Positions 1-64,000 of a stretch of DNA of 64,000 nt are shown piece by piece. Origin of the DNA: Candidatus Saccharimonadota bacterium (GTDB lineage Bacteria > Patescibacteriota > Saccharimonadia > Saccharimonadales > AWTP1-31); the NCBI GenBank assembly GCA_052034955.1, contig JBPOHZ010000003.1, forward strand, positions 64,659 through 128,658. Direction: 5' to 3'. Below the pieces are notes generated by a model, which saw only the letters and a program-made list of their open reading frames with translations, had not been told where the DNA came from and searched no databases. The position numbers and the translations under genes are program-made. Numbering within the stretch: the first letter of the stretch is position 1; each line of letters begins with the position of its first letter.

Positions 1-2
1 CA

Positions 3-161
3 CTTAACTCAACTAGCCCAAGCCTCAACGATACATTAGCTGGCATTGGGGCAGATGTAGGCGCGATTGCCATTGCAAGAAAACAACTCAGCACCGGTAA
101 ATTTGTCGAATTGTACTTTAAACAAAAAGAATTAGACGTTAATAAAGTAAACCTTATTTAA
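3..161 (+). CDS. C-terminal fragment of an unidentified protein (CDS enters from before the window)
   Basis: Only frame 3 is open from the window edge. It ends at TAA 159-161 and is followed by a hairpin terminator. Too short to assign a family. Confidence 0.45.
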   Translation, partial: LNSTSPSLNDTLAGIGADVGAIAIARKQLSTGKFVELYFKQKELDVNKVNLI

Positions 162-172
162 CCAATAAAAAA

Positions 173-197
173 GCCCCATCTATGATGAGGCGTTTTT
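173..197. terminator. Intrinsic terminator hairpin between convergent CDS and tRNA-Lys (probably bidirectional)
   Basis: GCCCCATC-tat-GATGAGGC stem (one mismatch), flanked by an A-run upstream and a T-run downstream. Confidence 0.55.
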
Positions 198-199
198 AT

Positions 200-276
200 T
201 GGAGGGTCCAGTGGGACTCGAACCCACGACACCCTGCTTAAAAGGCAGGTGCTCTAACCGGCTGAGCTATGGACCC
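200..276 (-). tRNA. tRNA-Lys (anticodon TTT)
   Basis: The reverse complement folds as a cloverleaf: acceptor GGGTCCA/TGGACCC, anticodon loop CTTTTAA, T-loop TTCGAGT, encoded CCA. Confidence 0.9.
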
Positions 277-387
277 ATAGCAGAATTAACTCCTTACATT
301 ATCGTCATTTTAGCCAAAAAGTCAATGGACAAGGCTTTTGTTTGAACTGCACGGGCAGGGTATTGTTTGGGCATGGGTAGGGGAAGT

Positions 388-1833
388 ATGTCAAGAACAA
401 CGATTGTTTCAGCTGGCTTAGCCGCTTTTTTGATTGGTCTGGTGTTGGCTCGTCGCATAACATTGATTAGTTTTCCTCAATTTCTTATTGCTATCGTATT
501 GCTGAGTCCCCTGCTCTTCTATCGCAATATACTTAGCGTGTTAAGTATTATCGCTATTGGTATGTCGATCGGGTGTATACGCGGCACTCAGTTTGCCGAA
601 AAACTAGTCCCCTACCGTGATCTTCAGAAAACTCCCGTAACAATTTTGGCTACCGCCTCCAGTGATGCAGTATATGGGGAAAAGAGCCAAATAGAATTTG
701 ATGTAGGCAATATTATTCTTCTAGAACCTTACTACTCAGAGCTAGTGGGTACTATTGGGGTAAGAGGCTTTGGCGAGCCAATGGTATATAAGGGCGACTC
801 TGTAGTAGTAAGCGCCAAACTTTATCCATCCAGGGGATCCCGGCAGGCCAGGATGAGTTTTGCAAAGATCGAACGAGTCAATAGTGACTCGTCTTGGATT
901 AATAATTTTAGGCGCAAGTTTGCATCTGGTATTCAGTCGGCCTTGCCGGAACCTCTTGGTTCCTTTGGACTAGGAATACTTATTGGACAGCGGACTACCC
1001 TGCCCGATGAGCTTAACCAAGCGATGTCTGTAACCGGGCTAACCCACATTGTGGCGGTTAGTGGCTACAATGTGACTATCATCGTCCAGATGGTCCACCG
1101 GCTAGTCCGTAGGCGGTCAAAGTTTCAGTCTACATTGATTACGCTAGGACTTATTGGACTATTTCTGGCAATTACCGGAAGTAGTGCCTCGATTGTTCGG
1201 GCGGCAATAGTTAGCGGGTTAAGCATCTGGGCATGGTACTACGGTCGAACCTTTAAGCCACTGCTACTGATCTTGCTGGCCGCGGTAATTACCGCCGGAT
1301 ATTATCCAAGCTATTTGTGGAGCGATATCGGATGGCACTTATCTTTCTTGGCATTCTTTGGGGTGTTGGTTTTGGCGCCAGCTTTTCAGGCTAGATACTT
1401 GAGTAAACGCCGGCCAAAGATTTTATTGCAATTACTACTAGAAACCTCGTCAGCTCAGCTAATGACCCTACCGCTAATAATGTACATATTTGGTAGGTTA
1501 TCAGTGGTGGCATTGCTGGCGAACATCCTAATTGTGCCCCTGGTGCCACTTGCTATGGGGCTTGGCTTTGTCGCTGGGATGGCCGGGGCGGTGGCGCCGC
1601 AGATGATGGGCTGGTTGGCCTGGCCGGCAAATATTTGCATGACTTATATGCTAGATATGGTCCAGCTGATGTCTTCCTTGCCAAAAGCTTCGATTTGGCT
1701 AAGTCTTAGCCTGAGCCAAATGTTAGTAGTCTACGGCATTGTGGTTTTGCTGGTATTTACCTGGAAGCATAAAAAAGCTAAAATAACAGATAGAACACAG
1801 AGATTGGAGCACAAATATGAGCGGTCACAGTAA
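388..1833 (+). CDS. comEC: ComEC/Rec2-family DNA internalisation channel (short form, no beta-lactamase domain)
   Basis: Polytopic membrane protein with the competence-domain motif GLTHIVAVSGYNV. The ORF opens at TTG 367; I prefer ATG 388, which sits behind AGGGGAAG. Confidence 0.75.
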   Translation: MSRTTIVSAGLAAFLIGLVLARRITLISFPQFLIAIVLLSPLLFYRNILSVLSIIAIGMSIGCIRGTQFAEKLVPYRDLQKTPVTILATASSDAVYGEKSQIEFDVGNIILLEPYYSELVGTIGVRGFGEPMVYKGDSVVVSAKLYPSRGSRQARMSFAKIERVNSDSSWINNFRRKFASGIQSALPEPLGSFGLGILIGQRTTLPDELNQAMSVTGLTHIVAVSGYNVTIIVQMVHRLVRRRSKFQSTLITLGLIGLFLAITGSSASIVRAAIVSGLSIWAWYYGRTFKPLLLILLAAVITAGYYPSYLWSDIGWHLSFLAFFGVLVLAPAFQARYLSKRRPKILLQLLLETSSAQLMTLPLIMYIFGRLSVVALLANILIVPLVPLAMGLGFVAGMAGAVAPQMMGWLAWPANICMTYMLDMVQLMSSLPKASIWLSLSLSQMLVVYGIVVLLVFTWKHKKAKITDRTQRLEHKYERSQ

Positions 1834-2548
1834 ATGGTCAACAATTAAACGAGCCAAGGGAGCCAAAGATGCAGCCCGAGGCGCGGTATTTACCAAACTA
1901 GGTAATGCCATTGCTATAGCGGCACGCGGTGGTGCCGACCCCGACATGAACTTTAGCTTGCGTTTGGCTATCGACCGAGCCAAAGCTGCCAACATGCCTG
2001 TGGCAAATATCCAGCGTGGCATCGACCGAGGAAGTGGCAAACTTGGTGGCGAACAGATCCAAGAAGTCCTATACGAAGGTTATGGCCCAGGCGGCGTGGC
2101 CATCTTAGTAGAGTGTGCTACCGACAACCTTAATAGAACATACCCAGAAGTTAAACTCGCTTTTAGTAAGCACGGTGGCAACATCGCCGAAAAAGGCGCA
2201 GTTGCCTTCCAGTTTGACCATAAGGGGATGATCCGGGTAAGGGGTGGGGGCGATGACCTGATGCTACAAGCACTGGACGCCGGCGCTAGTGACTTTGAGG
2301 ACGAGGGCGACGAATCGGTGATCTATACCGAAAAGGCCGATCTGGCCAAAGTCCGCGATACACTTAAGGATGCCGAAGTTGAGATACTAGAAGCCGAGCT
2401 CACATATGTCCCCAATAATACCGTCGAAGTAACCGACGAAGCCACGGCTGGTAAGATCATGCGCATTATGGATGCCCTGGAAAGTATTGACGATGTTAGC
2501 AATACCCATGTAAACTTCGACATCGCCGAGAACATCGATGTCTCGTAA
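1817..2548 (+). CDS. YebC/PmpR-family transcriptional regulator
   Basis: N-terminus MSGHSKWSTIKRAKGAKDAARG is the family signature. Lies upstream of ruvC, as in many bacteria. Confidence 0.9.
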   Translation: MSGHSKWSTIKRAKGAKDAARGAVFTKLGNAIAIAARGGADPDMNFSLRLAIDRAKAANMPVANIQRGIDRGSGKLGGEQIQEVLYEGYGPGGVAILVECATDNLNRTYPEVKLAFSKHGGNIAEKGAVAFQFDHKGMIRVRGGGDDLMLQALDAGASDFEDEGDESVIYTEKADLAKVRDTLKDAEVEILEAELTYVPNNTVEVTDEATAGKIMRIMDALESIDDVSNTHVNFDIAENIDVS

Positions 2549-2885
2549 GAGACAGTTCGTAATCGCACTATTTGTTGGCATAGTCGCTGCGTGGGTCATT
2601 AATAACTCCCCGCTCGTAAAACCACGAAACATTCCTTATTATATGCTCCCATCGATATGCTATTCGTTAAAGATAACGCCGCCAGAAACATGCTCTCCGG
2701 ACAAACGGCAAGATACAGGGCAAACCGAATCATTACGGGGCTGGCCAATTGTTTGGCAGACCGATAGTCCAGGTTACGACCTAAATAGCTGGCGGCGTCT
2801 TCTGGCAAACTATGTGCTCATCACAGCGCCTTTTGTTCTATTCGTGGTGTTAACAAGGAGATTTTATGCGCATACTCGGCATTGA
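2538..2885 (+). CDS. Hypothetical small membrane protein
   Basis: 115-aa ORF with two hydrophobic segments. It fills the yebC-ruvC gap and overlaps both neighbours slightly. No recognisable family. Confidence 0.45.
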   Translation: MSRKRQFVIALFVGIVAAWVINNSPLVKPRNIPYYMLPSICYSLKITPPETCSPDKRQDTGQTESLRGWPIVWQTDSPGYDLNSWRRLLANYVLITAPFVLFVVLTRRFYAHTRH

Positions 2886-3339
2886 CCCAGGCACAGGAAT
2901 ACTGGGTTTTGGGGTCATAGATGTAGATAAAACCGGCAAGATTCAACTGGTAGACGCTGGCGTTATCCGCACACCAGTTAAAGAGGACGATGCCGTGCGG
3001 CTGGTGACCATATTCGAAGAACTGCAGGATATTATCGCACAGAATAAACCAGAGGTGATGTCAGTCGAAAAGCTGTTTTTTGCCAGGAATGTAACCACTG
3101 CAATGACGGTGGCTCAAGCCCGCGGCGTGGTGCTGTTGCTAGGCCAACAAAACGGCATGAGATTATTCGAGTACACACCAATGCAAATTAAGCAGGCTAT
3201 TACTGGTTATGGCAAAGCCGACAAAAAGCAGATGCAAGAAATGGTTAAAGTCCTACTTAAACTAAAAGAAATCCCCCGTCCCGATGACGCTGCCGATGCC
3301 CTGGCCGCCGCCATTTGTTGCAGTATGTCTATCCGCTAA
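2866..3339 (+). CDS. ruvC: Crossover junction endodeoxyribonuclease RuvC
   Basis: MRILGIDPGTGILGFGVID N-terminus and DAADALA near the C-terminus; typical length of 157 aa. Confidence 0.92.
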   Translation: MRILGIDPGTGILGFGVIDVDKTGKIQLVDAGVIRTPVKEDDAVRLVTIFEELQDIIAQNKPEVMSVEKLFFARNVTTAMTVAQARGVVLLLGQQNGMRLFEYTPMQIKQAITGYGKADKKQMQEMVKVLLKLKEIPRPDDAADALAAAICCSMSIR

Positions 3340-3340
3340 A

Positions 3341-3940
3341 CTAGTACGTAAACCGATTTGCAAAGCTTAATCTAACGTTGGGCTCAAAATCCTCGGTGCT
3401 GACGAGTCTGTTAATTCTTCGTATACGACTCGTAAGCCTGCCAATATGTATGATATCCATATAACCACCATCTCTATCGAGGCTCAGCTCGGCAAGGGGT
3501 CCTCGTAATGTGTGGGGTGCACGATTAGGTATACTCCCGTCGGTGTTTGTGACATTAACGTCTGGCCGAGCGGGCAGGAGCGTAACCTCTACGAGTTGTC
3601 CTATTAAGGATTTGGCATTAATATCTGGGTGTTTACGCCTTTCTGCTTCTATACCTTCTACTGCAATACGTAGTGCTGCTGCTTGCGTTGCTTGTATCTC
3701 GTGAGCTATTGACACAAAACCACTACTTTCAATGCTGTAGGTATCCGGGTTGTTAGCTGCGTCAATAAAGGTTTGACCAACACGACTTCTGACTGACTGT
3801 ACTCTTTCTTCCAGGCTTTTTGCCAACGAAGTTAGCTGAGCATCTTGCTGTAAGAATTCTGCGTAGTTGGCTAGCAGGGCGTCTCCGTCCTGATCGATAA
3901 TTACTTCGGGCGCTGCTGCTAATGGGAATTGGACTGTCAT
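3341..3940 (-). CDS. Hypothetical protein (orphan) antisense between ruvC and ruvA
   Basis: 199-aa ORF with protein-like composition. Its stop is 1 nt from the ruvC stop. No motif recognised. Confidence 0.6.
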   Translation of the reverse strand: MTVQFPLAAAPEVIIDQDGDALLANYAEFLQQDAQLTSLAKSLEERVQSVRSRVGQTFIDAANNPDTYSIESSGFVSIAHEIQATQAAALRIAVEGIEAERRKHPDINAKSLIGQLVEVTLLPARPDVNVTNTDGSIPNRAPHTLRGPLAELSLDRDGGYMDIIHIGRLTSRIRRINRLVSTEDFEPNVRLSFANRFTY

Positions 3941-4020
3941 GAGTCTCCTTACTGTTTTAATAGTTACTACCTTACTCTTGTGTTCTTAAGATGCCAAGCC
4001 CGACGTGGTAGGATAGGGTT

Positions 4021-4596
4021 ATGATTGCAACACTTACCGGCACTGTTACCGAACACCAGGGCAACAGGGTAATACTAGAAGTTGGCTTTGTGGGCTACGG
4101 TGTGATGGTAACCGCTACCGACCAAGGCCTGCTGCCCAGTGGTGCCGAGACCAAACTGTATATTTACGAGCATATTAAAGAAGACGCACACGACCTAATT
4201 GGCTTTAAGTCGATAAGTACAAAGCAACTGTTTGAGCAGCTTTTGAGCGTAAAGAACGTCGGACCAAAAGGGGCCTTAGCAGTGCTCGATATTGGCAACG
4301 AAGCCGTGGTGCGAAATGCTATTGCGGGCGGTGACGTTAAGCAGCTCCAAACTGCCAAAGGAGTCGGCAAGCGAGCTGCCGAACAGATTGTAGTGGAGTT
4401 GCGCGACAAAGTCGGTGCACCAGTTGGCGCTGCGGCCGAGAGTCTTATTGGCCGAGCCGGTATTAACTCTACCGATGAAGCGGTACAGGCTTTGGTGTCA
4501 CTTGGTTATTCGGATGTCGATGCTCAAGCTGCACTAGATGGAATTGATTCAACGTTGCCAGTAGAAGAACGAGTTAAACTGGCGCTCAAGGGTTAG
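4021..4596 (+). CDS. ruvA: Holliday junction DNA helicase subunit RuvA
   Basis: MIATLTG..VILEVGFVGYGV OB-fold N-terminus and the HhH region KNVGPKGALAVL..KGVGKRAAEQIV. Confidence 0.92.
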   Translation: MIATLTGTVTEHQGNRVILEVGFVGYGVMVTATDQGLLPSGAETKLYIYEHIKEDAHDLIGFKSISTKQLFEQLLSVKNVGPKGALAVLDIGNEAVVRNAIAGGDVKQLQTAKGVGKRAAEQIVVELRDKVGAPVGAAAESLIGRAGINSTDEAVQALVSLGYSDVDAQAALDGIDSTLPVEERVKLALKG

Positions 4597-4602
4597 ACGT
4601 TA

Positions 4603-5208
4603 CTAGCTATCGACGCGACGTAGTTTATCTACTCTTAGTGTTTGTGTTATTGGATCAGCAGTTTTTGCAATAAAGTAAGGAAGGCTTTTACGACCAGCTT
4701 CGGTTAGGACGAATCGTGGCTCCAGCCAGCCTATAGTGAATCTCCTCGACACCTTTTTATTGCCATTGAGCGACTCGGGGTCGAGTTCCTCCCAGACTTT
4801 ACCAGTTACTAGAGACTCTTTGAAAACACTAGCGCTAAGACCCAAAGTAACTTTCTTGATACCTATTCTTCCAAGATCGGACGGAACTGTATCTAGTATT
4901 GCTTTGCTTTCTTCGTCGAAGGGGTTTTCCGGGTCGATAACATGTATGCCGCCTGCGGTTATGCGTACGCGTTGAGGGCGGTTGTCGCTTGCTGCTAAAG
5001 CTGGATCAAGCCGTTCTATTGCTCCCCTCTGATTTGGGAAATTTGCCTTAATCTCATCATCTACTACCACACGGACATCAAAGCCTGGCTCTAAGGGAAT
5101 CGGATGAAAGACACCTACCGGTTTTAATTTGGCGGCTATGGCATCAAGCCCTTGGTTGATCCGACCTATAGAGCTCTCTTCAACTTCTCGTACTAGCTCA
5201 ATACCCAT
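4603..5208 (-). CDS. Hypothetical protein (orphan), downstream partner of a coupled pair
   Basis: 201-aa ORF. Its ATG overlaps the upstream gene's stop (TAATG). Confidence 0.6.
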   Translation of the reverse strand: MGIELVREVEESSIGRINQGLDAIAAKLKPVGVFHPIPLEPGFDVRVVVDDEIKANFPNQRGAIERLDPALAASDNRPQRVRITAGGIHVIDPENPFDEESKAILDTVPSDLGRIGIKKVTLGLSASVFKESLVTGKVWEELDPESLNGNKKVSRRFTIGWLEPRFVLTEAGRKSLPYFIAKTADPITQTLRVDKLRRVDS

Positions 5209-5786
5209 TATGCTGCCACACCCCTAAGGTCAGAACCGGGTACATAAATCTCGGCAGTAAGCGGCCCCAATGTAATATTTTGGGACATGCTTTGTACGTA
5301 GCGGCTAACGGTTCCAGCTATTTCTAGTATTTCATCATCTAGTTTGGGGGCACCATCTATTAATTTTGCAAGGGGATATACCATTGGATATAACTGAGTG
5401 CGGCTCCCACCAACCCGATGTCTGGCTTGCCTCAGACAAATACGTTGCTCGATTTGATCTATATGGGTGCTGGGCAGCGATAATCGAACTCGTTCAATAG
5501 CCGGTTCTTCTAACCATTCAGCCGGTCCATAAAAAGGATGTGCAGAAGTAGACACGACTTGATTCCATCGGCTATGTTCTAGTAATGTTTGCATTTCTAC
5601 GAATCGATGTTGATTGCTGCTAGGGTAGTCAATTGTGGCTACAAGCACCTTTCGGCCAATATCTACAGGGACAAGTAAATCTCCAAGTTTCCTATTGGCA
5701 GCAAGGATCGCTTCGTGTGATCGAGTGTTAAGCCATTTTTCTGAGCCTGGATCGATTTCTCTTGTGAATGCCACTCCATATGTCAT
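5208..5786 (-). CDS. Hypothetical protein (orphan), upstream partner of a coupled pair
   Basis: 192-aa ORF, translationally coupled to 4603-5208. No motif recognised with confidence. Confidence 0.6.
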   Translation of the reverse strand: MTYGVAFTREIDPGSEKWLNTRSHEAILAANRKLGDLLVPVDIGRKVLVATIDYPSSNQHRFVEMQTLLEHSRWNQVVSTSAHPFYGPAEWLEEPAIERVRLSLPSTHIDQIEQRICLRQARHRVGGSRTQLYPMVYPLAKLIDGAPKLDDEILEIAGTVSRYVQSMSQNITLGPLTAEIYVPGSDLRGVAA

Positions 5787-5850
5787 AAATATATTATACG
5801 ATATTAGGTTGGTATAAGCAATTACATGGCGTGGTTTCTGCTGTTACAAT

Positions 5851-6870
5851 ATGGCAATGGCCATTGAGAGGATAGTAGATACCGAAGCGGATGTTGAGGA
5901 CGTGCAAGAGCAAGAGCTCGAGCAGACTCTACGTCCCAAAGATTTCGCCAATTACATCGGTCAGAAACGACTCAAGCAGAACCTCAAGCTGGCTATCGAT
6001 GCTGCCAAAAAGCGCGGCGAACCACTTGATCACGTCCTGCTGTACGGCCCACCGGGACTCGGTAAGACCACTATGGCGACGGTTATTGCTAACGAAATGG
6101 GTGCTCAGATCCGAATTACCAGTGGCCCGGCAATTGAACGGGCCGGTGATTTGGCTAGCCTACTGACTAGTTTGCAAGACGGTGACATCTTGTTTATAGA
6201 CGAGGTCCACCGCCTAAACCGTAGTGTGGAAGAGGTGCTATACAGCGCCATGGAAGATTTTAAGTTAGACATTATGCTAGGCAAGGGGCCGAGTGCCAAA
6301 AGCTTGCGCCTAGATTTGCCCAAGTTCACATTGATAGGCGCCACTACCCGGACAGGAGCGTTAGCCGCACCACTGCGCGACCGTTTTGGTATGATTCATC
6401 GGCTTGAGTTCTATGCCCCCGACGAGGTGGCCCAAATTATTGAACGGGCCGCTGGAATCTTGAATATTCATATCAAACCGCAGGCTGCCGAGCAATTAGC
6501 ACATCGTGCAAGGCTGACGCCGCGTATTGCTAACCGTTTGCTACGCCGGGTCCGCGACTACGCCGATGTTAACGGCGATGGCATTATCGACACCGCCATT
6601 AGCACCAGCGCTCTAGAACTTCTAGAGATCGATACCCTTGGCTTGGATCCGGGGGATCGCATGCTACTAAATGCTATTATCGAAAACTACGCTGGCGGTC
6701 CGGTAGGTATAGAAACGCTAGCGGCGCTTACTGCCGAAGAGCGCAGCACCATAGAGGACTTCTACGAACCGTACCTGATGCAAATTGGACTTTTAGAGCG
6801 CACACCGCGTGGACGCAAGGTTACACCCAAGGCCTATACGCATCTCGGCAAGAAACAATCTTCTATCTGA
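5851..6870 (+). CDS. ruvB: Holliday junction branch migration helicase RuvB
   Basis: [12 protein letters not shown], Walker [10 protein letters not shown], Walker [11 protein letters not shown], and the C-terminal winged-helix region. Confidence 0.95.
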
Positions 6871-6883
6871 TATAATTAGCCCA

Positions 6884-7543
6884 ATGAAAGCACCAAAACA
6901 AGATTATAGCCAAACGCTAAATAAAGTTGATGACGACGAAAAATTACTGGCCATAATAAAAAGACACCCTTTTGGAATAATTAAGCTTTATTTCCAAGTG
7001 TTCATTGCTTTGTCTGTTGCAGGAGGGCTGATCTATTATCTACTGCCAGATCTTGTCAGCCGAGATGATAATCCGGGCCTGTACGCCATTATTGGTTTAT
7101 TGGCGGTTGTTGTTTTTGGCTTTATGATGCTTATCACCGGTATTGCGACCATTCTTTACAACAAGAACCAGCTTGTGATCACCGACAAGACAATCACCCA
7201 AACTTTGCAAGTTAGCCTGTTCGACAAGAAGACGTCTCAACTTTCGGTATCTAGTGTCGAAGACGTCACCGCAAACAACAATGGATTTTTCCCGACAATA
7301 TTTGGCTACGGGCGATTACTAATCGAAACCGCTGGTGAGCAAGAAAACTTCCACTTCGATTATTGTCCACACGCCGAGCATTATGCCAAGTTAGTTCTTG
7401 AAGCACGTCAAGAGTTCATGGGCAGCAGAGAACTTGAGCTTCGTGATTCTGCAAAATCATACGCGACCTCAAGAAGTAGTCGGAAAAACGATGGTCTACT
7501 GGTCGGTCAGGTGGCCGTTGATGCCGAAGAAACTACTCGCTAG
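6884..7543 (+). CDS. Membrane protein with bacterial PH domain (YdbS/YdbT-like)
   Basis: IIKRHPFGIIKLYFQ followed by two TM helices and then a PH-like beta region. I chose ATG 6884, just after the ruvB stop, rather than the ORF-track start at 6809. Confidence 0.6.
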   Translation: MKAPKQDYSQTLNKVDDDEKLLAIIKRHPFGIIKLYFQVFIALSVAGGLIYYLLPDLVSRDDNPGLYAIIGLLAVVVFGFMMLITGIATILYNKNQLVITDKTITQTLQVSLFDKKTSQLSVSSVEDVTANNNGFFPTIFGYGRLLIETAGEQENFHFDYCPHAEHYAKLVLEARQEFMGSRELELRDSAKSYATSRSSRKNDGLLVGQVAVDAEETTR

Positions 7544-7989
7544 TTAAAGTTATTTTTTACAAAAGCGTCAGTACCTTCTTGGGTAGCTGTAAGGGTGTAC
7601 TTCATGCAATCACGTGTATCGTTGTCACAGTTGCCGCCATCATCGGCCTTAGCTTCGTAGCTGTAAGCATCTTCTGCAGGGGCGCCGACTAGGGTCGCCT
7701 TGTCGGCGTTCGGATCCTTGATTTCATCATCACCTACAGATTTCATATTTTTTGCTCGCCAAGCCGAGTCATTTAGGTTGGCAAGTGTTGGGTACTTTTC
7801 GTTTTGGGCGTAGTAGTTCTCGACTGCTTGTTGAACAAACTTGATGTCGTTTTGCCGCTCAGAGTTACGGGATTTTCGTCGGAAATCGCTAAACGTGGTG
7901 ATAATCAAGCCGGCTAGTATGCCAATGACAATAATCACAATTAACAGCTCGACTATTGTAAAGCCATCTTGTTTGCGTTTCATGGTCAT
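7540..7989 (-). CDS. Type IV pilin (prepilin-type N-terminal cleavage/methylation domain)
   Basis: KQDG|FTIVELLIVIIVIGILAGLII is a classical class III signal peptide with Glu+5. Confidence 0.9.
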   Translation of the reverse strand: MTMKRKQDGFTIVELLIVIIVIGILAGLIITTFSDFRRKSRNSERQNDIKFVQQAVENYYAQNEKYPTLANLNDSAWRAKNMKSVGDDEIKDPNADKATLVGAPAEDAYSYEAKADDGGNCDNDTRDCMKYTLTATQEGTDAFVKNNFN

Positions 7990-8051
7990 TAGTTATTCTC
8001 CTGATATTATCTGTTATTGTTACTCTGATTATAGTCGTAACCATCTTAGCG

Positions 8052-9695
8052 TCAACATTCTAAGACTAAATCAATTGGTATTAGACCAGATTGAGATTTA
8101 ATAAGTGCATCCATGGCCAGGTTAATATTACTGTCTTGAGCTTCAACTATGTTTATCCAGCCCTTGTAACCGGTAAAATTACAGGCTTCGCAACCTAATA
8201 CATTTGGCTGCCAGCTAGCTTCTAGTATTACTGGTAGTTGACTAATTTCTACACTGCTCGGTATGGTCTTGATTGCTTCTTCGACTCTTCTGCGAAGAGG
8301 CGCCAAGTTCTGTGATTTATTGGTTTGGAATTTATTATCTATTCTTGATCTTAGATTGGGGTTAATGTCGACTAACTGGCGGCAGATGGGACAGAGCTTT
8401 CGGACTGGGCGCTGGAAGATCATACATCGGACATTTAGCGGGGGCACTTCTTTGATGGTTAAGTATTTATTGGTATCTTCCAAAGATTTAGCCCTTACCG
8501 AAGCTATCACTAACTGACGATTGGTCATGTCCATGATCTGCTGGACGCTTTTTTGGTTCGGTAGGTTATCAACCATTAATACATCAGGATGGTGGTTAAT
8601 CGATAAGGAAAGGGCTTTGTGGATATCAAGACCGGTCGATGGGCTGAGTTCTATCTGAGAAACTCTATCTAGGCGATATCTTTGCCTGGCTTCTATACTA
8701 AATATCGAAAGTCCAGAAGACCTCAGATTGGTAACTATACTGCAAAGCACCGTCTGGGTGTCAGAACCGGCTGGTGCGCCGACCGCAATCAATCCGTTTG
8801 GCTGGGCAATCGATGCGTCAATTATCTTTAAGGCATCACCCCAATATCCAAGATACTCTAGGCTCGGTACGGCTAACTCTCCATACAGTAGACCAAGGGT
8901 TAATTGACTACCATCTAAAACGGGCAAGACACTTAATCGTATGTTGATATTACTCGATCCGTGAGACACAAGGATAGATCCGCTTTGAGGAGACCTAGTA
9001 TCGTGGATGTCTAGTCCGGCTTGTTGTTTGACGAAGTCAATTAATTGCTGAGCCTTAGGTTTAGATAGCTTGAAGCTGTTAACCATTGTTCCATCTACCC
9101 GAAACCTAATAGATACCAGATTCTCTTGTGGTTCGATATGTATGCTTTGAGCGCGTTTTTTAATAGCCGCTGACAAAATGTACTGGAAGGCAGCTTGCAA
9201 GCCTTCTTCGTCTAGCGTTCCCGAACCGGTTGGTGTGGCCCGGACAATCTTTAGGTGTTCACTTGGATTCGTAGAGTCATATCTAGACAATTGATTTTGA
9301 ATATTTATTTCCGGGGCCAAGAAAAACTGTATATCAACACCAAGAAGTTTCTGTAAGAATTCTTTTGCTGGCTGATCGTTTATATTGGCCATAGCAATCT
9401 TCAGCCCCGGCCCTTTATCGAACACAACAGCGTTGAACCTACGGGCATAGGTGACAGCTAAGTAGTTCATTAGGTCGCTATCAATTGGTTGATCAAGTTC
9501 TACGAAAGGTGTATTTGTCTGTTGCGCATAAGCACGGGCAAAATCTGTCTCGGAGATTATTCCATCACTAACGGCCTGGTCATACAGGGGTAGTTGCGAT
9601 TTAGCTTGGTTGCCGACAGACATCTTTAGCTGTTCTTCGGACACCAAGCCGGCAAGAATTTCCTCTGTTAGGCTATCTGAAATACGCATATGCAA
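8052..9695 (-). CDS. GspE/PilB-family protein with degenerate ATPase motifs (predicted pseudo-ATPase)
   Basis: PilB-like architecture, including the tetracysteine CPICRQ...CEACNFTGYKG. Walker A reads GAPAGSDTQT, the Asp box IEARQR, Walker B VLMVDNLPN and the His box NRQLVIASVRAK. Confidence 0.8.
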   Translation of the reverse strand: MHMRISDSLTEEILAGLVSEEQLKMSVGNQAKSQLPLYDQAVSDGIISETDFARAYAQQTNTPFVELDQPIDSDLMNYLAVTYARRFNAVVFDKGPGLKIAMANINDQPAKEFLQKLLGVDIQFFLAPEINIQNQLSRYDSTNPSEHLKIVRATPTGSGTLDEEGLQAAFQYILSAAIKKRAQSIHIEPQENLVSIRFRVDGTMVNSFKLSKPKAQQLIDFVKQQAGLDIHDTRSPQSGSILVSHGSSNINIRLSVLPVLDGSQLTLGLLYGELAVPSLEYLGYWGDALKIIDASIAQPNGLIAVGAPAGSDTQTVLCSIVTNLRSSGLSIFSIEARQRYRLDRVSQIELSPSTGLDIHKALSLSINHHPDVLMVDNLPNQKSVQQIMDMTNRQLVIASVRAKSLEDTNKYLTIKEVPPLNVRCMIFQRPVRKLCPICRQLVDINPNLRSRIDNKFQTNKSQNLAPLRRRVEEAIKTIPSSVEISQLPVILEASWQPNVLGCEACNFTGYKGWINIVEAQDSNINLAMDALIKSQSGLIPIDLVLEC

Positions 9696-9767
9696 ACAGT
9701 ATAAAACATAAGCGTTTTTGTGACGAACTTACTTGCTATACTGTTTAGGAAAGAAAAGGAGCATCTC

Positions 9768-10700
9768 ATGAAGGTAGTAGTAACTGGCGGAGCAGGGTTT
9801 ATAGGTGCGAATCTTTGCCGGACACTTTTGGCTTCGGACAAGATCAGTAAAGTAGTTGTTTTAGATAACTTATCTACAGGTTTTGCGAGTAACCTGGACG
9901 GGCTAGACGTAGATTTTATCGAGGGTGACATTTTAAACCCTGGTGATCTAGATAAGTGCTTCGAGGGCGCCGATGCTGCCGTTCATTTAGCAGCCGTGCC
10001 ATCGGTTCCGAGATCTGTGAAGGATCCTGTTACTTCTCACCAGGCGAATGCCACAGGAACACTAAACGTATTAGAAGCGGCTCGTCGTGCCGGTGGCGCT
10101 CAGGTTATTGTGGCGTCGTCATCGTCTGTTTACGGGTCTAACCCGGCGTTGCCAAAGCACGAGGATCTGGCTCCTAGACCAATGAGTCCATACGCCGCTT
10201 CAAAGCTTGCGGCCGAATCGTACGCGCTTGCTTATCAGGCCACCTACGACTTACCAGTATTGGCCTTTCGATTCTTTAATGTTTTCGGACCCTTGCAGGC
10301 TGCTGGACACGCCTATGCTGCAGTTATCCCAGCATTTGTTGACGCCGCGCTAAAAGACCAGCCAATACCTATCCATGGCGATGGAACTCAATCACGTGAC
10401 TTCACCTTTGTTGACACTGTCGCAGCAGTTATAACAGATGCGGTCACCAGGAAGGTAACTTCGACTGATCCTGTAAACTTGGCTTTCGGTAGCCGAACTA
10501 ATCTTTTGGAGGTCATTGATCTGATAGAGAAAGAGCTGGGTCATAAGTTAAAACGAGAGTTCCAAGATTCAAGAGTTGGAGACGTTCCTCACTCCCAGGC
10601 TGCAAATGATCGACTCCGAGCCTTATTCCCCGACATTGAGCCGGTCTCGATAGAGGATGGCCTTCGACAAACCATCGATTGGTTCCGAAAAACTAACTAA
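9768..10700 (+). CDS. NAD-dependent sugar-nucleotide epimerase/dehydratase (SDR family)
   Basis: MKVVVTGGAGFIGANL Rossmann motif and YAASK catalytic motif. ATG 9768 lies behind AAGGAG. Confidence 0.85.
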   Translation: MKVVVTGGAGFIGANLCRTLLASDKISKVVVLDNLSTGFASNLDGLDVDFIEGDILNPGDLDKCFEGADAAVHLAAVPSVPRSVKDPVTSHQANATGTLNVLEAARRAGGAQVIVASSSSVYGSNPALPKHEDLAPRPMSPYAASKLAAESYALAYQATYDLPVLAFRFFNVFGPLQAAGHAYAAVIPAFVDAALKDQPIPIHGDGTQSRDFTFVDTVAAVITDAVTRKVTSTDPVNLAFGSRTNLLEVIDLIEKELGHKLKREFQDSRVGDVPHSQAANDRLRALFPDIEPVSIEDGLRQTIDWFRKTN

Positions 10701-10794
10701 CTTGTATACAAATTAAACTCCAGCAATTAACTTCTGGCGAGAGTTGGTATACTATCTATGTACCCCTTTGGTGGAAATAATGGGAGAGAAACAG

Positions 10795-10808
10795 AAAACA
10801 TATGTTTT
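10795..10808. promoter_or_regulatory. Perfect 14-bp palindrome AAAACATATGTTTT upstream of recA (Cheo-box-like candidate SOS operator)
   Basis: Read directly. It lies 25 nt upstream of the recA ATG and differs from GAAC-N4-GTTC by one base per half-site. Confidence 0.4.
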
Positions 10809-10832
10809 ATAAGTAGAAGGAGGGTAACAACC

Positions 10833-11870
10833 ATGTCTGCAAAAGCAAAAGAAAAGAAAGTCCAAACTCCATTAGAACCAGGAGAAGATGGCAAATCAAA
10901 AGCCTTAGGCCTAGCTCTCGACACTATCGAGAAGCAATTTGGTAAAGGTTCAATTATGAAGATGGGTGACAGCTACGCCCAAAAGGTAGAATGTATTCCA
11001 ACTGGCAGCCTTTCGCTGGACCTAGCCCTTGGTGGTGGAATTCCAAAAGGCCGTGTTATTGAAATTTATGGCCCAGAGTCATCTGGTAAGACAACACTTA
11101 CCTTGCACGCCATTGCACAGATTCAGAAGCAAGGTGGTACGGCCGCCTTTATCGATGCCGAGCATGCCCTGGACCCAGCCTATGCCAAGCGCATTGGTGT
11201 GGACGTCGAAAACCTACTACTGTCTCAGCCAGATAATGGTGAACAAGCACTCGAAATAGTCGAAACACTTGTCCGCAGTAATGCGGTTGACCTTATCGTT
11301 GTCGATTCCGTAGCCGCACTTGTTCCACGAGCCGAAATCGAAGGCGACATGGGCGACAGCCACATGGGTCTTCAGGCTCGTCTGATGAGCCAGGCCCTGC
11401 GTAAGCTTACTGGTGTCATTAGTCGTTCCAAAGGTACGGTAATATTCATCAACCAAATCCGTATGAAGATTGGTGTGATGTTTGGTAACCCCGAAACCAC
11501 CACCGGTGGTAATGCCTTGAAGTTTTACGCCTCTGTCCGTATGGACATTCGTCGAATTGCTCAGATTAAGGCTGGCGAAAACATCATTGGTAACCGTACA
11601 CGGGTCAAGGTAGTCAAAAACAAAATTGCGCCACCATTCCGCCAAGCCGAGTTCGACATTATGTACAACCAAGGTATCTCCCGCAGTGGTGACGTACTAG
11701 ACCTAGCAACCGAGCGTGACATTGTCGAGAAATCTGGCGCCTGGTTTGCCTACAACGACGCCAAGATCGGCCAAGGCCGTGAAGCCACTAAGAAGTATCT
11801 GGAAGAGAATCCAAAAATTTTGGATGAAATAGCTAAAAAAGTATCGGACGCAGCAGCCAAGGAGGCATAG
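10833..11870 (+). CDS. recA: Recombinase RecA
   Basis: [18 protein letters not shown], Walker [10 protein letters not shown] and [12 protein letters not shown] 10833 lies behind GAAGGAGGG. Confidence 0.97.
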
Positions 11871-11871
11871 C

Positions 11872-12066
11872 ATGTCAGGTGAATATGAACCGCCAGTAAA
11901 GTCATGGGGATATGAAGGCCCTGGTGAGGGCGACCCAGCAGACCCTGACTTCGACCCGTCAGCAGCAGTACCGATTTTCCGCCCAGGTTCGCCAGTGAAC
12001 GGAGAGATGACGCATGAAGAAATTATCGATGCCGACCCCGGTGGCATTATAAGGTGCAATGATTAA
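11872..12066 (+). CDS. Small, highly acidic Pro/Gly-rich protein coupled to recA
   Basis: The ATG is 1 nt after the recA stop, with an AAGGAGG SD inside the recA 3' end. 64 aa with 14 Asp/Glu against 3 Lys/Arg. Confidence 0.6.
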   Translation: MSGEYEPPVKSWGYEGPGEGDPADPDFDPSAAVPIFRPGSPVNGEMTHEEIIDADPGGIIRCND

Positions 12067-12069
12067 TCT

Positions 12070-12648
12070 ATGACCAAGAGGGCAGTGATACTACACGGGA
12101 CCGATGGATATCCAGAGGAGCATTGGTTCCCCTGGATGAAGAAAACACTAGAAAAAGCCGGCTACGAGGTATTCGTGCCGCTGCTGCCCGATAACCACAA
12201 GCCAAATCGTAATACTTACGAAAAATTCCTTAAAGAGTCGGGATGGGACTTTACAGATAATCTTATTGTCGGGCATTCGTCTGGGGCAACTACGGTATTA
12301 AACTTACTTTCTTCGGATTGGTTTCCGAATGCTTCGACAGTAGTACTAGCAGGAACCTTCCTGAACGAAAAACTCACCCGTGGCGCGAGTTGGGTCGAGC
12401 CCGGACAGTTCGACGAACTATTTCAGGGTGTTTACGATGCAATCACTCTCAAGAAACGCGCACGGGCATTCTATTTCGTGCACGGCAGTAACGATCCATA
12501 TTGCGACATCGAAGATGCACGTACACTTTGTAATGAACTCGATGGTAGCTTCATCACTGTAAAAGATGGTCACCACCTTGGCGGAGGTTCGGGTCTAACC
12601 GAACTACCGCAGTTAGAAGATAGACTTAGACAAGACGGCATACTGTAG
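12070..12648 (+). CDS. Alpha/beta serine hydrolase, RBBP9/YdeN-like
   Basis: AVILHGTDGYPEEHWFPW N-terminus and nucleophile elbow GHSSG. Length of about 190 aa. Confidence 0.6.
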   Translation: MTKRAVILHGTDGYPEEHWFPWMKKTLEKAGYEVFVPLLPDNHKPNRNTYEKFLKESGWDFTDNLIVGHSSGATTVLNLLSSDWFPNASTVVLAGTFLNEKLTRGASWVEPGQFDELFQGVYDAITLKKRARAFYFVHGSNDPYCDIEDARTLCNELDGSFITVKDGHHLGGGSGLTELPQLEDRLRQDGIL

Positions 12649-12653
12649 TCGGA

Positions 12654-13262
12654 ATGACGATCACCGACATCAAGCAGCAGGTCAAAAACCAAGAACGCTA
12701 TTCAATTTATATTGATGGTAAGTTTAGTTTTGGTTTGAGCGAGCTGGCGCTCATGAATAGCGGGTTACGAGTTGGCCGTGAGCTCGACCAGGCCGAGCTA
12801 GCCGAACTAAAAGACACGGCCAAAAGCGACAAAGCCTACAACCAATGTTTGGGGTTGATTGCTCGTCGGCCACGAAGTGAATGGGAAATCCGCGAATACC
12901 TCAAAAGAAAAGAGTATGACCCCGAGCTCATAGATCAACAGGTAGACCGGCTGTATAAAAGCAAATGGTTAAATGACTTGGATTTTGCTCGGCGATGGGT
13001 AGAAAACAGGCGGTTGCTTAAAAGCACAAGTAAGCGAAGACTTCACCAAGAGCTAAAGATGAAGCGCGTTCCGGACAGTATTATTCAACAGGCTTTAGAA
13101 GAAGACGATACTGACGAAACTGAAGTTCTGCGAAATCTGGTCGCCAGAAAGCGTCAACAAAGTCGTTACCAGGACGCTCAGAAATTGATGGCGTATCTGA
13201 TGCGCCAGGGTTATAACTATGGACAGGTCAAGGACGCTATGAGTATCCAGGATGATGATTAG
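12654..13262 (+). CDS. recX: RecA regulator RecX
   Basis: Three-repeat helical protein: YSIYIDGKFSFGL..., CLGLIARRPRSEWEIREYL and LNDLDFARRWVENR. Confidence 0.85.
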   Translation: MTITDIKQQVKNQERYSIYIDGKFSFGLSELALMNSGLRVGRELDQAELAELKDTAKSDKAYNQCLGLIARRPRSEWEIREYLKRKEYDPELIDQQVDRLYKSKWLNDLDFARRWVENRRLLKSTSKRRLHQELKMKRVPDSIIQQALEEDDTDETEVLRNLVARKRQQSRYQDAQKLMAYLMRQGYNYGQVKDAMSIQDDD

Positions 13263-13792
13263 CTTGCTGGCAAGGGGCTGACGGCCGCAGCCCCGGATCT
13301 AAATGGCTGAAGGGGGTCTTTGATAACAATTTTACGGTTGTTTATTTCGACAATCTGAGTCCGGTCGATGCTAAGGCTACCACCGGTAAGATTCTTTAGG
13401 AGTGTCTGCGTGGCATATATTTTTTTGATTAACATACTTTCTGGTTCGGTAGCATAGTCATTTACCTTGCCCATTCGTTGCCCGCTTTGGGTGACAATGG
13501 CTTTACCGATCAGCTGAAAGTCTAGCTCCATTATCTTGTGTAGGCGAATCAGCTCGCTCGGCTCTACTAGGACGCTATGGTCGTCGACAACTAGGCCGGC
13601 CGGTATTACCTCGCGGATATCTTGGTAAACGAGAACCAGTTGGCGTTTCTTGTCGATGCTATCCATGCAATAAAAACCCTCAATTTTTAAGTTGTTAGGA
13701 TTGATGATGGCTCGGTAAGCGGTGGCTATTTTACCGCCAGTTCGGAGGCTCATGACTGGCTGGTCGAGAAGTGATTTTGTTAGAACTAACAT
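13259..13792 (-). CDS. PRC-barrel-like domain protein
   Basis: LLDQPVMSLRTGGKIA..IINPNNLKIEGFY pattern, repeated in the C-terminal half. Assignment is by eye only. Confidence 0.45.
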   Translation of the reverse strand: MLVLTKSLLDQPVMSLRTGGKIATAYRAIINPNNLKIEGFYCMDSIDKKRQLVLVYQDIREVIPAGLVVDDHSVLVEPSELIRLHKIMELDFQLIGKAIVTQSGQRMGKVNDYATEPESMLIKKIYATQTLLKNLTGGSLSIDRTQIVEINNRKIVIKDPLQPFRSGAAAVSPLPAS

Positions 13793-13890
13793 GCCAATAG
13801 TATAACAGCCGTTGGATAAGCTGCTATGCCCCTTGTGCTATTACAAAAAAGATTTTGTAACTAAGCATTTCCGGGTGTATATTGGCAGAC

Positions 13891-15099
13891 ATGAGGCGTC
13901 TAACAGGGGTAATTCTAGTGGTTTTGGGTGTAGTCTTGGGCTACAGCGCACCGGTTTTAGGTGCTGCTCCCGGGGTTCTGATAACGGCAATACAAACATC
14001 CGGAGTTACTGCAGGCCAAGAAATTATTAAGCTAAAGAACACGTCTAGGACGGTCGTTGACTTGTCGGTGCTTCGGTTAGAATATCTGCCGGCTAGGCCC
14101 AAGGACATCACCAAGCCTAGTAGAGTTATAAAGCTCTCTGGCAAGCTAAATATGGGGCAGGAGTTTACTCTTGCAGCCAAAGAGTATTCGCAGATAAAAG
14201 CCGATCTATATTTTAACGCCACCATGTCGGCATCTGGCGGACACTTAAGATTAATGGGTTCCGAGCAGCTGGACTTGGTTGGCTGGGGTACGGCAGGATA
14301 TGCAAAGGTTAGTCCAGCTAAGGCGCCAATGCCTGGACAAAAACTAATAAGAAAGACTGTAGACGATCAGCTGAGTATAACCGGAGACAACAGTAAGGAC
14401 TTCATATTAGAGGGGGACAGTTTGCCATCCGTGAAGTCGGGTACAAAACCTAGCGTTGTCCCCTTTTCTGGAAGAGTAAAGATTACCGAGCTATTTCCGG
14501 ATCCAATCAAACCAGATACCGATGCTAAAGCCGAGTTTATTGAACTGCAGAATATTGGGCCCAGCGCCGTTAATCTTGAGGGTTTAATTCTGCTTTGCGG
14601 CAAGACTTTAACAAGACAATTCAAGCTACCGGCCATAAAGATTAGTGCCGGTAGGTATATATCTTTTGCTGCCCCTACAACCAAACTTAGTCTTGCTAAC
14701 AGCGGCGGTAGAGTTCAGCTACGGGATCATTCTGGAAGAATCCTGAGCGATATAAAATTTCCAAAAGCATTCGCCGGAGCTTCTTGGGCGCTAAATGCAG
14801 GAAAATGGGCCTGGACTACCAGCCCGAGTCCCGGAAAGGCAAACGTAATAGTGACTCCCAAGCCTAGTGCTAAGCGGACTAGGTCTTCAGTCAGGACTAC
14901 CTTATCCAGGGGCAAGGTTATGTCTGATGCAACAGCAAAAGCTGTCAAAGTAAAGGCTGAGGCCACAACAAAACCTCCGCTTCATTCATCTGTTGTTGCT
15001 GGCGTGGGTAGTCTGGCTGTACTATATGGTGTATATGAGTACCGACAAGACCTGGCAAACGCAATCAACAAGCTCCGAAGACACCGAAAGAATCGGTGA
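13891..15099 (+). CDS. Secreted, membrane-anchored protein with two lamin-tail (LTD) domains
   Basis: Signal peptide MRRLTGVILVVLGVVLG, LTD signature ITELFPDP...AEFIELQNIG, and a C-terminal TM helix with a basic tail. Confidence 0.7.
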   Translation: MRRLTGVILVVLGVVLGYSAPVLGAAPGVLITAIQTSGVTAGQEIIKLKNTSRTVVDLSVLRLEYLPARPKDITKPSRVIKLSGKLNMGQEFTLAAKEYSQIKADLYFNATMSASGGHLRLMGSEQLDLVGWGTAGYAKVSPAKAPMPGQKLIRKTVDDQLSITGDNSKDFILEGDSLPSVKSGTKPSVVPFSGRVKITELFPDPIKPDTDAKAEFIELQNIGPSAVNLEGLILLCGKTLTRQFKLPAIKISAGRYISFAAPTTKLSLANSGGRVQLRDHSGRILSDIKFPKAFAGASWALNAGKWAWTTSPSPGKANVIVTPKPSAKRTRSSVRTTLSRGKVMSDATAKAVKVKAEATTKPPLHSSVVAGVGSLAVLYGVYEYRQDLANAINKLRRHRKNR

Positions 15100-15499
15100 G
15101 CAACTTGGCGCAGGTCTTCGGGGCGGAGAAGTGATCGAGCTAGTAAGTGACCTGGGTGGTGGCAAGACCACCATGGTCCGGGGAATTGCTAAAGGATTCG
15201 GAAGCAAGGACATGGTCGCCAGCCCGACCTTTACAGTTAGTAAAGAGTATTTAAGTGGGAATAAGCGGATTGTCCACTACGACTTTTACCGATTAAGTGA
15301 CCCCGGAATCTTGGAGTTCGAACTATACGAAACACTCTCCGACCCAAATGCCGTGGCCATAATTGAGTGGGCCGATATCGTCCATGATGTTCTCCCCAAA
15401 GATAGGCTTACTATCAAGATCACCACCAGCGGGGAAGAATCACGGTTAATTGATTTTGTTGCGTCCGAGGCACTGGGTTATTTAGCAGAGGAATCCTAG
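15035..15499 (+). CDS. tsaE: tRNA t6A37 biosynthesis ATPase TsaE
   Basis: GGEVIELVSDLGGGKTTMVRGIAKG P-loop and SPTF motif. The start is uncertain because the ORF overlaps the preceding gene. Confidence 0.8.
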   Translation: MSTDKTWQTQSTSSEDTERIGEQLGAGLRGGEVIELVSDLGGGKTTMVRGIAKGFGSKDMVASPTFTVSKEYLSGNKRIVHYDFYRLSDPGILEFELYETLSDPNAVAIIEWADIVHDVLPKDRLTIKITTSGEESRLIDFVASEALGYLAEES

Positions 15500-15514
15500 G
15501 ATACAATAGTTAAC

Positions 15515-15907
15515 ATGTTGATCCTTTCCCTACGTACCGACAAGCCCGAAGCCGAGATTGGCTTGTATGAAGACGAAAACAAAATCGCCTATCTGACCTG
15601 GGAAGCGCATAGGCAGCTTGCCGAGACTCTCCATAGTAAGATCAAAGGCTTGCTCGTGGACAATAATCGTTCACTAGAACAGATACAAGGCATAGCCTGC
15701 TACCAGGGTCCGGGAAGTTTTACTGGCCTTAGAATTGGTCTAAGTGTGGCAAACGCCTTAGCCGCCAGCCTGCCGGCGGCAATTGTCGCTACTACCGGAC
15801 AAGACTGGTTAGACGAAGCTATAGATTACCTCCTGAACGACGAAGATCACAAGCAAGTCCTCCCAGAATACGGTGCGCCCGTGCACATTACACAGCAAAA
15901 GAAATAA
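15515..15907 (+). CDS. tsaB: TsaB-like t6A37 protein (short, N-terminal domain only)
   Basis: YQGPGSFTGLRIGLSVANALA motif. Only 130 aa. Confidence 0.75.
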   Translation: MLILSLRTDKPEAEIGLYEDENKIAYLTWEAHRQLAETLHSKIKGLLVDNNRSLEQIQGIACYQGPGSFTGLRIGLSVANALAASLPAAIVATTGQDWLDEAIDYLLNDEDHKQVLPEYGAPVHITQQKK

Positions 15908-15990
15908 ATCACATATTTTGCTTGACAGTCTAATTGCATAAGATTACGCTTATGGTAAGGATATCTAAAATCAAAAAAGGAAAATAAAAA

Positions 15991-17649
15991 ATGTTAAAAA
16001 GAATCGCCTCCGGCTTCAGCGCTTTGTTATTAAGCATGACGTCGCTATTCGTGTTTGCGCCGATGATAGCAAGTGCAGCAACCGATGTTTGTACTTGGGA
16101 TGGTTCATCTAATACAAACTTCAACACTGCCGGTAACTGGTCGTGTGCATCAGACGGTGAAGCCGTACCCGGAGCAGGAGATACTCTAAAATTCCCATAT
16201 GGAACGGGTGTCACCAACAAGAGTCTTAATAACGATATCGCAGCTGGCACTTCTTTCGCGGCCATTATCTTTGACGCCCCGTCTGCTTTAACACAAAGTG
16301 AAACAGCCTACACTCTAGCAGGGAATGCTCTTAAGCTTACTACTGCGTTAACAACCAGTGGTGACGCAGGTAGCGCATATATTAGCTCGGCAGTTAATCT
16401 AAATGTAGAATTCTCTTCTGATTCGACAATAAGCTCTGTAACTAATTTAAACATCACCATTGGGGGAATAGTTAGCGGTTCCGGAGACATAGAAAAGACA
16501 GGGTTAGGCATGCTGTATCTATCTGGATCAAATACATTTACCGGAAATTTTAACGCAGCCGAAGGATCAGTATATGTTTCGTATTTGAATGGTTTAGGCT
16601 CTAGCGCTGGATCAACAACTATTGGCCCTGATGGATACCTAAGTTATGACATCACTGAAGCAAATCGAAAGGGCACCATAGCCGAGCCTTTTATCCTAAA
16701 CAACGCCAGGGGAGTCATACTTAACGTCTCTTGTGGTGGAGATTATTGTGATGACGAGCTTATAAAACTATCTGGCGACATAGAAATACTGCGTAATATA
16801 AAATGGGCATCTTACAATGACCTAAAGCTAACCGGTGCATTATCTGGCGAATACACGATTGGTATTGCAGATGGTAATCCTGGTAAATTGATAATTGACT
16901 CTTCTGATAACAACACAAAATCCAAAAATGCAACCTACGAAGCAAGATACTACACAAAGAAATACACCGATAAAACTGGTAACGAGTATGCAAGCATCCC
17001 TTACCGTGAAACCGGTATACTTACAGGCAAGTACTACTCGGCATATGTTGCTGAAGGCGGAACATTAAAAGGTACCGGAACAATCAAAAATAGCCTCTAT
17101 GCAACCACCGGCTCATTAGTGGCACCTGGACTTTCACCTGGATGCTTAACTACTGCAAACCTATTTATGTACGGACAATACCAGGTCGAGATCGCCGGTA
17201 CTAAGGCTTGCTCGAAACATGATCAATTGATTGTAAACGGTGAAGTTAGTCTATCCGAAGACTACGATGATGATAATGCTGATAATGATGTTCAGGGTAC
17301 TTTAAGTGCTAGTTTCATAGATAAGTACAAGCCTACAAAGGGCGAGAAATTCATAATCATTAATAATGACAAAACGGATAAAGTAATAGGCACATTCAAA
17401 GGCCTAAAAGAAGGCGCAACCTTTAAGACCCCTGGTGAATCCGTCCTAAAAATCAGCTATAAGGGTGGAACTGGTAATGATGTAGAACTAACTCTACTAA
17501 AGGTTGGAACTCCAGATACCGGATTTGGATTACTACTTAACAATCCTGCCGCAATATTAGCTGCAACAGTTCTTTCAGCTGGCGCAATCCTGATGATGTC
17601 ACGACGATTTGCTCCAGCCACTACGGGTAAGCGCAAGTCTCGCCGATAA
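15991..17649 (+). CDS. Surface protein with autotransporter-associated beta-strand (PATR-like) repeats and a C-terminal sorting signal
   Basis: Signal peptide, then repeats such as GLGMLYLSGSNTFTGNFNAAEGSVYV. The C-terminus is TPDTG, a hydrophobic helix, then KRKSRR. Confidence 0.7.
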   Translation: MLKRIASGFSALLLSMTSLFVFAPMIASAATDVCTWDGSSNTNFNTAGNWSCASDGEAVPGAGDTLKFPYGTGVTNKSLNNDIAAGTSFAAIIFDAPSALTQSETAYTLAGNALKLTTALTTSGDAGSAYISSAVNLNVEFSSDSTISSVTNLNITIGGIVSGSGDIEKTGLGMLYLSGSNTFTGNFNAAEGSVYVSYLNGLGSSAGSTTIGPDGYLSYDITEANRKGTIAEPFILNNARGVILNVSCGGDYCDDELIKLSGDIEILRNIKWASYNDLKLTGALSGEYTIGIADGNPGKLIIDSSDNNTKSKNATYEARYYTKKYTDKTGNEYASIPYRETGILTGKYYSAYVAEGGTLKGTGTIKNSLYATTGSLVAPGLSPGCLTTANLFMYGQYQVEIAGTKACSKHDQLIVNGEVSLSEDYDDDNADNDVQGTLSASFIDKYKPTKGEKFIIINNDKTDKVIGTFKGLKEGATFKTPGESVLKISYKGGTGNDVELTLLKVGTPDTGFGLLLNNPAAILAATVLSAGAILMMSRRFAPATTGKRKSRR

Positions 17650-17696
17650 GACAAAGTTCGATTGTTCCTAAAAATAAAACAAACAAAACAAAAAAT

Positions 17697-18614
17697 ATGT
17701 CTACAGCTCGTATAACACTTGATAACCCGGTATTCTCTGGCAGATTACGTCAGTATGGACGCGGTACGCCGTTTATCCATCAGCCTGCCAGAGTGGTACC
17801 TCGTGGTATCAGTGACATTTACGTTGCTCCTGCCAAGAAGCAGGTAAGAGCCAATGTTCAGCCGGTAGTTGTACCTGGCAGACAAGAACGTTCCCAGGTT
17901 TTGCAGCGAAATGTTATGCCTGCACCAGTCGTTAGCAAAAGAAAGACCAGAGCAAAAAAGGCTACTAGCCAAAAATTGATGATGGCTATGGCTGGAATAA
18001 TATTTGTCGTAGGTCTGGGTGTTGCGGCCATGGGTCTTCGAACTAACCAGGCTGTTATCGCTCAAACCAGGCAGGCTACCGGGGCTAACGGTGGCGCAGC
18101 AGGCCAGCGAGCGGTAGTAAGCGAAGAAAAACCAAGCGCCGCGGCCATTAGTAGCTACCGCGTAGATAAAATGGCACCAAGAATAGTTAGTATTCCAAAG
18201 CTAAAAGTTAATGCCCGTATCCAGGCCCAAGGCACAGAACCTAATGGTGCGCTAAAAGCTCCTTATAACGTTCACGATGCTGGCTGGTTCGACCAAAGTG
18301 GTAAGCCTGGCGAAGGTGGTGCGATATTACTAGATGGTCATGTCGCTGGCCCAACTGTCCATGGTGTATTCTATGACATTAAGAAGCTGGTTGCGGGGGA
18401 TCGTATTAGCATCGAACGGGGCGATGGAAAGAAGTTTCAGTATAAAGTTGTTAAGACTAAAACTGCTAAAGTAAAAGACGTTGATATGTCAGCTGCGCTA
18501 TTGCCGGCTGTAGAAGGTGCTTCGGGCTTAAATATGATTACATGTACCGGTAATTACGACCACAAAACCGGCGAATATGACCAACGAGTTATGGTCTTTG
18601 CGGTTGAGGTTTAG
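17697..18614 (+). CDS. Sortase (class E/F-like) with N-terminal membrane anchor
   Basis: Catalytic His in LLDGHVAGP, Cys in NMITCTG (TLxTC-type) and Arg in QRVMVF. A TM helix lies at about residues 95-115. Confidence 0.8.
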   Translation: MSTARITLDNPVFSGRLRQYGRGTPFIHQPARVVPRGISDIYVAPAKKQVRANVQPVVVPGRQERSQVLQRNVMPAPVVSKRKTRAKKATSQKLMMAMAGIIFVVGLGVAAMGLRTNQAVIAQTRQATGANGGAAGQRAVVSEEKPSAAAISSYRVDKMAPRIVSIPKLKVNARIQAQGTEPNGALKAPYNVHDAGWFDQSGKPGEGGAILLDGHVAGPTVHGVFYDIKKLVAGDRISIERGDGKKFQYKVVKTKTAKVKDVDMSAALLPAVEGASGLNMITCTGNYDHKTGEYDQRVMVFAVEV

Positions 18615-18760
18615 AGCTCCGTTTGTGCTATTGTATGTATAGGATTGTAGGCGTTTGAGAGCATACAACCGTATTTATTTATTGAACCTGTAGCAGCCGC
18701 TTGGCTAAAGAAGTGATAGTGATGTCCGTGGCCTGCTACATCTGATAGAAAGGAAAAGCT

Positions 18761-20272
18761 ATGATTGAAGCCATACTTCTAGCATTGGCTGGTCTTGGTA
18801 TTGGTTTTGGTACCAGTACAGTTGTCACAAAGCGTAAACTAGGGACTGCCCAAGATGCTGTCGACAAGGAACTAAAGAAGGCCAAAAAAGAGGCCGAAAA
18901 ACAAATTGCCGACGCCCGCGAAGAAGCTGCCAAGCTAGCCGAAGAAGCTCGCCGTGACGAGCAAACACGCCGCCGTGAAGTAAAGCAAATCGAGCAAAGA
19001 CTACTAGAGAGGCAAGAGTCTCTAGACAAGAAATTAGACCAGCTAGACAAGCGAAACGAGAACTTACGTAAGGGCGAAGACGAGCTAGAAGAACTCAAGG
19101 ATGAGATCCGGGCCATCCGTGCCAAGCAACAAGAAAAGCTAGAGAAAGTCGCCAAGCTAACAAAAGAGGATGCCGCCGACAAGCTGATGAAGATGACCGA
19201 ACGGGACATCAAGAACGACCTCAAGAGCTTGATCGCAAAACTTCAAAACGAAGCCAAAGACACCGCCGAAGAACAAGCTGCCTTAATCATCACATCTGCT
19301 ATGGAACGCATGAGTAGCGAGGTTACAGCTGAGCGAACCGTCACTGCCCTTAAGCTATCCGACGAAGAAATGAAGGGTCGAATCATCGGCAAGGAAGGCC
19401 GAAATATTCAGGCTATTCAACGGGCCACCGGTGTTGACATCATGGTCGACGATACACCAGGAATGATCATCCTCAGCTCCTTCGATCCTGTAAGGCGAGA
19501 AGTTGCTCGTCAGACCATGGAAATGCTAATGAAGGACGGCCGCATCCACCCTGGACGCATCGAAGAGGTTGTAGAGAAGGCTCAAAAGACAGTCATGAAA
19601 GAAGTCGTTCGAGCCGGCGAAGACGCTGCCCGCGAAGTTGGCGTAATTGGTATTCCAAAGGAAATCTTGCAATTACTCGGTGAGCTTAAATACCGAACCA
19701 GCTTTGGCCAGAACGTGCTTAAGCACTCCACCGAAATGGCTCACATTGCCGGTATGATTGCCGAAGAAGTCGGGGCCGATGTTCGTATTACTAAATACGC
19801 AGCACTTGTCCATGATCTTGGTAAAGCCCTTACTCACAAAATGGAAGGTAAGCATCACCATATTAGTGGCGAAATGCTTCGTAAGTATGGCGCTCCAGAA
19901 GCTGTAGCTTTGGCTGCCGAGCAACACCATGACGATGTCGAGGCCACTAGTGTCGAAGCGGTCATTGTCCGTGTGGTAGACGCCATTAGCGCCTCCCGAC
20001 CTGGCGCCAGAAACATCAGTGCCGAGAATTTTGGCGAGCGAATGCGCGAACTAGAGAACGTGGCCAATGGCTTCGAAGGAATCGAAAAGTCTTACGCCAT
20101 TAGCGCCGGACGCGAAGTGCGAGTCTTTGTTCGACCACAAACTATCGACGACCTAAGCGCAATCAAACTAGCCCGTGACATCGCCACCAAGATCGAGAGC
20201 ACCATGCAATATCCAGGAACCATCAAGGTCAATGTCATCCGTGAAACACGGGCCATAGAGTTCGCTAAATAG
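18761..20272 (+). CDS. rny: Ribonuclease Y
   Basis: N-terminal TM helix, Lys/Glu-rich coiled coil, KH domain (GKEGRNIQAIQRATGVD) and HD domain (HSTEMAHIAG..VHDLGK). Confidence 0.95.
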   Translation: MIEAILLALAGLGIGFGTSTVVTKRKLGTAQDAVDKELKKAKKEAEKQIADAREEAAKLAEEARRDEQTRRREVKQIEQRLLERQESLDKKLDQLDKRNENLRKGEDELEELKDEIRAIRAKQQEKLEKVAKLTKEDAADKLMKMTERDIKNDLKSLIAKLQNEAKDTAEEQAALIITSAMERMSSEVTAERTVTALKLSDEEMKGRIIGKEGRNIQAIQRATGVDIMVDDTPGMIILSSFDPVRREVARQTMEMLMKDGRIHPGRIEEVVEKAQKTVMKEVVRAGEDAAREVGVIGIPKEILQLLGELKYRTSFGQNVLKHSTEMAHIAGMIAEEVGADVRITKYAALVHDLGKALTHKMEGKHHHISGEMLRKYGAPEAVALAAEQHHDDVEATSVEAVIVRVVDAISASRPGARNISAENFGERMRELENVANGFEGIEKSYAISAGREVRVFVRPQTIDDLSAIKLARDIATKIESTMQYPGTIKVNVIRETRAIEFAK

Positions 20273-20274
20273 TT

Positions 20275-20466
20275 ATGGCAGAATTCCACATACCTCCGAA
20301 AGAAAATCGCACCAAGCAAATATTAGCTTCGGTTATTGTCCTGCTGGTTGTGTCGGTAGTAGTCTCTTTGTTGGCCAAATTGCTGGTTGGCGTGATCATA
20401 TTCCTACTGGGGGCAATTGCCGGTATCGGCGGGCGGGCCTACTTTAGTAAAACCGACAATCAGTAG
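20275..20466 (+). CDS. Small membrane protein
   Basis: 63 aa with two hydrophobic helices. The start is 2 nt after the rny stop. Confidence 0.5.
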   Translation: MAEFHIPPKENRTKQILASVIVLLVVSVVVSLLAKLLVGVIIFLLGAIAGIGGRAYFSKTDNQ

Positions 20467-20510
20467 TTCATGCTTGTAAGCGCTAATGCTTAATTGGTAC
20501 ACTATTACCA

Positions 20511-21233
20511 ATGCTTCATAATTTGTTACTTCGTGTTAGGTTAACTTGGTTTTTCTTCTTTTTCTTCGTCTTCTTCTTAGCGCTATCCCTGGTTCTGCCG
20601 AGAGTTAAGTTCGAGAGTGGCGCACTAACCCTTTTCTCGGTTAACTCATTCTTGTATGGATTTTACATATCACCAATCTTGGGTGCCCAAAAAATGAGGA
20701 TCGAAGATCTTCACCGAATTGTCCGAGCCGAAGCTAACGCGCTATTTGCTATGGTCCTGTTAACTAAAGAGTTCCCCAAGGACCAAAGAACTAACTTCCA
20801 GGATATGTTTACCCACTATATTAAGGGCAATATCCGTGGACATCGTCGTTTTGCAGAGTCTACTTACGAAAGACTAATAACCACTTGCTTGGAATACAAG
20901 GGCAAAGACAAGGATAATATCGTTAAGATGCTCGAAAAACTGGTAGCTAACCAGCAAAACCGAACCAACTTGTCGATGCAGGTAAGCAACCGGGTATTCA
21001 CCAACGAGTGGATGATCATACTCATGCTGTTCTCCATAACACTATCTTTTATCATGTTGCTAGATACTGGCGAGAATATAATGCTCCGCGTTGTGGCGGC
21101 CTTACTGTGTACCGGCCTAACGATGTTGTTATTCATCTTGGCAAAGCTAAGCACACTGACCCACAAAAAGGCCCGCGAGATCTGGGTGCCTTTCCAGAAA
21201 CTCCTCGACAGCCGCTTCTACCGTATCGACTAA
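20511..21233 (+). CDS. Hypothetical membrane protein
   Basis: 240-aa ORF with N-terminal and paired C-terminal TM helices flanking a soluble helical region. Family not recognised. Confidence 0.6.
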   Translation: MLHNLLLRVRLTWFFFFFFVFFLALSLVLPRVKFESGALTLFSVNSFLYGFYISPILGAQKMRIEDLHRIVRAEANALFAMVLLTKEFPKDQRTNFQDMFTHYIKGNIRGHRRFAESTYERLITTCLEYKGKDKDNIVKMLEKLVANQQNRTNLSMQVSNRVFTNEWMIILMLFSITLSFIMLLDTGENIMLRVVAALLCTGLTMLLFILAKLSTLTHKKAREIWVPFQKLLDSRFYRID

Positions 21234-21250
21234 TCAACTATACTAGGTAG

Positions 21251-21853
21251 ATGATTGACGAAATAGAAGTTAAATTCCTTGATGTAGATATCGAAGACGT
21301 GCGTAGTAAGCTCAAAAAAGCTGGTGCCGATCTGGAAAATCCAATGCGTATGATGAAGCGAGCAGTTATGCGATTCCCAGACAACGACTGGAAAGACGGT
21401 CAAGATGCTTGGTTACGTGTACGTGATGAGGGTGACAAGATTACGGTTACATATAAGAAGACAACTGAGCATGAATTTGCGGGCGCTAAAGAGCTAGAAA
21501 TTAATGTCAGTGATTTTCAGACAGCTATAGATATAATGACCCAACTCGGGCTAGAGGTTCAATCTCTCCAGGAATCAAAAAGAGAAACATGGACATTGGA
21601 TGGAACAGAGATTGTTATTGATGAATGGCCGTGGATAAAACCTTATATAGAGGTGGAGGGCAAGACCGAATCCGACATAATAAAAGTTGCCGAAAAACTT
21701 GGATTTAATTGGGGAGACGGAGTATTTGGCAGCATCATCCTAGCCTATAAAAATGAATATGAGTTTGTCGATGGTCAACGATTTGCAAAACTCCCTGAAG
21801 TAAAATTTGATATGCCAGTACCGGAGTGGTTTAGTAAAGGGGATAAGTCATGA
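21251..21853 (+). CDS. CYTH-domain protein (CyaB / triphosphate tunnel metalloenzyme family)
   Basis: N-terminal EIEVKF (ExExK signature) and LRVRDEGDKITVTYK. Confidence 0.75.
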   Translation: MIDEIEVKFLDVDIEDVRSKLKKAGADLENPMRMMKRAVMRFPDNDWKDGQDAWLRVRDEGDKITVTYKKTTEHEFAGAKELEINVSDFQTAIDIMTQLGLEVQSLQESKRETWTLDGTEIVIDEWPWIKPYIEVEGKTESDIIKVAEKLGFNWGDGVFGSIILAYKNEYEFVDGQRFAKLPEVKFDMPVPEWFSKGDKS

Positions 21854-21982
21854 AGTTAATCAAGATGACCGAGCATGATATCGACTTTGTATCGATTGTT
21901 TGTGGCCAGCCAAACGATATTTCCATATAACCCTGTACGTACCGAAGTAAAACAGGTATAATAGGCGAGTTATAACACCTAT

Positions 21983-22058
21983 CGGGGTGTGGCGCAGTTG
22001 ATAGCGCGCTCGGTTTGGGACCGAGAGGTCGAAGGTTTGAGTCCTTTCACCCCGACCA
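21983..22058 (+). tRNA. tRNA-Pro (anticodon TGG)
   Basis: Acceptor CGGGGTG/CACCCCG, anticodon loop TTTGGGA, encoded CCA. TATAAT at 21957-21962 lies upstream. Confidence 0.9.
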
Positions 22059-22137
22059 ATTAAAATAGGTCTCCATGGAGGCCTTTTTTAATTGGCTGAG
22101 AAGCCCCAAGCCTGAGACTCGCCAGCTTGCTGGCGGT

Positions 22138-22222
22138 AGTCGAAGGTTCGGTCGACAAACTCGTTCGCAGAAGCTAGCTTCGAGAGCGAGTGCAGTCGTG
22201 CGCTGTCCTTTCACCCCGACCA
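22138..22222 (+). pseudogene. Disrupted duplicate of the tRNA-Pro 3' part (GTCGAAGGTT ... GTCCTTTCACCCCGACCA)
   Basis: An 18-nt exact copy of 22041-22058 is found at 22205-22222. The 10-nt T-arm start GTCGAAGGTT recurs at 22139-22148. The two pieces are separated by about 56 nt instead of 3 nt. Confidence 0.6.
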
Positions 22223-22289
22223 AAGATCCTGGCCGGAGTTCATCTCGCCTATGCTTTCTATACGAGTACTGTTGTATTAGTATTGGGCT

Positions 22290-22832
22290 ATGTATTTTGG
22301 AAAAACTCCCTATGGAATAGAAGGATATATCGAACATTATGGCGATGGTAGTAACATGCTTAGGGGCCAGGACTTTGCTCAGCCCAGAACCCTTGTGCCT
22401 GGAGATGAGCTGGCAAATGGCTGGGTAGTCGGAGAGAAATTGAGTGGATTTAGTAGCTCGGTTGGAGTTAGGTTTATGAATGGAGAAGTTAGAGTGGTCG
22501 CTCCTCGCATCCCTCTACAGCTTAAGGGTGGCGCCGAAGGTGTCTATCCTGGCGATTTGCGCACAGGTCAAATACTACAAACAGGCTGTGTTGTCCTTGA
22601 TGCTCCGGTTCCCGTTGACCCAGTACAGTGGCACGCAGATCAAGAAGAAGTGGCACTTAAACTTACAGGAGGATTTAAAGGACATGATGTGCGAGTTGCA
22701 ACGGACTTACCTTTAGCCGTATATTCAGAGATGTATCCGCCTGGTCCAAGTTCTCTGTTGGGCGCCTTTACTATGGATAACGTGATGAGGATGGACCAAG
22801 AAGCTCGTAGTAATTTGCCACAAGCCGGTTGA
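22290..22832 (+). CDS. Hypothetical protein (orphan)
   Basis: 180-aa ORF, start uncertain. No family recognised. Confidence 0.5.
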   Translation: MYFGKTPYGIEGYIEHYGDGSNMLRGQDFAQPRTLVPGDELANGWVVGEKLSGFSSSVGVRFMNGEVRVVAPRIPLQLKGGAEGVYPGDLRTGQILQTGCVVLDAPVPVDPVQWHADQEEVALKLTGGFKGHDVRVATDLPLAVYSEMYPPGPSSLLGAFTMDNVMRMDQEARSNLPQAG

Positions 22833-22980
22833 TTCCCATTCTATAGGCATAAGCCTGACGGGCTGAAACAGTTGCAATACCATTAATGGTAAATATTACG
22901 ACATCAACCATTAGCATAAACCAAATTATGGTGTAAAATTGGAAGTATCAACATTAATATGTGGTGGGCAAGAGGGTAAA

Positions 22981-23433
22981 ATGAATAAACTAACAACTGC
23001 AATAATTACGGGATTCTACTCGCTGTCTACTGTGTTCGGGCTTATGGCTATGATGCCAGCAACTGTTCGGGCTCATGACGATACAGAAAAAACAGCCAAG
23101 ACTTCTAGTGCTGCCAGCAAAGAAATTGTATATAACTATGTGGCACAAACTGGTGATTCGTATTCTAAGATCGCACGTAAGGCAATTCAGACTTACGGAA
23201 TTCGTAACAAAGTTAAAATGAGCCATGCAAAAATAATTGCTGCCGAAACTTGGTTAACTCAGGAAGCTGGATCTCCATCTATTCAGGCCGGACAGAAAAT
23301 TCATGTCCATGAAAAAGAAGTTAAAGTTGTCGTCGACAAAGCTGTTAAACTAAGTGCCGCAAAAGAAAAAGCTTGGGCCGCATATACTGCAGGTGTAAAC
23401 TTTAACACCAACGCTGTCGGACAAGCTAAATAA
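22981..23433 (+). CDS. Secreted protein with LysM-like segment
   Basis: Signal peptide MNKLTTAIITGFYSLSTVFGLMAMMPATVRA. YVAQTGDSYSKIARK resembles a LysM core. Confidence 0.55.
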   Translation: MNKLTTAIITGFYSLSTVFGLMAMMPATVRAHDDTEKTAKTSSAASKEIVYNYVAQTGDSYSKIARKAIQTYGIRNKVKMSHAKIIAAETWLTQEAGSPSIQAGQKIHVHEKEVKVVVDKAVKLSAAKEKAWAAYTAGVNFNTNAVGQAK

Positions 23434-23435
23434 AC

Positions 23436-23861
23436 ATGAGCTTCGTTCGTAGAAGCCTGGAGACGATATTACCGGAGCACATTGATGGCTACGGTTATCG
23501 TCACTGGTCGGAGCTTTCGAATAGACAAAGGGCTGCAGCATTCAGGGGACCTTATGGTTTAAGTAAGCTGGCTGGCTTTACTGGCGTACCATTAGCAAAT
23601 GATCCAAGCCGGGAATACGTTAGGATTACGCACACTCAGGTTGCCACTGGAGAAAGAATAGTCTGGGGAGATTATAATGCTCTAGACAAACTAGAGAATA
23701 GACGTCCACCCGAAACTTTCCCGGCAGGCACAGCCGAACAGTTGATGAATCCCGATGTATTTGAACGTGTGGTCGCTACTGAGCGAGCCGCAAGGATAGC
23801 TAAAGCCCTGGTTATTACCGGAGTAGCGTTGGCTATAGCGCATTTGCACACAGACCGTTAA
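23436..23861 (+). CDS. Hypothetical protein with C-terminal TM anchor
   Basis: 141-aa ORF starting 2 nt after the preceding stop. The C-terminal helix is ALVITGVALAIAHL. Confidence 0.5.
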   Translation: MSFVRRSLETILPEHIDGYGYRHWSELSNRQRAAAFRGPYGLSKLAGFTGVPLANDPSREYVRITHTQVATGERIVWGDYNALDKLENRRPPETFPAGTAEQLMNPDVFERVVATERAARIAKALVITGVALAIAHLHTDR

Positions 23862-23882
23862 ATCAAGTGTACAATATAGCTT

Positions 23883-24506
23883 ATGATTGAACTTGCGGTC
23901 GCTGTTGGCCCGCTAGCACTACTGCTTGTCGCTTCTGAGTTACTCTGGAGGGGCAAGTACTTACGTGGCGAAGCTGCACGTAAAGTGCTCCATATTATTA
24001 TCGGCAGCTACGTTGCTAGTTGGCTGTACTTCTTAACGTTTGAACAGATACAGCTACTCAGCGTGGCTATGTTTGTTGGTGTTGTTATCTCGCACAAGTT
24101 CCATGTATTTCATGCTATTAATGACGTTAAACGCAAAACTTGGGGCGATCTTTTTTATGCAGTTGGTATTGGGCTAACCGCTTTCTTGGCCAATCAGCCC
24201 TGGATCTATGCATTAGCAATCTTGCATATGAGTGTTGCCGACGGCATGGCTGGATTAATAGGTACCAAGTTTGGAAAGAAGACACAATACAAGGTACTTG
24301 GACATACCAAAAGTGTGGTCGGTACCAGCGCCTTTGTAGTTGCTTCTTTTGCGCTTCTACTAATCTTTAATCACAATCACCCGGCAGAAATCACTCGAGA
24401 ACTGATTGTAGTTGTGCCGCTAGGGATGGCCTTGGCCGAAAACTTTGGCGTTCGAGGAACCGACAATTTACTTATCCCAATGCTTGTCGCGGTTTTGTTT
24501 AGATAG
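23883..24506 (+). CDS. Polyprenol (dolichol/phytol) kinase-like membrane protein, cytidylyltransferase superfamily
   Basis: Polytopic protein with ARKVLHIIIGS and SVADGMAGLIGTKFGK motifs typical of this family. Confidence 0.5.
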   Translation: MIELAVAVGPLALLLVASELLWRGKYLRGEAARKVLHIIIGSYVASWLYFLTFEQIQLLSVAMFVGVVISHKFHVFHAINDVKRKTWGDLFYAVGIGLTAFLANQPWIYALAILHMSVADGMAGLIGTKFGKKTQYKVLGHTKSVVGTSAFVVASFALLLIFNHNHPAEITRELIVVVPLGMALAENFGVRGTDNLLIPMLVAVLFR

Positions 24507-26352
24507 CCTTGGGCTCTTTCCATTCACTATGGGCTCGCAAGGCGTAGACGATAACCACTACGTCTACTAGTTCTTGGATGGCTGCTCCATAGATTGGCGG
24601 GAACTTACCAGTGGCAAAGATAAACATCAAGATGATGCTTAGCAAGATTCCGGTAAGTATAGCCTGCTTGGCAATTCGGATGGTTCGACGAGCAATACCG
24701 ACGCTTACAGCAACTTGTTTGATGTTATCGAGCATAATTACTACATCGGCTGATTCGCTGGCTGCAGTAGATCCTCTGGCGCCTAGGGCTATGCCCACGT
24801 CGGCAGCGGTTAGTACTGGTGCGTCATTGACTCCGTCACCCACAAAACCGACTGGAGGATTAGCAACTCCTTCGATAGCAAGCAATTTGTCGGATGGAAG
24901 GGCATCGGCCGTTACATCTGTTATACCAAGCTTTTTGGCAATAGCGTTTGCCGTGGCGGCATTATCGCCAGTAACCATTAAGAAGTTTTTAACTCCTAGT
25001 ACTTTTAGTCGATTCAATGTAGCTTGGGCATCTGGTCGGAGCTCGTCCTCAAAGGTGATAACTCCGGCTAGTTTGCCATCTATTGCAACAAAGGCAGCGG
25101 TCGAAGGTGGGGCTTTTTTAAGCTTAGATACATCGACTGATTTTTCGTCTAGTAGCCTTTGCTTGCCAACTAACACTACCTTGCCGCTAATCGTGGCCTG
25201 CAGTCCTGATCCGGCAACTTCTTTGATCTGCTTGGCTTTATGTAGTTTGATGCCATCTTTTTTGGCCTGGTTTAGGATTGCTGCTGCCAAGATATGGCTA
25301 GAACCTTGTTCTATACTGGCCGCATATTGCAATACCTGATCACGCTTGAAGCCGCTATATGTACTAATGGTTTTGATAACCGGCTGACCCATTGTTAAGG
25401 TTCCAGTCTTGTCGAAACCAAGTGTCTTCATGGATGCTAGTCGCTCTAGCGCTCCGCCATTCTTGATGATGATTCCGTGCTTGGCTGCACGACTCATGCC
25501 AGATATCAGGGCAATTGGAGCCCCCAGGATTAGTGGACAAGGGGTGGCTACAACAAGTACTTGCAAGAACCTAAGGCTGTCGCCACTGATGGCCCAAGCA
25601 CCCAGGGCAATAGTAAATGAAAGTAGGGTGAACGGAACGGCGTATCGGTCGGCCATCCGCACAAATGGTGCTTTGCTGTTTTGGGCGGCCTTAACCAGGG
25701 CAATAATTTGACTATACTGGCTATCGGCAGCTAGCGAAGAGGCTTTTGCATATATGACGCCACTAGTGTTAACGGAACCACTCATTATGTCTTGTCCAAC
25801 GGTTTTGGTAACTGGCAAGCTTTCGCCGGTAAGGCTGGATTCGTCAACTTCGGACTCGCCTTCGTAGATTACGGCATCTACTGGTACCATTTCGCCGGCC
25901 TTAATAACTATTTTATCGCCAACTTGAATTTTGGCTACAGGTACGTCAACTTCTTTGCCACCTTTTAAAAGATGGGCTTTTCGAGGGGCGCGTTCTAGTA
26001 GTGATGTTAGTTCGGCCTGAGCTCGTGTTTCGGCGTAATCTTCTAGTGCTTCACCACCGGTTAGCATAAATACGATAACCATCGCTGACCAATATTCTCT
26101 GAACAAAACGGCACTTAGGATTGCCGTTGCCGCCAAGACATCTACACCGTATGTTCCGACACGTAGGTCTTGGATCATACCCCATATCAGTGGGAAAAGG
26201 CTGATTATTGCACTGATCGCCAGGATGGTGTTCGATGCAGTTTTGTAACCAGCAATCTGTAAGCCAAGAGCTGCCACAAGACTAACAATTACAAAACCAA
26301 ACTGGTTGTATTCTTTAAAAAACTTAACCGTATTCTTAACAATTTTTCTCAA
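24499..26352 (-). CDS. Heavy-metal P1B-type ATPase (TPCP transmembrane motif, no N-terminal metal-binding domain)
   Basis: DKTGTLT, TGES, GDGVNDAP and the TM motif ATPCPLILGAP. TTG start behind GAGGAG. Confidence 0.9.
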   Translation of the reverse strand: MRKIVKNTVKFFKEYNQFGFVIVSLVAALGLQIAGYKTASNTILAISAIISLFPLIWGMIQDLRVGTYGVDVLAATAILSAVLFREYWSAMVIVFMLTGGEALEDYAETRAQAELTSLLERAPRKAHLLKGGKEVDVPVAKIQVGDKIVIKAGEMVPVDAVIYEGESEVDESSLTGESLPVTKTVGQDIMSGSVNTSGVIYAKASSLAADSQYSQIIALVKAAQNSKAPFVRMADRYAVPFTLLSFTIALGAWAISGDSLRFLQVLVVATPCPLILGAPIALISGMSRAAKHGIIIKNGGALERLASMKTLGFDKTGTLTMGQPVIKTISTYSGFKRDQVLQYAASIEQGSSHILAAAILNQAKKDGIKLHKAKQIKEVAGSGLQATISGKVVLVGKQRLLDEKSVDVSKLKKAPPSTAAFVAIDGKLAGVITFEDELRPDAQATLNRLKVLGVKNFLMVTGDNAATANAIAKKLGITDVTADALPSDKLLAIEGVANPPVGFVGDGVNDAPVLTAADVGIALGARGSTAASESADVVIMLDNIKQVAVSVGIARRTIRIAKQAILTGILLSIILMFIFATGKFPPIYGAAIQELVDVVVIVYALRAHSEWKEPKAI

Positions 26353-26400
26353 AGTAATCTCCTCTTCTATTAATTATAACAGAGAGGAACTAGTTGTAAG

Positions 26401-27054
26401 CTAAAGTGGTAGGGCAATGTTGCCGCGGCCGTTTGGTGATGGCTGTAGCTGGTATCCGAGCTCTTCTATGATTGGCTCAACAGATCCACCGCTTGCAATA
26501 GTTTCGGTTATTGAATTAACCATGACTATCTTGGCTATGGTCAGCCCGGCTACTGTCTTGAGTCGGTCAAAATCTGCTGGAGGGATAGCGGCTCTGGAGG
26601 CAGGGGTATTTGGTATATATTGACTACTTCCAACTGCGTGAACTAGATCATCTTGTAGCGATTTATCTTTTTGTCTCTCGACACGTGCCTGGATCATTGT
26701 GTCTAAATCGACTATGTCGGCGTTTAGCAGCTCAAGAGAGAATCTAGACCGTGGTGAGCGCATACCTTCTAAAATAATCGGAACGGCAGTCATACCGATA
26801 GCACTTCGGATTCCGATTAATCTAATCGTTTTTCCTTGCTCGGATTTTAGTGATACATAACGAGCGACCTTCCCTAATCCAGTCTTTTCAGACGTATGGT
26901 CTAAACGCTCGACTACAATGGCGAAGTCCGGGAACTGGCAATACCTGCCTTTTTCAGGCGAGCCTAGACCCTCTAGGCTTTCTATAGCGGCGCCAGTTCT
27001 TTGATGTAGATTGGTATATAAATCCCAGACAGTGGGGGACCTTTTATTAGTCAT
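26401..27054 (-). CDS. Hypothetical protein (orphan)
   Basis: 217-aa ORF with protein-like composition. No family recognised. Confidence 0.55.
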   Translation of the reverse strand: MTNKRSPTVWDLYTNLHQRTGAAIESLEGLGSPEKGRYCQFPDFAIVVERLDHTSEKTGLGKVARYVSLKSEQGKTIRLIGIRSAIGMTAVPIILEGMRSPRSRFSLELLNADIVDLDTMIQARVERQKDKSLQDDLVHAVGSSQYIPNTPASRAAIPPADFDRLKTVAGLTIAKIVMVNSITETIASGGSVEPIIEELGYQLQPSPNGRGNIALPL

Positions 27055-27102
27055 AAGTGACTATCATAATATAAAAACACAAATTAATCAAGGGTGGGAA
27101 AG

Positions 27103-27669
27103 TTACCTAAGCGGTATGTCTTTGAAGGCGTCGGCAAAGGTTGCGCTAGTTCCCAGAATCAGCCCCCCAATAGCTTGGAGCCTGGCTTCTATGCCATCCT
27201 GGGCTGCAATAAAAGCTTCTCGTTCGGGGATAGACATGTCATTAACCGCTGCTTCCCCTGGTAGTATATATGCACCATTTCGCGAATCCTCTGCTGATGA
27301 CGGCAAAGGTCCATTATCTACCCTGCAGAAGACACCGGGTTTGGGTGGAAGCAATTCATTGCCTTTATCAATACACGGCATGTCCGCCAACCAAAAGTGG
27401 GGTGTACTTTTTGAATATCCTTTGATGCTTCTAGCCGCAGGTTCATCTTCTGTTTCGGCCATCAAACTTAAACAAAGTATTTGTAGCCAAGTAATTCCTT
27501 TAGAAGGATCAGAATGGTATATGTCCCAGGTTGTTACATTTCCAATTCTGCTTTGCTGTCTGTATAAACCCTTCTTCTTCCACCAAGTTGGTTTTTGCTC
27601 GCCAATGCTACGAAACGCCTGGTGCCCTTCAGTTAACAACTTCTCGAATGATTCTAGTACTGTTGCCAT
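27103..27669 (-). CDS. Hypothetical protein (orphan)
   Basis: 188-aa Trp-rich ORF, preferred over the long antisense ORF 27011-28003. Confidence 0.55.
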   Translation of the reverse strand: MATVLESFEKLLTEGHQAFRSIGEQKPTWWKKKGLYRQQSRIGNVTTWDIYHSDPSKGITWLQILCLSLMAETEDEPAARSIKGYSKSTPHFWLADMPCIDKGNELLPPKPGVFCRVDNGPLPSSAEDSRNGAYILPGEAAVNDMSIPEREAFIAAQDGIEARLQAIGGLILGTSATFADAFKDIPLR

Positions 27670-27729
27670 AATGATATTAGGTTACATTCCGAGGCTACTA
27701 GGCACAAGCAAATCAAATTATTACACAAC

Positions 27730-27759
27730 AAAAAAACCACCGACATTGCTGCCGGTGGT
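27730..27759 (-). terminator. Intrinsic terminator
   Basis: On the minus strand: ACCACCG-gcagcaatgt-CGGTGGT followed by T7, 20 nt after the stop at 27779. Confidence 0.7.
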
Positions 27760-27778
27760 AACGCCTCCTCCTTTTCTG

Positions 27779-28288
27779 TTACATTTCCATACGACCATGA
27801 GGTCCGTCAGGACCACTGTGGCCACGATGCGCTCCAAAGATAAACCTCGCATATTTTTCGTCTATCTTATTGTCGCTAAACCATTTAGAAATTGCTTCTC
27901 GGTCTTTATCCATCTGGGCCTTGCGCTCCTCCTTGGACAAGTCTTTGAATTTATCTCGATTGGCTTCACGCTGTGTTTGCAGCTCCTTTGCTCTTGCAGT
28001 TAACTTATCGGCTTGGTCTTGAGTTAGCTTTCCGTCTTTGACCAGCTCGGCAATCTTATCGGCAATCTTTGCCTCTCGTTCGGCATGCATGCTTGCCTTT
28101 TGCTCATCAAAAACTTTCTGTACCTCATCTTTGTTAAGGCCGAACTTAGTAGCCAGCGTATCTACAATAGAAGTCCGACTGTCTTTAGATGTTGCCGCCG
28201 AAGCGATGCCTATCGATCCTGCTGTCACGGCACCGACACTCAGGATGGCACCGCTGATTAATAGCGAGCGTCTTAGTGATTGTTTAAT
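27779..28288 (-). CDS. Secreted helical protein with LTxxQ-like (Spy/CpxP-like) motif; probable ATT start
   Basis: The ORF track starts at GTG 28228. The in-frame upstream sequence encodes a Sec signal n-region (KQSLRRSLLISGAILSVGAV) behind GGAGG 28298-28294, and only ATT/CTG codons are available there. Confidence 0.6.
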   Translation of the reverse strand: MKQSLRRSLLISGAILSVGAVTAGSIGIASAATSKDSRTSIVDTLATKFGLNKDEVQKVFDEQKASMHAEREAKIADKIAELVKDGKLTQDQADKLTARAKELQTQREANRDKFKDLSKEERKAQMDKDREAISKWFSDNKIDEKYARFIFGAHRGHSGPDGPHGRMEM

Positions 28289-28455
28289 AATATCCTCCAG
28301 CTTTTAGATTCATGATTGTACTTGTCGGGCATCCAGCGCCTCTGCGCTGTTTTGGTCGATGCTTCCCTCGACTTGTACGTGCTACTTGTTACGTAACAAC
28401 CTCATATTACTTAACAGAAATGAAGAATCGCTGAAGGGTCAAATAACTGGTAAAA

Positions 28456-28482
28456 CAAAAAGCCGATTCGGAAGAATCGACT
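28456..28482 (-). terminator. Intrinsic terminator after tRNA-His
   Basis: On the minus strand: GTCGATTC-ttcc-GAATCGGC followed by TTTTT. Confidence 0.6.
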
Positions 28483-28489
28483 CTATGTA

Positions 28490-28567
28490 TGGGGTACCTG
28501 ATGGGGCTCGAACCCACGGCCTTCGGAACCACAACCCGACGCTCTAACCAGCTGAGCTACAGGTACC
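28490..28567 (-). tRNA. tRNA-His (anticodon GTG) with G-1
   Basis: Anticodon loop TTGTGGT. An extra 5' G pairs with discriminator C73. Encoded CCA. Confidence 0.88.
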
Positions 28568-28661
28568 GCAACTGACGCATTATATCTGTTAATGGGTATA
28601 TTTACAATAACTCCTACATGACCTAATACATATTTATGCAAAAATATTGTAAAATATACTT

Positions 28662-29408
28662 ATGGCCCAAAACTATCAACACTTTTCTGTACCGCTTATG
28701 GAAGTTCCTTGCAATAACTTTGAACAAATTAGAAAATCTGCCGAAGATATAACTAGTTATGATTACGGGGTATCGGAATCTGGCGCGCACGAGTTAAGTC
28801 TAGAAGCAGATGAAGTAGATCAGCTAGATCCAGCTGAGGCAAAGCTTATTAGGGATGTCCAAGATTCAATTGAGGATACTCTTTGGAAGGGATCTCTAGA
28901 ACGTGTCTGGATCTCGTGGGTAGAAGACGCTGGTTTGTTCGCCGACTATCTGAAAAGTATTAGGAACACCCCGTTTGGAAATTTTCATTGTGATCACCTA
29001 CGGGTGGTTTGGAACGGTAAGCTAGCGCTCGCCGCTCAGCCAGTTGGGCGCCTGATTATGACTGTTAACGGGAACGGTACAAGAGGTAGGGAGGGTCTAC
29101 TACGGGTCGATGAAGCCGATGCAAACTTGTTTGAGTCACGCTATTCATTTGAGCCACCTACAACCACGACAAGAAGAATTAGTAGAATGGGCGGTATAGT
29201 CCATGGCCTAGACGGACATTTTATCAGAGGCTATCCTGACGGTAGGGATATTGTCACTGATTTGCCGCCAAGAGTCATGACGCCAGGGCAGTGGAACTAC
29301 ATGCACCCTTCGTATGTACACGCCGTTACCGACCGACTAACCAATGGTCGGGTTGTAATTGCTACCGACCTCAAAGCACCCTCGCCACTACAGTTTAAGC
29401 AAACCTAG
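28662..29408 (+). CDS. Hypothetical protein (orphan)
   Basis: 248-aa ORF. It contains FHCDH and several His-rich patches, but I cannot assign a family. Confidence 0.55.
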   Translation: MAQNYQHFSVPLMEVPCNNFEQIRKSAEDITSYDYGVSESGAHELSLEADEVDQLDPAEAKLIRDVQDSIEDTLWKGSLERVWISWVEDAGLFADYLKSIRNTPFGNFHCDHLRVVWNGKLALAAQPVGRLIMTVNGNGTRGREGLLRVDEADANLFESRYSFEPPTTTTRRISRMGGIVHGLDGHFIRGYPDGRDIVTDLPPRVMTPGQWNYMHPSYVHAVTDRLTNGRVVIATDLKAPSPLQFKQT

Positions 29409-29449
29409 TTGACAGTACTATACCAAGTGTACTATACTAGCGGTATACT

Positions 29450-29833
29450 ATGGAAATTATAGATAAACTAGACTCTTTCGAACAGTCATTATTGATTGGC
29501 TGGGAAGATGTTCATAAAAAGAGCCAGTTGGGACTTTGGATATTCATTGCATTAAAAGATGGCCCAAAACACATGGCTCAAATAAAGAGTTTTATCAGTG
29601 AAGCTACAAATGGCTCAATGAGCAGCGATGACCAAAGTATGTATCGTGCATTAAGGCGTTTTAAGGACGGCCGAATGGTCGACTTTACGCTTAGGGTTGG
29701 CAAGGGTGGCCCAGATCTAAAGCAGTACTATCTAACTACTGTCGGTAGAAATGTGGTAGAGGCTTTTTTGGAACGTCAGGTTAAAATGTTTTATAACGAA
29801 CCAATTAAATCGATAATTAAAGGAGAAAAGTAA
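29450..29833 (+). CDS. PadR-family transcriptional regulator
   Basis: Winged-helix pattern MAQIKSFI...QSMYRALRRFKDGRMV...YYLTTVGRNV. Confidence 0.7.
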   Translation: MEIIDKLDSFEQSLLIGWEDVHKKSQLGLWIFIALKDGPKHMAQIKSFISEATNGSMSSDDQSMYRALRRFKDGRMVDFTLRVGKGGPDLKQYYLTTVGRNVVEAFLERQVKMFYNEPIKSIIKGEK

Positions 29834-30759
29834 TGTCAGCTAAAAAAGATCAAGCACCGGGACGATTCAAAAAGTCGTGGCTGTTATTTAAAGGTTCGTG
29901 GAAAGCGCTAAACATGGACAGGGAGTTGGTGGCAATACCAATCATTAGTTCTATTAGTGCTATTGTCGTTTTGGCAATGGCCGGAGTTACTGGCTTCCTT
30001 GCTAGAAATACTTTTTTCACAGCTGAATCACTAGATCCTAATGGTAAAGAATTTGCTACTACACCGTGGGGTATGGCTTTTTGGATATTCACATTACTTA
30101 TATTAACTGCCCTGGGAGTTATATTTAGCGGTGCCCTTATGCACGGTGCTCTAGAGCGATTTAAAGGCAATGACCCAACAATCCGCAGTAGCATCAAGGC
30201 TGCTCTAAAGCGAAGCGGTTCATTGGTAGTCTTCGGAACCTTCTCTGCGATTATCGGTTACATCTTTTCGGAAATTGCCGAACGAATCCCCTTCCTTGGC
30301 GGAAAGATTATCGCATGGCTAGCTGGATCGGCCTGGAATGTTGCATCTTTCTTTGCAATACCAGTTATTGTCACTAGCGACAAGCCAGTTTACCCCGTAG
30401 AGGCCACCCAAAAGAGCATTAAGCTAATCAAGAAGACTTGGGGCGAAAGTTTGATTGTATCGGTCGGTATCTCACTCTTTGCAATGCTTGGATTCATTTT
30501 GTACTTCATTGTTATCGGTGGTATCGGCGCATTGTTAGTAAATACGAGCATAACTGACGGCTGGCTATTTGCAGGAAGTGTAGTTGGCATGCTTGGATTC
30601 GTAATGATGATCCTTGTATTCACAATGCTAGAAACCTTTGCCAAAGCCGCAATTTACCATTACGCCACAACTGGCGAAGCTCCAGCTCATTTTGACGAGC
30701 GAATGATGAAGAACGCCTTTACCCCTCGCAAGGCCCGCAAGTTATTTGGCGCAGTTTAG
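29833..30759 (+). CDS. Polytopic membrane protein co-transcribed with PadR
   Basis: 308 aa with about 6 TM helices. The ATG overlaps the PadR stop (TAATG). Confidence 0.65.
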   Translation: MSAKKDQAPGRFKKSWLLFKGSWKALNMDRELVAIPIISSISAIVVLAMAGVTGFLARNTFFTAESLDPNGKEFATTPWGMAFWIFTLLILTALGVIFSGALMHGALERFKGNDPTIRSSIKAALKRSGSLVVFGTFSAIIGYIFSEIAERIPFLGGKIIAWLAGSAWNVASFFAIPVIVTSDKPVYPVEATQKSIKLIKKTWGESLIVSVGISLFAMLGFILYFIVIGGIGALLVNTSITDGWLFAGSVVGMLGFVMMILVFTMLETFAKAAIYHYATTGEAPAHFDERMMKNAFTPRKARKLFGAV

Positions 30760-30778
30760 CCCTAGCTAAAACCTATGG

Positions 30779-31555
30779 TTAGCCTTCCTTAACCTTATAG
30801 GCTAAGTATTTGATAGCGGTTAGATAATACTTATCGACGCCTTCTGGAATTGGTGTAGCTAATATTTCTTTCTTGGTCATCCACCGGTAACTACTATGTT
30901 CCCAGCTAATTTTTGGCTTCACAGAATCTTCTACCGATGTTTCGAATACGTAATGCTCGAAAGCGTCAACTCTTTCCCTATAAACTTGGTTAATCCGTGA
31001 TTTGGGTTGTTTAATCTTAGTTTCTTCTTCCAGTTCCCTTATAACTGCATCAATAGGGTCTTCTCCGGGGTCGACTTCGCCGCCGGGAAAATCTAGTTGC
31101 CCAGCAAAATATGGATGAGTATCTCCACGAGCTAGTGTAAGTATTTCGCCCTTACTATTGCTTACCAGGATCTTGGCTACGATATGGATGACGCCTATGT
31201 GGATGGCTACAACTCCGAACGCTTTCTCTTGTTCTTGCGTGTAGAATTTCTTGTATTCTTCTATTGCCTCTTCTAGTGACTTGGCGCGCGGAATTACCTT
31301 TTGATATCCAACGCTTGTAAGCATCTCGGCAAAAGAATCAAATCTTTCGATCTTGGTGATCTCAACCAATAATTGGTCGGGCTCCTCTTTGATAAGCTCG
31401 CCATTTTTATTGTAGGTATCGGCTCGGAGGCTTACGTGATCGCCGACCACACAGAGGGCAAACTTATCTCTGTATAGGCGACCTTCTACGGTTTTGTCGC
31501 CAGCTTTTATGTCTTCAAGAAGTGATTTTTCACGACCGGCTGTTAATGTTTTCAT
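30779..31555 (-). CDS. ASCH domain - NUDIX hydrolase fusion protein
   Basis: The N-terminal region KSLLEDIKAGDKTVEGR is ASCH-like. The C-terminal Nudix box is GGEVDPGEDPIDAVIRELEEETKI. Confidence 0.7.
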   Translation of the reverse strand: MKTLTAGREKSLLEDIKAGDKTVEGRLYRDKFALCVVGDHVSLRADTYNKNGELIKEEPDQLLVEITKIERFDSFAEMLTSVGYQKVIPRAKSLEEAIEEYKKFYTQEQEKAFGVVAIHIGVIHIVAKILVSNSKGEILTLARGDTHPYFAGQLDFPGGEVDPGEDPIDAVIRELEEETKIKQPKSRINQVYRERVDAFEHYVFETSVEDSVKPKISWEHSSYRWMTKKEILATPIPEGVDKYYLTAIKYLAYKVKEG

Positions 31556-31618
31556 GAGTCAAGTATACCGGTTTAGGTTCATCTGTATAAAAAGCCTGGC
31601 GTAAACCAGGCGATCGCT

Positions 31619-31695
31619 TGGTACTCCGGGAGGGACTCGAACCCCCAACCTAATGGTTAGAACCCATTTGCTCTATCCAATTGAGCTACCGGAGC
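31619..31695 (-). tRNA. tRNA-Arg (anticodon TCT)
   Basis: Acceptor GCTCCGG/CCGGAGT, anticodon stem AATGG/CCATT with loop GTTCTAA, encoded CCA. Confidence 0.85.
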
Positions 31696-31787
31696 TTATA
31701 ACCAAGATATTATAACCCATTTACTCTGTAAAGCTTGCAATAGTATTGGAGCGCCATCATAATCTTTATCATAAGCGAGATAAAACA

Positions 31788-33203
31788 ATGGATATAGACC
31801 CAACAGAACAACCACAAACACCTCAAACTCAACCACCACAGGTGCCACTCCAGCCTAGCCAGCCGCCAGCTGCGCCAATGCCCGACCCGGCTCAAACTCC
31901 CCCGCTTGAGCCGAATTTAAGCAGGGAAGAATCCATACTGAAGTCCGCCGGGGAAGGTTTAGAGGAATCTGTTCAGCCTGCCGAGCCAGTAAACCAAGTC
32001 GTAGTGCCAACCGGTCCAAAAAAGAGTCACAAGAAACTTATAGGTGTGTTGGTTGCATTAATAATCGTTGGCGCCGCCGGCGCATCGGCTTACTTTGTGC
32101 TCGGAGGCAAGAAAACTGACGCACCCACAAAGGTGGCCGACACTAAACCAGCAGTTGTTACCAAACCTGCAAATACCTACACTCCCGACAAAATAAACTA
32201 TGCTTTTAGGGCAAAAGATACGGACCTATTTAGTATATATTACCGACCTTCAGTAGGGGGCCAGCGCACAGAGGTTACTAAGCTAGACAATATAGACCAA
32301 TATCCTCAGTCATCGGTAGTAAAAGATGCTGTCGCTTACGCGGTTGGAAGAGATGTATTTTTCAGCTCCGATTCGGGAGTTACCTTTAAAAAAATATACA
32401 CCTTAAGTCAAACAGAGCTAGCAAATGGTATTTTAATTTCTAATGATCTTAAACGAATAGCAATTAGCGCTTTTGACGAGAAGAACATTACCCCCACTAT
32501 ATTATTTAGTATCAATGTAGATGGAAAGGACAAGCAAGAACATGTTAGACTTACCGAAACATCACTAAGTCCTATAGGCTACAACAATACAGATCAAAAG
32601 ATTGCTTATGACGAAGGTTGTACGCAGTGTGACGGACCACGCACGGCCTATAAGATTTACGATGTAAAGACTAAAAAGTCGACCGATATAGTTAAAGTTA
32701 CAGAGCGAAACTACTACAATGATTTTGCAATAAGTGATGATTTAAGCACTTTTGTATTTGTGACTGGCGATATTTATTCCGGAGACCAAGCCGGACCAGG
32801 GTCAGCTACGGCTGCACCATATAAGGTTAACGTTATCAATTTGGCCTCTGGAAAAGCTGAGCTCGCTTCGACTATGGGTAAAAGAGGAGAGAAGAACCCT
32901 AACGGAACTGATAAGCTCAGGTTTATAAAAGTTGGGTTTATGGCAGGCAAAAATACACCTTACTTTACAGACGAGGACAAGCTTAGCAAATTCGAGGCTG
33001 GCAAAGTTAGCTTAGTTTACCAGGCCGACAAGAATATATTTGACGTGCATTATGTGGGCGACAAAACTGCCATAGTAAGTACCAAGGCTTCTCCAGAAAC
33101 AAGCGACGAAGACTTAGTTAGTTACGACCGAATCGCAAACAAGACTACAAACATTCTTATTGCCGATGCCAACACTTCGATATTTGGTGTAACTACCAAG
33201 TAG
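31788..33203 (+). CDS. Membrane-anchored extracytoplasmic protein, Pro-rich N-terminus, probable beta-propeller
   Basis: PQTPQTQPPQVPLQPSQPP region, TM helix LIGVLVALIIVGAAGASAYFVL, then a beta-rich repeat-like region. The domain call is weak. Confidence 0.6.
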   Translation: MDIDPTEQPQTPQTQPPQVPLQPSQPPAAPMPDPAQTPPLEPNLSREESILKSAGEGLEESVQPAEPVNQVVVPTGPKKSHKKLIGVLVALIIVGAAGASAYFVLGGKKTDAPTKVADTKPAVVTKPANTYTPDKINYAFRAKDTDLFSIYYRPSVGGQRTEVTKLDNIDQYPQSSVVKDAVAYAVGRDVFFSSDSGVTFKKIYTLSQTELANGILISNDLKRIAISAFDEKNITPTILFSINVDGKDKQEHVRLTETSLSPIGYNNTDQKIAYDEGCTQCDGPRTAYKIYDVKTKKSTDIVKVTERNYYNDFAISDDLSTFVFVTGDIYSGDQAGPGSATAAPYKVNVINLASGKAELASTMGKRGEKNPNGTDKLRFIKVGFMAGKNTPYFTDEDKLSKFEAGKVSLVYQADKNIFDVHYVGDKTAIVSTKASPETSDEDLVSYDRIANKTTNILIADANTSIFGVTTK

Positions 33204-33250
33204 CAAGGCTAGCAGAATAGATTGGATTCTGGTATAATCCAATCTGTTAA

Positions 33251-33325
33251 GCGGGTGTCGTACAACGGCTAGTATATGAGTTTTCCAAACTCAGGACGAG
33301 GGTTCGATTCCCTCCACCCGCACCA
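33251..33325 (+). tRNA. tRNA-Gly (anticodon TCC)
   Basis: Acceptor GCGGGTG/CACCCGC, anticodon loop TTTCCAA, T-loop TTCGATT, encoded CCA. Confidence 0.9.
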
Positions 33326-33333
33326 AATTTAGG

Positions 33334-33356
33334 ACCCGACCCAGTGTCGGGTTTTG
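33334..33356 (+). terminator. Hairpin terminator after tRNA-Gly
   Basis: ACCCGAC-ccagt-GTCGGGT followed by TTTG. Confidence 0.5.
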
Positions 33357-33416
33357 AATTTTACTATATTTTTACAAGCAATTTTTTGTCCGTCAAAGTC
33401 GTGATAGACTTTGAAT

Positions 33417-33698
33417 ATGAACGATGAGATTATCACTGACCTAAAGCAATTCATCACTGTTGTTATATCACAGCAGACTTATGATTTGTCAAAGCGAATT
33501 GATGGACTAGACTCTAAATTTGAAAGCCTTGACTCGAAGGTAGATAAGCTTGCTAAACGAGTAGATGGAATAGATGTCAAAATAGACGACTTATCTGATT
33601 CTGTAGCAGAAGCCATTGATTCCTCCAACAAGGTTTACGAGGAATGGCTAAAAGATCACGAAGCTAGAATCACCAAACTAGAAACAAAACCTGCTTAG
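33417..33698 (+). CDS. Small coiled-coil protein
   Basis: Heptad-like repeats (RIDGLDSKFESLDSKVDKLAKRVDGIDVKIDDL). No family recognised. Confidence 0.55.
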   Translation: MNDEIITDLKQFITVVISQQTYDLSKRIDGLDSKFESLDSKVDKLAKRVDGIDVKIDDLSDSVAEAIDSSNKVYEEWLKDHEARITKLETKPA

Positions 33699-33701
33699 TA
33701 T

Positions 33702-34328
33702 TTATTTGTCGTTGGCAAAGCTGAATCGGCCAACTCGTCGCCTGGTCATTAGCGGAGATTGGGCGTAGGGATTGATGGCATGACGCCGGTTAGTGGTTAT
33801 CTTCTGCCAAGACTCGGGAGTTAGCGGCAGTAATCCATTGGCTTGCTGATCTGTTAGCTCGTTACCGCTTTCGAATACTTGCATTGGAATGGCTTGTCTT
33901 TGAGCGTGGGTTGATACTGCAGATCTATCAGTGGTGTGGCCCCTTTGTTCCATCACTTTTCTTTGGATAAAGTGCGTTATGTCACGCAGGTCTGGTTTGC
34001 TTAGGCTTTGGAACTTGAAGTCTTTACTGAAGCTTCGGACGTGGATGGTGGCACCCAGGATCTGGTGTCCATAATCTACCTCGGCAATCATATCGTAGCG
34101 GATATCCTCGACATTTAGGAAGAAGGGCTTCTTATCGACAAGTAGTAGGCGGTGGTTGGTGGCTACCAGGGTGGCGAATCCGCCGGCGTAGTGTCCATGG
34201 CGGACATGTTCGATGACTTCGCCTTGGATCATGATCTTGGGGAGCTCGGCTAATTCTGGCTTACCCCAGAAATTTTGATCGGCACCGACTCTTCGCAGTT
34301 GTCCTTGGACTACTCTTGGGTCTACCAT
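33702..34328 (-). CDS. Bacterial PH-domain protein (YokE-like)
   Basis: GFATLVATNHRLLLVDKKPF..EDIRYDMIAEVDY..ATIHV pattern. GGAGGAG SD. Confidence 0.55.
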   Translation of the reverse strand: MVDPRVVQGQLRRVGADQNFWGKPELAELPKIMIQGEVIEHVRHGHYAGGFATLVATNHRLLLVDKKPFFLNVEDIRYDMIAEVDYGHQILGATIHVRSFSKDFKFQSLSKPDLRDITHFIQRKVMEQRGHTTDRSAVSTHAQRQAIPMQVFESGNELTDQQANGLLPLTPESWQKITTNRRHAINPYAQSPLMTRRRVGRFSFANDK

Positions 34329-34484
34329 TGCTGTCTCCTCCGTTTAACTATCTTAATAATAGTCTTCTATTGATTACCCTACAGCTAACAAGATCACTTT
34401 GAGTTTGTGACATTCCTCACAATCATTATGTACTTGCTTATAATCAATTAATATGTTACAATAGTATCAATTCAAGGAGTTATT

Positions 34485-35003
34485 ATGGCCAAATTATTTA
34501 AGAGCAAGAGGCCCGACAGGTGTCATCTAAAAAAAGCAGAAATTACAAATGAAACTTATCCATTTAGCGGGACACGTACTGTTCCGGATAGGTCATCTAC
34601 TGCATATATCCAGACCTTAGCAGATAGGAGAGGCACTTTTGACAAGTACGAATATCAGTATCAAGGTGGTTTATACATAGAAGAACAATTCGTTGAGGAA
34701 AGAACTCGGAGAGTAGCAACATTTACATGCATGAGAACCGCTCAACTTGGTATGGAGCCAATCACTTCTGTTACCGAATCACAAGTAGTAACCGACTCTG
34801 AACTTACGCGGTCTTTGTTTAATAAAGTAGGAGGCATGGGATTGTGTGAGGCATGTCCTTTTAATGGTATGAACGAACTAAAGGCAAATACCTTACGTGC
34901 ACAGATGGACCAAGCTGCAGCCGAGCAAATGACTGCCGAACTTGCTAGGCGCCAAGCTCATGCCGAACTCGAAGAATTCCTTCGCGGTAACCAAGACCAA
35001 TAA
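34485..35003 (+). CDS. Hypothetical protein (orphan)
   Basis: 172-aa ORF behind AAGGAG, with a C-terminal helical tail. No family recognised. Confidence 0.55.
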   Translation: MAKLFKSKRPDRCHLKKAEITNETYPFSGTRTVPDRSSTAYIQTLADRRGTFDKYEYQYQGGLYIEEQFVEERTRRVATFTCMRTAQLGMEPITSVTESQVVTDSELTRSLFNKVGGMGLCEACPFNGMNELKANTLRAQMDQAAAEQMTAELARRQAHAELEEFLRGNQDQ

Positions 35004-35050
35004 GATTCTCATAATTAGACAACTTTGTACTTTGTTGACATAATAAAGTT

Positions 35051-35698
35051 ATGTTGGCGTCACCGGAGCAAACCCAGTCTCTGATCGATACCTTTAAGAA
35101 AGGGTCCCGTCTCACCTATAAGAAAGGTGAATATATAATCCGCCCGGGCGAACAGCTCGCGGCGGTTTTTTATATAGAGGAGGGGTTGGTTAAGGCTTAC
35201 GACATAACTAAATATGGCGAAGAGAACTTACTGATTATCCGAAAGAACCACGAAGTGTTCCCGCTTATTTGGGCGGTGACCGGGCAGGAGCGAAGCGTTA
35301 TATACCAAGTACTTGCACCTACCGTTGTGTGGCGTATAACCCGTGAAGCTTACCTTGAGTACCTTCATGGCCATCCTGATGCCCTGGCTCCAATCTTAGA
35401 TATGACTATAGAAATGTATAGGATCCACAGCGAAAGAATTATGAGCCTAGAGTACCGCACAGTCCGGGAAAGGTTGATCTCTTTCTTACTTGGCAGTGCC
35501 ACCAGATTTGGTAAACATGTTAAGGATGGAACGATGCTGGATGTGCCCCTAAGGCAACAGGACATCGCTAGTTCAATCAATGCATCGCGCGAAACAACCG
35601 GGCGGGAGATGTCGGTATTGGAACGCCAAGGCTTGGTGCGTGTCGAAAAGTCGCTAATAATACTGTTGGACGAAAAGAAGCTTAAGTCCTTCCTCTGA
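35051..35698 (+). CDS. Crp/Fnr-family transcriptional regulator (cNMP-binding domain + HTH)
   Basis: Beta-roll region GEYIIRPGEQLAAVFYIEEGLVKAY and the C-terminal HTH QQDIASSINASRETTGREMSVLERQGLV. Confidence 0.8.
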   Translation: MLASPEQTQSLIDTFKKGSRLTYKKGEYIIRPGEQLAAVFYIEEGLVKAYDITKYGEENLLIIRKNHEVFPLIWAVTGQERSVIYQVLAPTVVWRITREAYLEYLHGHPDALAPILDMTIEMYRIHSERIMSLEYRTVRERLISFLLGSATRFGKHVKDGTMLDVPLRQQDIASSINASRETTGREMSVLERQGLVRVEKSLIILLDEKKLKSFL

Positions 35699-35710
35699 TA
35701 TACTAGTCAG

Positions 35711-36511
35711 ATGAAGAGTTTAAGCGGCAAAGATTTAGCCGAATATATCAAAGAGCGTCAAGGTCACCAAGCCCGCAGTCTAAGGCAGGGCAAAGACATC
35801 GTTCCCAAGCTGGCAATTATCCGTACCAATCCTGACCCGGTAGTTGACCGTTATATGGAGCTCAAGCAAAACTATGGCAATGACATTGGTGTCGATGTTG
35901 ACGTCCATACTATTAAACAAGACGAAGCCATAGAGACCATAAAGAAGTTAAACAAAGACGATTCTGTACATGGAATAATCGTCCAGATTCCGCTGCCCGA
36001 TCCAACTCAGACAGACGAAATTCTTAATGCTGTTGCATCAAACAAGGACGTAGATGGACTAGCTAGCAAAACTAATTTTGATCCGGCTACACCAGTAGCT
36101 ATTAGTTGGCTACTTGCCGGCTACAATGTGCAGCTTAAAGATAAGAATATTGTTATTGTTGGCAACGGTCGACTTGTCGGTAAGCCGCTTGCCAAACTCT
36201 GGGAACAGTCTGGCCTAGAAGTAACCGTCGCAGATAAAAACACCAAAGATTTAAGCTCAATCACAAAGCAAGCCGACATCTTGGTTAGTGCTACGGGCTC
36301 ACCCGGACTTATTAAACCCGACATGGTTAAGTCGGATGCAGTGATCATTGACGCAGGTGTTGCGACTGACAGCAATGGATTGGTTGGAGATGTAACGCCC
36401 GAAGTTCGTGACATGTCAGACATCACCATTTCTGCCAAGTTGGGTGGTGTGGGTCCTCTAACGGTATGTGCTTTGTTCGAGAATGTTATTCGATCTGCCG
36501 AAAGAGCTTAG
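35711..36511 (+). CDS. folD: Bifunctional methylenetetrahydrofolate dehydrogenase/cyclohydrolase FolD
   Basis: VHGIIVQIPLP, VIVGNGRLVGKPL and GGVGPLTV motifs. Confidence 0.9.
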   Translation: MKSLSGKDLAEYIKERQGHQARSLRQGKDIVPKLAIIRTNPDPVVDRYMELKQNYGNDIGVDVDVHTIKQDEAIETIKKLNKDDSVHGIIVQIPLPDPTQTDEILNAVASNKDVDGLASKTNFDPATPVAISWLLAGYNVQLKDKNIVIVGNGRLVGKPLAKLWEQSGLEVTVADKNTKDLSSITKQADILVSATGSPGLIKPDMVKSDAVIIDAGVATDSNGLVGDVTPEVRDMSDITISAKLGGVGPLTVCALFENVIRSAERA

Positions 36512-36783
36512 CTACCGATAATTTTTTTGTGATTGCTAACGACTTCGTCGATTACAAGTCTAAGATACTTGGCTGCAAATTCAGGGTTAAGACCATGCTC
36601 TTTAGCTAGTTTCTGGATTCTCTCAAACTGCAGTGCTTCTCTGGCTAAATCTATGGCGGGCAGATTATTGTCTCTTTTATGTTCACCAACTTTTTGGGTA
36701 ACTTCAAATCTCTTGGAGAGTAGTTCGACAATCTGGTTGTCTATGGAATCTAACTGGTTTCGTAAATCATTTAAATCATGCAT
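36508..36783 (-). CDS. Chorismate mutase (AroQ class)
   Basis: 91-aa all-helical protein: LRNQLDSIDNQIVELLSKRFEVTQKVGEHK.... Confidence 0.75.
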   Translation of the reverse strand: MHDLNDLRNQLDSIDNQIVELLSKRFEVTQKVGEHKRDNNLPAIDLAREALQFERIQKLAKEHGLNPEFAAKYLRLVIDEVVSNHKKIIGS

Positions 36784-36916
36784 TATCTCACTTTATCATA
36801 ATCATGGCATCTATAGTTGTGATATTTTATTGGTATAAGTTAATAACAACAACGATTCAACTCTTTAAAAAGTAGTATTACTAACTCTTATGTTTTTCTT
36901 TAAGCATTGTTACCAA

Positions 36917-36963
36917 TTGACCTCAAAATTTCATAAAGCTACAAATAGTTTGTAGATCTACAA
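36917..36963 (+). promoter_or_regulatory. Promoter TTGACC-17-TACAAA overlapped by nested palindromes (candidate operator)
   Basis: -35 at 36917-36922 and -10 at 36940-36945. CTACAAA-tag-TTTGTAG at 36939-36955 and TTGTAGATCTACAA at 36950-36963. Confidence 0.5.
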
Positions 36964-36986
36964 CAAACTAACGAGGGGAGAGGGTT

Positions 36987-37184
36987 ATGGATAGTTCGTT
37001 GATTGTTCCCGATAGGGAGGCGCTGTATCAGCCCAAAGAAGCAGCAGTTTTAATTGTCGGTGCTGCTTGGGTATTAATGATCGGCTCATCAACTCTGGCG
37101 GCAATTATTCTTTGTGGCTGGCGTGGTGCCAAAAGTATCGCCATGGACTGGATCAGAATGAGGGCGACATTTACTTGTAGGTAG
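36987..37184 (+). CDS. 65-aa hydrophobic/cationic peptide, first gene of the ABC operon
   Basis: Strong SD GGGGAGAGGG. Hydrophobic core AAVLIVGAAWVLMIGSSTLAAIILCGW and a basic tail. Confidence 0.55.
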   Translation: MDSSLIVPDREALYQPKEAAVLIVGAAWVLMIGSSTLAAIILCGWRGAKSIAMDWIRMRATFTCR

Positions 37185-37185
37185 T

Positions 37186-38013
37186 ATGAGGGATGTTAGC
37201 TTCTCGGTTATAGCCGGTGATAACGACATAGTATCGCTTAGTCACGGGCTAGAGCTAAAGAACGGGTACCTGGTAGATGGTGCGAATGGGGCAAGACATT
37301 TTGTTAAGCCTATTGCCCGACCAGCACTTTGCTTGCTTAGAAATCCCAGTAAGTTCATGTATTGGTTGCAACGTACGGATTGGCTTACCATTAACCAGCA
37401 GTACGAACTAGTAAAATTTATGGATGATATCGGTTGCTTGCGTGTTAAGCGAAGTTTGATTGGTAGGCTTATGATTTGGGCGAGGCGATTGATCTACCGG
37501 CTATACGGCATGGAGGCTAGGCCAAATGCCAGAAGGTTTAAAACTGGTTTTGTGGGTATCTGTAAGGCGGTTGGCAATGGAGTTATGCCTTTGTTGGTCC
37601 TATTAGCAGTGGCTATGTTTGGGGCCTATGGTGCAAACTTTCCAGTGGCTAAGCTCATTTTGGTACATGCCTTTATGCTTGTTACGGTTTACGTGTCCAC
37701 GGTCGTCCACGAGTCAGTGCATTGGATACTGGCATCTCCGTATAGTAATGCCAGCCAGATGTTAGTTCGTGGGCTAAGAATTGGGCTGCTCCATAAGCCA
37801 CTTCCCAAAAGTATAGAGCTTAAGTCGGCAATCTACGGGCCGCTAAGCGGATTATTGGCAGCGGTGTTGATGGCGTTATTGGTCAATGTATCTTTTGACT
37901 CTGCAGTGTACAGTGCCCCGGCAGCTGCCGTAGGAATAGTTCACTTAATGAGTTGGTTGCCTAGTTACGGAGATGGACAGACGCTTAGGAGGATCGGTAA
38001 ACAGAATGCGTAG
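37186..38013 (+). CDS. Membrane protein with HExxH motif (M50 site-2-protease-like / zincin-like)
   Basis: VVHESVHW lies in a predicted TM helix. The downstream LPSYGDG resembles the LDG-type second motif of M50 proteases. The start is 2 nt after the peptide gene. Confidence 0.55.
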   Translation: MRDVSFSVIAGDNDIVSLSHGLELKNGYLVDGANGARHFVKPIARPALCLLRNPSKFMYWLQRTDWLTINQQYELVKFMDDIGCLRVKRSLIGRLMIWARRLIYRLYGMEARPNARRFKTGFVGICKAVGNGVMPLLVLLAVAMFGAYGANFPVAKLILVHAFMLVTVYVSTVVHESVHWILASPYSNASQMLVRGLRIGLLHKPLPKSIELKSAIYGPLSGLLAAVLMALLVNVSFDSAVYSAPAAAVGIVHLMSWLPSYGDGQTLRRIGKQNA

Positions 38014-38755
38014 GAGGCATAGAATAATCCTGACAGTTAATGAGTTAAGGGTTAGACGCAGTAGTAACTTTATATTGTCGGTCCCTTTTCTTAACTTTTT
38101 GCCGGGTACAATAACCTGTCTTGTTGGAGCGAACGGGAGCGGCAAGACCACCTTGGTGGAGGCAGTAGTCGGACTTATTCGGCCTACGCAGGGCGCGGTC
38201 AAAGTTAGTGGCCAAGAGGCGCATCTTGAGATAGCAGAGGTTAAGCGGGCGATCGGTTATATCCCAGACGATGATAGCTGGATTATACCGGAGCTGTCGG
38301 CGGCAGAATACTTCGAACTTCTTGCTAGCAGCCAGTCGGCGCGTTATAGCAAGATAATGCGTGCCGTAAAGGAGCTTGCCGATGAGTTAATGTTTGACAA
38401 TTTCAACTCTCAATTAGGTAGCCTCAGCCATGGTAATAAAAAGAAAGTCCAGATTATTGCCGGCCTAATGCACGATCCGCACTTTATAGTTGTTGACGAA
38501 ATGCGCAACGGTTTGGATCCAATAGCAATAGTTCGCGCCGAGAAGATCCTTAAGCGCCGACAGATAAGTGGCTCGGCAATAATTGCAGCTACTCATGATC
38601 TTTGGTGGGCTGAACGGTTTGCTGACGAGATTGTTATGATCCGCCGGGGACACATAGTTGTTAACGATTACACCAGAAATATAGTGCAAAAATACGGTAG
38701 TTTAGAATCAAGATTTATGGAGCTATACGGTCATGTTGTCCAAGAGACTCATTAG
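38006..38755 (+). CDS. ABC transporter ATP-binding protein
   Basis: Walker A GANGSGKTT, signature LSHGNKKK, Walker B FIVVDEM. ATG 38006 overlaps the upstream stop. Confidence 0.85.
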   Translation: MRRRHRIILTVNELRVRRSSNFILSVPFLNFLPGTITCLVGANGSGKTTLVEAVVGLIRPTQGAVKVSGQEAHLEIAEVKRAIGYIPDDDSWIIPELSAAEYFELLASSQSARYSKIMRAVKELADELMFDNFNSQLGSLSHGNKKKVQIIAGLMHDPHFIVVDEMRNGLDPIAIVRAEKILKRRQISGSAIIAATHDLWWAERFADEIVMIRRGHIVVNDYTRNIVQKYGSLESRFMELYGHVVQETH

Positions 38756-40073
38756 CGCGTTACTAGTTGTTAACTTTTCCGGTGGTTCCAGGCGACCATT
38801 TAGGAGTGCTGTATATAGGATTGGTTTATGCTACCTGATTGCTATTATTGTCGGCAAGAGTTTGGCCCGGGCAGTCAGTCGGGCCGATTTACCACTCGGC
38901 ATACCGACTGGCTATGCACTGGCGATAGTGACTATTTGCGGATATTTATTGTCTGGTCTGATTGCGTTAAGTATTGGTGCGACTAAACTGAGCCAAAATA
39001 GCTCGTTCGAAAAAATTGTTCGTCTAATGCCTATAACCCAAACGTCAAGATGGTTGGCGGGCATCGCTCCAGTTGGTGTTGTTCTTGGTGCGGTCGCCGC
39101 ACTGCTTGTTCAGGTTGCTGTTGCTCTAAGTGCGGGTATGGACCAGCCTACCAACACTATCTGTATATTTCTTTTTCTTGGCATACTGTCGGGCCTAGGG
39201 CTTACACAGCTAACAAGTCCTAGAAGCTTAACAAGTAAAGGAATTGTATTTGTTGCCACATTAATTCTGTCGATCTGGATCGTTGACCATAGTCTTGGTG
39301 CAACGACGTCAATAATTAGGGAGTGGGGAACAAGTTTGGCACTAGGACTAGTGCTCTTACCATTACTTGGTTTTGCCCAAAGCTATATAAACGGATATGA
39401 TCTACCTCCAAATATTAACCGTGTAGAGTTAACCAAGCTTCTACCTACAATTATTCCGGTTCAGCTTTGGCTGTTTGTTAAACTTTTTAGGAATAAAAGA
39501 GTTCGGGGCTCGTTTATCCTGGCGTTGGTAATGAATACCGTTATAGCAACGGTAATTGTCTTGAAGGGTCAGGTATTTAGTGAACCCCGGAGTATTCTGT
39601 TGTTCGGAGCGATCCTTGCAGCAACTTTTTGTACCGAACTCAGGGGCATCTTAAGAAGATATAATCCTCCCGAAATGGTTTTGGTGAGGGGCTTAAATAA
39701 CCTAAACATTCTACATTTAACTGCCTCTTTAGTACTAGGCCTGGTCATTGGTTTGCCCGTCTTCTTTGCATTGAATAGTCAATCCAATAATTCCATATCG
39801 TTCTTGGCGTGGTTTCTGACTTTACAGACATTCTGTTCGTTTGCTGGCCTGATGTCCGGGGTATTATTTGTCCCGTCAAATGGTGAGGTAGGTCAACAGT
39901 TCTTCGCTTCAATTTTGTCCACCAGTATATTGGCTCTATTTTTGAAGCTAAATGACCTTTCGGATCTAAGTAGTTTGCAGCAAAACATAAGATTGGTTAT
40001 AGGTTCCATAGTGTTAGTGGGGTTTGTTTTTGTAATCGAAAGAATAAGGAGTTCAAGTTATGGGAGTGCTTAA
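38733..40073 (+). CDS. Large polytopic membrane protein, putative ABC permease (family not recognised)
   Basis: 446 aa with at least 10 hydrophobic helices. It overlaps the ATPase gene by 23 nt. Confidence 0.65.
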   Translation: MLSKRLISALLVVNFSGGSRRPFRSAVYRIGLCYLIAIIVGKSLARAVSRADLPLGIPTGYALAIVTICGYLLSGLIALSIGATKLSQNSSFEKIVRLMPITQTSRWLAGIAPVGVVLGAVAALLVQVAVALSAGMDQPTNTICIFLFLGILSGLGLTQLTSPRSLTSKGIVFVATLILSIWIVDHSLGATTSIIREWGTSLALGLVLLPLLGFAQSYINGYDLPPNINRVELTKLLPTIIPVQLWLFVKLFRNKRVRGSFILALVMNTVIATVIVLKGQVFSEPRSILLFGAILAATFCTELRGILRRYNPPEMVLVRGLNNLNILHLTASLVLGLVIGLPVFFALNSQSNNSISFLAWFLTLQTFCSFAGLMSGVLFVPSNGEVGQQFFASILSTSILALFLKLNDLSDLSSLQQNIRLVIGSIVLVGFVFVIERIRSSSYGSA

Positions 40074-40374
40074 AAACAGTGATAATACTTTGGTTAAATA
40101 CGCTTTTGGGTTTATGTTTGCAGGAGTGTTGTTGGTATTGGCGATGCTGATTGCTTCAGCATCTAGTCTTGCGAACACAAGCGGCATACGTTCTGTAAGT
40201 ATTGGTCCACTAGACTTGATTAGTTTGTCGAAGCTTCCCGCTGAGGGCGGAGGTAGCCGGGCAAGCATGCAACTTTCTATGTCCGGAATGGCCACCTTTC
40301 TATTTGGGTTAGCAATATTTGGAGTTTGTTTTGGGATGATTCAGAAGCGTACTAGCCGGCCGAGCTATAGATAA
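40060..40374 (+). CDS. Small two-TM membrane protein, last gene of the operon
   Basis: AAGGAG SD. It overlaps the permease gene by 14 nt. 104 aa. Confidence 0.55.
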   Translation: MGVLKNSDNTLVKYAFGFMFAGVLLVLAMLIASASSLANTSGIRSVSIGPLDLISLSKLPAEGGGSRASMQLSMSGMATFLFGLAIFGVCFGMIQKRTSRPSYR

Positions 40375-41635
40375 TCTCTGCTAGATCTTCTGGCATATCG
40401 TGTTTTGCCATTTCTTTGTAGTCATAGTCTTTTGGAATATCGAATTGGTAATTTAGTCCGGGGTAGTTTTGTTTGGCTAGTTGCATGGCGGCCCGTGATT
40501 CTTTGACTTCGCCCACACAATCCAGAGGTTTATCGCCGCTTAATCCAATAAGATTTTCGTAGGTAATAATTAGTGTTGGATCGAGTAGTAAGTTCTTGTG
40601 CCAAATCTTTTCGAGTTCCTGGCGTTCAATAAAAGGAGTAAGTGCCAAAAAGGTAAAGGCACACTTTGGGCATTGGCCGCACCAACTCATGCTTTTGCTA
40701 CCTTGCACGAATGCTCGGTTGCAAGAACTGAATAATGATTTGTATTTGTCAAAGGCATACTTGGCAAAAAGCTCTGCGATCCGAACTTCGCTTAGTGGGC
40801 GTAGGAACGAGTAGTATCTAAGGCTATCTCCAAAATTATCTGCTAGTAGTTTTTGGTAAAGTGTTTCGTAGGCAGAGGACTTTGAATACTGGTGGTTAAT
40901 CTCTACACCGGAGTATTCCAGAGTTGCTTCGTTAGAAGAATTCTCGTTCGATACAACACTGTCGCGGTGACCGCTTAAGATAGCCACGATTGTTCCGACA
41001 CAACTAAATATGGCCGAGATCGGGATGTGTCCATTCAGCGCGCCGTGGTTGGCGAGCTCCATAATTAACGGGTCAATTTTTCGCTCCACCCAATAGTGGG
41101 GAAGTCCAATCTCTTTTACGAGTGGGCTTAGTTGGTCACGGTGTCCGAGTGCCCAGGTTGCAACGTTGGGCCTGCTGCGCAGCAGTTCAACAGTTAACAA
41201 AGAGTCTTTGCCACCACCAATGCCAATCACCAATCCACCATTGGATTTGTGGGTAAGAGGCTTTTGTTCTGGGGCATTAGATACAAATGGAATTTCGGTT
41301 TTGGGGTCCAGTTTGTTGACGTAAAAATATTCACCGAGTCCTTTTTGGTAAACTTCCGACATGTAGGCAGCGGTCTTTTTGTCGAGCTTGCCGTGGTCTA
41401 TCCGGATATTCTCGGTTCGGTAGGCTTTGTAATAAGAGACTCCGGCCAAAAAGAATAAGTGACTAAAGGCTCGGTCTAGGACTTCTGGGTCGTGGTGGCT
41501 AGGGGCAAAGTCAAAGATAAATTGTTCTTCGAAGCTCAGTTTGTCGTCAAAACCGTATCGAAGTTTTAAGGTCCGAGAAGCTTTATCGTAGGCATAGCCT
41601 TGAAATACAAATGTTTGATAACTCGGCTTGCTCAT
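40352..41635 (-). CDS. PP-loop (GGGKDS) ATP-utilising protein coupled to murD; candidate MurL-type UDP-MurNAc-L-Ala-L-Glu epimerase
   Basis: VIGIGGGKDSLL PP-loop-like motif and a Cys cluster WCGQCPKC. ATGA overlap with the murD stop. Confidence 0.45.
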   Translation of the reverse strand: MSKPSYQTFVFQGYAYDKASRTLKLRYGFDDKLSFEEQFIFDFAPSHHDPEVLDRAFSHLFFLAGVSYYKAYRTENIRIDHGKLDKKTAAYMSEVYQKGLGEYFYVNKLDPKTEIPFVSNAPEQKPLTHKSNGGLVIGIGGGKDSLLTVELLRSRPNVATWALGHRDQLSPLVKEIGLPHYWVERKIDPLIMELANHGALNGHIPISAIFSCVGTIVAILSGHRDSVVSNENSSNEATLEYSGVEINHQYSKSSAYETLYQKLLADNFGDSLRYYSFLRPLSEVRIAELFAKYAFDKYKSLFSSCNRAFVQGSKSMSWCGQCPKCAFTFLALTPFIERQELEKIWHKNLLLDPTLIITYENLIGLSGDKPLDCVGEVKESRAAMQLAKQNYPGLNYQFDIPKDYDYKEMAKHDMPEDLAEIIYSSAG

Positions 41636-42978
41636 AGATCATTTACGGCAGCCTTAAACTGAAGCCCACGATCTTCGAAATCTTTAAACATATCAAAGCT
41701 AGCAAAGCCTGGCGAGAATAAAACAGCATCTCCGGGTTGGGCGGCATTACGGGCGGTCATAACAATGTTAATCATTTCTTTAGCTGGCTGTAGCAGATAG
41801 TTATTGAACCCTAGCTTATCTAACTCGGCCTGGATTTTAGGACCGGTCTGCCCAATCAAGATTACTTTTCTGAATTCATTTGCATGTTCAACTATTAGCT
41901 CTGCAAACTGTTCGATGCTATAGCCTCTAAAATATCCACCAACAATTAAAACTTTAGGGGAATTTATTGCCTTAACGGCTGCGGTGGTAGCACCGATTGC
42001 AGTAGCGAATGAATCGTTATAGTAGTTAACGCCATTGAATTGCCTGACTAGCTCAATGCGGTGCGGCAGACCCTTGAATTCGTTTACGGCTTTAGTGATT
42101 ATGCCCGGATCTTGTCCAATTAGGTCCCAGGTTGCTGTAATAGCGGCGCAAGTATTTTGAAGGTTGTGACGACCTAGTAGTGCTACGTCATTTGTCTTGC
42201 AGACCAACTGGTCGTCCATATAGATACTATCGCCTAAGACATAGGCACCCTCTTTTTGTGAGGGCTGTTGGTTGGGTTCTGGAACCTCGTAAGATAATTT
42301 AAAGGCTGGCGAAACACTTGCCACGCGCTCCGATAGATCGCTTAGACGGTTATAAACTGCAAAGTCTTCTTCTGTCTGGTGTCGGAACATATTTTGCTTG
42401 GCTAAAACATATTCTTCGACTCCGCCGTGCCAGTCTAGGTGTTCGGGGACTACCATCAGGCAAACGGCAACTTTTGGCGAAACCTTTAGATCGATTAGTT
42501 GGAAGTTGGCTAGCTCTAGCACAACCCAGTCACTGGGCTGGATGTTCCAACTTAGCATTTCCAGAGGGGCGATACCGATATTGCCACCCAGGTGTACCTT
42601 GTGGCCAGCGGTTTCGATAATCTTAGCGATAAGGCTGGACGTTGTGCCTTTTCCCTTAGTACCGGTTACTCCAATTATTGGGGCGGGGCATTGACGGATG
42701 AATTCTTCGGTAACAGTTGTTACTTTGGCTAAGATATCATTACTGTTAGCGGCGGCGATGTCACGCGGGTGAAGTCCGGGCGTGCGAATCAACAAATCAA
42801 ACAGATCTAAGTTCTTTAGGTAATCATCCCCAAGCTGACTTTGGACATCATTAGGTAGGTCGATGTCAGTCTTTTTATCACAAATTGTGATTTGGTTGCT
42901 ACCTCTCCAATATTGGTAAGCTGCGCGGCCTTGTCTGTCGTAGCCTAGGATTGCAATTCTCATCCCTCTATCATACAC
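41632..42978 (-). CDS. murD: UDP-N-acetylmuramoyl-L-alanine--glutamate ligase (MurD family)
   Basis: MRIAILGYDRQG Rossmann-like N-terminus and Mur ligase P-loop GVTGTKGKGTT. The start may be ATG 42963. Confidence 0.85.
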   Translation of the reverse strand: MYDRGMRIAILGYDRQGRAAYQYWRGSNQITICDKKTDIDLPNDVQSQLGDDYLKNLDLFDLLIRTPGLHPRDIAAANSNDILAKVTTVTEEFIRQCPAPIIGVTGTKGKGTTSSLIAKIIETAGHKVHLGGNIGIAPLEMLSWNIQPSDWVVLELANFQLIDLKVSPKVAVCLMVVPEHLDWHGGVEEYVLAKQNMFRHQTEEDFAVYNRLSDLSERVASVSPAFKLSYEVPEPNQQPSQKEGAYVLGDSIYMDDQLVCKTNDVALLGRHNLQNTCAAITATWDLIGQDPGIITKAVNEFKGLPHRIELVRQFNGVNYYNDSFATAIGATTAAVKAINSPKVLIVGGYFRGYSIEQFAELIVEHANEFRKVILIGQTGPKIQAELDKLGFNNYLLQPAKEMINIVMTARNAAQPGDAVLFSPGFASFDMFKDFEDRGLQFKAAVNDL

Positions 42979-42988
42979 GATCTAGGGG

Positions 42989-43372
42989 TTAAGCTTTATT
43001 GATTGTCGATTGTTTTTTGACGAGTTCGGCGACTTGACGAGGGGTCATATCTGCCTTAAGGACCACAGCGCTAACACCAAGCTTGTTAACCGAGTCAGGA
43101 ATTTCTTGCTCGCCCATGTTAGTTAAAATAATCACCTGAGTTTTTGCTCCCCAGGTGGTTTTACGCATTTCGGCCAACATTTGGTCGCCAGTCATCTCTG
43201 GCATCATTAGATCTAAGAGGATAATATCTGGGTTCATCTGCTCGCACAGCTGAAGCCCTAACTTACCGTTTTCTGCAGTTTCAACGTCGAATCCTTCGGA
43301 CTGGAATTTGATCCGATACATTTGGCTGATTGCCTGGTCATCTTCGATGATCGCCACTTTGACTGCTGCCAT
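42989..43372 (-). CDS. Single-domain response regulator (receiver only)
   Basis: IIEDD, ILLDLMMPEMTG and LKADMTP receiver motifs. 127 aa with no output domain. Confidence 0.85.
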   Translation of the reverse strand: MAAVKVAIIEDDQAISQMYRIKFQSEGFDVETAENGKLGLQLCEQMNPDIILLDLMMPEMTGDQMLAEMRKTTWGAKTQVIILTNMGEQEIPDSVNKLGVSAVVLKADMTPRQVAELVKKQSTINKA

Positions 43373-43494
43373 ATAGCAATAGTAGTTTAAGTTACGCTTA
43401 AAAACAACTAAAACACATTATAGTTAGTTATCTATCCATTTTCTGCATCTGTTTGTTCCTTTCTTTTTACTCAGGCTTACTTTATGATTTTAGA

Positions 43495-44355
43495 ATGTCA
43501 AAGAGTATAACAGTCGGCTATCTTGGAGTCCCTGGGTCATATAGTCATACCGCCGCCAGTCAGCAATATCCCGAAGCCGATTTAATGGGGTTCCCGAATT
43601 TTAAACAAATATTCCGAGCTGTCCACGATCTGGAAGTAGATTTTGGAGTTGTACCGATAGAAAACTCTCTGGCTGGGCTAATATATGAGAACTACGATAA
43701 TCTTCAGGAGTTTAAACCCTTTATCGTTGGCGAGCACTACCTAAAAGTAGAGCACAATCTGGTGGCTACTAAAAGCACTTTGCAGGCTTACAAAAAAGAC
43801 CCGAACTGTCTTGAAACCATTTATTCGCACACCAAGGCTATAGAGCAGTGTGATGCTTTCCTGGCGAACTTAAACGGAGTTAAGATACAGGAATATGGCG
43901 ATACCGGAAGTGCTGCAAAATTTATTGCCGAAAATCCGGAGCAGCTCTTAGCGGCAATAAGTAGCAAGGATGCGTGCCGGGAATACGGCCTAGAGATTCT
44001 AGAATCAAATATAGAAAATGACTCCGCCAACTTTACTCGTTTTATTACTATTGCCAATAATTCTGACAGTAAAAAGAACATGACAAATAAATGTACTGTC
44101 ATGGTAAGACTAAAACATGAAGTTGGATCGTTGTATCGATTCTTGGGATTGTTACAAAAGGACGGATGCAACCTAACAAAGATAGAATCACGCATGGTAG
44201 TTGGAAGCCCTTTTGAGTATGTTTTTTATGTAGATTTTCTATACCAAGCCAGTAACTGTGACGTCGATAAAATATTATCTGACATGTCTCAAGAATCAAT
44301 CAAGATAGATCTTCTGGGACAGTACATCGCTGAGAGTTTTAATAAACAATCTTAG
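43495..44355 (+). CDS. pheA: Prephenate dehydratase with C-terminal ACT domain
   Basis: VGYLGVPGSYSHTAA, VPIENSLAGLI and SHTKAIEQC motifs. ACT region TRFITI...ESR. Confidence 0.85.
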   Translation: MSKSITVGYLGVPGSYSHTAASQQYPEADLMGFPNFKQIFRAVHDLEVDFGVVPIENSLAGLIYENYDNLQEFKPFIVGEHYLKVEHNLVATKSTLQAYKKDPNCLETIYSHTKAIEQCDAFLANLNGVKIQEYGDTGSAAKFIAENPEQLLAAISSKDACREYGLEILESNIENDSANFTRFITIANNSDSKKNMTNKCTVMVRLKHEVGSLYRFLGLLQKDGCNLTKIESRMVVGSPFEYVFYVDFLYQASNCDVDKILSDMSQESIKIDLLGQYIAESFNKQS

Positions 44356-45412
44356 CTAGTTCATCTAAGAGTGTTTGGTTTTGCTGAGGAGTTCCTACAG
44401 ATATTCTTAGATGCTCAGGCAGTCCATATTCTTGCAATGGCCTTACAATAATCCCGGCTTTGAGTAGTTTATCGGCCACAGCTAAAGGATTGTTGATTCT
44501 AATTGTCACAAAGTTACCATGGCTCGGAATCATCTCGAGACCTAGTTCGGCAATTCTGTTACAAAGAGTATTTAGGCCAAGAGTGTTTTGATTTTTACTA
44601 AACTTTGCGTGCTTTTGGTCGTCTAGGGCGGCTATAGCCGACATCATACCAACAGAGTTAGCATTAAACGGTTGACGGGCTACATTCAGCTGGCTAATTA
44701 TTTCTGTACTGGCCATTCCGTAGCCAATACGTAGACCAGCTAAACCGTAGATTTTAGAAAAAGTGCGGACAATAACAAGATTAGGAAATTCTTTGAGCCA
44801 CAGAGTAGTATCTATAGAATCAGACTCTTCCAGATATTCATAGTAAGCTTCATCTAGTACTACTACGATATCCTTCGGGATAGAACTTATGAAGCTTTTG
44901 AGCATAGGGTAATCTATAAATGTGCCGGTTGGATTATTGGGGTTAGCTATCCAGATAACTCCGGTGTTGCTAGTAATGGCTTTTGTAAAACCATCAAGAT
45001 CATGTCCGTAATCTTTAGCTTCAATTACAATTGGCTTAGCGTGAGCCATTTTGGTTACTAAACCATACACTATAAAGGCGTACTGAGAATATATCGAAGA
45101 TTTTGAGTCGTCTAAAAATACACGGGCAATCAAATCAAGCACGTCGTTTGAGCCGTTGCCGATTATAATTTGGCTAGAGCTAATTCCGTGGTAACTGGCA
45201 AGTTTACTAAGTAACTTGGACTGGTCTGGATAGCGGCCAATTTCTAAACTGTCTAGCGCTTTAAGTATCTTTGGGCTAGGGCCATAAGGATTTTCATTTG
45301 ATGCTAACTTAATTATCTTGTCTTCATCTAAATTATGAAGTTTGGCTAGTTCCTCAATAGACATACCTGGTTTGTAGGGGTTTAGACCGTCGATGGTTTT
45401 ACTTGCTTTCAT
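44339..45412 (-). CDS. hisC: Histidinol-phosphate/aromatic aminotransferase (class II)
   Basis: LASNENPYGPSP, DEAYYEY and FSKIYGLAGLRIGY (PLP Lys) motifs. Confidence 0.85.
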   Translation of the reverse strand: MKASKTIDGLNPYKPGMSIEELAKLHNLDEDKIIKLASNENPYGPSPKILKALDSLEIGRYPDQSKLLSKLASYHGISSSQIIIGNGSNDVLDLIARVFLDDSKSSIYSQYAFIVYGLVTKMAHAKPIVIEAKDYGHDLDGFTKAITSNTGVIWIANPNNPTGTFIDYPMLKSFISSIPKDIVVVLDEAYYEYLEESDSIDTTLWLKEFPNLVIVRTFSKIYGLAGLRIGYGMASTEIISQLNVARQPFNANSVGMMSAIAALDDQKHAKFSKNQNTLGLNTLCNRIAELGLEMIPSHGNFVTIRINNPLAVADKLLKAGIIVRPLQEYGLPEHLRISVGTPQQNQTLLDELAKIVY

Positions 45413-46143
45413 ATTGGATTGTCCTTTTTTGATTGATCAATTTCGGCCTGTAGCTCTGTAAATGTGTCTGCCACTTGGTTGGTTATATTGCGTGCGTAAG
45501 GGTTGCCATTGATGATGGTCATAAATAAGTCATCAGAATGCTTTTTATCGATATCTATAAGATCTAGAATTTTACTAAAAGAGGGAGTTACAAATGCGTG
45601 CTCATCAACATTAAGCATCGACAAGCCCCGGGCTACAAAGAATGTTAAGGCATGGACCTTGGACATGACTTTGTCGTGTTCATCGGCTGTCATGTTTATA
45701 ACTTCTAAACCTAACTTGTCTTCGAGGAATCCGGTGATGTCAGCAGCTAGTTGGCCTTCAGATTTAGTGACTATAATCTTATTATTTTCTCCGCCTGGGA
45801 TGTAACTCTGTGGTCCAAACAACGGGTGGCTCAACAGCAAGTTGGGATGGCCAGGAAGATATTCATTTATCAATGATTCCGGTACGACTTTAACGGAGCA
45901 GATATCTACTATTAACTGATCTGGCTTTATTACCATTTTTAGTTTGTTAAGTAGTGTTCGGTAGGAGCTAAGTGGAACAGCCAAAACTAACACATCACAT
46001 TCGGCAACTTCTTGGAATGTATTGGACTTTGGATCGAGTGGGTCATACGCCAAATAGGTAAGTGACTCTGGTAAATTGTCTATTACGAACTTCCCAAAGC
46101 TACCTAAACCGTAAACACCAACCTTCAAATCTTTATTACTCAT
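45409..46143 (-). CDS. tyrA: Prephenate dehydrogenase
   Basis: VGVYGLGSFGKF dinucleotide fold, HPLFGP motif, and ATGA-type coupling to the aminotransferase gene. Confidence 0.75.
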   Translation of the reverse strand: MSNKDLKVGVYGLGSFGKFVIDNLPESLTYLAYDPLDPKSNTFQEVAECDVLVLAVPLSSYRTLLNKLKMVIKPDQLIVDICSVKVVPESLINEYLPGHPNLLLSHPLFGPQSYIPGGENNKIIVTKSEGQLAADITGFLEDKLGLEVINMTADEHDKVMSKVHALTFFVARGLSMLNVDEHAFVTPSFSKILDLIDIDKKHSDDLFMTIINGNPYARNITNQVADTFTELQAEIDQSKKDNPI

Positions 46144-46255
46144 AAATATCAGTTTAGTTTACATGCCATTGTTTGTAAAAATTCTGTATCTGTTTTCTGA
46201 CTGTTTTTAGGATATGATGCGATATACTGGAGCTACATACAAATTAGGAGATAAA

Positions 46256-47527
46256 ATGAGCAACAATCAAAAAATTGAACCACCAAGGTTTAACGGGACT
46301 GATGCACAAAGGGATTCATTGATAAATGAATTGACCACTCGTGCTGTTGCTCAAATTTATCCATCTACCGACGCCTTAAATAAAGAGCTAAAAAGTGGTC
46401 GACGATTAACTATTTATTTTGGCGTCGACCCCACAGGTGAAGACCTGCATGTTGGCCATGAAAGCCAAATACTAAAACTGTCTATTTTGCATCGGTTGGG
46501 CCACCGCGTAATCTTGATGGTTGGTGATTTTACGGCAATGATCGGAGACCCAACCGACAAGAGCGCTCAAAGAGTAATTCTAACAAGAGAACAGGTTCTA
46601 AAAAACGCCGAGGGCTACAAACAACAAGCTGGTAAAATTCTTGACTTCGAAGATTCAGAAAACCCTGTCGAATTCCGCTACAACAGCGAGTGGCTAAGCA
46701 AGATGGACTTTGGTGACGTGCTAGAGCTAGCTAGTGAATTCACAGTCCAGCAAATGCTCGAACGCGACATGTTCGACAAGCGTATTAAGGCCGGTAAACC
46801 AGTAAGTATGGTGGAATTCTTGTACCCGTTAATGCAGGGCTACGACAGCGTGGCGCTGGACGTAGATGTAGAGGTTGGTGGATCGGACCAGATATTTAAT
46901 ATGCTAGCCGGGACAACGCTCATCAAACGTCACAAGGGCAAACAGAAATTTGTCATAGCTGGTCAGTTACTAGTTGATCCATCCGGCAAAAAGATTGGTA
47001 AAACAGAAGGCAACATGATCACCCTCAACGACACTCCACTGGATATGTTTCACAAGATCATGATGTGGGGCGATGCTATTACTCCTCATGCTCTAGAGCT
47101 TTGTTCTAAGCTGTCTATGGATGAAGTCCAGGATGTCGCTAGTAAAATTGAATCCGGTGAGCTTAGCGGCCTAGACGGAAAGATGTTCCTGGCCCGAACT
47201 ATCGTTACCGATTTGCATGGCGAAGAGGCAGCTAAAAAGGCAGAGGCAGAATACGGTTCGCTAACAGGTGCCGACCAAGAGATAGATGTTAATTCTCTTC
47301 AGGTAGCTAACGTCACTCCAGACGACAGCTTGATCGAAATACTAGTTAGTTCCGAGTTGGCACCATCTAATTCCCAGGCCCGACGTCTAATAGAAGGCAA
47401 TGCCGTGCGTATTAACGGTCAAACAGTGGGCGAAGACTGGCACTTTGCTGATGCCGCAGAACCGGTTGTTCTGCAGGTTGGTAAGAAGAAGATCGAAAAC
47501 CACCGTCTACTAAAACTCAAAGGCTAG
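46256..47527 (+). CDS. tyrS: Tyrosine--tRNA ligase
   Basis: HVGH (DLHVGHES), a KMSKS-like KKIGKT, and the C-terminal S4 domain (SNSQARRLIEGNAVRING). ATG 46256 lies behind AGGAG. Confidence 0.9.
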   Translation: MSNNQKIEPPRFNGTDAQRDSLINELTTRAVAQIYPSTDALNKELKSGRRLTIYFGVDPTGEDLHVGHESQILKLSILHRLGHRVILMVGDFTAMIGDPTDKSAQRVILTREQVLKNAEGYKQQAGKILDFEDSENPVEFRYNSEWLSKMDFGDVLELASEFTVQQMLERDMFDKRIKAGKPVSMVEFLYPLMQGYDSVALDVDVEVGGSDQIFNMLAGTTLIKRHKGKQKFVIAGQLLVDPSGKKIGKTEGNMITLNDTPLDMFHKIMMWGDAITPHALELCSKLSMDEVQDVASKIESGELSGLDGKMFLARTIVTDLHGEEAAKKAEAEYGSLTGADQEIDVNSLQVANVTPDDSLIEILVSSELAPSNSQARRLIEGNAVRINGQTVGEDWHFADAAEPVVLQVGKKKIENHRLLKLKG

Positions 47528-47952
47528 TTAACGGCGTCAAACTCGAAAGTGCTATTACTCGAACGATCGGTCTGTGAGTTTTCATCACAGAGAATATCTT
47601 CGATGATCTCATGGATCTCGCTGGGTGTATGGTGAGCCTTAACTAAGTATTTATCGAAATCAAATAGGTGCAAGCGCCACGGAGCAAAGGCGCGGTTAAT
47701 GTTGGCAGCAATTACTACCTTCATGTCTTTGCCCCAATCGTTGCTTCTGATCTCTTCCAGTATCTCATCGCCGTTCATGTGTGGCAGTCGTAGGTCCAGC
47801 AAAACTAGGTCCGGCTTTTTTTCTTTCAGCAGCTTTAATCCGGTTGGCCCAGTATGTGCAACATCAACGTCAAAGCCCTCGTTTTGGAGCTTAAACTTGT
47901 ACATCCGAGCAATGGATTTATCATCTTCAATTATGGTTATCTTTTTACGCAC
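47524..47952 (-). CDS. Single-domain response regulator (receiver only)
   Basis: GTG start. IIEDD, VLLDLRLPHMNG and LVKAHHTP motifs. Paralogue of 48590-48970. Confidence 0.85.
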   Translation of the reverse strand: MRKKITIIEDDKSIARMYKFKLQNEGFDVDVAHTGPTGLKLLKEKKPDLVLLDLRLPHMNGDEILEEIRSNDWGKDMKVVIAANINRAFAPWRLHLFDFDKYLVKAHHTPSEIHEIIEDILCDENSQTDRSSNSTFEFDAVN

Positions 47953-48095
47953 GAAATTACAGTCTACGTAAATTCAGCAAACAATTCAACACCTAAATGA
48001 AGACAAATTTACACTACGCTAAACCTGGTGTCAGACGTTTAATTTCTTTCGTATTGCATCGGTAAATGCCTTTTCTTCGGACTCGCTCATTAGCT

Positions 48096-48572
48096 TTATA
48101 TCAAGTTTAGACGCAAGCTCCTCAAGCTTAATGGTGCCTTGGTTGTGTCGCTTTCCGATTCAACATCCATATCTAGTTCAATATGAAACCCCCAGTTTTG
48201 ACTCCATTTAAGAGCAACTTCTACACCGTCTATTTTATAGTCATGACGTTTTTGTATAGTTTTGACTTGTTTGAAGTTAGTCTGCAAACGATCCAATAAT
48301 TGCTTTGCTTGCTCAGCGTCATTAATAGAAAAGGGAAGTTCAATTTCTTCACGGGCCGAGGCTCCATTAAAGCCACCGGACTTCCAGGCTATCTTGGCGT
48401 CGCCCTTACTTGTTCGTATCTGCAACTTTAATTGGTAGTCATCGTGGATATAAAAAACCGACACGGTATTATTTTCGCCAAGGTCCTCGGCGCCTATGTC
48501 TGACAGCACTTTCTTAACTCTATTGAGTTCGTCCTCTATAACAATTGATTTCTTTTCGACTTCTATAGACAT
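48096..48572 (-). CDS. CYTH-like protein (ExExK N-terminus); C-terminus apparently frameshifted
   Basis: MSIEVEKK signature. The natural-looking C-terminal continuation lies in another frame down to TGA 48031-48033 (see findings). Confidence 0.6.
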   Translation of the reverse strand: MSIEVEKKSIVIEDELNRVKKVLSDIGAEDLGENNTVSVFYIHDDYQLKLQIRTSKGDAKIAWKSGGFNGASAREEIELPFSINDAEQAKQLLDRLQTNFKQVKTIQKRHDYKIDGVEVALKWSQNWGFHIELDMDVESESDTTKAPLSLRSLRLNLI

Positions 48573-48589
48573 AGAATAATATTAACAGG

Positions 48590-48970
48590 CTATTTTAATA
48601 TTTCGTTAATTATCTCTAGCACCTGCGCCGGGGTGTGGTGAGCTTTAACTATGTAGCGGTCGACATTGAGTAGTCCAAGGCTCCTTGGAGCTTCGTCGCG
48701 GCTGATGTTGGTAAGCACTATGACTCTAATGTTGGCGCCCCAATCGGTTTGGCGGAGCTTCTCTAGCATTTCATCACCGGTCATAATCGGCATTCTAAGG
48801 TCTAGCAAGATCAGATCAGGTTTTGCATACTCGATAACCTGAAGGCCTTGAACCCCATCATGGGCCAGGCTAATCTTGAAGCCAGCAGACTCAAGCTTGA
48901 GCTTGTACATCCGGGCTATTGGAAGGTCGTCTTCGACAACAACTATTCTATTTTTTGGCATTGCTGACAT
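48590..48970 (-). CDS. Single-domain response regulator (receiver only)
   Basis: VVEDD, ILLDLRMPIMTG and IVKAHHTP motifs. It overlaps the speE 3' end. Confidence 0.85.
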   Translation of the reverse strand: MSAMPKNRIVVVEDDLPIARMYKLKLESAGFKISLAHDGVQGLQVIEYAKPDLILLDLRMPIMTGDEMLEKLRQTDWGANIRVIVLTNISRDEAPRSLGLLNVDRYIVKAHHTPAQVLEIINEILK

Positions 48971-49856
48971 ATTGTCCTATATCTAACTGGTTAATCAAAT
49001 AGGGAGGCAATACGCTTGATGCCCAAACTATGTCTTTAGACAGATATTTCAAATTATTCTTGAAGTTTTGGTCGTAGTTATTGGACGCCCGGGTGGCAGA
49101 AAAATCTTTCGAATCCGAGGCGTACAAAAATCCGAATATGCTAAATTGGTAGGTCGGAATCGAAGCGATATGTATGTTCACGTTAGAAAATATATTCTTG
49201 AGGCGCCCTGCAATTATGGCTGCTTCCTCGGGTTGGAACATTAACGAACCACAGTGGGTGGCAACCACACCATTGTCTGTTAATAGGGCCTTCACGTCTT
49301 TGTAAAACTCTTCACCAAACAAAGCTTCGGCCGGACTGTCCGGGATTGGATCGGTTAGATCTAGAGAGATAACGTCAAATTTCTGACCACAGTTCTTTAC
49401 ATATTCCAGGCCATCGGCAATAACTACCTCTACTCGTGGGTCATCAAGACTACCATCGGAAACCTTGGGTAGGTATTTAAGACAAACGTCCATGACGCTA
49501 CGGTCTATCTCTACAAGCGTTACCTTTTTAACCGAAGGAATTTGCAGGGCCATCTTTACGGCGCCCCCATCTCCTCCTCCGATTATTAGGATGTTCTCGG
49601 GATTGCCATGATATAAACCGGGAAGTCCTACCATCATTTCGTGGTAAATAAACTCATCGCTTTCCGAAACCTGAACAATGCCGTCGATCGTTAGTAGTCT
49701 TCCAAAATAAAGAGTGTCAAAGACTTCGATATGTCCAAACTCATTCTTTTCATCATAAATTTTCTTGGTGTAGGCGATTGATATTTTTACTTCCGAAGAT
49801 GAGTGGGGAAGTATGGCTTCGGTAAACCATTGTACAGTTGGGGTGTTATTTGACAT
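48948..49856 (-). CDS. speE: Spermidine synthase (polyamine aminopropyltransferase)
   Basis: LIIGGGDGGAV and ISLDLTDP motifs, with a typical tetramerisation N-terminus. Confidence 0.88.
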   Translation of the reverse strand: MSNNTPTVQWFTEAILPHSSSEVKISIAYTKKIYDEKNEFGHIEVFDTLYFGRLLTIDGIVQVSESDEFIYHEMMVGLPGLYHGNPENILIIGGGDGGAVKMALQIPSVKKVTLVEIDRSVMDVCLKYLPKVSDGSLDDPRVEVVIADGLEYVKNCGQKFDVISLDLTDPIPDSPAEALFGEEFYKDVKALLTDNGVVATHCGSLMFQPEEAAIIAGRLKNIFSNVNIHIASIPTYQFSIFGFLYASDSKDFSATRASNNYDQNFKNNLKYLSKDIVWASSVLPPYLINQLDIGQYVSNAKK

Positions 49857-50220
49857 TTATGTCTCCTCTTTCGATTTGGCGAACTTTTGCTTTAGTGGGC
49901 TTTAGAACTTCTACAATATGATCAATGGCAGCCTCCGGGGAAACTGTTTGGCCACAGGTAAATACATCTATGGCAACATAGCCATGTTCTGGCCATGAAT
50001 GGATAGATATGTGTGATTCAGAGAGTAGCAATACTGCTGTGATGCCAGCCGGCTGAAACTCATGATAAGTGCTTTCTAGGCTGGTAGCGCCGGCGATGTC
50101 GGCAGCTTTCTTTAGCAATGCAACGATAGTTTTGCCGTCATTAGGGATGTCTTTTACTCCCCACATATCACAAACCAGGTGCCTGCCAAGGTTTACGTTC
50201 TTTGTTGCTCTAATATTCAT
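49846..50220 (-). CDS. speH: S-adenosylmethionine decarboxylase proenzyme (pyruvoyl, SpeH type)
   Basis: LLSESHISIHSWPE contains the E|S self-processing site. ATG 50220 is preferred over the longer ORF. Confidence 0.85.
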   Translation of the reverse strand: MNIRATKNVNLGRHLVCDMWGVKDIPNDGKTIVALLKKAADIAGATSLESTYHEFQPAGITAVLLLSESHISIHSWPEHGYVAIDVFTCGQTVSPEAAIDHIVEVLKPTKAKVRQIERGDINVK

Positions 50221-50307
50221 TTTTGTCCTTATATAAAAAATACGCACGAAAATCATTGTGATCCCGTGCGCTCTGTAAATCTAAAAAAGTACCTAAGGCC
50301 AATACTA

Positions 50308-51324
50308 TTACTTATTAGCTTTCTCGTCAATTGCGTCGGTTTTGGTTCTGCGTCCAGTTAATTTATTCTTTAGTGCTTTGTAGCCATTTAGGATGCCGTA
50401 TATTCCAACCGAAAAGCCGGCACCTGCGGATGTAGACTGAATTGGGTTATCGAGTATGTAGTCGAAAGCCTCTCGAGCAACACCGTTAAGTTGCTTGAAT
50501 GGAGGAATGGGTGTCAGCCACATACCTACGGCTGCCCCAAAGGTCAAGCTTTGTGCCTTTATACGCGCTGGGGTGGATTCTAGACCATGGGTATGGTTCA
50601 CCTCTACCGTAGCTGCGGCACCTTGCCAAGAAGCAGACGCCAGAACAGAGATTTCTTTGTATACCGCGTTCATTAGCCGAGCGGTAGCCTTAATGACTTG
50701 CTTAGCCTTGGAGGACTTAGCGTCTTCTGCAGCTTCTGACTTGCCACTTACGGCCTCAATTACCTCACCAAAAGATGTCCGTATGTTTTTGCCGGCAACC
50801 AGTTCCTCGCCTGACTTCTTGATCCTGTTTGCTGCCCACTTGCTCTGTTTGTTTTCTAGTAGGGCAACACTTCCGGCAACGGCTGCAGCTGTAGCCCATC
50901 TATTTGTGCCAAATGTTTGGATTGCTGCTTCGCCCCCTGTTATTCCTGCTGCCCATTCTAGGTTTGCAGACTGTCGGACAATAGTGAAGCCGACAAATCG
51001 CCTTAGCGCGTTAACTCGGTCTTGTCTTTTTGTGTCGTCGTTGTCGGGTGATATTTCGGATGTGCCTTTTTGTGGCGTAGCAACGGCATCAAAAGTAGGG
51101 GATGGAATCTCTTCCAGTTCGGCCTCCTCGGATATCGGATCGAGGCTTGCAAGTGCAACAGCAAGAATGTCTAGCATAAACGTCTCTTCCTGTTCGGCTA
51201 CTGGCTCTTCGCTAGCAAGTGCACCGGCGAGAGTATCAGGAATAAACGTCTCTTCAACGTTGCTCTTGGGCTCTGAAAACTCAGCACCAGGGTTAATCAT
51301 CATACTATAATACACTAAAATCAT
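50308..51324 (-). CDS. Hypothetical protein with acidic 22-aa tandem repeat and Gly/Ala-rich hydrophobic C-terminal half
   Basis: 338-aa ORF. EETFIPDTLAGALASEEPVAEQ / EETFMLDILAVALASLDPISEE repeat. The start may be ATG 51303. Confidence 0.6.
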   Translation of the reverse strand: MILVYYSMMINPGAEFSEPKSNVEETFIPDTLAGALASEEPVAEQEETFMLDILAVALASLDPISEEAELEEIPSPTFDAVATPQKGTSEISPDNDDTKRQDRVNALRRFVGFTIVRQSANLEWAAGITGGEAAIQTFGTNRWATAAAVAGSVALLENKQSKWAANRIKKSGEELVAGKNIRTSFGEVIEAVSGKSEAAEDAKSSKAKQVIKATARLMNAVYKEISVLASASWQGAAATVEVNHTHGLESTPARIKAQSLTFGAAVGMWLTPIPPFKQLNGVAREAFDYILDNPIQSTSAGAGFSVGIYGILNGYKALKNKLTGRRTKTDAIDEKANK

Positions 51325-51387
51325 GTAAAAGTCAATATTCGCACATGCATGGTTGCGTTTGAAGAAAAGTTGTGTATATTACTTAAT

Positions 51388-51783
51388 ATGTTACTTATAG
51401 AAACATTCCTAGCCGAAAGCCCGATTGCCGGCATAGGGCTTTTTGCAGGCCAGAGAGTTGAGAAAGGTCAAGTTCTATGGCGTTTCGTGCCTGGCTTTGA
51501 CAATCTTATGACTGTTGAGTTCGTTAAGGGTCTACCAGATATGAACCAGGAATTTATAAGGGATAATGCTTCATTAATACCTCAAATGGGCGCATACCTA
51601 ATGTGCGGCGATAACGACCGTTTTACAAATCATAGCAATGATCCCAACAGACAGTTTGTCTACGAAAGCCCCACTGATATTTACGAAGTAGCCACCAGAG
51701 AAATAAATCCTGGGGACGAACTCACTAACGATTACAGTGAATTTGATGACAACTTTGCGGATTACGCAGCAGATTTCCGCTAG
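51388..51783 (+). CDS. SET-domain protein (putative protein-lysine methyltransferase)
   Basis: SPIAGIGLFA, FTNHSNDPN (NHS motif) and GDELTNDY (post-SET-like ELxxDY). An alternative ATG lies at 51349. Confidence 0.75.
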   Translation: MLLIETFLAESPIAGIGLFAGQRVEKGQVLWRFVPGFDNLMTVEFVKGLPDMNQEFIRDNASLIPQMGAYLMCGDNDRFTNHSNDPNRQFVYESPTDIYEVATREINPGDELTNDYSEFDDNFADYAADFR

Positions 51784-51861
51784 AATTCGTTGACATATTG
51801 ACGAATATGTAGTAGTATTGCATTAGATCAATTTGATCTCGCACACTTTTAGATTAATCTA

Positions 51862-51901
51862 GGACACCGAAAAGCATCTATGCCTCTCGGTGTCCTTTTT
51901 T
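51862..51901 (+). terminator. Intrinsic terminator (9-bp stem GGACACCGA/TCGGTGTCC + T6)
   Basis: Read directly. It lies 20 nt upstream of the ATG at 51921. Confidence 0.65.
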
Positions 51902-51920
51902 ATATATAAGGAATAACGCA

Positions 51921-52826
51921 ATGGCATTAATCGAGAGACTTGGAGAATACCTACCACCCGTCCACCAAGACGACAGGTTGAACCCTTACGCCCTAGAACT
52001 TGATTCCCCGGAAGTCTTAGGTGCTACGATGCATTTAGTTACTACCGAAAAACCCTTTATAGATCAGACAACAAATCCTGATATTGCGGCGGAAGGAAGA
52101 GTTTTCTCGGTTTACTTTATTGGATCGGACCATACAGATTCAATAATTTCTAAATCGCTTGAAGGGGCAATCTATAGAAAGTGGGAGTATAGTGCTGAGC
52201 AGACTAGAGATGACACCTTACAATATGAAGGTAACTCTTCATTCTTTGTAGTAGTTGATATGACAGATCCATACGTTCCTAAGCCTGCAGCTTCGCTCAG
52301 AATAGCGGACTGTCTCAAAGGAAGTTCTGCAACGATAGAATATTTTAACGAGAAAAACAACGATGGATACAGTCTACCATCAGAACTAATGGTATCTGAG
52401 AAGGACCTAAAGGATCAATTATGGGATATCGTTGGTGTTATGGCGGCGCCAGAATACAGAGATGGAACAGTCTCAGTTTGGGCTTATCACGCTTTGTATA
52501 AGAAGAGCCTTGAGCTTGGTGTAGGCAGATGGATATCAAGTATTGTAGATAAAGAGATTGGTAACTTGCACGCACTAGGAATCCCCTTTAGGGAAATAAA
52601 GGATGTTCCTAAGGCATTGCTGTACTTAAAGCGAGCCAATGAACAGTTGGCATTTGGATTTTATACTGCAGATGTTTCAGAAATACATGATGAAGTCAGT
52701 AATCAAATAAGTGAATTAGAGGCTATTGAAGACGAATCGGGTGGATTTAGAAAAATTGCAAATATTGCAAGATTAGCACTGAATGGTACAACAGCTCAGG
52801 TTCCTGCGGTTGTTAATATAGCTTAA
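51921..52826 (+). CDS. Hypothetical cytoplasmic protein (weak resemblance to GNAT-fold N-acyl synthases)
   Basis: 301-aa ORF behind AAGGAA. The family suggestion rests only on the spacing of IYRKWEY...FFVVVD...ASLRIAD and is not verified. Confidence 0.55.
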   Translation: MALIERLGEYLPPVHQDDRLNPYALELDSPEVLGATMHLVTTEKPFIDQTTNPDIAAEGRVFSVYFIGSDHTDSIISKSLEGAIYRKWEYSAEQTRDDTLQYEGNSSFFVVVDMTDPYVPKPAASLRIADCLKGSSATIEYFNEKNNDGYSLPSELMVSEKDLKDQLWDIVGVMAAPEYRDGTVSVWAYHALYKKSLELGVGRWISSIVDKEIGNLHALGIPFREIKDVPKALLYLKRANEQLAFGFYTADVSEIHDEVSNQISELEAIEDESGGFRKIANIARLALNGTTAQVPAVVNIA

Positions 52827-52867
52827 CTTTTACTAGATCACTGTTATACGTTAGAATTAACGTAAGC

Positions 52868-55066
52868 ATGTCACTTATAGAATTAGCCTCATTGTTTCTT
52901 AGCATCTGCATCCTTGTAATAGGAGCATCCGTATACTTAAGAAATAGGAAACAGCTTGTTAATAAAGTGTTTATTTCTTTCGCTTTGATATGTTCATTAT
53001 GGGGCATATCTTACGCAAATATCGAGCAATTCGACAATCTTGGAGTAGTAAGATTCATAAACTCTTTCACGTTCGCAATAAGCGTAATACTCGTTTATAC
53101 TGCCACGTTCTTCACTTATGTTTTTCCCGTAAGAAAAAGCTATAGATCATTTTTATTTGCGTTACCACTCCTATTCGTTTCTGTTGTACTTAGCTTCACT
53201 ACATCGATATCGGGCGAGGTAATAAGATTAGGGGGTGACCCTGTAATGTACCAGTATAGTGCTGGCTCACTATCTATACTCTACATCTTTACAATGCTTT
53301 ACGCTGTCATCTTAATTGCCAGAAATCTGTTCGTTGGTACACGAGGATATTCGACGCAAGAAAGAGCACAGGCGAAGATAATTGCGACGGGCTTTGTATC
53401 TAGTGCGATTATCGGAATATTAATTGCGAATGTTTTACCGAGTCTTATTGGAGTTCAGCAGGTTGATCTGTTCGCTCCTTTCTCGTTGATACTTCTAGTA
53501 GGATTTACAGCCTATGCGATAGTCAAGCACAAACTGTTCGATATTCGCCTGATTGTAGCCAGGTCTCTGGGGTACATTCTTACCCTTGGAACACTGGTAG
53601 GGGTGTATGTGCTGACAATCTTTGGCCTGTCGAGTACGGTTTTGGGTACCGGCGAGCTAACTGGTGTTCAGCAGGCGCTGTATATTGTTGCTACTTTGAT
53701 TTTTGGGTTTAGCCTGCAGCCACTCAAGAAGTTCTTTGATAGGCTTACTAACAGATTATTCTACCGCGATGCCTATGATGCGCAGGAGCTGTTAGACAAG
53801 CTCAACAAGGTGTTGGTGGGCAATATCGATCTTGATGTGCTGCTCAAGGAGACCGCCGACTTGATTGCAGTTACACTTAAGGCCGAATTCGCGGCATTTA
53901 TTATCCGTGAAACTCCTGGTACATCCCGCCGGGCTAGTTTTTCTAGGATTGTACAGATTGATACAGATGCGATATTAGGTATTCACAAGAACAAGAATAA
54001 GGGCAGAACAGAGCTGATTGTGGCCGACGACATCGATGATGAGCGGGATAAGACCAAGGACTTGCTGACCACAAACAATATATCGATTGCGGCCCGGATG
54101 GTGGCAACTGGCGAGACCACCAAAGATCAGGGCTACCTGTTATTGGGAGCCAAACAGAGTGGTAACCCTTATAACAAGCAGGATATACAGGTTTTGGATA
54201 TTATTGCCAACGAGCTGGTGATTGCCATCCAAAACGCAGTAAGGTTTGAGGAGATCGAGACCTTTAACATCACCTTGCAACAAAAGGTTAACGAAGCTAC
54301 CAAACAACTTCGGCAAACTAACGATAAGCTAAAGGCTTTGGACGAGACCAAGGACGAGTTTATCAGTATGGCTTCCCATCAGTTGCGTACTCCGTTAACC
54401 GCCGTAAAGGGTTATGTGAGCATGGTCGTAGAGGGCGATGCCGGAAAGCTCAATAAGCAGCAAAAAGAGCTGCTCGATCAGGCCTTTGCTAGCTCGCAGC
54501 GCATGGTTTACCTGATCGCAGACCTTTTGAACGTCTCTAGGCTTAGAAGTGGCAAGTTTGTGATCGAGAACAAGCCAACTCAGCTTGCAGATGTCGTAGA
54601 GTCCGAAATGGAGCAATTAACAGAGGTGGCCAAGAGCAAAGACCAGACATTGACCTACAAGAAACCGGACAATTTCCCGGCCCTGATGATGGACGAAACC
54701 AAGATTCGACAGGTTATTATGAACTTTGCCGATAATGCTCTGCACTACACCCAGAATGGCGGTCATATCCAGATAAATCTAGAAGATAAAGGAAGTACCA
54801 TCGAATATACAGTGGTAGACGATGGCCTGGGCGTTCCAAAAGCCGAGCAGCACCATATGTTTACCAAGTTCTACCGTGCCGGTAATGCCAAAAAGGCTCG
54901 ACCAGATGGAACCGGGCTTGGACTATTTATGGCCAAGAAGGTTATTGCCGCCCAGGGCGGTGCGATCATCTTTAAGAGCGAAGAGGGCAAAGGTAGTACT
55001 TTTGGATTCATCTTCCCTAAAGCCAAAATGCTAGCGCCTAAGCAAAGCACAGCCGTTAAGAAGTAG
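52868..55066 (+). CDS. Sensor histidine kinase (multi-TM N-terminal sensor, GAF-like region, HisKA, HATPase_c)
   Basis: About 9 TM helices. H-box SHQLRTPLTAVKGY, N-box NFADNALHYT, and G-boxes DDGLGV and GTGLGLFMAK. Confidence 0.9.
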   Translation: MSLIELASLFLSICILVIGASVYLRNRKQLVNKVFISFALICSLWGISYANIEQFDNLGVVRFINSFTFAISVILVYTATFFTYVFPVRKSYRSFLFALPLLFVSVVLSFTTSISGEVIRLGGDPVMYQYSAGSLSILYIFTMLYAVILIARNLFVGTRGYSTQERAQAKIIATGFVSSAIIGILIANVLPSLIGVQQVDLFAPFSLILLVGFTAYAIVKHKLFDIRLIVARSLGYILTLGTLVGVYVLTIFGLSSTVLGTGELTGVQQALYIVATLIFGFSLQPLKKFFDRLTNRLFYRDAYDAQELLDKLNKVLVGNIDLDVLLKETADLIAVTLKAEFAAFIIRETPGTSRRASFSRIVQIDTDAILGIHKNKNKGRTELIVADDIDDERDKTKDLLTTNNISIAARMVATGETTKDQGYLLLGAKQSGNPYNKQDIQVLDIIANELVIAIQNAVRFEEIETFNITLQQKVNEATKQLRQTNDKLKALDETKDEFISMASHQLRTPLTAVKGYVSMVVEGDAGKLNKQQKELLDQAFASSQRMVYLIADLLNVSRLRSGKFVIENKPTQLADVVESEMEQLTEVAKSKDQTLTYKKPDNFPALMMDETKIRQVIMNFADNALHYTQNGGHIQINLEDKGSTIEYTVVDDGLGVPKAEQHHMFTKFYRAGNAKKARPDGTGLGLFMAKKVIAAQGGAIIFKSEEGKGSTFGFIFPKAKMLAPKQSTAVKK

Positions 55067-55206
55067 CTCAAAATATAAGTTTTCTTACAGTGGTTTAATT
55101 GCCTCAAAGCTATACTCTACGAAGTTATCCAGCAGTTTGGTGCTCAAGCTTAGTTTACAGGGGATACAAAAAGCTTGTGCTTTGGCCCTGTTTATTATAA
55201 AAAGTA

Positions 55207-55235
55207 TTGACATAAACGTACTCTTATGGTAATAT
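55207..55235 (+). promoter_or_regulatory. Near-consensus sigma-70-type promoter TTGACA-17-TAATAT with TGG extended -10
   Basis: Read directly. It lies 74 nt upstream of the ATG at 55309. Confidence 0.6.
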
Positions 55236-55308
55236 GGAGACTATTCACAGAGAGGTGGATGAAAAGAGCAGATAAGCTGCTTATAAATCAATCGTTAAGG
55301 AGAAATAT

Positions 55309-56538
55309 ATGCCTAGTCCAGAAATGCCACTTACCCCTCCAACAATTCCCGTAGAGCGCGCAATGCCTCCTACTGGAGATGTTGGTTTAGGCGGAACTGA
55401 ACCCGTAGCAGACCGTGATAGTGATCGTGGCGGTAATCGTCGCGGAAGAAAAATTGTTGCAGCTCTTGCGGTAGGAACTGTTATTGCAGTATCTATTAAC
55501 TCATGTAGCGGAGACGATGCTCCAAAGAGTGAAAAGGTAAGCGCAAGCGAAGATGCTTCTAAGAAGACTCCTGAGCAAATAGCTGACGACTGTAAAAAGC
55601 CTTCTGACACAGATGCCTTCATCTTTAATAAAGAGAATGGTAAGCCAATTGTTGGTTTAGAAAATGGAAAAGAATATTCTCCACTTGGTATCGTTTCAGC
55701 AGTTGCTGCAAACATTTGTGACGAAATCGAAGCCACAAAGTATATGTCAGAACTCCACCCTCTAGTTGCCTTTGGCAATTCTGCTGCAAATGTAGACCCA
55801 AGCAAGCCTGTATTCGACCAAATCGATGCAGATCCAAAGCTACGTAACGAAGTTACAAAGAATCTTTTGGACTTACTTTCTACAGGTGAGCGAGATACAG
55901 TAGTACTTGGCGAACAGCCAGAAGCTGCTGAGCAACTTTTCACTATTCGATTCAATGGCGACACTAATGATACATATGCACAAGCAATATCTGCAGAAGA
56001 AGCCAAAGGCCTAGTAGTAGTTGAGTTTACTCAGAACGAAGGTGATGCTGAACTTAACCGTGTTGGTGTATCTAAGTTCTTAGTACTTGGAACTGCTGGA
56101 AAAGATGGTCAAGTAGTAGTTAACGAGAACTCAGGTTCTATCGTTACTACTGTTGCTGGACTAGATGGTTGTATCGTACTTCAGCCAACTCCTGCCCAGA
56201 CAAGTGAAACTACCTTGCCACAAAGCAGTGGTGCTGAACAAGCTGAAAACTCAGGTTCTGATTCTGATGCTGAAGGTACTGAAGGTACCGGCGGTGGAAG
56301 CGAAACAGAAGATGGTCAAGATGGTGAATGTTCTGGCGACTGCGATGGCGGCGATGGTGAAGATGGTGGTGATGGATGTGATGGTGGTTGTGATCATGCA
56401 ACTACAACTGCACCTCCAACAACTAAACCTCCAGTTACTGCACCTCCAACAACTAAACCTCCAGTTACTGCACCTCCAACAACTCAGCCTCCAAAGCCTC
56501 CAGTTGATGGCTGTGACCCAGTATTCGAGAAGTGCTAA
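55309..56538 (+). CDS. Membrane-anchored or lipoprotein-like secreted protein with Cys/Asp/Gly-rich and Pro/Thr-repeat C-terminus
   Basis: TM helix IVAALAVGTVIAVSINSCSG. C-terminal GECSGDCDGGDGEDGGDGCDGGCDH followed by APPTTKPPVT x3. Confidence 0.7.
   Translation: MPSPEMPLTPPTIPVERAMPPTGDVGLGGTEPVADRDSDRGGNRRGRKIVAALAVGTVIAVSINSCSGDDAPKSEKVSASEDASKKTPEQIADDCKKPSDTDAFIFNKENGKPIVGLENGKEYSPLGIVSAVAANICDEIEATKYMSELHPLVAFGNSAANVDPSKPVFDQIDADPKLRNEVTKNLLDLLSTGERDTVVLGEQPEAAEQLFTIRFNGDTNDTYAQAISAEEAKGLVVVEFTQNEGDAELNRVGVSKFLVLGTAGKDGQVVVNENSGSIVTTVAGLDGCIVLQPTPAQTSETTLPQSSGAEQAENSGSDSDAEGTEGTGGGSETEDGQDGECSGDCDGGDGEDGGDGCDGGCDHATTTAPPTTKPPVTAPPTTKPPVTAPPTTQPPKPPVDGCDPVFEKC
56408..56490 (+). repeat. 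30-bp tandem repeat (about 2.8 copies) encoding TAPPTTKPPV
   Basis: CTGCACCTCCAACAACTAAACCTCCAGTTA is repeated exactly twice, followed by a diverged third copy. Confidence 0.85.
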
Positions 56539-56566
56539 GTAAAGAAATAATTAAGGATATATAACA

Positions 56567-57691
56567 ATGAATATTTTAAACAAGATTTCCAAGAAATTTA
56601 GTTTCGTTGCAATCGCACTATTCGTAGCAACTTTAGTTGCACTAACTGGTAGCGTAAGTGCTCGTACTCAGTACAGCCCAAATGGTAACGGAACATCAGC
56701 GACACCAGTTCTAAATGAGTTCTATGATGTACCTAACGGTATTGGCGACGAAGCTGACTTTGTAAAAGTTAAGCCTAAGGCTGCCGATAACGGTGCTTAC
56801 GTTGATACACTTAATGATGCTTGTAAAGACGGCAGTACATATAATGTACGTACTTACATTCACAATGGTGCAAGCCCTAACTACAACAACGATGGTGCCG
56901 GTTCTGCCGTTGCCCACGATGTTACTGTAGCTCTAAAGGCTGAACTAAGTGCTAAGAAAAGCAAATTCAAATTTGAAAGTACAATTGCTGCTAGTAACAT
57001 GGCTGGCGACACAAACACTGCTTACCTAAACTGTGGTAATAAGACAGTAAAGCTTAGTCTTGTAGCAAGTTCAGTACAGGTATATAGCAAGAATATTGGT
57101 TTTACCGACAAATCTGACAGCACTATAAATGGTGCACCATTCAAAGTTGGTAGCCGTGTTGCAAACAGTGGTGATCAATGGGCATGTTGGAACGATCGTA
57201 TCATCGTATTTTACGAAGTCAAAGTAGAAGAAGTTCCTGTAGTTGTTCCAACAGATGCAATCTGTAAGCTAGAAGACGGTGGTTTCGTTGTTATCGACAA
57301 CAAGAAGCGAACTGTTAGTGGAACTATCAAAGCTCAGCTAACTAACGCTACTGTTCTTGAATACAAGATCGAGTGGGGCGATGGTGCAGTAAGCAACAAG
57401 CAGTCTGATACTCATAGCTATGCTGAGTACAACAAGCAGTACACAATCCAGGCTTACATCAAAGTTCGTTTGAACAATGGCGATGTTAAGTGGGTTGATG
57501 GACCAAGCTGTATGACCAAGGTTGAATTCCGCGAAGGTAAGCCACCAGTAGTGGTTACTCCTCCAAAAGAAACTCCAACCAAGTTGATCGACACTGGTGC
57601 AGGTAGCACATTCGCTATCTTCGCAGCTGTCAGTATGATCGGAGCAGTATTGCACCGCATCTACACTGCTCGCAAAGCTACACAGCTTTAG
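56567..57691 (+). CDS. Secreted surface protein with C-terminal LIDTG sorting-signal-like tail
   Basis: Signal peptide ending SVSA. The C-terminus is LIDTGAG, a hydrophobic helix, then RIYTARKATQL. Confidence 0.7.
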   Translation: MNILNKISKKFSFVAIALFVATLVALTGSVSARTQYSPNGNGTSATPVLNEFYDVPNGIGDEADFVKVKPKAADNGAYVDTLNDACKDGSTYNVRTYIHNGASPNYNNDGAGSAVAHDVTVALKAELSAKKSKFKFESTIAASNMAGDTNTAYLNCGNKTVKLSLVASSVQVYSKNIGFTDKSDSTINGAPFKVGSRVANSGDQWACWNDRIIVFYEVKVEEVPVVVPTDAICKLEDGGFVVIDNKKRTVSGTIKAQLTNATVLEYKIEWGDGAVSNKQSDTHSYAEYNKQYTIQAYIKVRLNNGDVKWVDGPSCMTKVEFREGKPPVVVTPPKETPTKLIDTGAGSTFAIFAAVSMIGAVLHRIYTARKATQL

Positions 57692-57772
57692 TAGCGGTTG
57701 TCAGGCAAGCACATTTGTGCTAACCTAAAGCGGTAACATAGAGTAATCGTGACTGACCGCTCAGAACTTAAA

Positions 57773-57800
57773 AGAACTCCCGGAATGGGAGTTCTTTTTT
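57773..57800. terminator. Intrinsic terminator between convergent genes
   Basis: AGAACTCCC-ggaat-GGGAGTTCT followed by T5. Confidence 0.7.
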
Positions 57801-57812
57801 GTATCCAAGTAT

Positions 57813-58220
57813 TTACTCTTTTATTGATTCAGGCTTGTAGTTATTGATTTCTTTTACAAGAGCTGCTGTATCTGACTGTAGCTTATCCATTTCTTTTTTG
57901 GTGGATATCACCTTTACAGATTCGTTACCCTTAACACTTGTGGTGTCAGGCGAATTACTGCTTGATCCACTCGATTTGCTGTCAGCCGTATAGTCATCTG
58001 TAATAGCATCAATTTTTTTATCGACTGATTTAGAGCCACCGGAACGTTCTTGTATGGCTGGCAATAAAGTGCTGACATCTGATGAGCTGTCTTTTTTGTT
58101 TAGCTGACTGTTCACGACTAATAGTGCAGTCACGACTATTAACAGGGCTGCTACAATCTTTACTCTTTTTATTATCTTAGAGTTACGTTCTGCCTGTTGC
58201 ATGGTAATCATGTTAGCCAT
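57813..58220 (-). CDS. Membrane-anchored Ser-rich protein
   Basis: 135 aa with TM helix IVAALLIVVTALLVV. The ATG overlaps the upstream stop (TAATG). Confidence 0.6.
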   Translation of the reverse strand: MANMITMQQAERNSKIIKRVKIVAALLIVVTALLVVNSQLNKKDSSSDVSTLLPAIQERSGGSKSVDKKIDAITDDYTADSKSSGSSSNSPDTTSVKGNESVKVISTKKEMDKLQSDTAALVKEINNYKPESIKE

Positions 58221-59761
58221 TATTTGCCTCCTAGCGGACTAATTGTTTCAACAACATTGTTTAAGGTTGTTAGTTTTGTACCGATATCTGTTAATTTAGC
58301 TTGTATATCTCGGATTAGTGCGGTAGACGCATAGCCACTGCAATTGTTAGTTGCAATCAAGTTATCTGCCTGTGTTACGGCTTTGTCGAATGCCGAGACT
58401 GAATTTCGTAAATCTTTAACAGCCTGCTGGAAGATATCGTTATCGTTCTTTTTCTCCTCAACGATTCGGGTTATTCCAACTTGCCCTAGTTTCACTGCAC
58501 CATTTCTGTATCTATACAGGTTTTCTACGTCTCTTTTGTATACTGCGCAGTCTAGTGACAAGGTTGCTGGTGCCGGTGCAGGTGTCGGTGCCGGTGCGGT
58601 AGCTGGTGCCGGTGCTGCTGCAGGTGCTGGGGCTGCCGCTGGTTCCGGGCTGCCTCCACCCTTCTTTTGACTTCGCTCTGCCTCGAAAGCAGTCCACCAC
58701 TTGTCGCAATCGTCTGGGTAGTCAAGTCCGTTTGCTTTACCGTCTTTGTACTGGTCAAGTCCCGTATATCCAGGGGCAGTTGGACATGCTGGAGGTTGAG
58801 CAGGTGGATTAAGCTTCTTGTACATTAGGTCGTTCAAATTATTCCATATAGGGGCTGTGACTGTTCCGTTGAATTTTTCACTTACTAATTTTTGAGTGAA
58901 TGCAGCACCATTGAGATGTCCTACTGCAGTGTTGAGCGCCTCGGTAAAGGCAGGGTCGCCCGCATCGAGCCCGCCATAGCCTAGGCCGGTCATGATCTTC
59001 TTGAGCTCCTTAACACATTCGCCGTTATCACCAATTTTTAGACCTTGATTAGCGCAGTCAGTATCTTTTGCAGTAGGCACAACCTTAGACGGGAATACAT
59101 AGTTCTTGGGGAAGGCCCTGAATGCTACACCGCGATTTTTCCAAGCTGGGTCGTTGCGTGCGACTGCGTCCCAATCACTAACATTTGCAACGTATATGAA
59201 GGCATCAGCACTGCCGTATTCGAAGGTATATATAGGAACTGTGCCAGGATAGTCTGTGTCTTTATTCCAAGCGAATCCAATATCCCCTTCGGCACCACTT
59301 CCGTCGCCGTTAGCTTTGACGATAAAATCGCGAGCTGCCGGATCTATCGATAACATATGGGCGCTATTTGCGTTAAATCGGAACCTATATACAGGTGAGG
59401 CTCCACCAAGTGCTACATTTGGTAGTCGGAAGGCTGTATTATAATATTTCCAGTTGGAGTCAGTTTGCGACAGATCAAGCGGTTCACTGTTGAAGTTCAT
59501 TACTGCGTCAGCACTTGTGCCACCGGTGTTGCTTCTTATTGAAAAGTCGATATCGCAAATACTACCGCTACTATCCGGTATCGGAGAGCAATTGTTGGGG
59601 CTAGCCTTAGAGAATACCAGCAGGTATGCGCCAATTGCAGCTAGGACAATTATTACACCTATAGCAACTTTTTTGTTTTTGTTCTGGAAGAACTGTCCCA
59701 GACTTCTTGTTTTTACTACTTTGTTTGTTTTGGGGTTTGCAAAGTTTGCACCGAAGGCCAT
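58220..59761 (-). CDS. Membrane-anchored secreted protein with PVYRF-type repeats, PG-binding-like segment and Ala/Pro linker
   Basis: TM helix VAIGVIIVLAAIGAYLLVF. Also SPVYRFRFNANSAHM / VPIYTFEYGSADAF, CVKELKKIMTGLGYGGLD and the (AP)n linker. Confidence 0.7.
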   Translation of the reverse strand: MAFGANFANPKTNKVVKTRSLGQFFQNKNKKVAIGVIIVLAAIGAYLLVFSKASPNNCSPIPDSSGSICDIDFSIRSNTGGTSADAVMNFNSEPLDLSQTDSNWKYYNTAFRLPNVALGGASPVYRFRFNANSAHMLSIDPAARDFIVKANGDGSGAEGDIGFAWNKDTDYPGTVPIYTFEYGSADAFIYVANVSDWDAVARNDPAWKNRGVAFRAFPKNYVFPSKVVPTAKDTDCANQGLKIGDNGECVKELKKIMTGLGYGGLDAGDPAFTEALNTAVGHLNGAAFTQKLVSEKFNGTVTAPIWNNLNDLMYKKLNPPAQPPACPTAPGYTGLDQYKDGKANGLDYPDDCDKWWTAFEAERSQKKGGGSPEPAAAPAPAAAPAPATAPAPTPAPAPATLSLDCAVYKRDVENLYRYRNGAVKLGQVGITRIVEEKKNDNDIFQQAVKDLRNSVSAFDKAVTQADNLIATNNCSGYASTALIRDIQAKLTDIGTKLTTLNNVVETISPLGGK

Positions 59762-59903
59762 TATTTTGTTGTCCTTATTTTTATATTATTAGTTTGAGTA
59801 TGACATGCTTATGCTAAAAGCGTCAAATACTTTATATAACTCAATATTATGTTTTAAAATTACCCCTGTTATGTTATAATCTGTTGGTTACTTTGATCGC
59901 TAG

Positions 59904-59978
59904 GGCCTCATCTTCTAACGGTTAGGAATCCGGGTTTTCATCCCGGCAATAGGAGTTCGATTCTCCTTGAGGTCACCA
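59904..59978 (+). tRNA. tRNA-Glu (anticodon TTC)
   Basis: Acceptor GGCCTCA/TGAGGTC, anticodon stem CCGGG/CCCGG with loop TTTTCAT, encoded CCA. TGtTATAAT lies at 59872-59880. Confidence 0.88.
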
Positions 59979-61650
59979 TTTCGGATTTAGCGACATTATT
60001 TAGTTTAAACAACTCATTTATCCCTGTTAATTTTGTTGGATTCTGGGTTCCATACTTTATTTCATCGTAGGTTGGCGCCTTATCGAATAATACGCCAAAA
60101 AACTCGGCTTTTGACTCCGGATCACCCTGTTGTAACAGGAGTTCGTTCAGGTGTTCCATAAAGTATTTAATGTTGCCCATAATAGTTCGTATATCTAGCG
60201 GGCGTTTCCGGACTGCTTCTTCTTTCTCGGCCTCAAGCTGTTTAATTTTGCTGTCAATCTTCATAAGCACCCCCTCCATTGATTTAATTGCTACTTCTGA
60301 ACTTAAAAACTTAATCTTATTCACGACTGCTTCAGCTTCTAGCTGAAGACTACTGATTTGTTGGTCATAATTTACTGCGTGTGACGTTTCCTCCTTCTCT
60401 CGTTTATTACATTCCTCTATAACGGCATTAGTAACATCTTGAATGAACTTAGGTGTCAGCTTAATGTTCTTAGCAAACTCCCTTACATTGGTCTCAAACT
60501 CAGCTTTAGGCACTCTAAAGTAATGTCCTCGCTTGTTGCAGTGGTAGGCCGGATAGTACTTACCAAGCTTACCGCGTGAAGCACTGCCTAATAGTGGGTT
60601 ATGGCAGTCTGGGCAAGTTATAACCCGTCTGTAGGCAAATTCAGCAGTTTTAGTGCCCCGCTTATTCAAATACCTGGCGATTGGCTTCTGTTTAATAATT
60701 TCGTAGTTATTATCGATCTTCCTTATTAACCACTTGCCCCTATTGGCCTTGTTGTATAGCTCGATGCTGACCAGACCATCGAACATAGCCTTTACCGGCT
60801 CATTGTTAGTCCACTTCTCGCAGATAATACCGGCGTAGATAGGATTCTTTACGTATTCAGCCACATATTTAGCTGTTAACGGATTGCCGCCACGTTCCCC
60901 AATTATCTTTGCTCTATCACGGGGGTCTCGGCGTAAGCTCGTACGACTTTTATAACCGAGTTTGTTCAGTTTATTGGCTATGTCTTGGTCGTCGTACAAT
61001 CCGCTGGCTCGGAGCTCGAACAATTTATGCATCAGCGGGGCTTGCAATGGGTCGGGTATGAGGACAGTGCGCTTGCCATTAGGTGTTTCGATCTTCTTAC
61101 TGCCGTAGCCATATGGTTGTTGACGCATCCAATAACCCATACGGGTATAACGTACTTCTGCACCAATCATGCGGCTCATGATATCCCTAAGCTCATCTTT
61201 TGCCCGTTCGGCCTCTAAGTACTCAATTTTCTGGCTTGGTGAGTATTTACTCCACTTATACTCCACTCCTAAATGTTCTAGCGTGTTAACTCTTTGGGAG
61301 CTAATGATGCCATAGATATCGACAAGTTTAACTGCATATCGTTCTAACTGCATTTTGAGCTGGTCATACGGCGAGCCACCGCCACGAGTAAATCGATCGA
61401 TCGACTTAATAATGAATAACTGAATGTCGTTCTTGGGATCCTTGCAGTAGTCAATAGCCTGTTGCATTGGCTGCTTGTCTTTAGAAGCTGACTCTAAAAA
61501 GATGAACACTTCTTTCAGGTTGATATTTTGTGTCTTGGCAAATCGCTCAATCTGTTCGCGTTGAGCATCAGGGGAATCTCCGTCAGTACCTTGCCGGACG
61601 GTCGATACTCGTATTGCTGCAACAGCGTTTTCTTTAGTCGGGGTAGCCAT
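59938..61650 (-). CDS. Large serine recombinase (resolvase domain + recombinase domain + zinc ribbon + coiled coil)
   Basis: AAIRVSTVRQG (catalytic Ser), SIDRFTRGG, CPDCHNPL...YHCNKRGH and a long coiled-coil region. The last 41 nt lie antisense inside tRNA-Glu. Confidence 0.88.
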   Translation of the reverse strand: MATPTKENAVAAIRVSTVRQGTDGDSPDAQREQIERFAKTQNINLKEVFIFLESASKDKQPMQQAIDYCKDPKNDIQLFIIKSIDRFTRGGGSPYDQLKMQLERYAVKLVDIYGIISSQRVNTLEHLGVEYKWSKYSPSQKIEYLEAERAKDELRDIMSRMIGAEVRYTRMGYWMRQQPYGYGSKKIETPNGKRTVLIPDPLQAPLMHKLFELRASGLYDDQDIANKLNKLGYKSRTSLRRDPRDRAKIIGERGGNPLTAKYVAEYVKNPIYAGIICEKWTNNEPVKAMFDGLVSIELYNKANRGKWLIRKIDNNYEIIKQKPIARYLNKRGTKTAEFAYRRVITCPDCHNPLLGSASRGKLGKYYPAYHCNKRGHYFRVPKAEFETNVREFAKNIKLTPKFIQDVTNAVIEECNKREKEETSHAVNYDQQISSLQLEAEAVVNKIKFLSSEVAIKSMEGVLMKIDSKIKQLEAEKEEAVRKRPLDIRTIMGNIKYFMEHLNELLLQQGDPESKAEFFGVLFDKAPTYDEIKYGTQNPTKLTGINELFKLNNVAKSEMVTSRRIELLLPG

Positions 61651-61652
61651 AA

Positions 61653-61817
61653 CTAATCCTTAAACTCCTCAGCAACCAGATTATTAGTTTGTTGCTGGGA
61701 ATTAATAGCGTCAGCAATCAAGATAGCCAGACATTGGATACGATCTTCGACGCTCAAGTTTAGCGTCTTTACCAGTGTTGGTGGATTCTTGTTTTTGCTT
61801 TCTTTTGTTCGTGCCAT
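61653..61817 (-). CDS. 54-aa ORF immediately upstream of the recombinase (possible directionality factor or regulator)
   Basis: Below the ORF-track cutoff. ATG 61817 lies behind GCGGGGG and the stop is 2 nt before the recombinase ATG. Translates as MARTKESKNKNPPTLVKTLNLSVEDRIQCLAILIADAI.... Confidence 0.4.
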   Translation of the reverse strand: MARTKESKNKNPPTLVKTLNLSVEDRIQCLAILIADAINSQQQTNNLVAEEFKD

Positions 61818-61840
61818 TTCGTTACCCCCGCGTAGATTGA

Positions 61841-61860
61841 ACTATCTCATATGAGATAGT
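61841..61860. promoter_or_regulatory. Perfect 20-bp palindrome ACTATCTCATATGAGATAGT in a divergent intergenic region (candidate operator)
   Basis: Read directly. A third half-site GAGATAGT lies at 61875-61882. Confidence 0.55.
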
Positions 61861-62024
61861 ATACTATACCAATCGAGATAGTTTCAAGTTCTAAATCATC
61901 ATAATTGTATAAATCTGTGGATATCTCACCGATAGGATATATAGTAGTTAAATATTAAGGAGTTAAGGACTTGCATCTTTACTTACTAATCTATTAATAT
62001 AGATAGGCGTATATAAACCTACTT

Positions 62025-62795
62025 ATGAATACAACAACAACACAACCTACCACCACTAAACACCGACCTATAAACTCACATCAACTTCAACTACTCACCA
62101 CACTATATAAATTTCGCTATTGCACAGCTCAAATCATTGCCTCAAGTCAAGGAGCTAAACACACCAGAGTAATACTAACAAGACTAAAGATATTAGTAGA
62201 TCAAGGATATATCGGTCAGAACTATGACAGTAGCTATAAGATCATTGGTAAACCAGCTACATATCACTTGCTTCCAAAAGGAATACAAATACTCAGACAG
62301 CAGCCATTTGCAGATCCAAACGTACTCAAGCAAGCCTACTACGATAAAAACAAAGACGATACTCATATCCAACACAGACTGAATGTCTTCAAAACCTACG
62401 TATTCATCAAACAATATTACCCCAAACAATTTCAGTTCTTCAGCAAGAGCGAACTACCTAGTTTGAAATACAAACTCCCAAGGGACCTAACGGATGCATA
62501 CCTACAAAAGAACGACGAAATTGCCGCAAACCAGCTTGATCTAATTGCTCCAGACTACTTTATGAGCTTCTACGAGTCCAGTGCGCCTTACTGGAGGATT
62601 AGAAACAGCATTAGACGCTATATTACCTATGCGGAGTCAGAAAAGTGGCAGAAAGCCACCGAACGAGACTTTCCGGTCGTACTAATAGCCTGTGAAACGA
62701 AAGCACTTGTGCGAAGACTGCAGAACCTTACCAAACGAGAGTTAGATAATAACTGGGTTAGTGTTATATTTGAGTTTCTATTCATAGAACGTTAG
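62025..62795 (+). CDS. Replication-relaxation-family-like protein (N-terminal winged helix)
   Basis: HQLQLLTTLYKFRYCTAQII...RVILTRLKILVDQGYIG...KPATYHLLPKGIQIL matches the family pattern. Assignment is by eye. Confidence 0.55.
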   Translation: MNTTTTQPTTTKHRPINSHQLQLLTTLYKFRYCTAQIIASSQGAKHTRVILTRLKILVDQGYIGQNYDSSYKIIGKPATYHLLPKGIQILRQQPFADPNVLKQAYYDKNKDDTHIQHRLNVFKTYVFIKQYYPKQFQFFSKSELPSLKYKLPRDLTDAYLQKNDEIAANQLDLIAPDYFMSFYESSAPYWRIRNSIRRYITYAESEKWQKATERDFPVVLIACETKALVRRLQNLTKRELDNNWVSVIFEFLFIER

Positions 62796-62869
62796 GATGT
62801 GAAGTCCTTAATTTGTAACCAGTGTTTGCAAAGCAAATAATGGTTGGTCTGTTTCCATAGGAGAGAGAC

Positions 62870-62962
62870 ATGATCTTACAGAATAATTTGCGCACTATAT
62901 TCGGGGGGGGGTACAATACCGGTAACGCTATAACTTATATAAGGAAATACTTAAATGCTTAA
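62870..62962 (+). CDS. 30-codon upstream ORF containing the G9 tract and overlapping the start of the beta-helix gene
   Basis: AGGAGAGAGA SD 1 nt before the ATG. GGG GGG GGG codons at 62903-62911. The TAA at 62960-62962 overlaps ATG 62955 by 8 nt. Confidence 0.3.
   Translation: MILQNNLRTIFGGGYNTGNAITYIRKYLNA
62903..62911. repeat. Homopolymeric G9 tract
   Basis: Counted directly. It is the only G/C run of this length that I noticed in the window. Confidence 0.9.
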
Positions 62963-64000
62963 CATCCTAAACCTAACAAAGACAAACAAACTAATCCTAG
63001 CCACTTTTGCCTTCTTGGCTGTACTAGCTTTTGGAGGTGGAAGTGCGCATGCTGCAACCCTCAACGTAGCCGGTGGATGTACGTTGCCAATTGCTATCGA
63101 TTCCGTAAACGCTGGCAGCAACCAGACTGGTTGTACGGCAACTGGTGGTTATGGCACTAATGACACGATCACTATTCCGGCCGGAACGCAGACGCTTACG
63201 GCAGATTTACCGCAACTCACCGAATCAGCATCTATTGTTGGCAGTGGAACGGGCATTACTATAGTGAACGGTGGTGCTGGGCAATACCACGGCTTCCAAG
63301 TCTGTGGGAATATTAGTGTGAATATTCAAGACTTAACCGTTACTGCATTCAAGAGATACGCCATTGATTCATGCGTTGACGACTTAACTCTAACCCGGAT
63401 AGATGTTGATGGCCAGAATGTAACAGCAGAGTCGGGGCTAGTATTCTCTGTATATGTACGTGATTCGGGTTCAGATAATACAGTTTCGGTATCAAACGTG
63501 AGGATTCACGATATCGATATCAGCGCAGACGTTGTTAATTTATTGTACATAGATCAAGAATCGGGGAATACTACAGCAGCGGATATAAACAATGTAACAG
63601 TAGATCATATAACTAATCACCAAGCAGACTCTGTAATAACTGGGTTTTTGATAGGTACTGGCGGTGACTTTTCTGGCGGCGGTGGAACTATGAATGCTAC
63701 GGCAACTAACGTAACCGTAGATAGTCTAATCTCGGACGTTGGCAATGCCAATGCCTTCGGAGGTGCGGCATTTGTGCTTGGAAGTGTCGACGCAACATCC
63801 AACGTTATTATTCGTAACGCAACAGTTACGGGACTTCGGGGAGGGCTCGGCCCACTTGGTAACGGAAGTGCTGCATTCTTCTCCGCCGGTGCATCGACAG
63901 GTGGTGCTACTAGCCTATCTAAGGTTGAAGTTAGTAATAGTTTGTTCGCAAATAACCAAAGTCAAGGCGTTGCCAATAATTGTACCAGTGGTGATTTCAG
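62955..64000 (+). CDS. Secreted right-handed beta-helix-like repeat protein (partial, runs off the window end)
   Basis: Not in the ORF track because no stop is reached. Signal peptide LILATFAFLAVLAFGGGSAHA, followed by Gly/Asn/Thr/Val-rich repeats. The frame stays open to 64000. Confidence 0.75.
   Translation, partial: MLNILNLTKTNKLILATFAFLAVLAFGGGSAHAATLNVAGGCTLPIAIDSVNAGSNQTGCTATGGYGTNDTITIPAGTQTLTADLPQLTESASIVGSGTGITIVNGGAGQYHGFQVCGNISVNIQDLTVTAFKRYAIDSCVDDLTLTRIDVDGQNVTAESGLVFSVYVRDSGSDNTVSVSNVRIHDIDISADVVNLLYIDQESGNTTAADINNVTVDHITNHQADSVITGFLIGTGGDFSGGGGTMNATATNVTVDSLISDVGNANAFGGAAFVLGSVDATSNVIIRNATVTGLRGGLGPLGNGSAAFFSAGASTGGATSLSKVEVSNSLFANNQSQGVANNCTSGDF

Follow-up and report, generated by a model that had tools for sequence, protein, structure and literature searches.

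The last part of the analyzed window (a stretch of 64,000 nucleotides), from about position 59975 to beyond 64000, represents the integrase-proximal part of a plasmid-like mobile element integrated in a Saccharibacteria (Patescibacteria) chromosome. The explanation that best accounts for the evidence as a whole, to which we assign a probability of roughly three in four, is an element that a large serine recombinase (LSR) inserted at the CCA end of tRNA-Glu(UUC), with the attachment site attP located inside the LSR gene.

Anatomy of the integrase-proximal region

The features observed in the window are compiled in Table 1. The LSR matches the Pfam models Resolvase (PF00239, 34 bits; cut-off 23.3) and Recombinase (PF07508, 26.5 bits; cut-off 21.1). 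Serine S16 of its RVS motif is invariant, and C346, C349, H370, and C371 are invariant among the 48 homologues compared. An AlphaFold (AF2) model was aligned by Foldseek over its full length to serine-integrase/att complexes, with matches to 9dxh_A (E=8e-18) and to Bxb1 9iu2_A (E=1e-14). The Pfam matches, S16, and the fold thus bear out the 570-aa LSR with a catalytic serine described in the initial annotation; the zinc ribbon and coiled coil, which it also claimed, stand on the Cys/His ligands and the AlphaFold fold but not on Pfam, where Zn_ribbon_recom scored 13.7 bits, under the cut-off of 25.3. Identity to plasmid and phage LSRs (PLSDB, INPHARED) is at most 24% over long alignments, a phmmer search against the PDB yielded no match, and the XisF and CcrB models scored about 25 bits, far under their cut-offs.

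Table 1. Features of the tRNA-Glu locus and the adjoining element (window coordinates).
Feature	Position	Strand	Basis and remarks
Promoter-like site TTTAAA-16-TATAAT of tRNA-Glu	59853-59880		promoter scan
tRNA-Glu(UUC) (ttc)	59904-59978	+	ARAGORN; intact integration target, B side of attL
LSR ORF, 570 aa	59938-61650	-	Pfam, invariant residues, fold, tail analysis
Inferred attL crossover core TCACCA (antisense TGGTGA)	59973-59978		from attL/attR pairs of relatives
54-aa ORF	61653-61817	-	ORF list; 2 nt upstream of LSR start
Divergent regulatory region	61818-62024		sequence, inverted-repeat search, promoter scan
Perfect 20-bp palindrome ACTATCTCATATGAGATAGT	61841-61860		read straight from sequence
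Third half-site (arm I1)	61873-61883		inverted-repeat search
Promoter-like site facing left	61887-61858		promoter scan
Promoter-like site facing right	61918-61945		promoter scan
Replic_Relax-family gene, 256 aa	62025-62795	+	PF13814, 26.9 bits (cut-off 25.3); divergent from LSR operon
Secreted surface protein, N-terminal 348 of 501 aa	62955-64000	+	translation; runs off window

The tightly linked small ORF, the divergent region with a perfect palindrome, and the replication-relaxation-family-like gene, all named in the initial annotation, are likewise confirmed. The 54-aa ORF has no known domain (Pfam gave only sub-threshold matches with E values of 0.02-0.06, and NCBIfam none) and could be an accessory, regulatory, or directionality factor; ORFs of 54-72 aa occupy the same position in L003, L004, L008, L009, L091, and L093-L097. 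The palindrome overlaps the -10 hexamer (61858-61863) of the left-facing promoter-like site, the third half-site lies within the spacer of that same site, and an analogous palindrome is found in L003 (4627-4670). According to Pfam, a Replic_Relax homologue lies beside the LSR in L003, L008, L009, L091, and L097, and ORFs of similar size, without a Pfam check, occupy this position in L002, L004, L028, L040, L054, L055, and L093. The gene belongs to a core conserved among these elements. Its near side comprises the small ORF and LSR, the divergent Replic_Relax gene, and a putative palindromic operator; its far end contributes an HTH protein, a small ORF, and a PLD-like gene. Any role assigned to Replic_Relax rests on the family name alone.

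The cargo, as far as can be predicted from its sequence, is a sortase-anchored surface protein accompanied by a class F sortase. The window ends inside the surface-protein gene, so that the right boundary lies beyond it, as originally stated. The full 501-aa form is present in L006, an 88-kb JGI metagenome contig, and displays a signal peptide, a choice-of-anchor Q domain, and a C-terminal sorting signal; the class F sortase gene comes next, and the contig ends 3 nt past its stop. L009, from a related genome, contains a homologous element at the same chromosomal site as in the window; its attL and attR, with the element ends ~10.7 kb apart, enclose surface-protein genes, a sortase, and a VirD4-like gene. 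The earlier claim of a secreted surface-protein cargo therefore holds, both from the full-length form in L006 and from its location inside the element in L009. Elements of relatives in which both ends can be defined measure about 6.6-11 kb, and L009, L093, and L097 carry a VirD4/TraG-like coupling ATPase; no canonical relaxase or mating-pair-formation genes were recognizable in these elements.

A second insertion site

Positions 59904-64000 of the window are ~99.9% identical over 4.1 kb to L006, in which the copy adjoins tRNA-Glu(CUC), and the left flank of L006 is unrelated to that of the window. The only substitutions between them are four in the tRNA, at positions 26, 27, 34, and 44 (window positions 59929, 59930, 59937, and 59947), and beyond these they differ only by an intergenic indel of 1 bp near 62912; apart from the latter, the two are free of substitutions from 59948 onward, which fits a core at the CCA end. 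The near identity of 4.1 kb at a second tRNA-Glu with unrelated flanks argues for a mobile element, and the proposal of an integrated plasmid-like or mobilizable element at tRNA-Glu is supported by this second site and by the ends of L009, although transfer is not demonstrated.

It is conceivable, though very improbable, that the element resides at one tRNA-Glu only and that either the window or L006 has been mis-joined across the 31-nt tRNA 3' end, given that these last 31 nt are common to both tRNA genes and that short-k Logan contigs break within the tRNA. However, the Logan contig L001 joins the UUC-type 3' part of the tRNA, containing C44 (59947), to the element and thus supports the join independently, and related genomes hold homologous elements at both sites, namely L009 at the UUC site (DUF5648 flank) and L008, L091, and L093 at the CUC site (HisKA flank). 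Even a true mis-join would leave the main conclusions unaffected.

Overlap of the recombinase gene with tRNA genes

The overlap of the LSR with the tRNA-Glu 3' end, as first described, is confirmed and spans 41 nt (59938-59978). The tail MVTSRRIELLLPG, consisting of the last 13 codons and followed by the stop, is antisense tRNA, in which the stop TGA is the antisense of the anticodon-loop TCA; the element-encoded portion of the LSR covers roughly 59979-61650. The association with tRNA genes is observed family-wide: among 80 metagenomic loci of LSR homologues, 68 contain an LSR reading into an antisense tRNA, with 12 amino-acid types represented, while 10 contigs end too early to judge and two loci have no tRNA. 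The same arrangement is found in all four genome loci. In 63 of 71 loci, the LSR is read in one and the same frame with respect to the tRNA end; the stop position within the tRNA varies, and the only ORFs that end before the tRNA belong to the already-broken genes of L054 and L082. This recurrence, together with the constant frame, cannot be attributed to chance.

A serine recombinase at a tRNA had been singled out as unusual, which agrees with a published survey in which tRNA genes were used by 44.5% of tyrosine integrases but by 4.9% (14/297) of serine integrases, the latter being predicted cases of a usage that the survey describes as not reported before (PMC7192596).

Attachment sites and the conserved far-end piece

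A direct repeat of the tRNA 3' segment, which the initial annotation had suggested as a test of integration, mostly fails to appear; where both ends of a relative can be seen, its attL and attR are identical over 4-13 nt only, with the core at the CCA end. The six attL/attR pairs at tRNA sites (L009, L018, L028, L036, L037, and L054) share 6-13 nt starting with TGGT(G/A), in which TGGT is the antisense of the tRNA discriminator and CCA. By analogy, the element of the window is inferred to begin at the TCACCA core, which takes in the final bases of the acceptor, the discriminator, and the encoded CCA; because attR lies outside the window, this core is not directly shown here. The exact crossover dinucleotide is likewise an inference, drawn from sequence identity without any measurement. 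The outer flank of attR is a terminator hairpin in L009, L037, L054, and L028, and the unseen right end of the element in the window is inferred to have the same structure as in these relatives.

The far end of the elements contains a conserved piece of ~45 codons, in the LSR frame and directly upstream of the PLD-like gene, with the pattern (L/M)V.S....WN.LLP.L...LE.LG. This frame is kept in seven of the eight integrated elements where the piece was found, the exception being the frameshifted L023, and the L009 piece displays Arg in place of the conserved Trp, which hints at decay. In the tRNA-less loci L055 (626 aa) and L040 (608 aa), the piece is contiguous with the LSR ORF. Such intact attP forms are limited to two of the 80 loci, neither of which has been shown to be circular. 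In L097, the element is inserted in an OLD-nuclease gene with the shared core ATGG, and in-silico excision at this core restores both genes, yielding an OLD-family nuclease ORF of 572 aa (1719 nt, no stop) and a 591-aa LSR that ends in the conserved piece. Based on the in-frame far-end piece, the contiguous tRNA-less loci, and the L097 excision, attP appears to lie within the LSR gene, so that integration detaches the LSR C-terminus; hence, the overlap of the LSR with the tRNA is not incidental. A literature search found no description of an attP inside an LSR gene, and we know of no LSR with attP within its own ORF.

The overlap could alternatively be read as element-borne tRNA sequence, as in a classical tRNA island with the crossover in the anticodon loop or T-loop, an element-borne tRNA 3' half, and a far repeat of at least 15 nt made up of the original 3' half after its displacement. 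This is consistent with the LSR stop lying exactly in the anticodon loop, with the break of Logan contigs between 59933 and 59940, and with exact repeats of the tRNA 3' end, starting at the T-loop and located 8-9 kb away, of 22 nt in L028 and 18 nt in L054. However, the difference between the window and L006 at tRNA position 44 (59947) implies that the element did not bring in the sequence 3' of the anticodon, and the LSR stop varies in position by locus. Furthermore, repeats of at least 13 nt are absent from 58 of 60 loci with more than 1 kb upstream, and the long repeats of the other two, L028 and L054, lie outside the inferred attR, at 105-140 nt from the junction that abuts the in-frame C-terminal piece. 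A classical island is therefore considered quite improbable.

Mobility and residence

More difficult to dismiss, though still unlikely, is a module vertically inherited at tRNA-Glu, immobile and fixed or domesticated, with an LSR that is repurposed or decaying. The module of LSR, small ORF, and Replic_Relax adjoins tRNA-Glu in every recovered relative, each relative recovered at either of the two tRNA-Glu sites is occupied there (L008, L091, and L093 at the CUC site, L009 at the UUC site), and no empty site was found among them under a sampling biased to occupied sites. The LSR has diverged in step with the housekeeping genes around it, with nucleotide identities of 72-78% for the LSR versus 65-70% for the flanking genes, and thereby tracks host divergence, which is compatible with a long stay at the site and perhaps with little mobility at present. 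Additionally, the GC content of the element is not distinct from that of the surrounding genome, and broken copies exist: L005 retains only the last ~120 codons, and premature stops are present in the LSR genes of L054 and L082. The conserved Trp is lost from the C-terminal piece of L009. On the other hand, the ~99.9% identity at two tRNA-Glu loci implies a very recent move or copy, and the cargo is wholly different between relatives sharing one site. Moreover, the LSR ORF is intact in the great majority of loci, the detached piece is conserved and in frame, intact attP forms exist, and one insertion is in a protein gene.

Relation to known systems

Analogous to phiC31, Bxb1, TP901-1, A118, CcrB, and XisF, the LSR combines a Resolvase domain with an RVS serine, a Recombinase domain, and a zinc ribbon with an inserted coiled coil; it also resembles known LSRs in the full-length alignment of its predicted fold to solved LSR-att complexes and in att sites with a short common core and no long repeats. 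It differs from them in being very distant in sequence, and whereas protein-coding genes are the usual target of known LSRs, members of this clade are found nearly always at tRNA 3' ends.

The element shares with tyrosine-integrase tRNA islands (P4, HP1, and Ms6 types; Williams sublocation classes) a tRNA target that remains functional after insertion, an integrase gene abutting the tRNA end of the island, and a target identity that varies among related integrases. Contrary to these islands, the enzyme family and chemistry are different, direct repeats of 15-60 nt of the tRNA 3' end are missing, and the inferred crossover falls at the CCA end, not within the anticodon loop or T-loop. SSV-type 'suicidal' integrases of hyperthermophilic archaea also have attP in the integrase ORF, a tRNA target, and a gene split between the element ends; however, they belong to the tyrosine recombinases and are, by published description, confined to archaea (PMC8371274), and their gene is inactivated in two large parts, whereas the serine recombinase here loses only ~45 codons and an ORF of ~557 codons remains open and conserved.

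Prochlorococcus tycheposons and cryptic elements are comparable in being small and tRNA-sited, with replication-type genes and niche-adaptive cargo, but they belong to a different phylum, mostly employ tyrosine recombinases, and have flanking partial tRNA repeats. An LSR is given for a minority of them (27 of 937), and neither a split LSR gene nor a CCA-end crossover is reported in the text consulted (bioRxiv 10.1101/2020.12.28.424599). Similar to integrative mobilizable/conjugative elements (IMEs, AICE-like elements), an integrase is combined with a plasmid-type Replic_Relax gene and cargo, and with a coupling ATPase in relatives; unlike in those elements, the canonical transfer genes are not recognizable.

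Proposed mechanism of integration and excision

We propose that insertion of the element by the very divergent LSR takes place where tRNA-Glu(UUC) ends in its encoded CCA, whereby the tRNA would stay intact and its own terminator would be moved to the far end of the element. In this model, attP would sit about 45 codons before the natural stop of the LSR gene, with its element-side half mimicking the target tRNA in the acceptor and T-stem. Consequently, integration would sever these last ~45 codons and place them at the distal end, beside the PLD-like nuclease gene, and the remaining ORF would become fused to the antisense tRNA, which would account for the 41-nt overlap and for the tail that replaces the ~45-aa piece. 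Any effect of this C-terminal swap on the activity of the recombinase is inferred; upon excision, the full-length LSR would be rebuilt.

Architecture of the Element at tRNA-Glu

The features at the right end of the window are listed in the table, together with cassettes found in related elements (L numbers denote metagenome contigs and related genomes that carry relatives of the recombinase). The tRNA-Glu overlapped by the gene of a large serine recombinase (LSR), the 54-aa ORF, the palindrome, the Replic_Relax gene, and the secreted protein are all present as the initial annotation had described them. The last 13 codons of the LSR (MVTSRRIELLLPG), followed by its stop codon, are the antisense of the tRNA from the 3' end to the anticodon loop, and the -10 of a promoter-like site lies partly within the palindrome. 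The 54-aa ORF is a candidate accessory factor by its position only, in the absence of functional data. A site scan of the window revealed no terminator-like site 3' of tRNA-Glu on the plus strand, and transcription of the tRNA may therefore continue antisense into the LSR gene.

Features of the element in the window and DGR-like cassettes recurring as cargo of related elements
Feature	Location	Strand	Remarks
tRNA-Glu(ttc)	59904-59978	plus	ARAGORN
LSR ORF, 570 aa	59938-61650	minus	41-nt overlap with tRNA-Glu
54-aa ORF	61653-61817		2 nt upstream of LSR
Divergent region, 207 nt			perfect palindrome ACTATCTCATATGAGATAGT at 61841-61860, plus a third half-site
Replic_Relax gene	62025-62795		Pfam 26.9 bits, cut-off 25.3
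Secreted protein	from 62955		continues past window end
DGR-like cassette, L002	797-2082		
DGR-like cassette, L028	4727-6239		
DGR-like cassettes, L093	1275-2529 and 4241-4588		

A terminator hairpin is embedded in the 3' codons of the LSR in the relatives L002, L003, L004, and L040 and is missing from the window. An example of such an intrinsic-terminator-like hairpin for the tRNA is found in L003 at 6487-6520 (TAAAAAAACGACAGAGGTGTCTGACGTTTTTTTA); it also codes for part of a conserved TG(V/I)N motif and is thus a dual-use sequence. Separately, the Logan contigs of SRR34217545 (L007, L001) are interrupted around the anticodon: they end at 59933 and resume at 59940, and the 6-nt gap may stem from UUC/CUC or strain variation in the assembly graph.

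Identity and Fold of the Recombinase

By its domains and fold, the LSR belongs to the large serine recombinases. The Pfam profile Resolvase (PF00239) matches with 34 bits (cut-off 23.3), and Recombinase (PF07508) follows the catalytic domain with 26.5 bits (cut-off 21.1). Among the domains for which the initial annotation had proposed profile searches, these two and PF13814 lie above their cut-offs, whereas Zn_ribbon_recom remains below its own (13.7 vs. 25.3). Residues R14, S16 (the serine of the RVS motif), Q20, D85, R86, and R89 are invariant across 48 homologues, as are the Cys/His ligands C346, C349, H370, and C371. An AlphaFold (AF2) model with a mean pLDDT of 77 predicts beta strands (354-381) and, after them, long helices (400-481), and Foldseek aligns it over the full length to serine-integrase/att complexes (9dxh_A, E=8e-18; Bxb1 9iu2_A, E=1e-14) and also to the phiC31 NTD+RD structure (4bqq_A, E=7e-8). 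Based on the invariant ligands, the model, and these alignments, the predicted structure does contain a zinc ribbon with an inserted coiled coil. The LSR profile matches the TP901-1 catalytic domain (3bvp); a phmmer search of the LSR against the PDB gave no match, and the identity to plasmid and phage LSRs (PLSDB, INPHARED) does not exceed 24% over long alignments. No tyrosine recombinase is present in 59904-64000, where the serine recombinase is the sole recombinase. The LSR is inferred, without recombination data, to act like the serine integrase of an element that is integrative and possibly mobilisable.

A Second Insertion Site and Related Elements

An exact-protein look-up with the Replic_Relax protein recovered L006, a JGI contig of 88 kb, in which window positions 59904-64000 recur with ~99.9% identity. 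Apart from L006, exact matches to the LSR, Replic_Relax, and left-flank proteins were confined to short Logan contigs. Its tRNA is Glu(CUC), and its left flank (HisKA, pseudouridine synthase, Der, Pth, DprA, and TopA) is unrelated to that of the window; near-identical DNA with unrelated flanks indicates the same element at two different tRNA-Glu genes. The two copies differ by four substitutions, all at tRNA positions 26, 27, 34, and 44, and are identical from 59948 onward except for one intergenic 1-bp indel. The substitution at tRNA position 44 places the chromosome/element junction at or after tRNA position 45. A crossover in the anticodon loop, suggested by the position of the stop codon and by breaks in the Logan contigs, was rejected because 59947 still differs between both insertion sites.

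L006 adds 1.16 kb of element, which completes a surface protein of 501 aa with a choice-of-anchor Q domain and a C-terminal sorting signal and continues with a class F sortase; the contig stops 3 nt past the stop codon of the latter. Among the relatives, L009 occupies the UUC site with the same DUF5648 flank as the window, and L008, L091, and L093 occupy the CUC site with the HisKA flank. The LSR, the small ORF, and Replic_Relax are common to these four, and their cargo differs. The interpretation of the region as an integrated element is supported, with corrections.

The JGI gene table lists no gene at 7914-9626 of L006, the position of the LSR, perhaps because the ORF overlaps the tRNA; if so, the LSR family would be systematically under-reported. 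A chromosomal class F sortase paralogue in the window (17937-18602) shares 31% identity with the element-borne sortase of L006. The diversity-generating-retroelement-like (DGR-like) cassettes that recur as cargo consist of a bAvd four-helix-bundle protein and a reverse transcriptase, and in L002, matching peptide ends resembling a variable repeat and a template repeat are visible. The distal part of the element in L003 contains a GC-rich, hairpin-laden intergenic stretch (2600-2800) upstream of a DUF3768 gene, which is a possible structured RNA.

Association of the Clade with tRNA Genes

An antisense tRNA adjoins the LSR in all four genome matches (Glu-CUC and Gln-UUG, twice each). Scanning metagenomes with a profile of six sequences yielded at least 246 relatives. 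Of the 80 loci that were fetched, 68 carry an antisense tRNA at the LSR 3' end, 10 lie on contigs that end within 153 nt of the LSR homology, and in two (L040 and L055), the sequence continues beyond the LSR without a tRNA. The tRNA type was scored at 71 loci (67 metagenome and 4 genome) and is Glu-UUC in 21, Gln-UUG in 14, and Glu-CUC in 10; the remaining types are Val, Leu, Gln-CUG, Arg, three Ser, two Gly, Asp, Trp, Lys, Phe, and Ile. Only the already broken LSR genes of L054 and L082 contain a stop codon ahead of the tRNA, and the LSR frame relative to the tRNA end is identical at 63/71 loci, against a chance expectation of one third. A protein search returned 1812 database homologues at E<1e-50; nearly all of the 20 that were inspected finish in tRNA-antisense peptides (GFEP, RIEL), one exception being the protein P0199. 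Overlap with a tRNA gene is a trait of the LSR clade as a whole.

In a minority subclass (L072, L075, L076, L083, L084, L086, and L087), the antisense T-arm is read in another frame, giving RIRT instead of GFEP; a conserved LVP stands just before the tRNA, and some of the tRNAs have no encoded CCA. Crossover in these loci may occur at another position.

Element Ends and the Split Recombinase Gene

Conserved at the distal end of the related elements are a gene for an HTH protein, an ORF of 65-76 aa, and a gene for a PLDc_2-like protein (157-173 aa). The PLD-like gene is immediately preceded by a conserved stretch of coding sequence (~45 aa), which starts with TGGTG and follows the pattern (L/M)V.S....WN.LLP.L..L...LE.LG....G. 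In the tRNA-less L055 and L040, the LSR frame runs without interruption into this C-terminal piece, and the resulting ORFs measure 626 and 608 aa, respectively; in integrated elements, the piece lies 6.6-11 kb from the LSR. The piece stands in the LSR frame relative to TGGT in 7/8 elements (L009, L018, L028, L036, L037, L054, and L097) and is present in frameshifted form in L023. The tRNA-side junction (attL) and the distal junction (attR) share 6-13 nt in six tRNA-site pairs (L009, L018, L028, L036, L037, and L054), and this identity always begins with TGGT(G/A), i.e., the antisense of the discriminator and CCA. Because of the contiguity in L055 and L040, the in-frame piece at attR, and the in silico excision of L097, attP appears to lie within the LSR gene. 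From these sequence comparisons, the crossover is inferred to lie at the CCA end of the tRNA gene, and we conclude that integration would swap the last ~45 residues of the LSR for residues encoded by the tRNA antisense strand.

L097 (Logan SRR14751628_87862, 2058-12508) is an independent check of this putative structure; here, the LSR-family member is located inside an OLD-family nuclease gene and not at a tRNA. The core shared by attL and attR comprises 4 nt, ATGG, at positions 11355 and 2623. Joining the flanks at ATGG in silico generates a stop-free ORF of 1719 nt that encodes a 572-aa OLD protein with ATPase and TOPRIM parts, and joining the element ends generates a 591-aa LSR with the conserved C-terminal piece at its end. 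P0199, considered as a protein with an intact attP, was rejected in that role, its tail being the antisense of the OLD-nuclease gene, and became this validation case. The L097 element appears to be nested in a larger one with a second Replic_Relax gene, a VirD4-like gene, and an M23 peptidase.

A direct repeat of at least 15 nt of the tRNA 3' segment at the distal end, of the kind that the initial annotation had proposed to seek, is absent in 58/60 related loci. A long tRNA 3' repeat serving as attR, with the crossover in the T-loop, fits only L028 (22 nt) and L054 (18 nt) of the 60 loci; it was rejected because both repeats lie outside the junction that adjoins the in-frame piece and because every pair shares only TGGT and a few bases. 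A short core without long direct repeats is found in the relatives only, the attR of the window being outside it. An element carrying its own complete tRNA was likewise rejected, for L055 and L040 have an intact attP without a tRNA and the outer flanks of attR are tRNA terminators. A hairpin outside attR in L009, L037, L054, and L028 is the original terminator of the tRNA. With attP placed in the LSR gene, its element-side half resembles the acceptor and T-stem of the target tRNA (Glu, TGGTGA.CTCA..GG; Val, TGGTGGGT..TGAGG); no half-site symmetry in attP is apparent by eye.

The tRNA 3' end copies of L054 (3763-3780) and L028 (2396-2417) are exact and each followed by a terminator. Situated 105-140 nt beyond the inferred attR, they are unexplained and may be scars that earlier insertions left behind. 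An inverted tRNA fragment occurs in L028 at 2472-2492 and is likewise unexplained. In L004, 28 nt from the 5' part of tRNA-Gln recur exactly (3494-3521 and 3630-3657); the copy precedes the intact tRNA by 108 nt, on its chromosomal side, and the sequence adjoining the copy is similar as well. This copy too is unexplained. L018 contains three tRNA-Arg genes downstream of one another (11664-18463) and a second, weak copy of the C-terminal piece (13539-13613), suggestive of either a second element that was reduced or a tandem history.

In the window itself, the location of attP within the LSR gene is inferred from the tRNA-antisense tail. The element would begin at ~59973-59978 (TCACCA); the LSR residues up to approximately ...VAKSE would be native, and the terminal MVTSRRIELLLPG would be a fusion tail. 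L009, at the same chromosomal site, has attL at the tRNA and attR at 16231-16246 and spans 10.7 kb, by analogy with which the window's element would extend several kb beyond 64000. Beyond a sortase of the L006 type, HTH, small-ORF, and PLD-like genes, the C-terminal piece, and a displaced tRNA-Glu terminator would be expected, and the element may also hold a VirD4-like gene. In sequencing reads, the predicted attP junction would link ...GTCGCTAAATCCGAAATGGTGA to the C-terminal piece, and the predicted empty attB junction would be ...CCTTGAGGTCACCA followed by the displaced terminator.

Mobility and Element Class

Recent movement is favored by the near-identical copies at two sites, by the completely different cargo among relatives at the same site, and by the conservation of the LSR and its detached piece, the intact attP forms, and the insertion of L097 in a protein-coding gene. 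On the other side, the nucleotide identity among relatives is 72-78% for the LSR vs. 65-70% for flanking genes, and this divergence of the LSR in parallel with its hosts speaks against recent movement or at least for long residence. Decayed copies also occur: L005 retains only the last ~120 LSR codons, the LSR genes of L054 and L082 contain premature stops, and the C-terminal piece of L009 is without the conserved Trp. The remnant in L005 (4513-5010) is fused to tRNA-Glu(CUC) beside unrelated genes and an ORF pair that, by eye, resembles a toxin-antitoxin system. Circularity is shown for neither of the intact-attP contigs, L055 and L040. No empty tRNA-Glu site was found in a sampling biased towards occupied sites, and a search via homologues of the 513-aa flank protein, a low-complexity sequence, gave one weak match. 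The unseen distal end of the window and the lack of an empty site or junction reads are the weak points of the analysis.

Relatives were absent from IMG/VR in a scan with the LSR profile, and none of the delimited relatives contains phage structural genes (capsid, terminase, or tail); a prophage is therefore unlikely. A VirD4/TraD-like ATPase is encoded in the relatives L009, L093, and L097 and not within the window, and no T4SS genes were seen. An integrative conjugative or mobilisable element, for which a relaxase and a coupling protein (plus a T4SS in an ICE) would be expected, is possible; the Replic_Relax gene scores just above its Pfam cut-off.

Comparison with Known Systems and Implications

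Genes for tRNAs are regarded as targets of tyrosine integrases, and a classical tRNA island combines a tyrosine recombinase with a tRNA 3' repeat of at least 15 nt, whereas the LSR element has a serine recombinase and lacks the repeat in all but two of 60 relatives. That a serine recombinase at a tRNA is unusual, as had been remarked from the sequence, agrees with the 14 of 297 predicted cases in which serine integrases were placed at tRNA genes, an association called unreported and in need of proof in 2020 (PMC7192596). A preprint on tycheposons describes an LSR in 27/937 elements at tRNA genes (bioRxiv 10.1101/2020.12.28.424599). In contrast to described serine integrases, the LSR clade is found systematically at tRNA 3' ends.

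According to a review, an attP inside the integrase gene is exclusive to archaeal tyrosine 'suicidal' integrases (PMC8371274). Analogous to SSV-type modules, in which attP lies in the integrase ORF and the gene is partitioned, the LSR relatives show both traits; however, the SSV-type enzyme is an archaeal tyrosine recombinase, and the LSR is a serine recombinase in Patescibacteria. Being a serine recombinase in a bacterial genome, it represents an analogue of the SSV-type modules and not a member, which suggests a bacterial serine-recombinase counterpart of the archaeal trait. A full-text literature search found neither the clade nor the arrangement described, although its coverage was incomplete and it amounts to absence of evidence only. 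The LSR belongs to a large, undescribed, tRNA-directed clade of serine integrases with a self-splitting gene.

Any functional effect of the C-terminal swap is conjecture. We propose, with a probability of only about 0.3, that the swap is a built-in state sensor and directionality switch, with the retargeting of tRNAs as a second consequence. If this were true, only the excised circle would encode the full-length LSR with the ~45-aa tail, i.e., the integration-competent form; the integrated copy would be a tail-less LSR fused to tRNA-antisense residues and differing in activity, and it would be either confined to excision or silent until helped by the 54-aa protein. Since the CCA core is universal and the element-side half-site lies in LSR codons, the clade could then retarget among many tRNA species by C-terminal mutation.

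Whether a detached C-terminal tail controls the direction of recombination becomes a testable mechanistic question. The overlap also poses an annotation problem, as LSR ORFs that overlap tRNAs are dropped or mis-ended by gene callers. The natural integrase/att pairs could serve as genetic tools for Saccharibacteria. A large clade located almost invariably at tRNA 3' ends (1812 proteins and at least 246 metagenome loci) overturns the working rule that assigns tRNA genes to tyrosine integrases, and in Patescibacteria, its elements serve as a common vehicle of surface proteins, sortases, diversity-generating retroelements, and defence genes.
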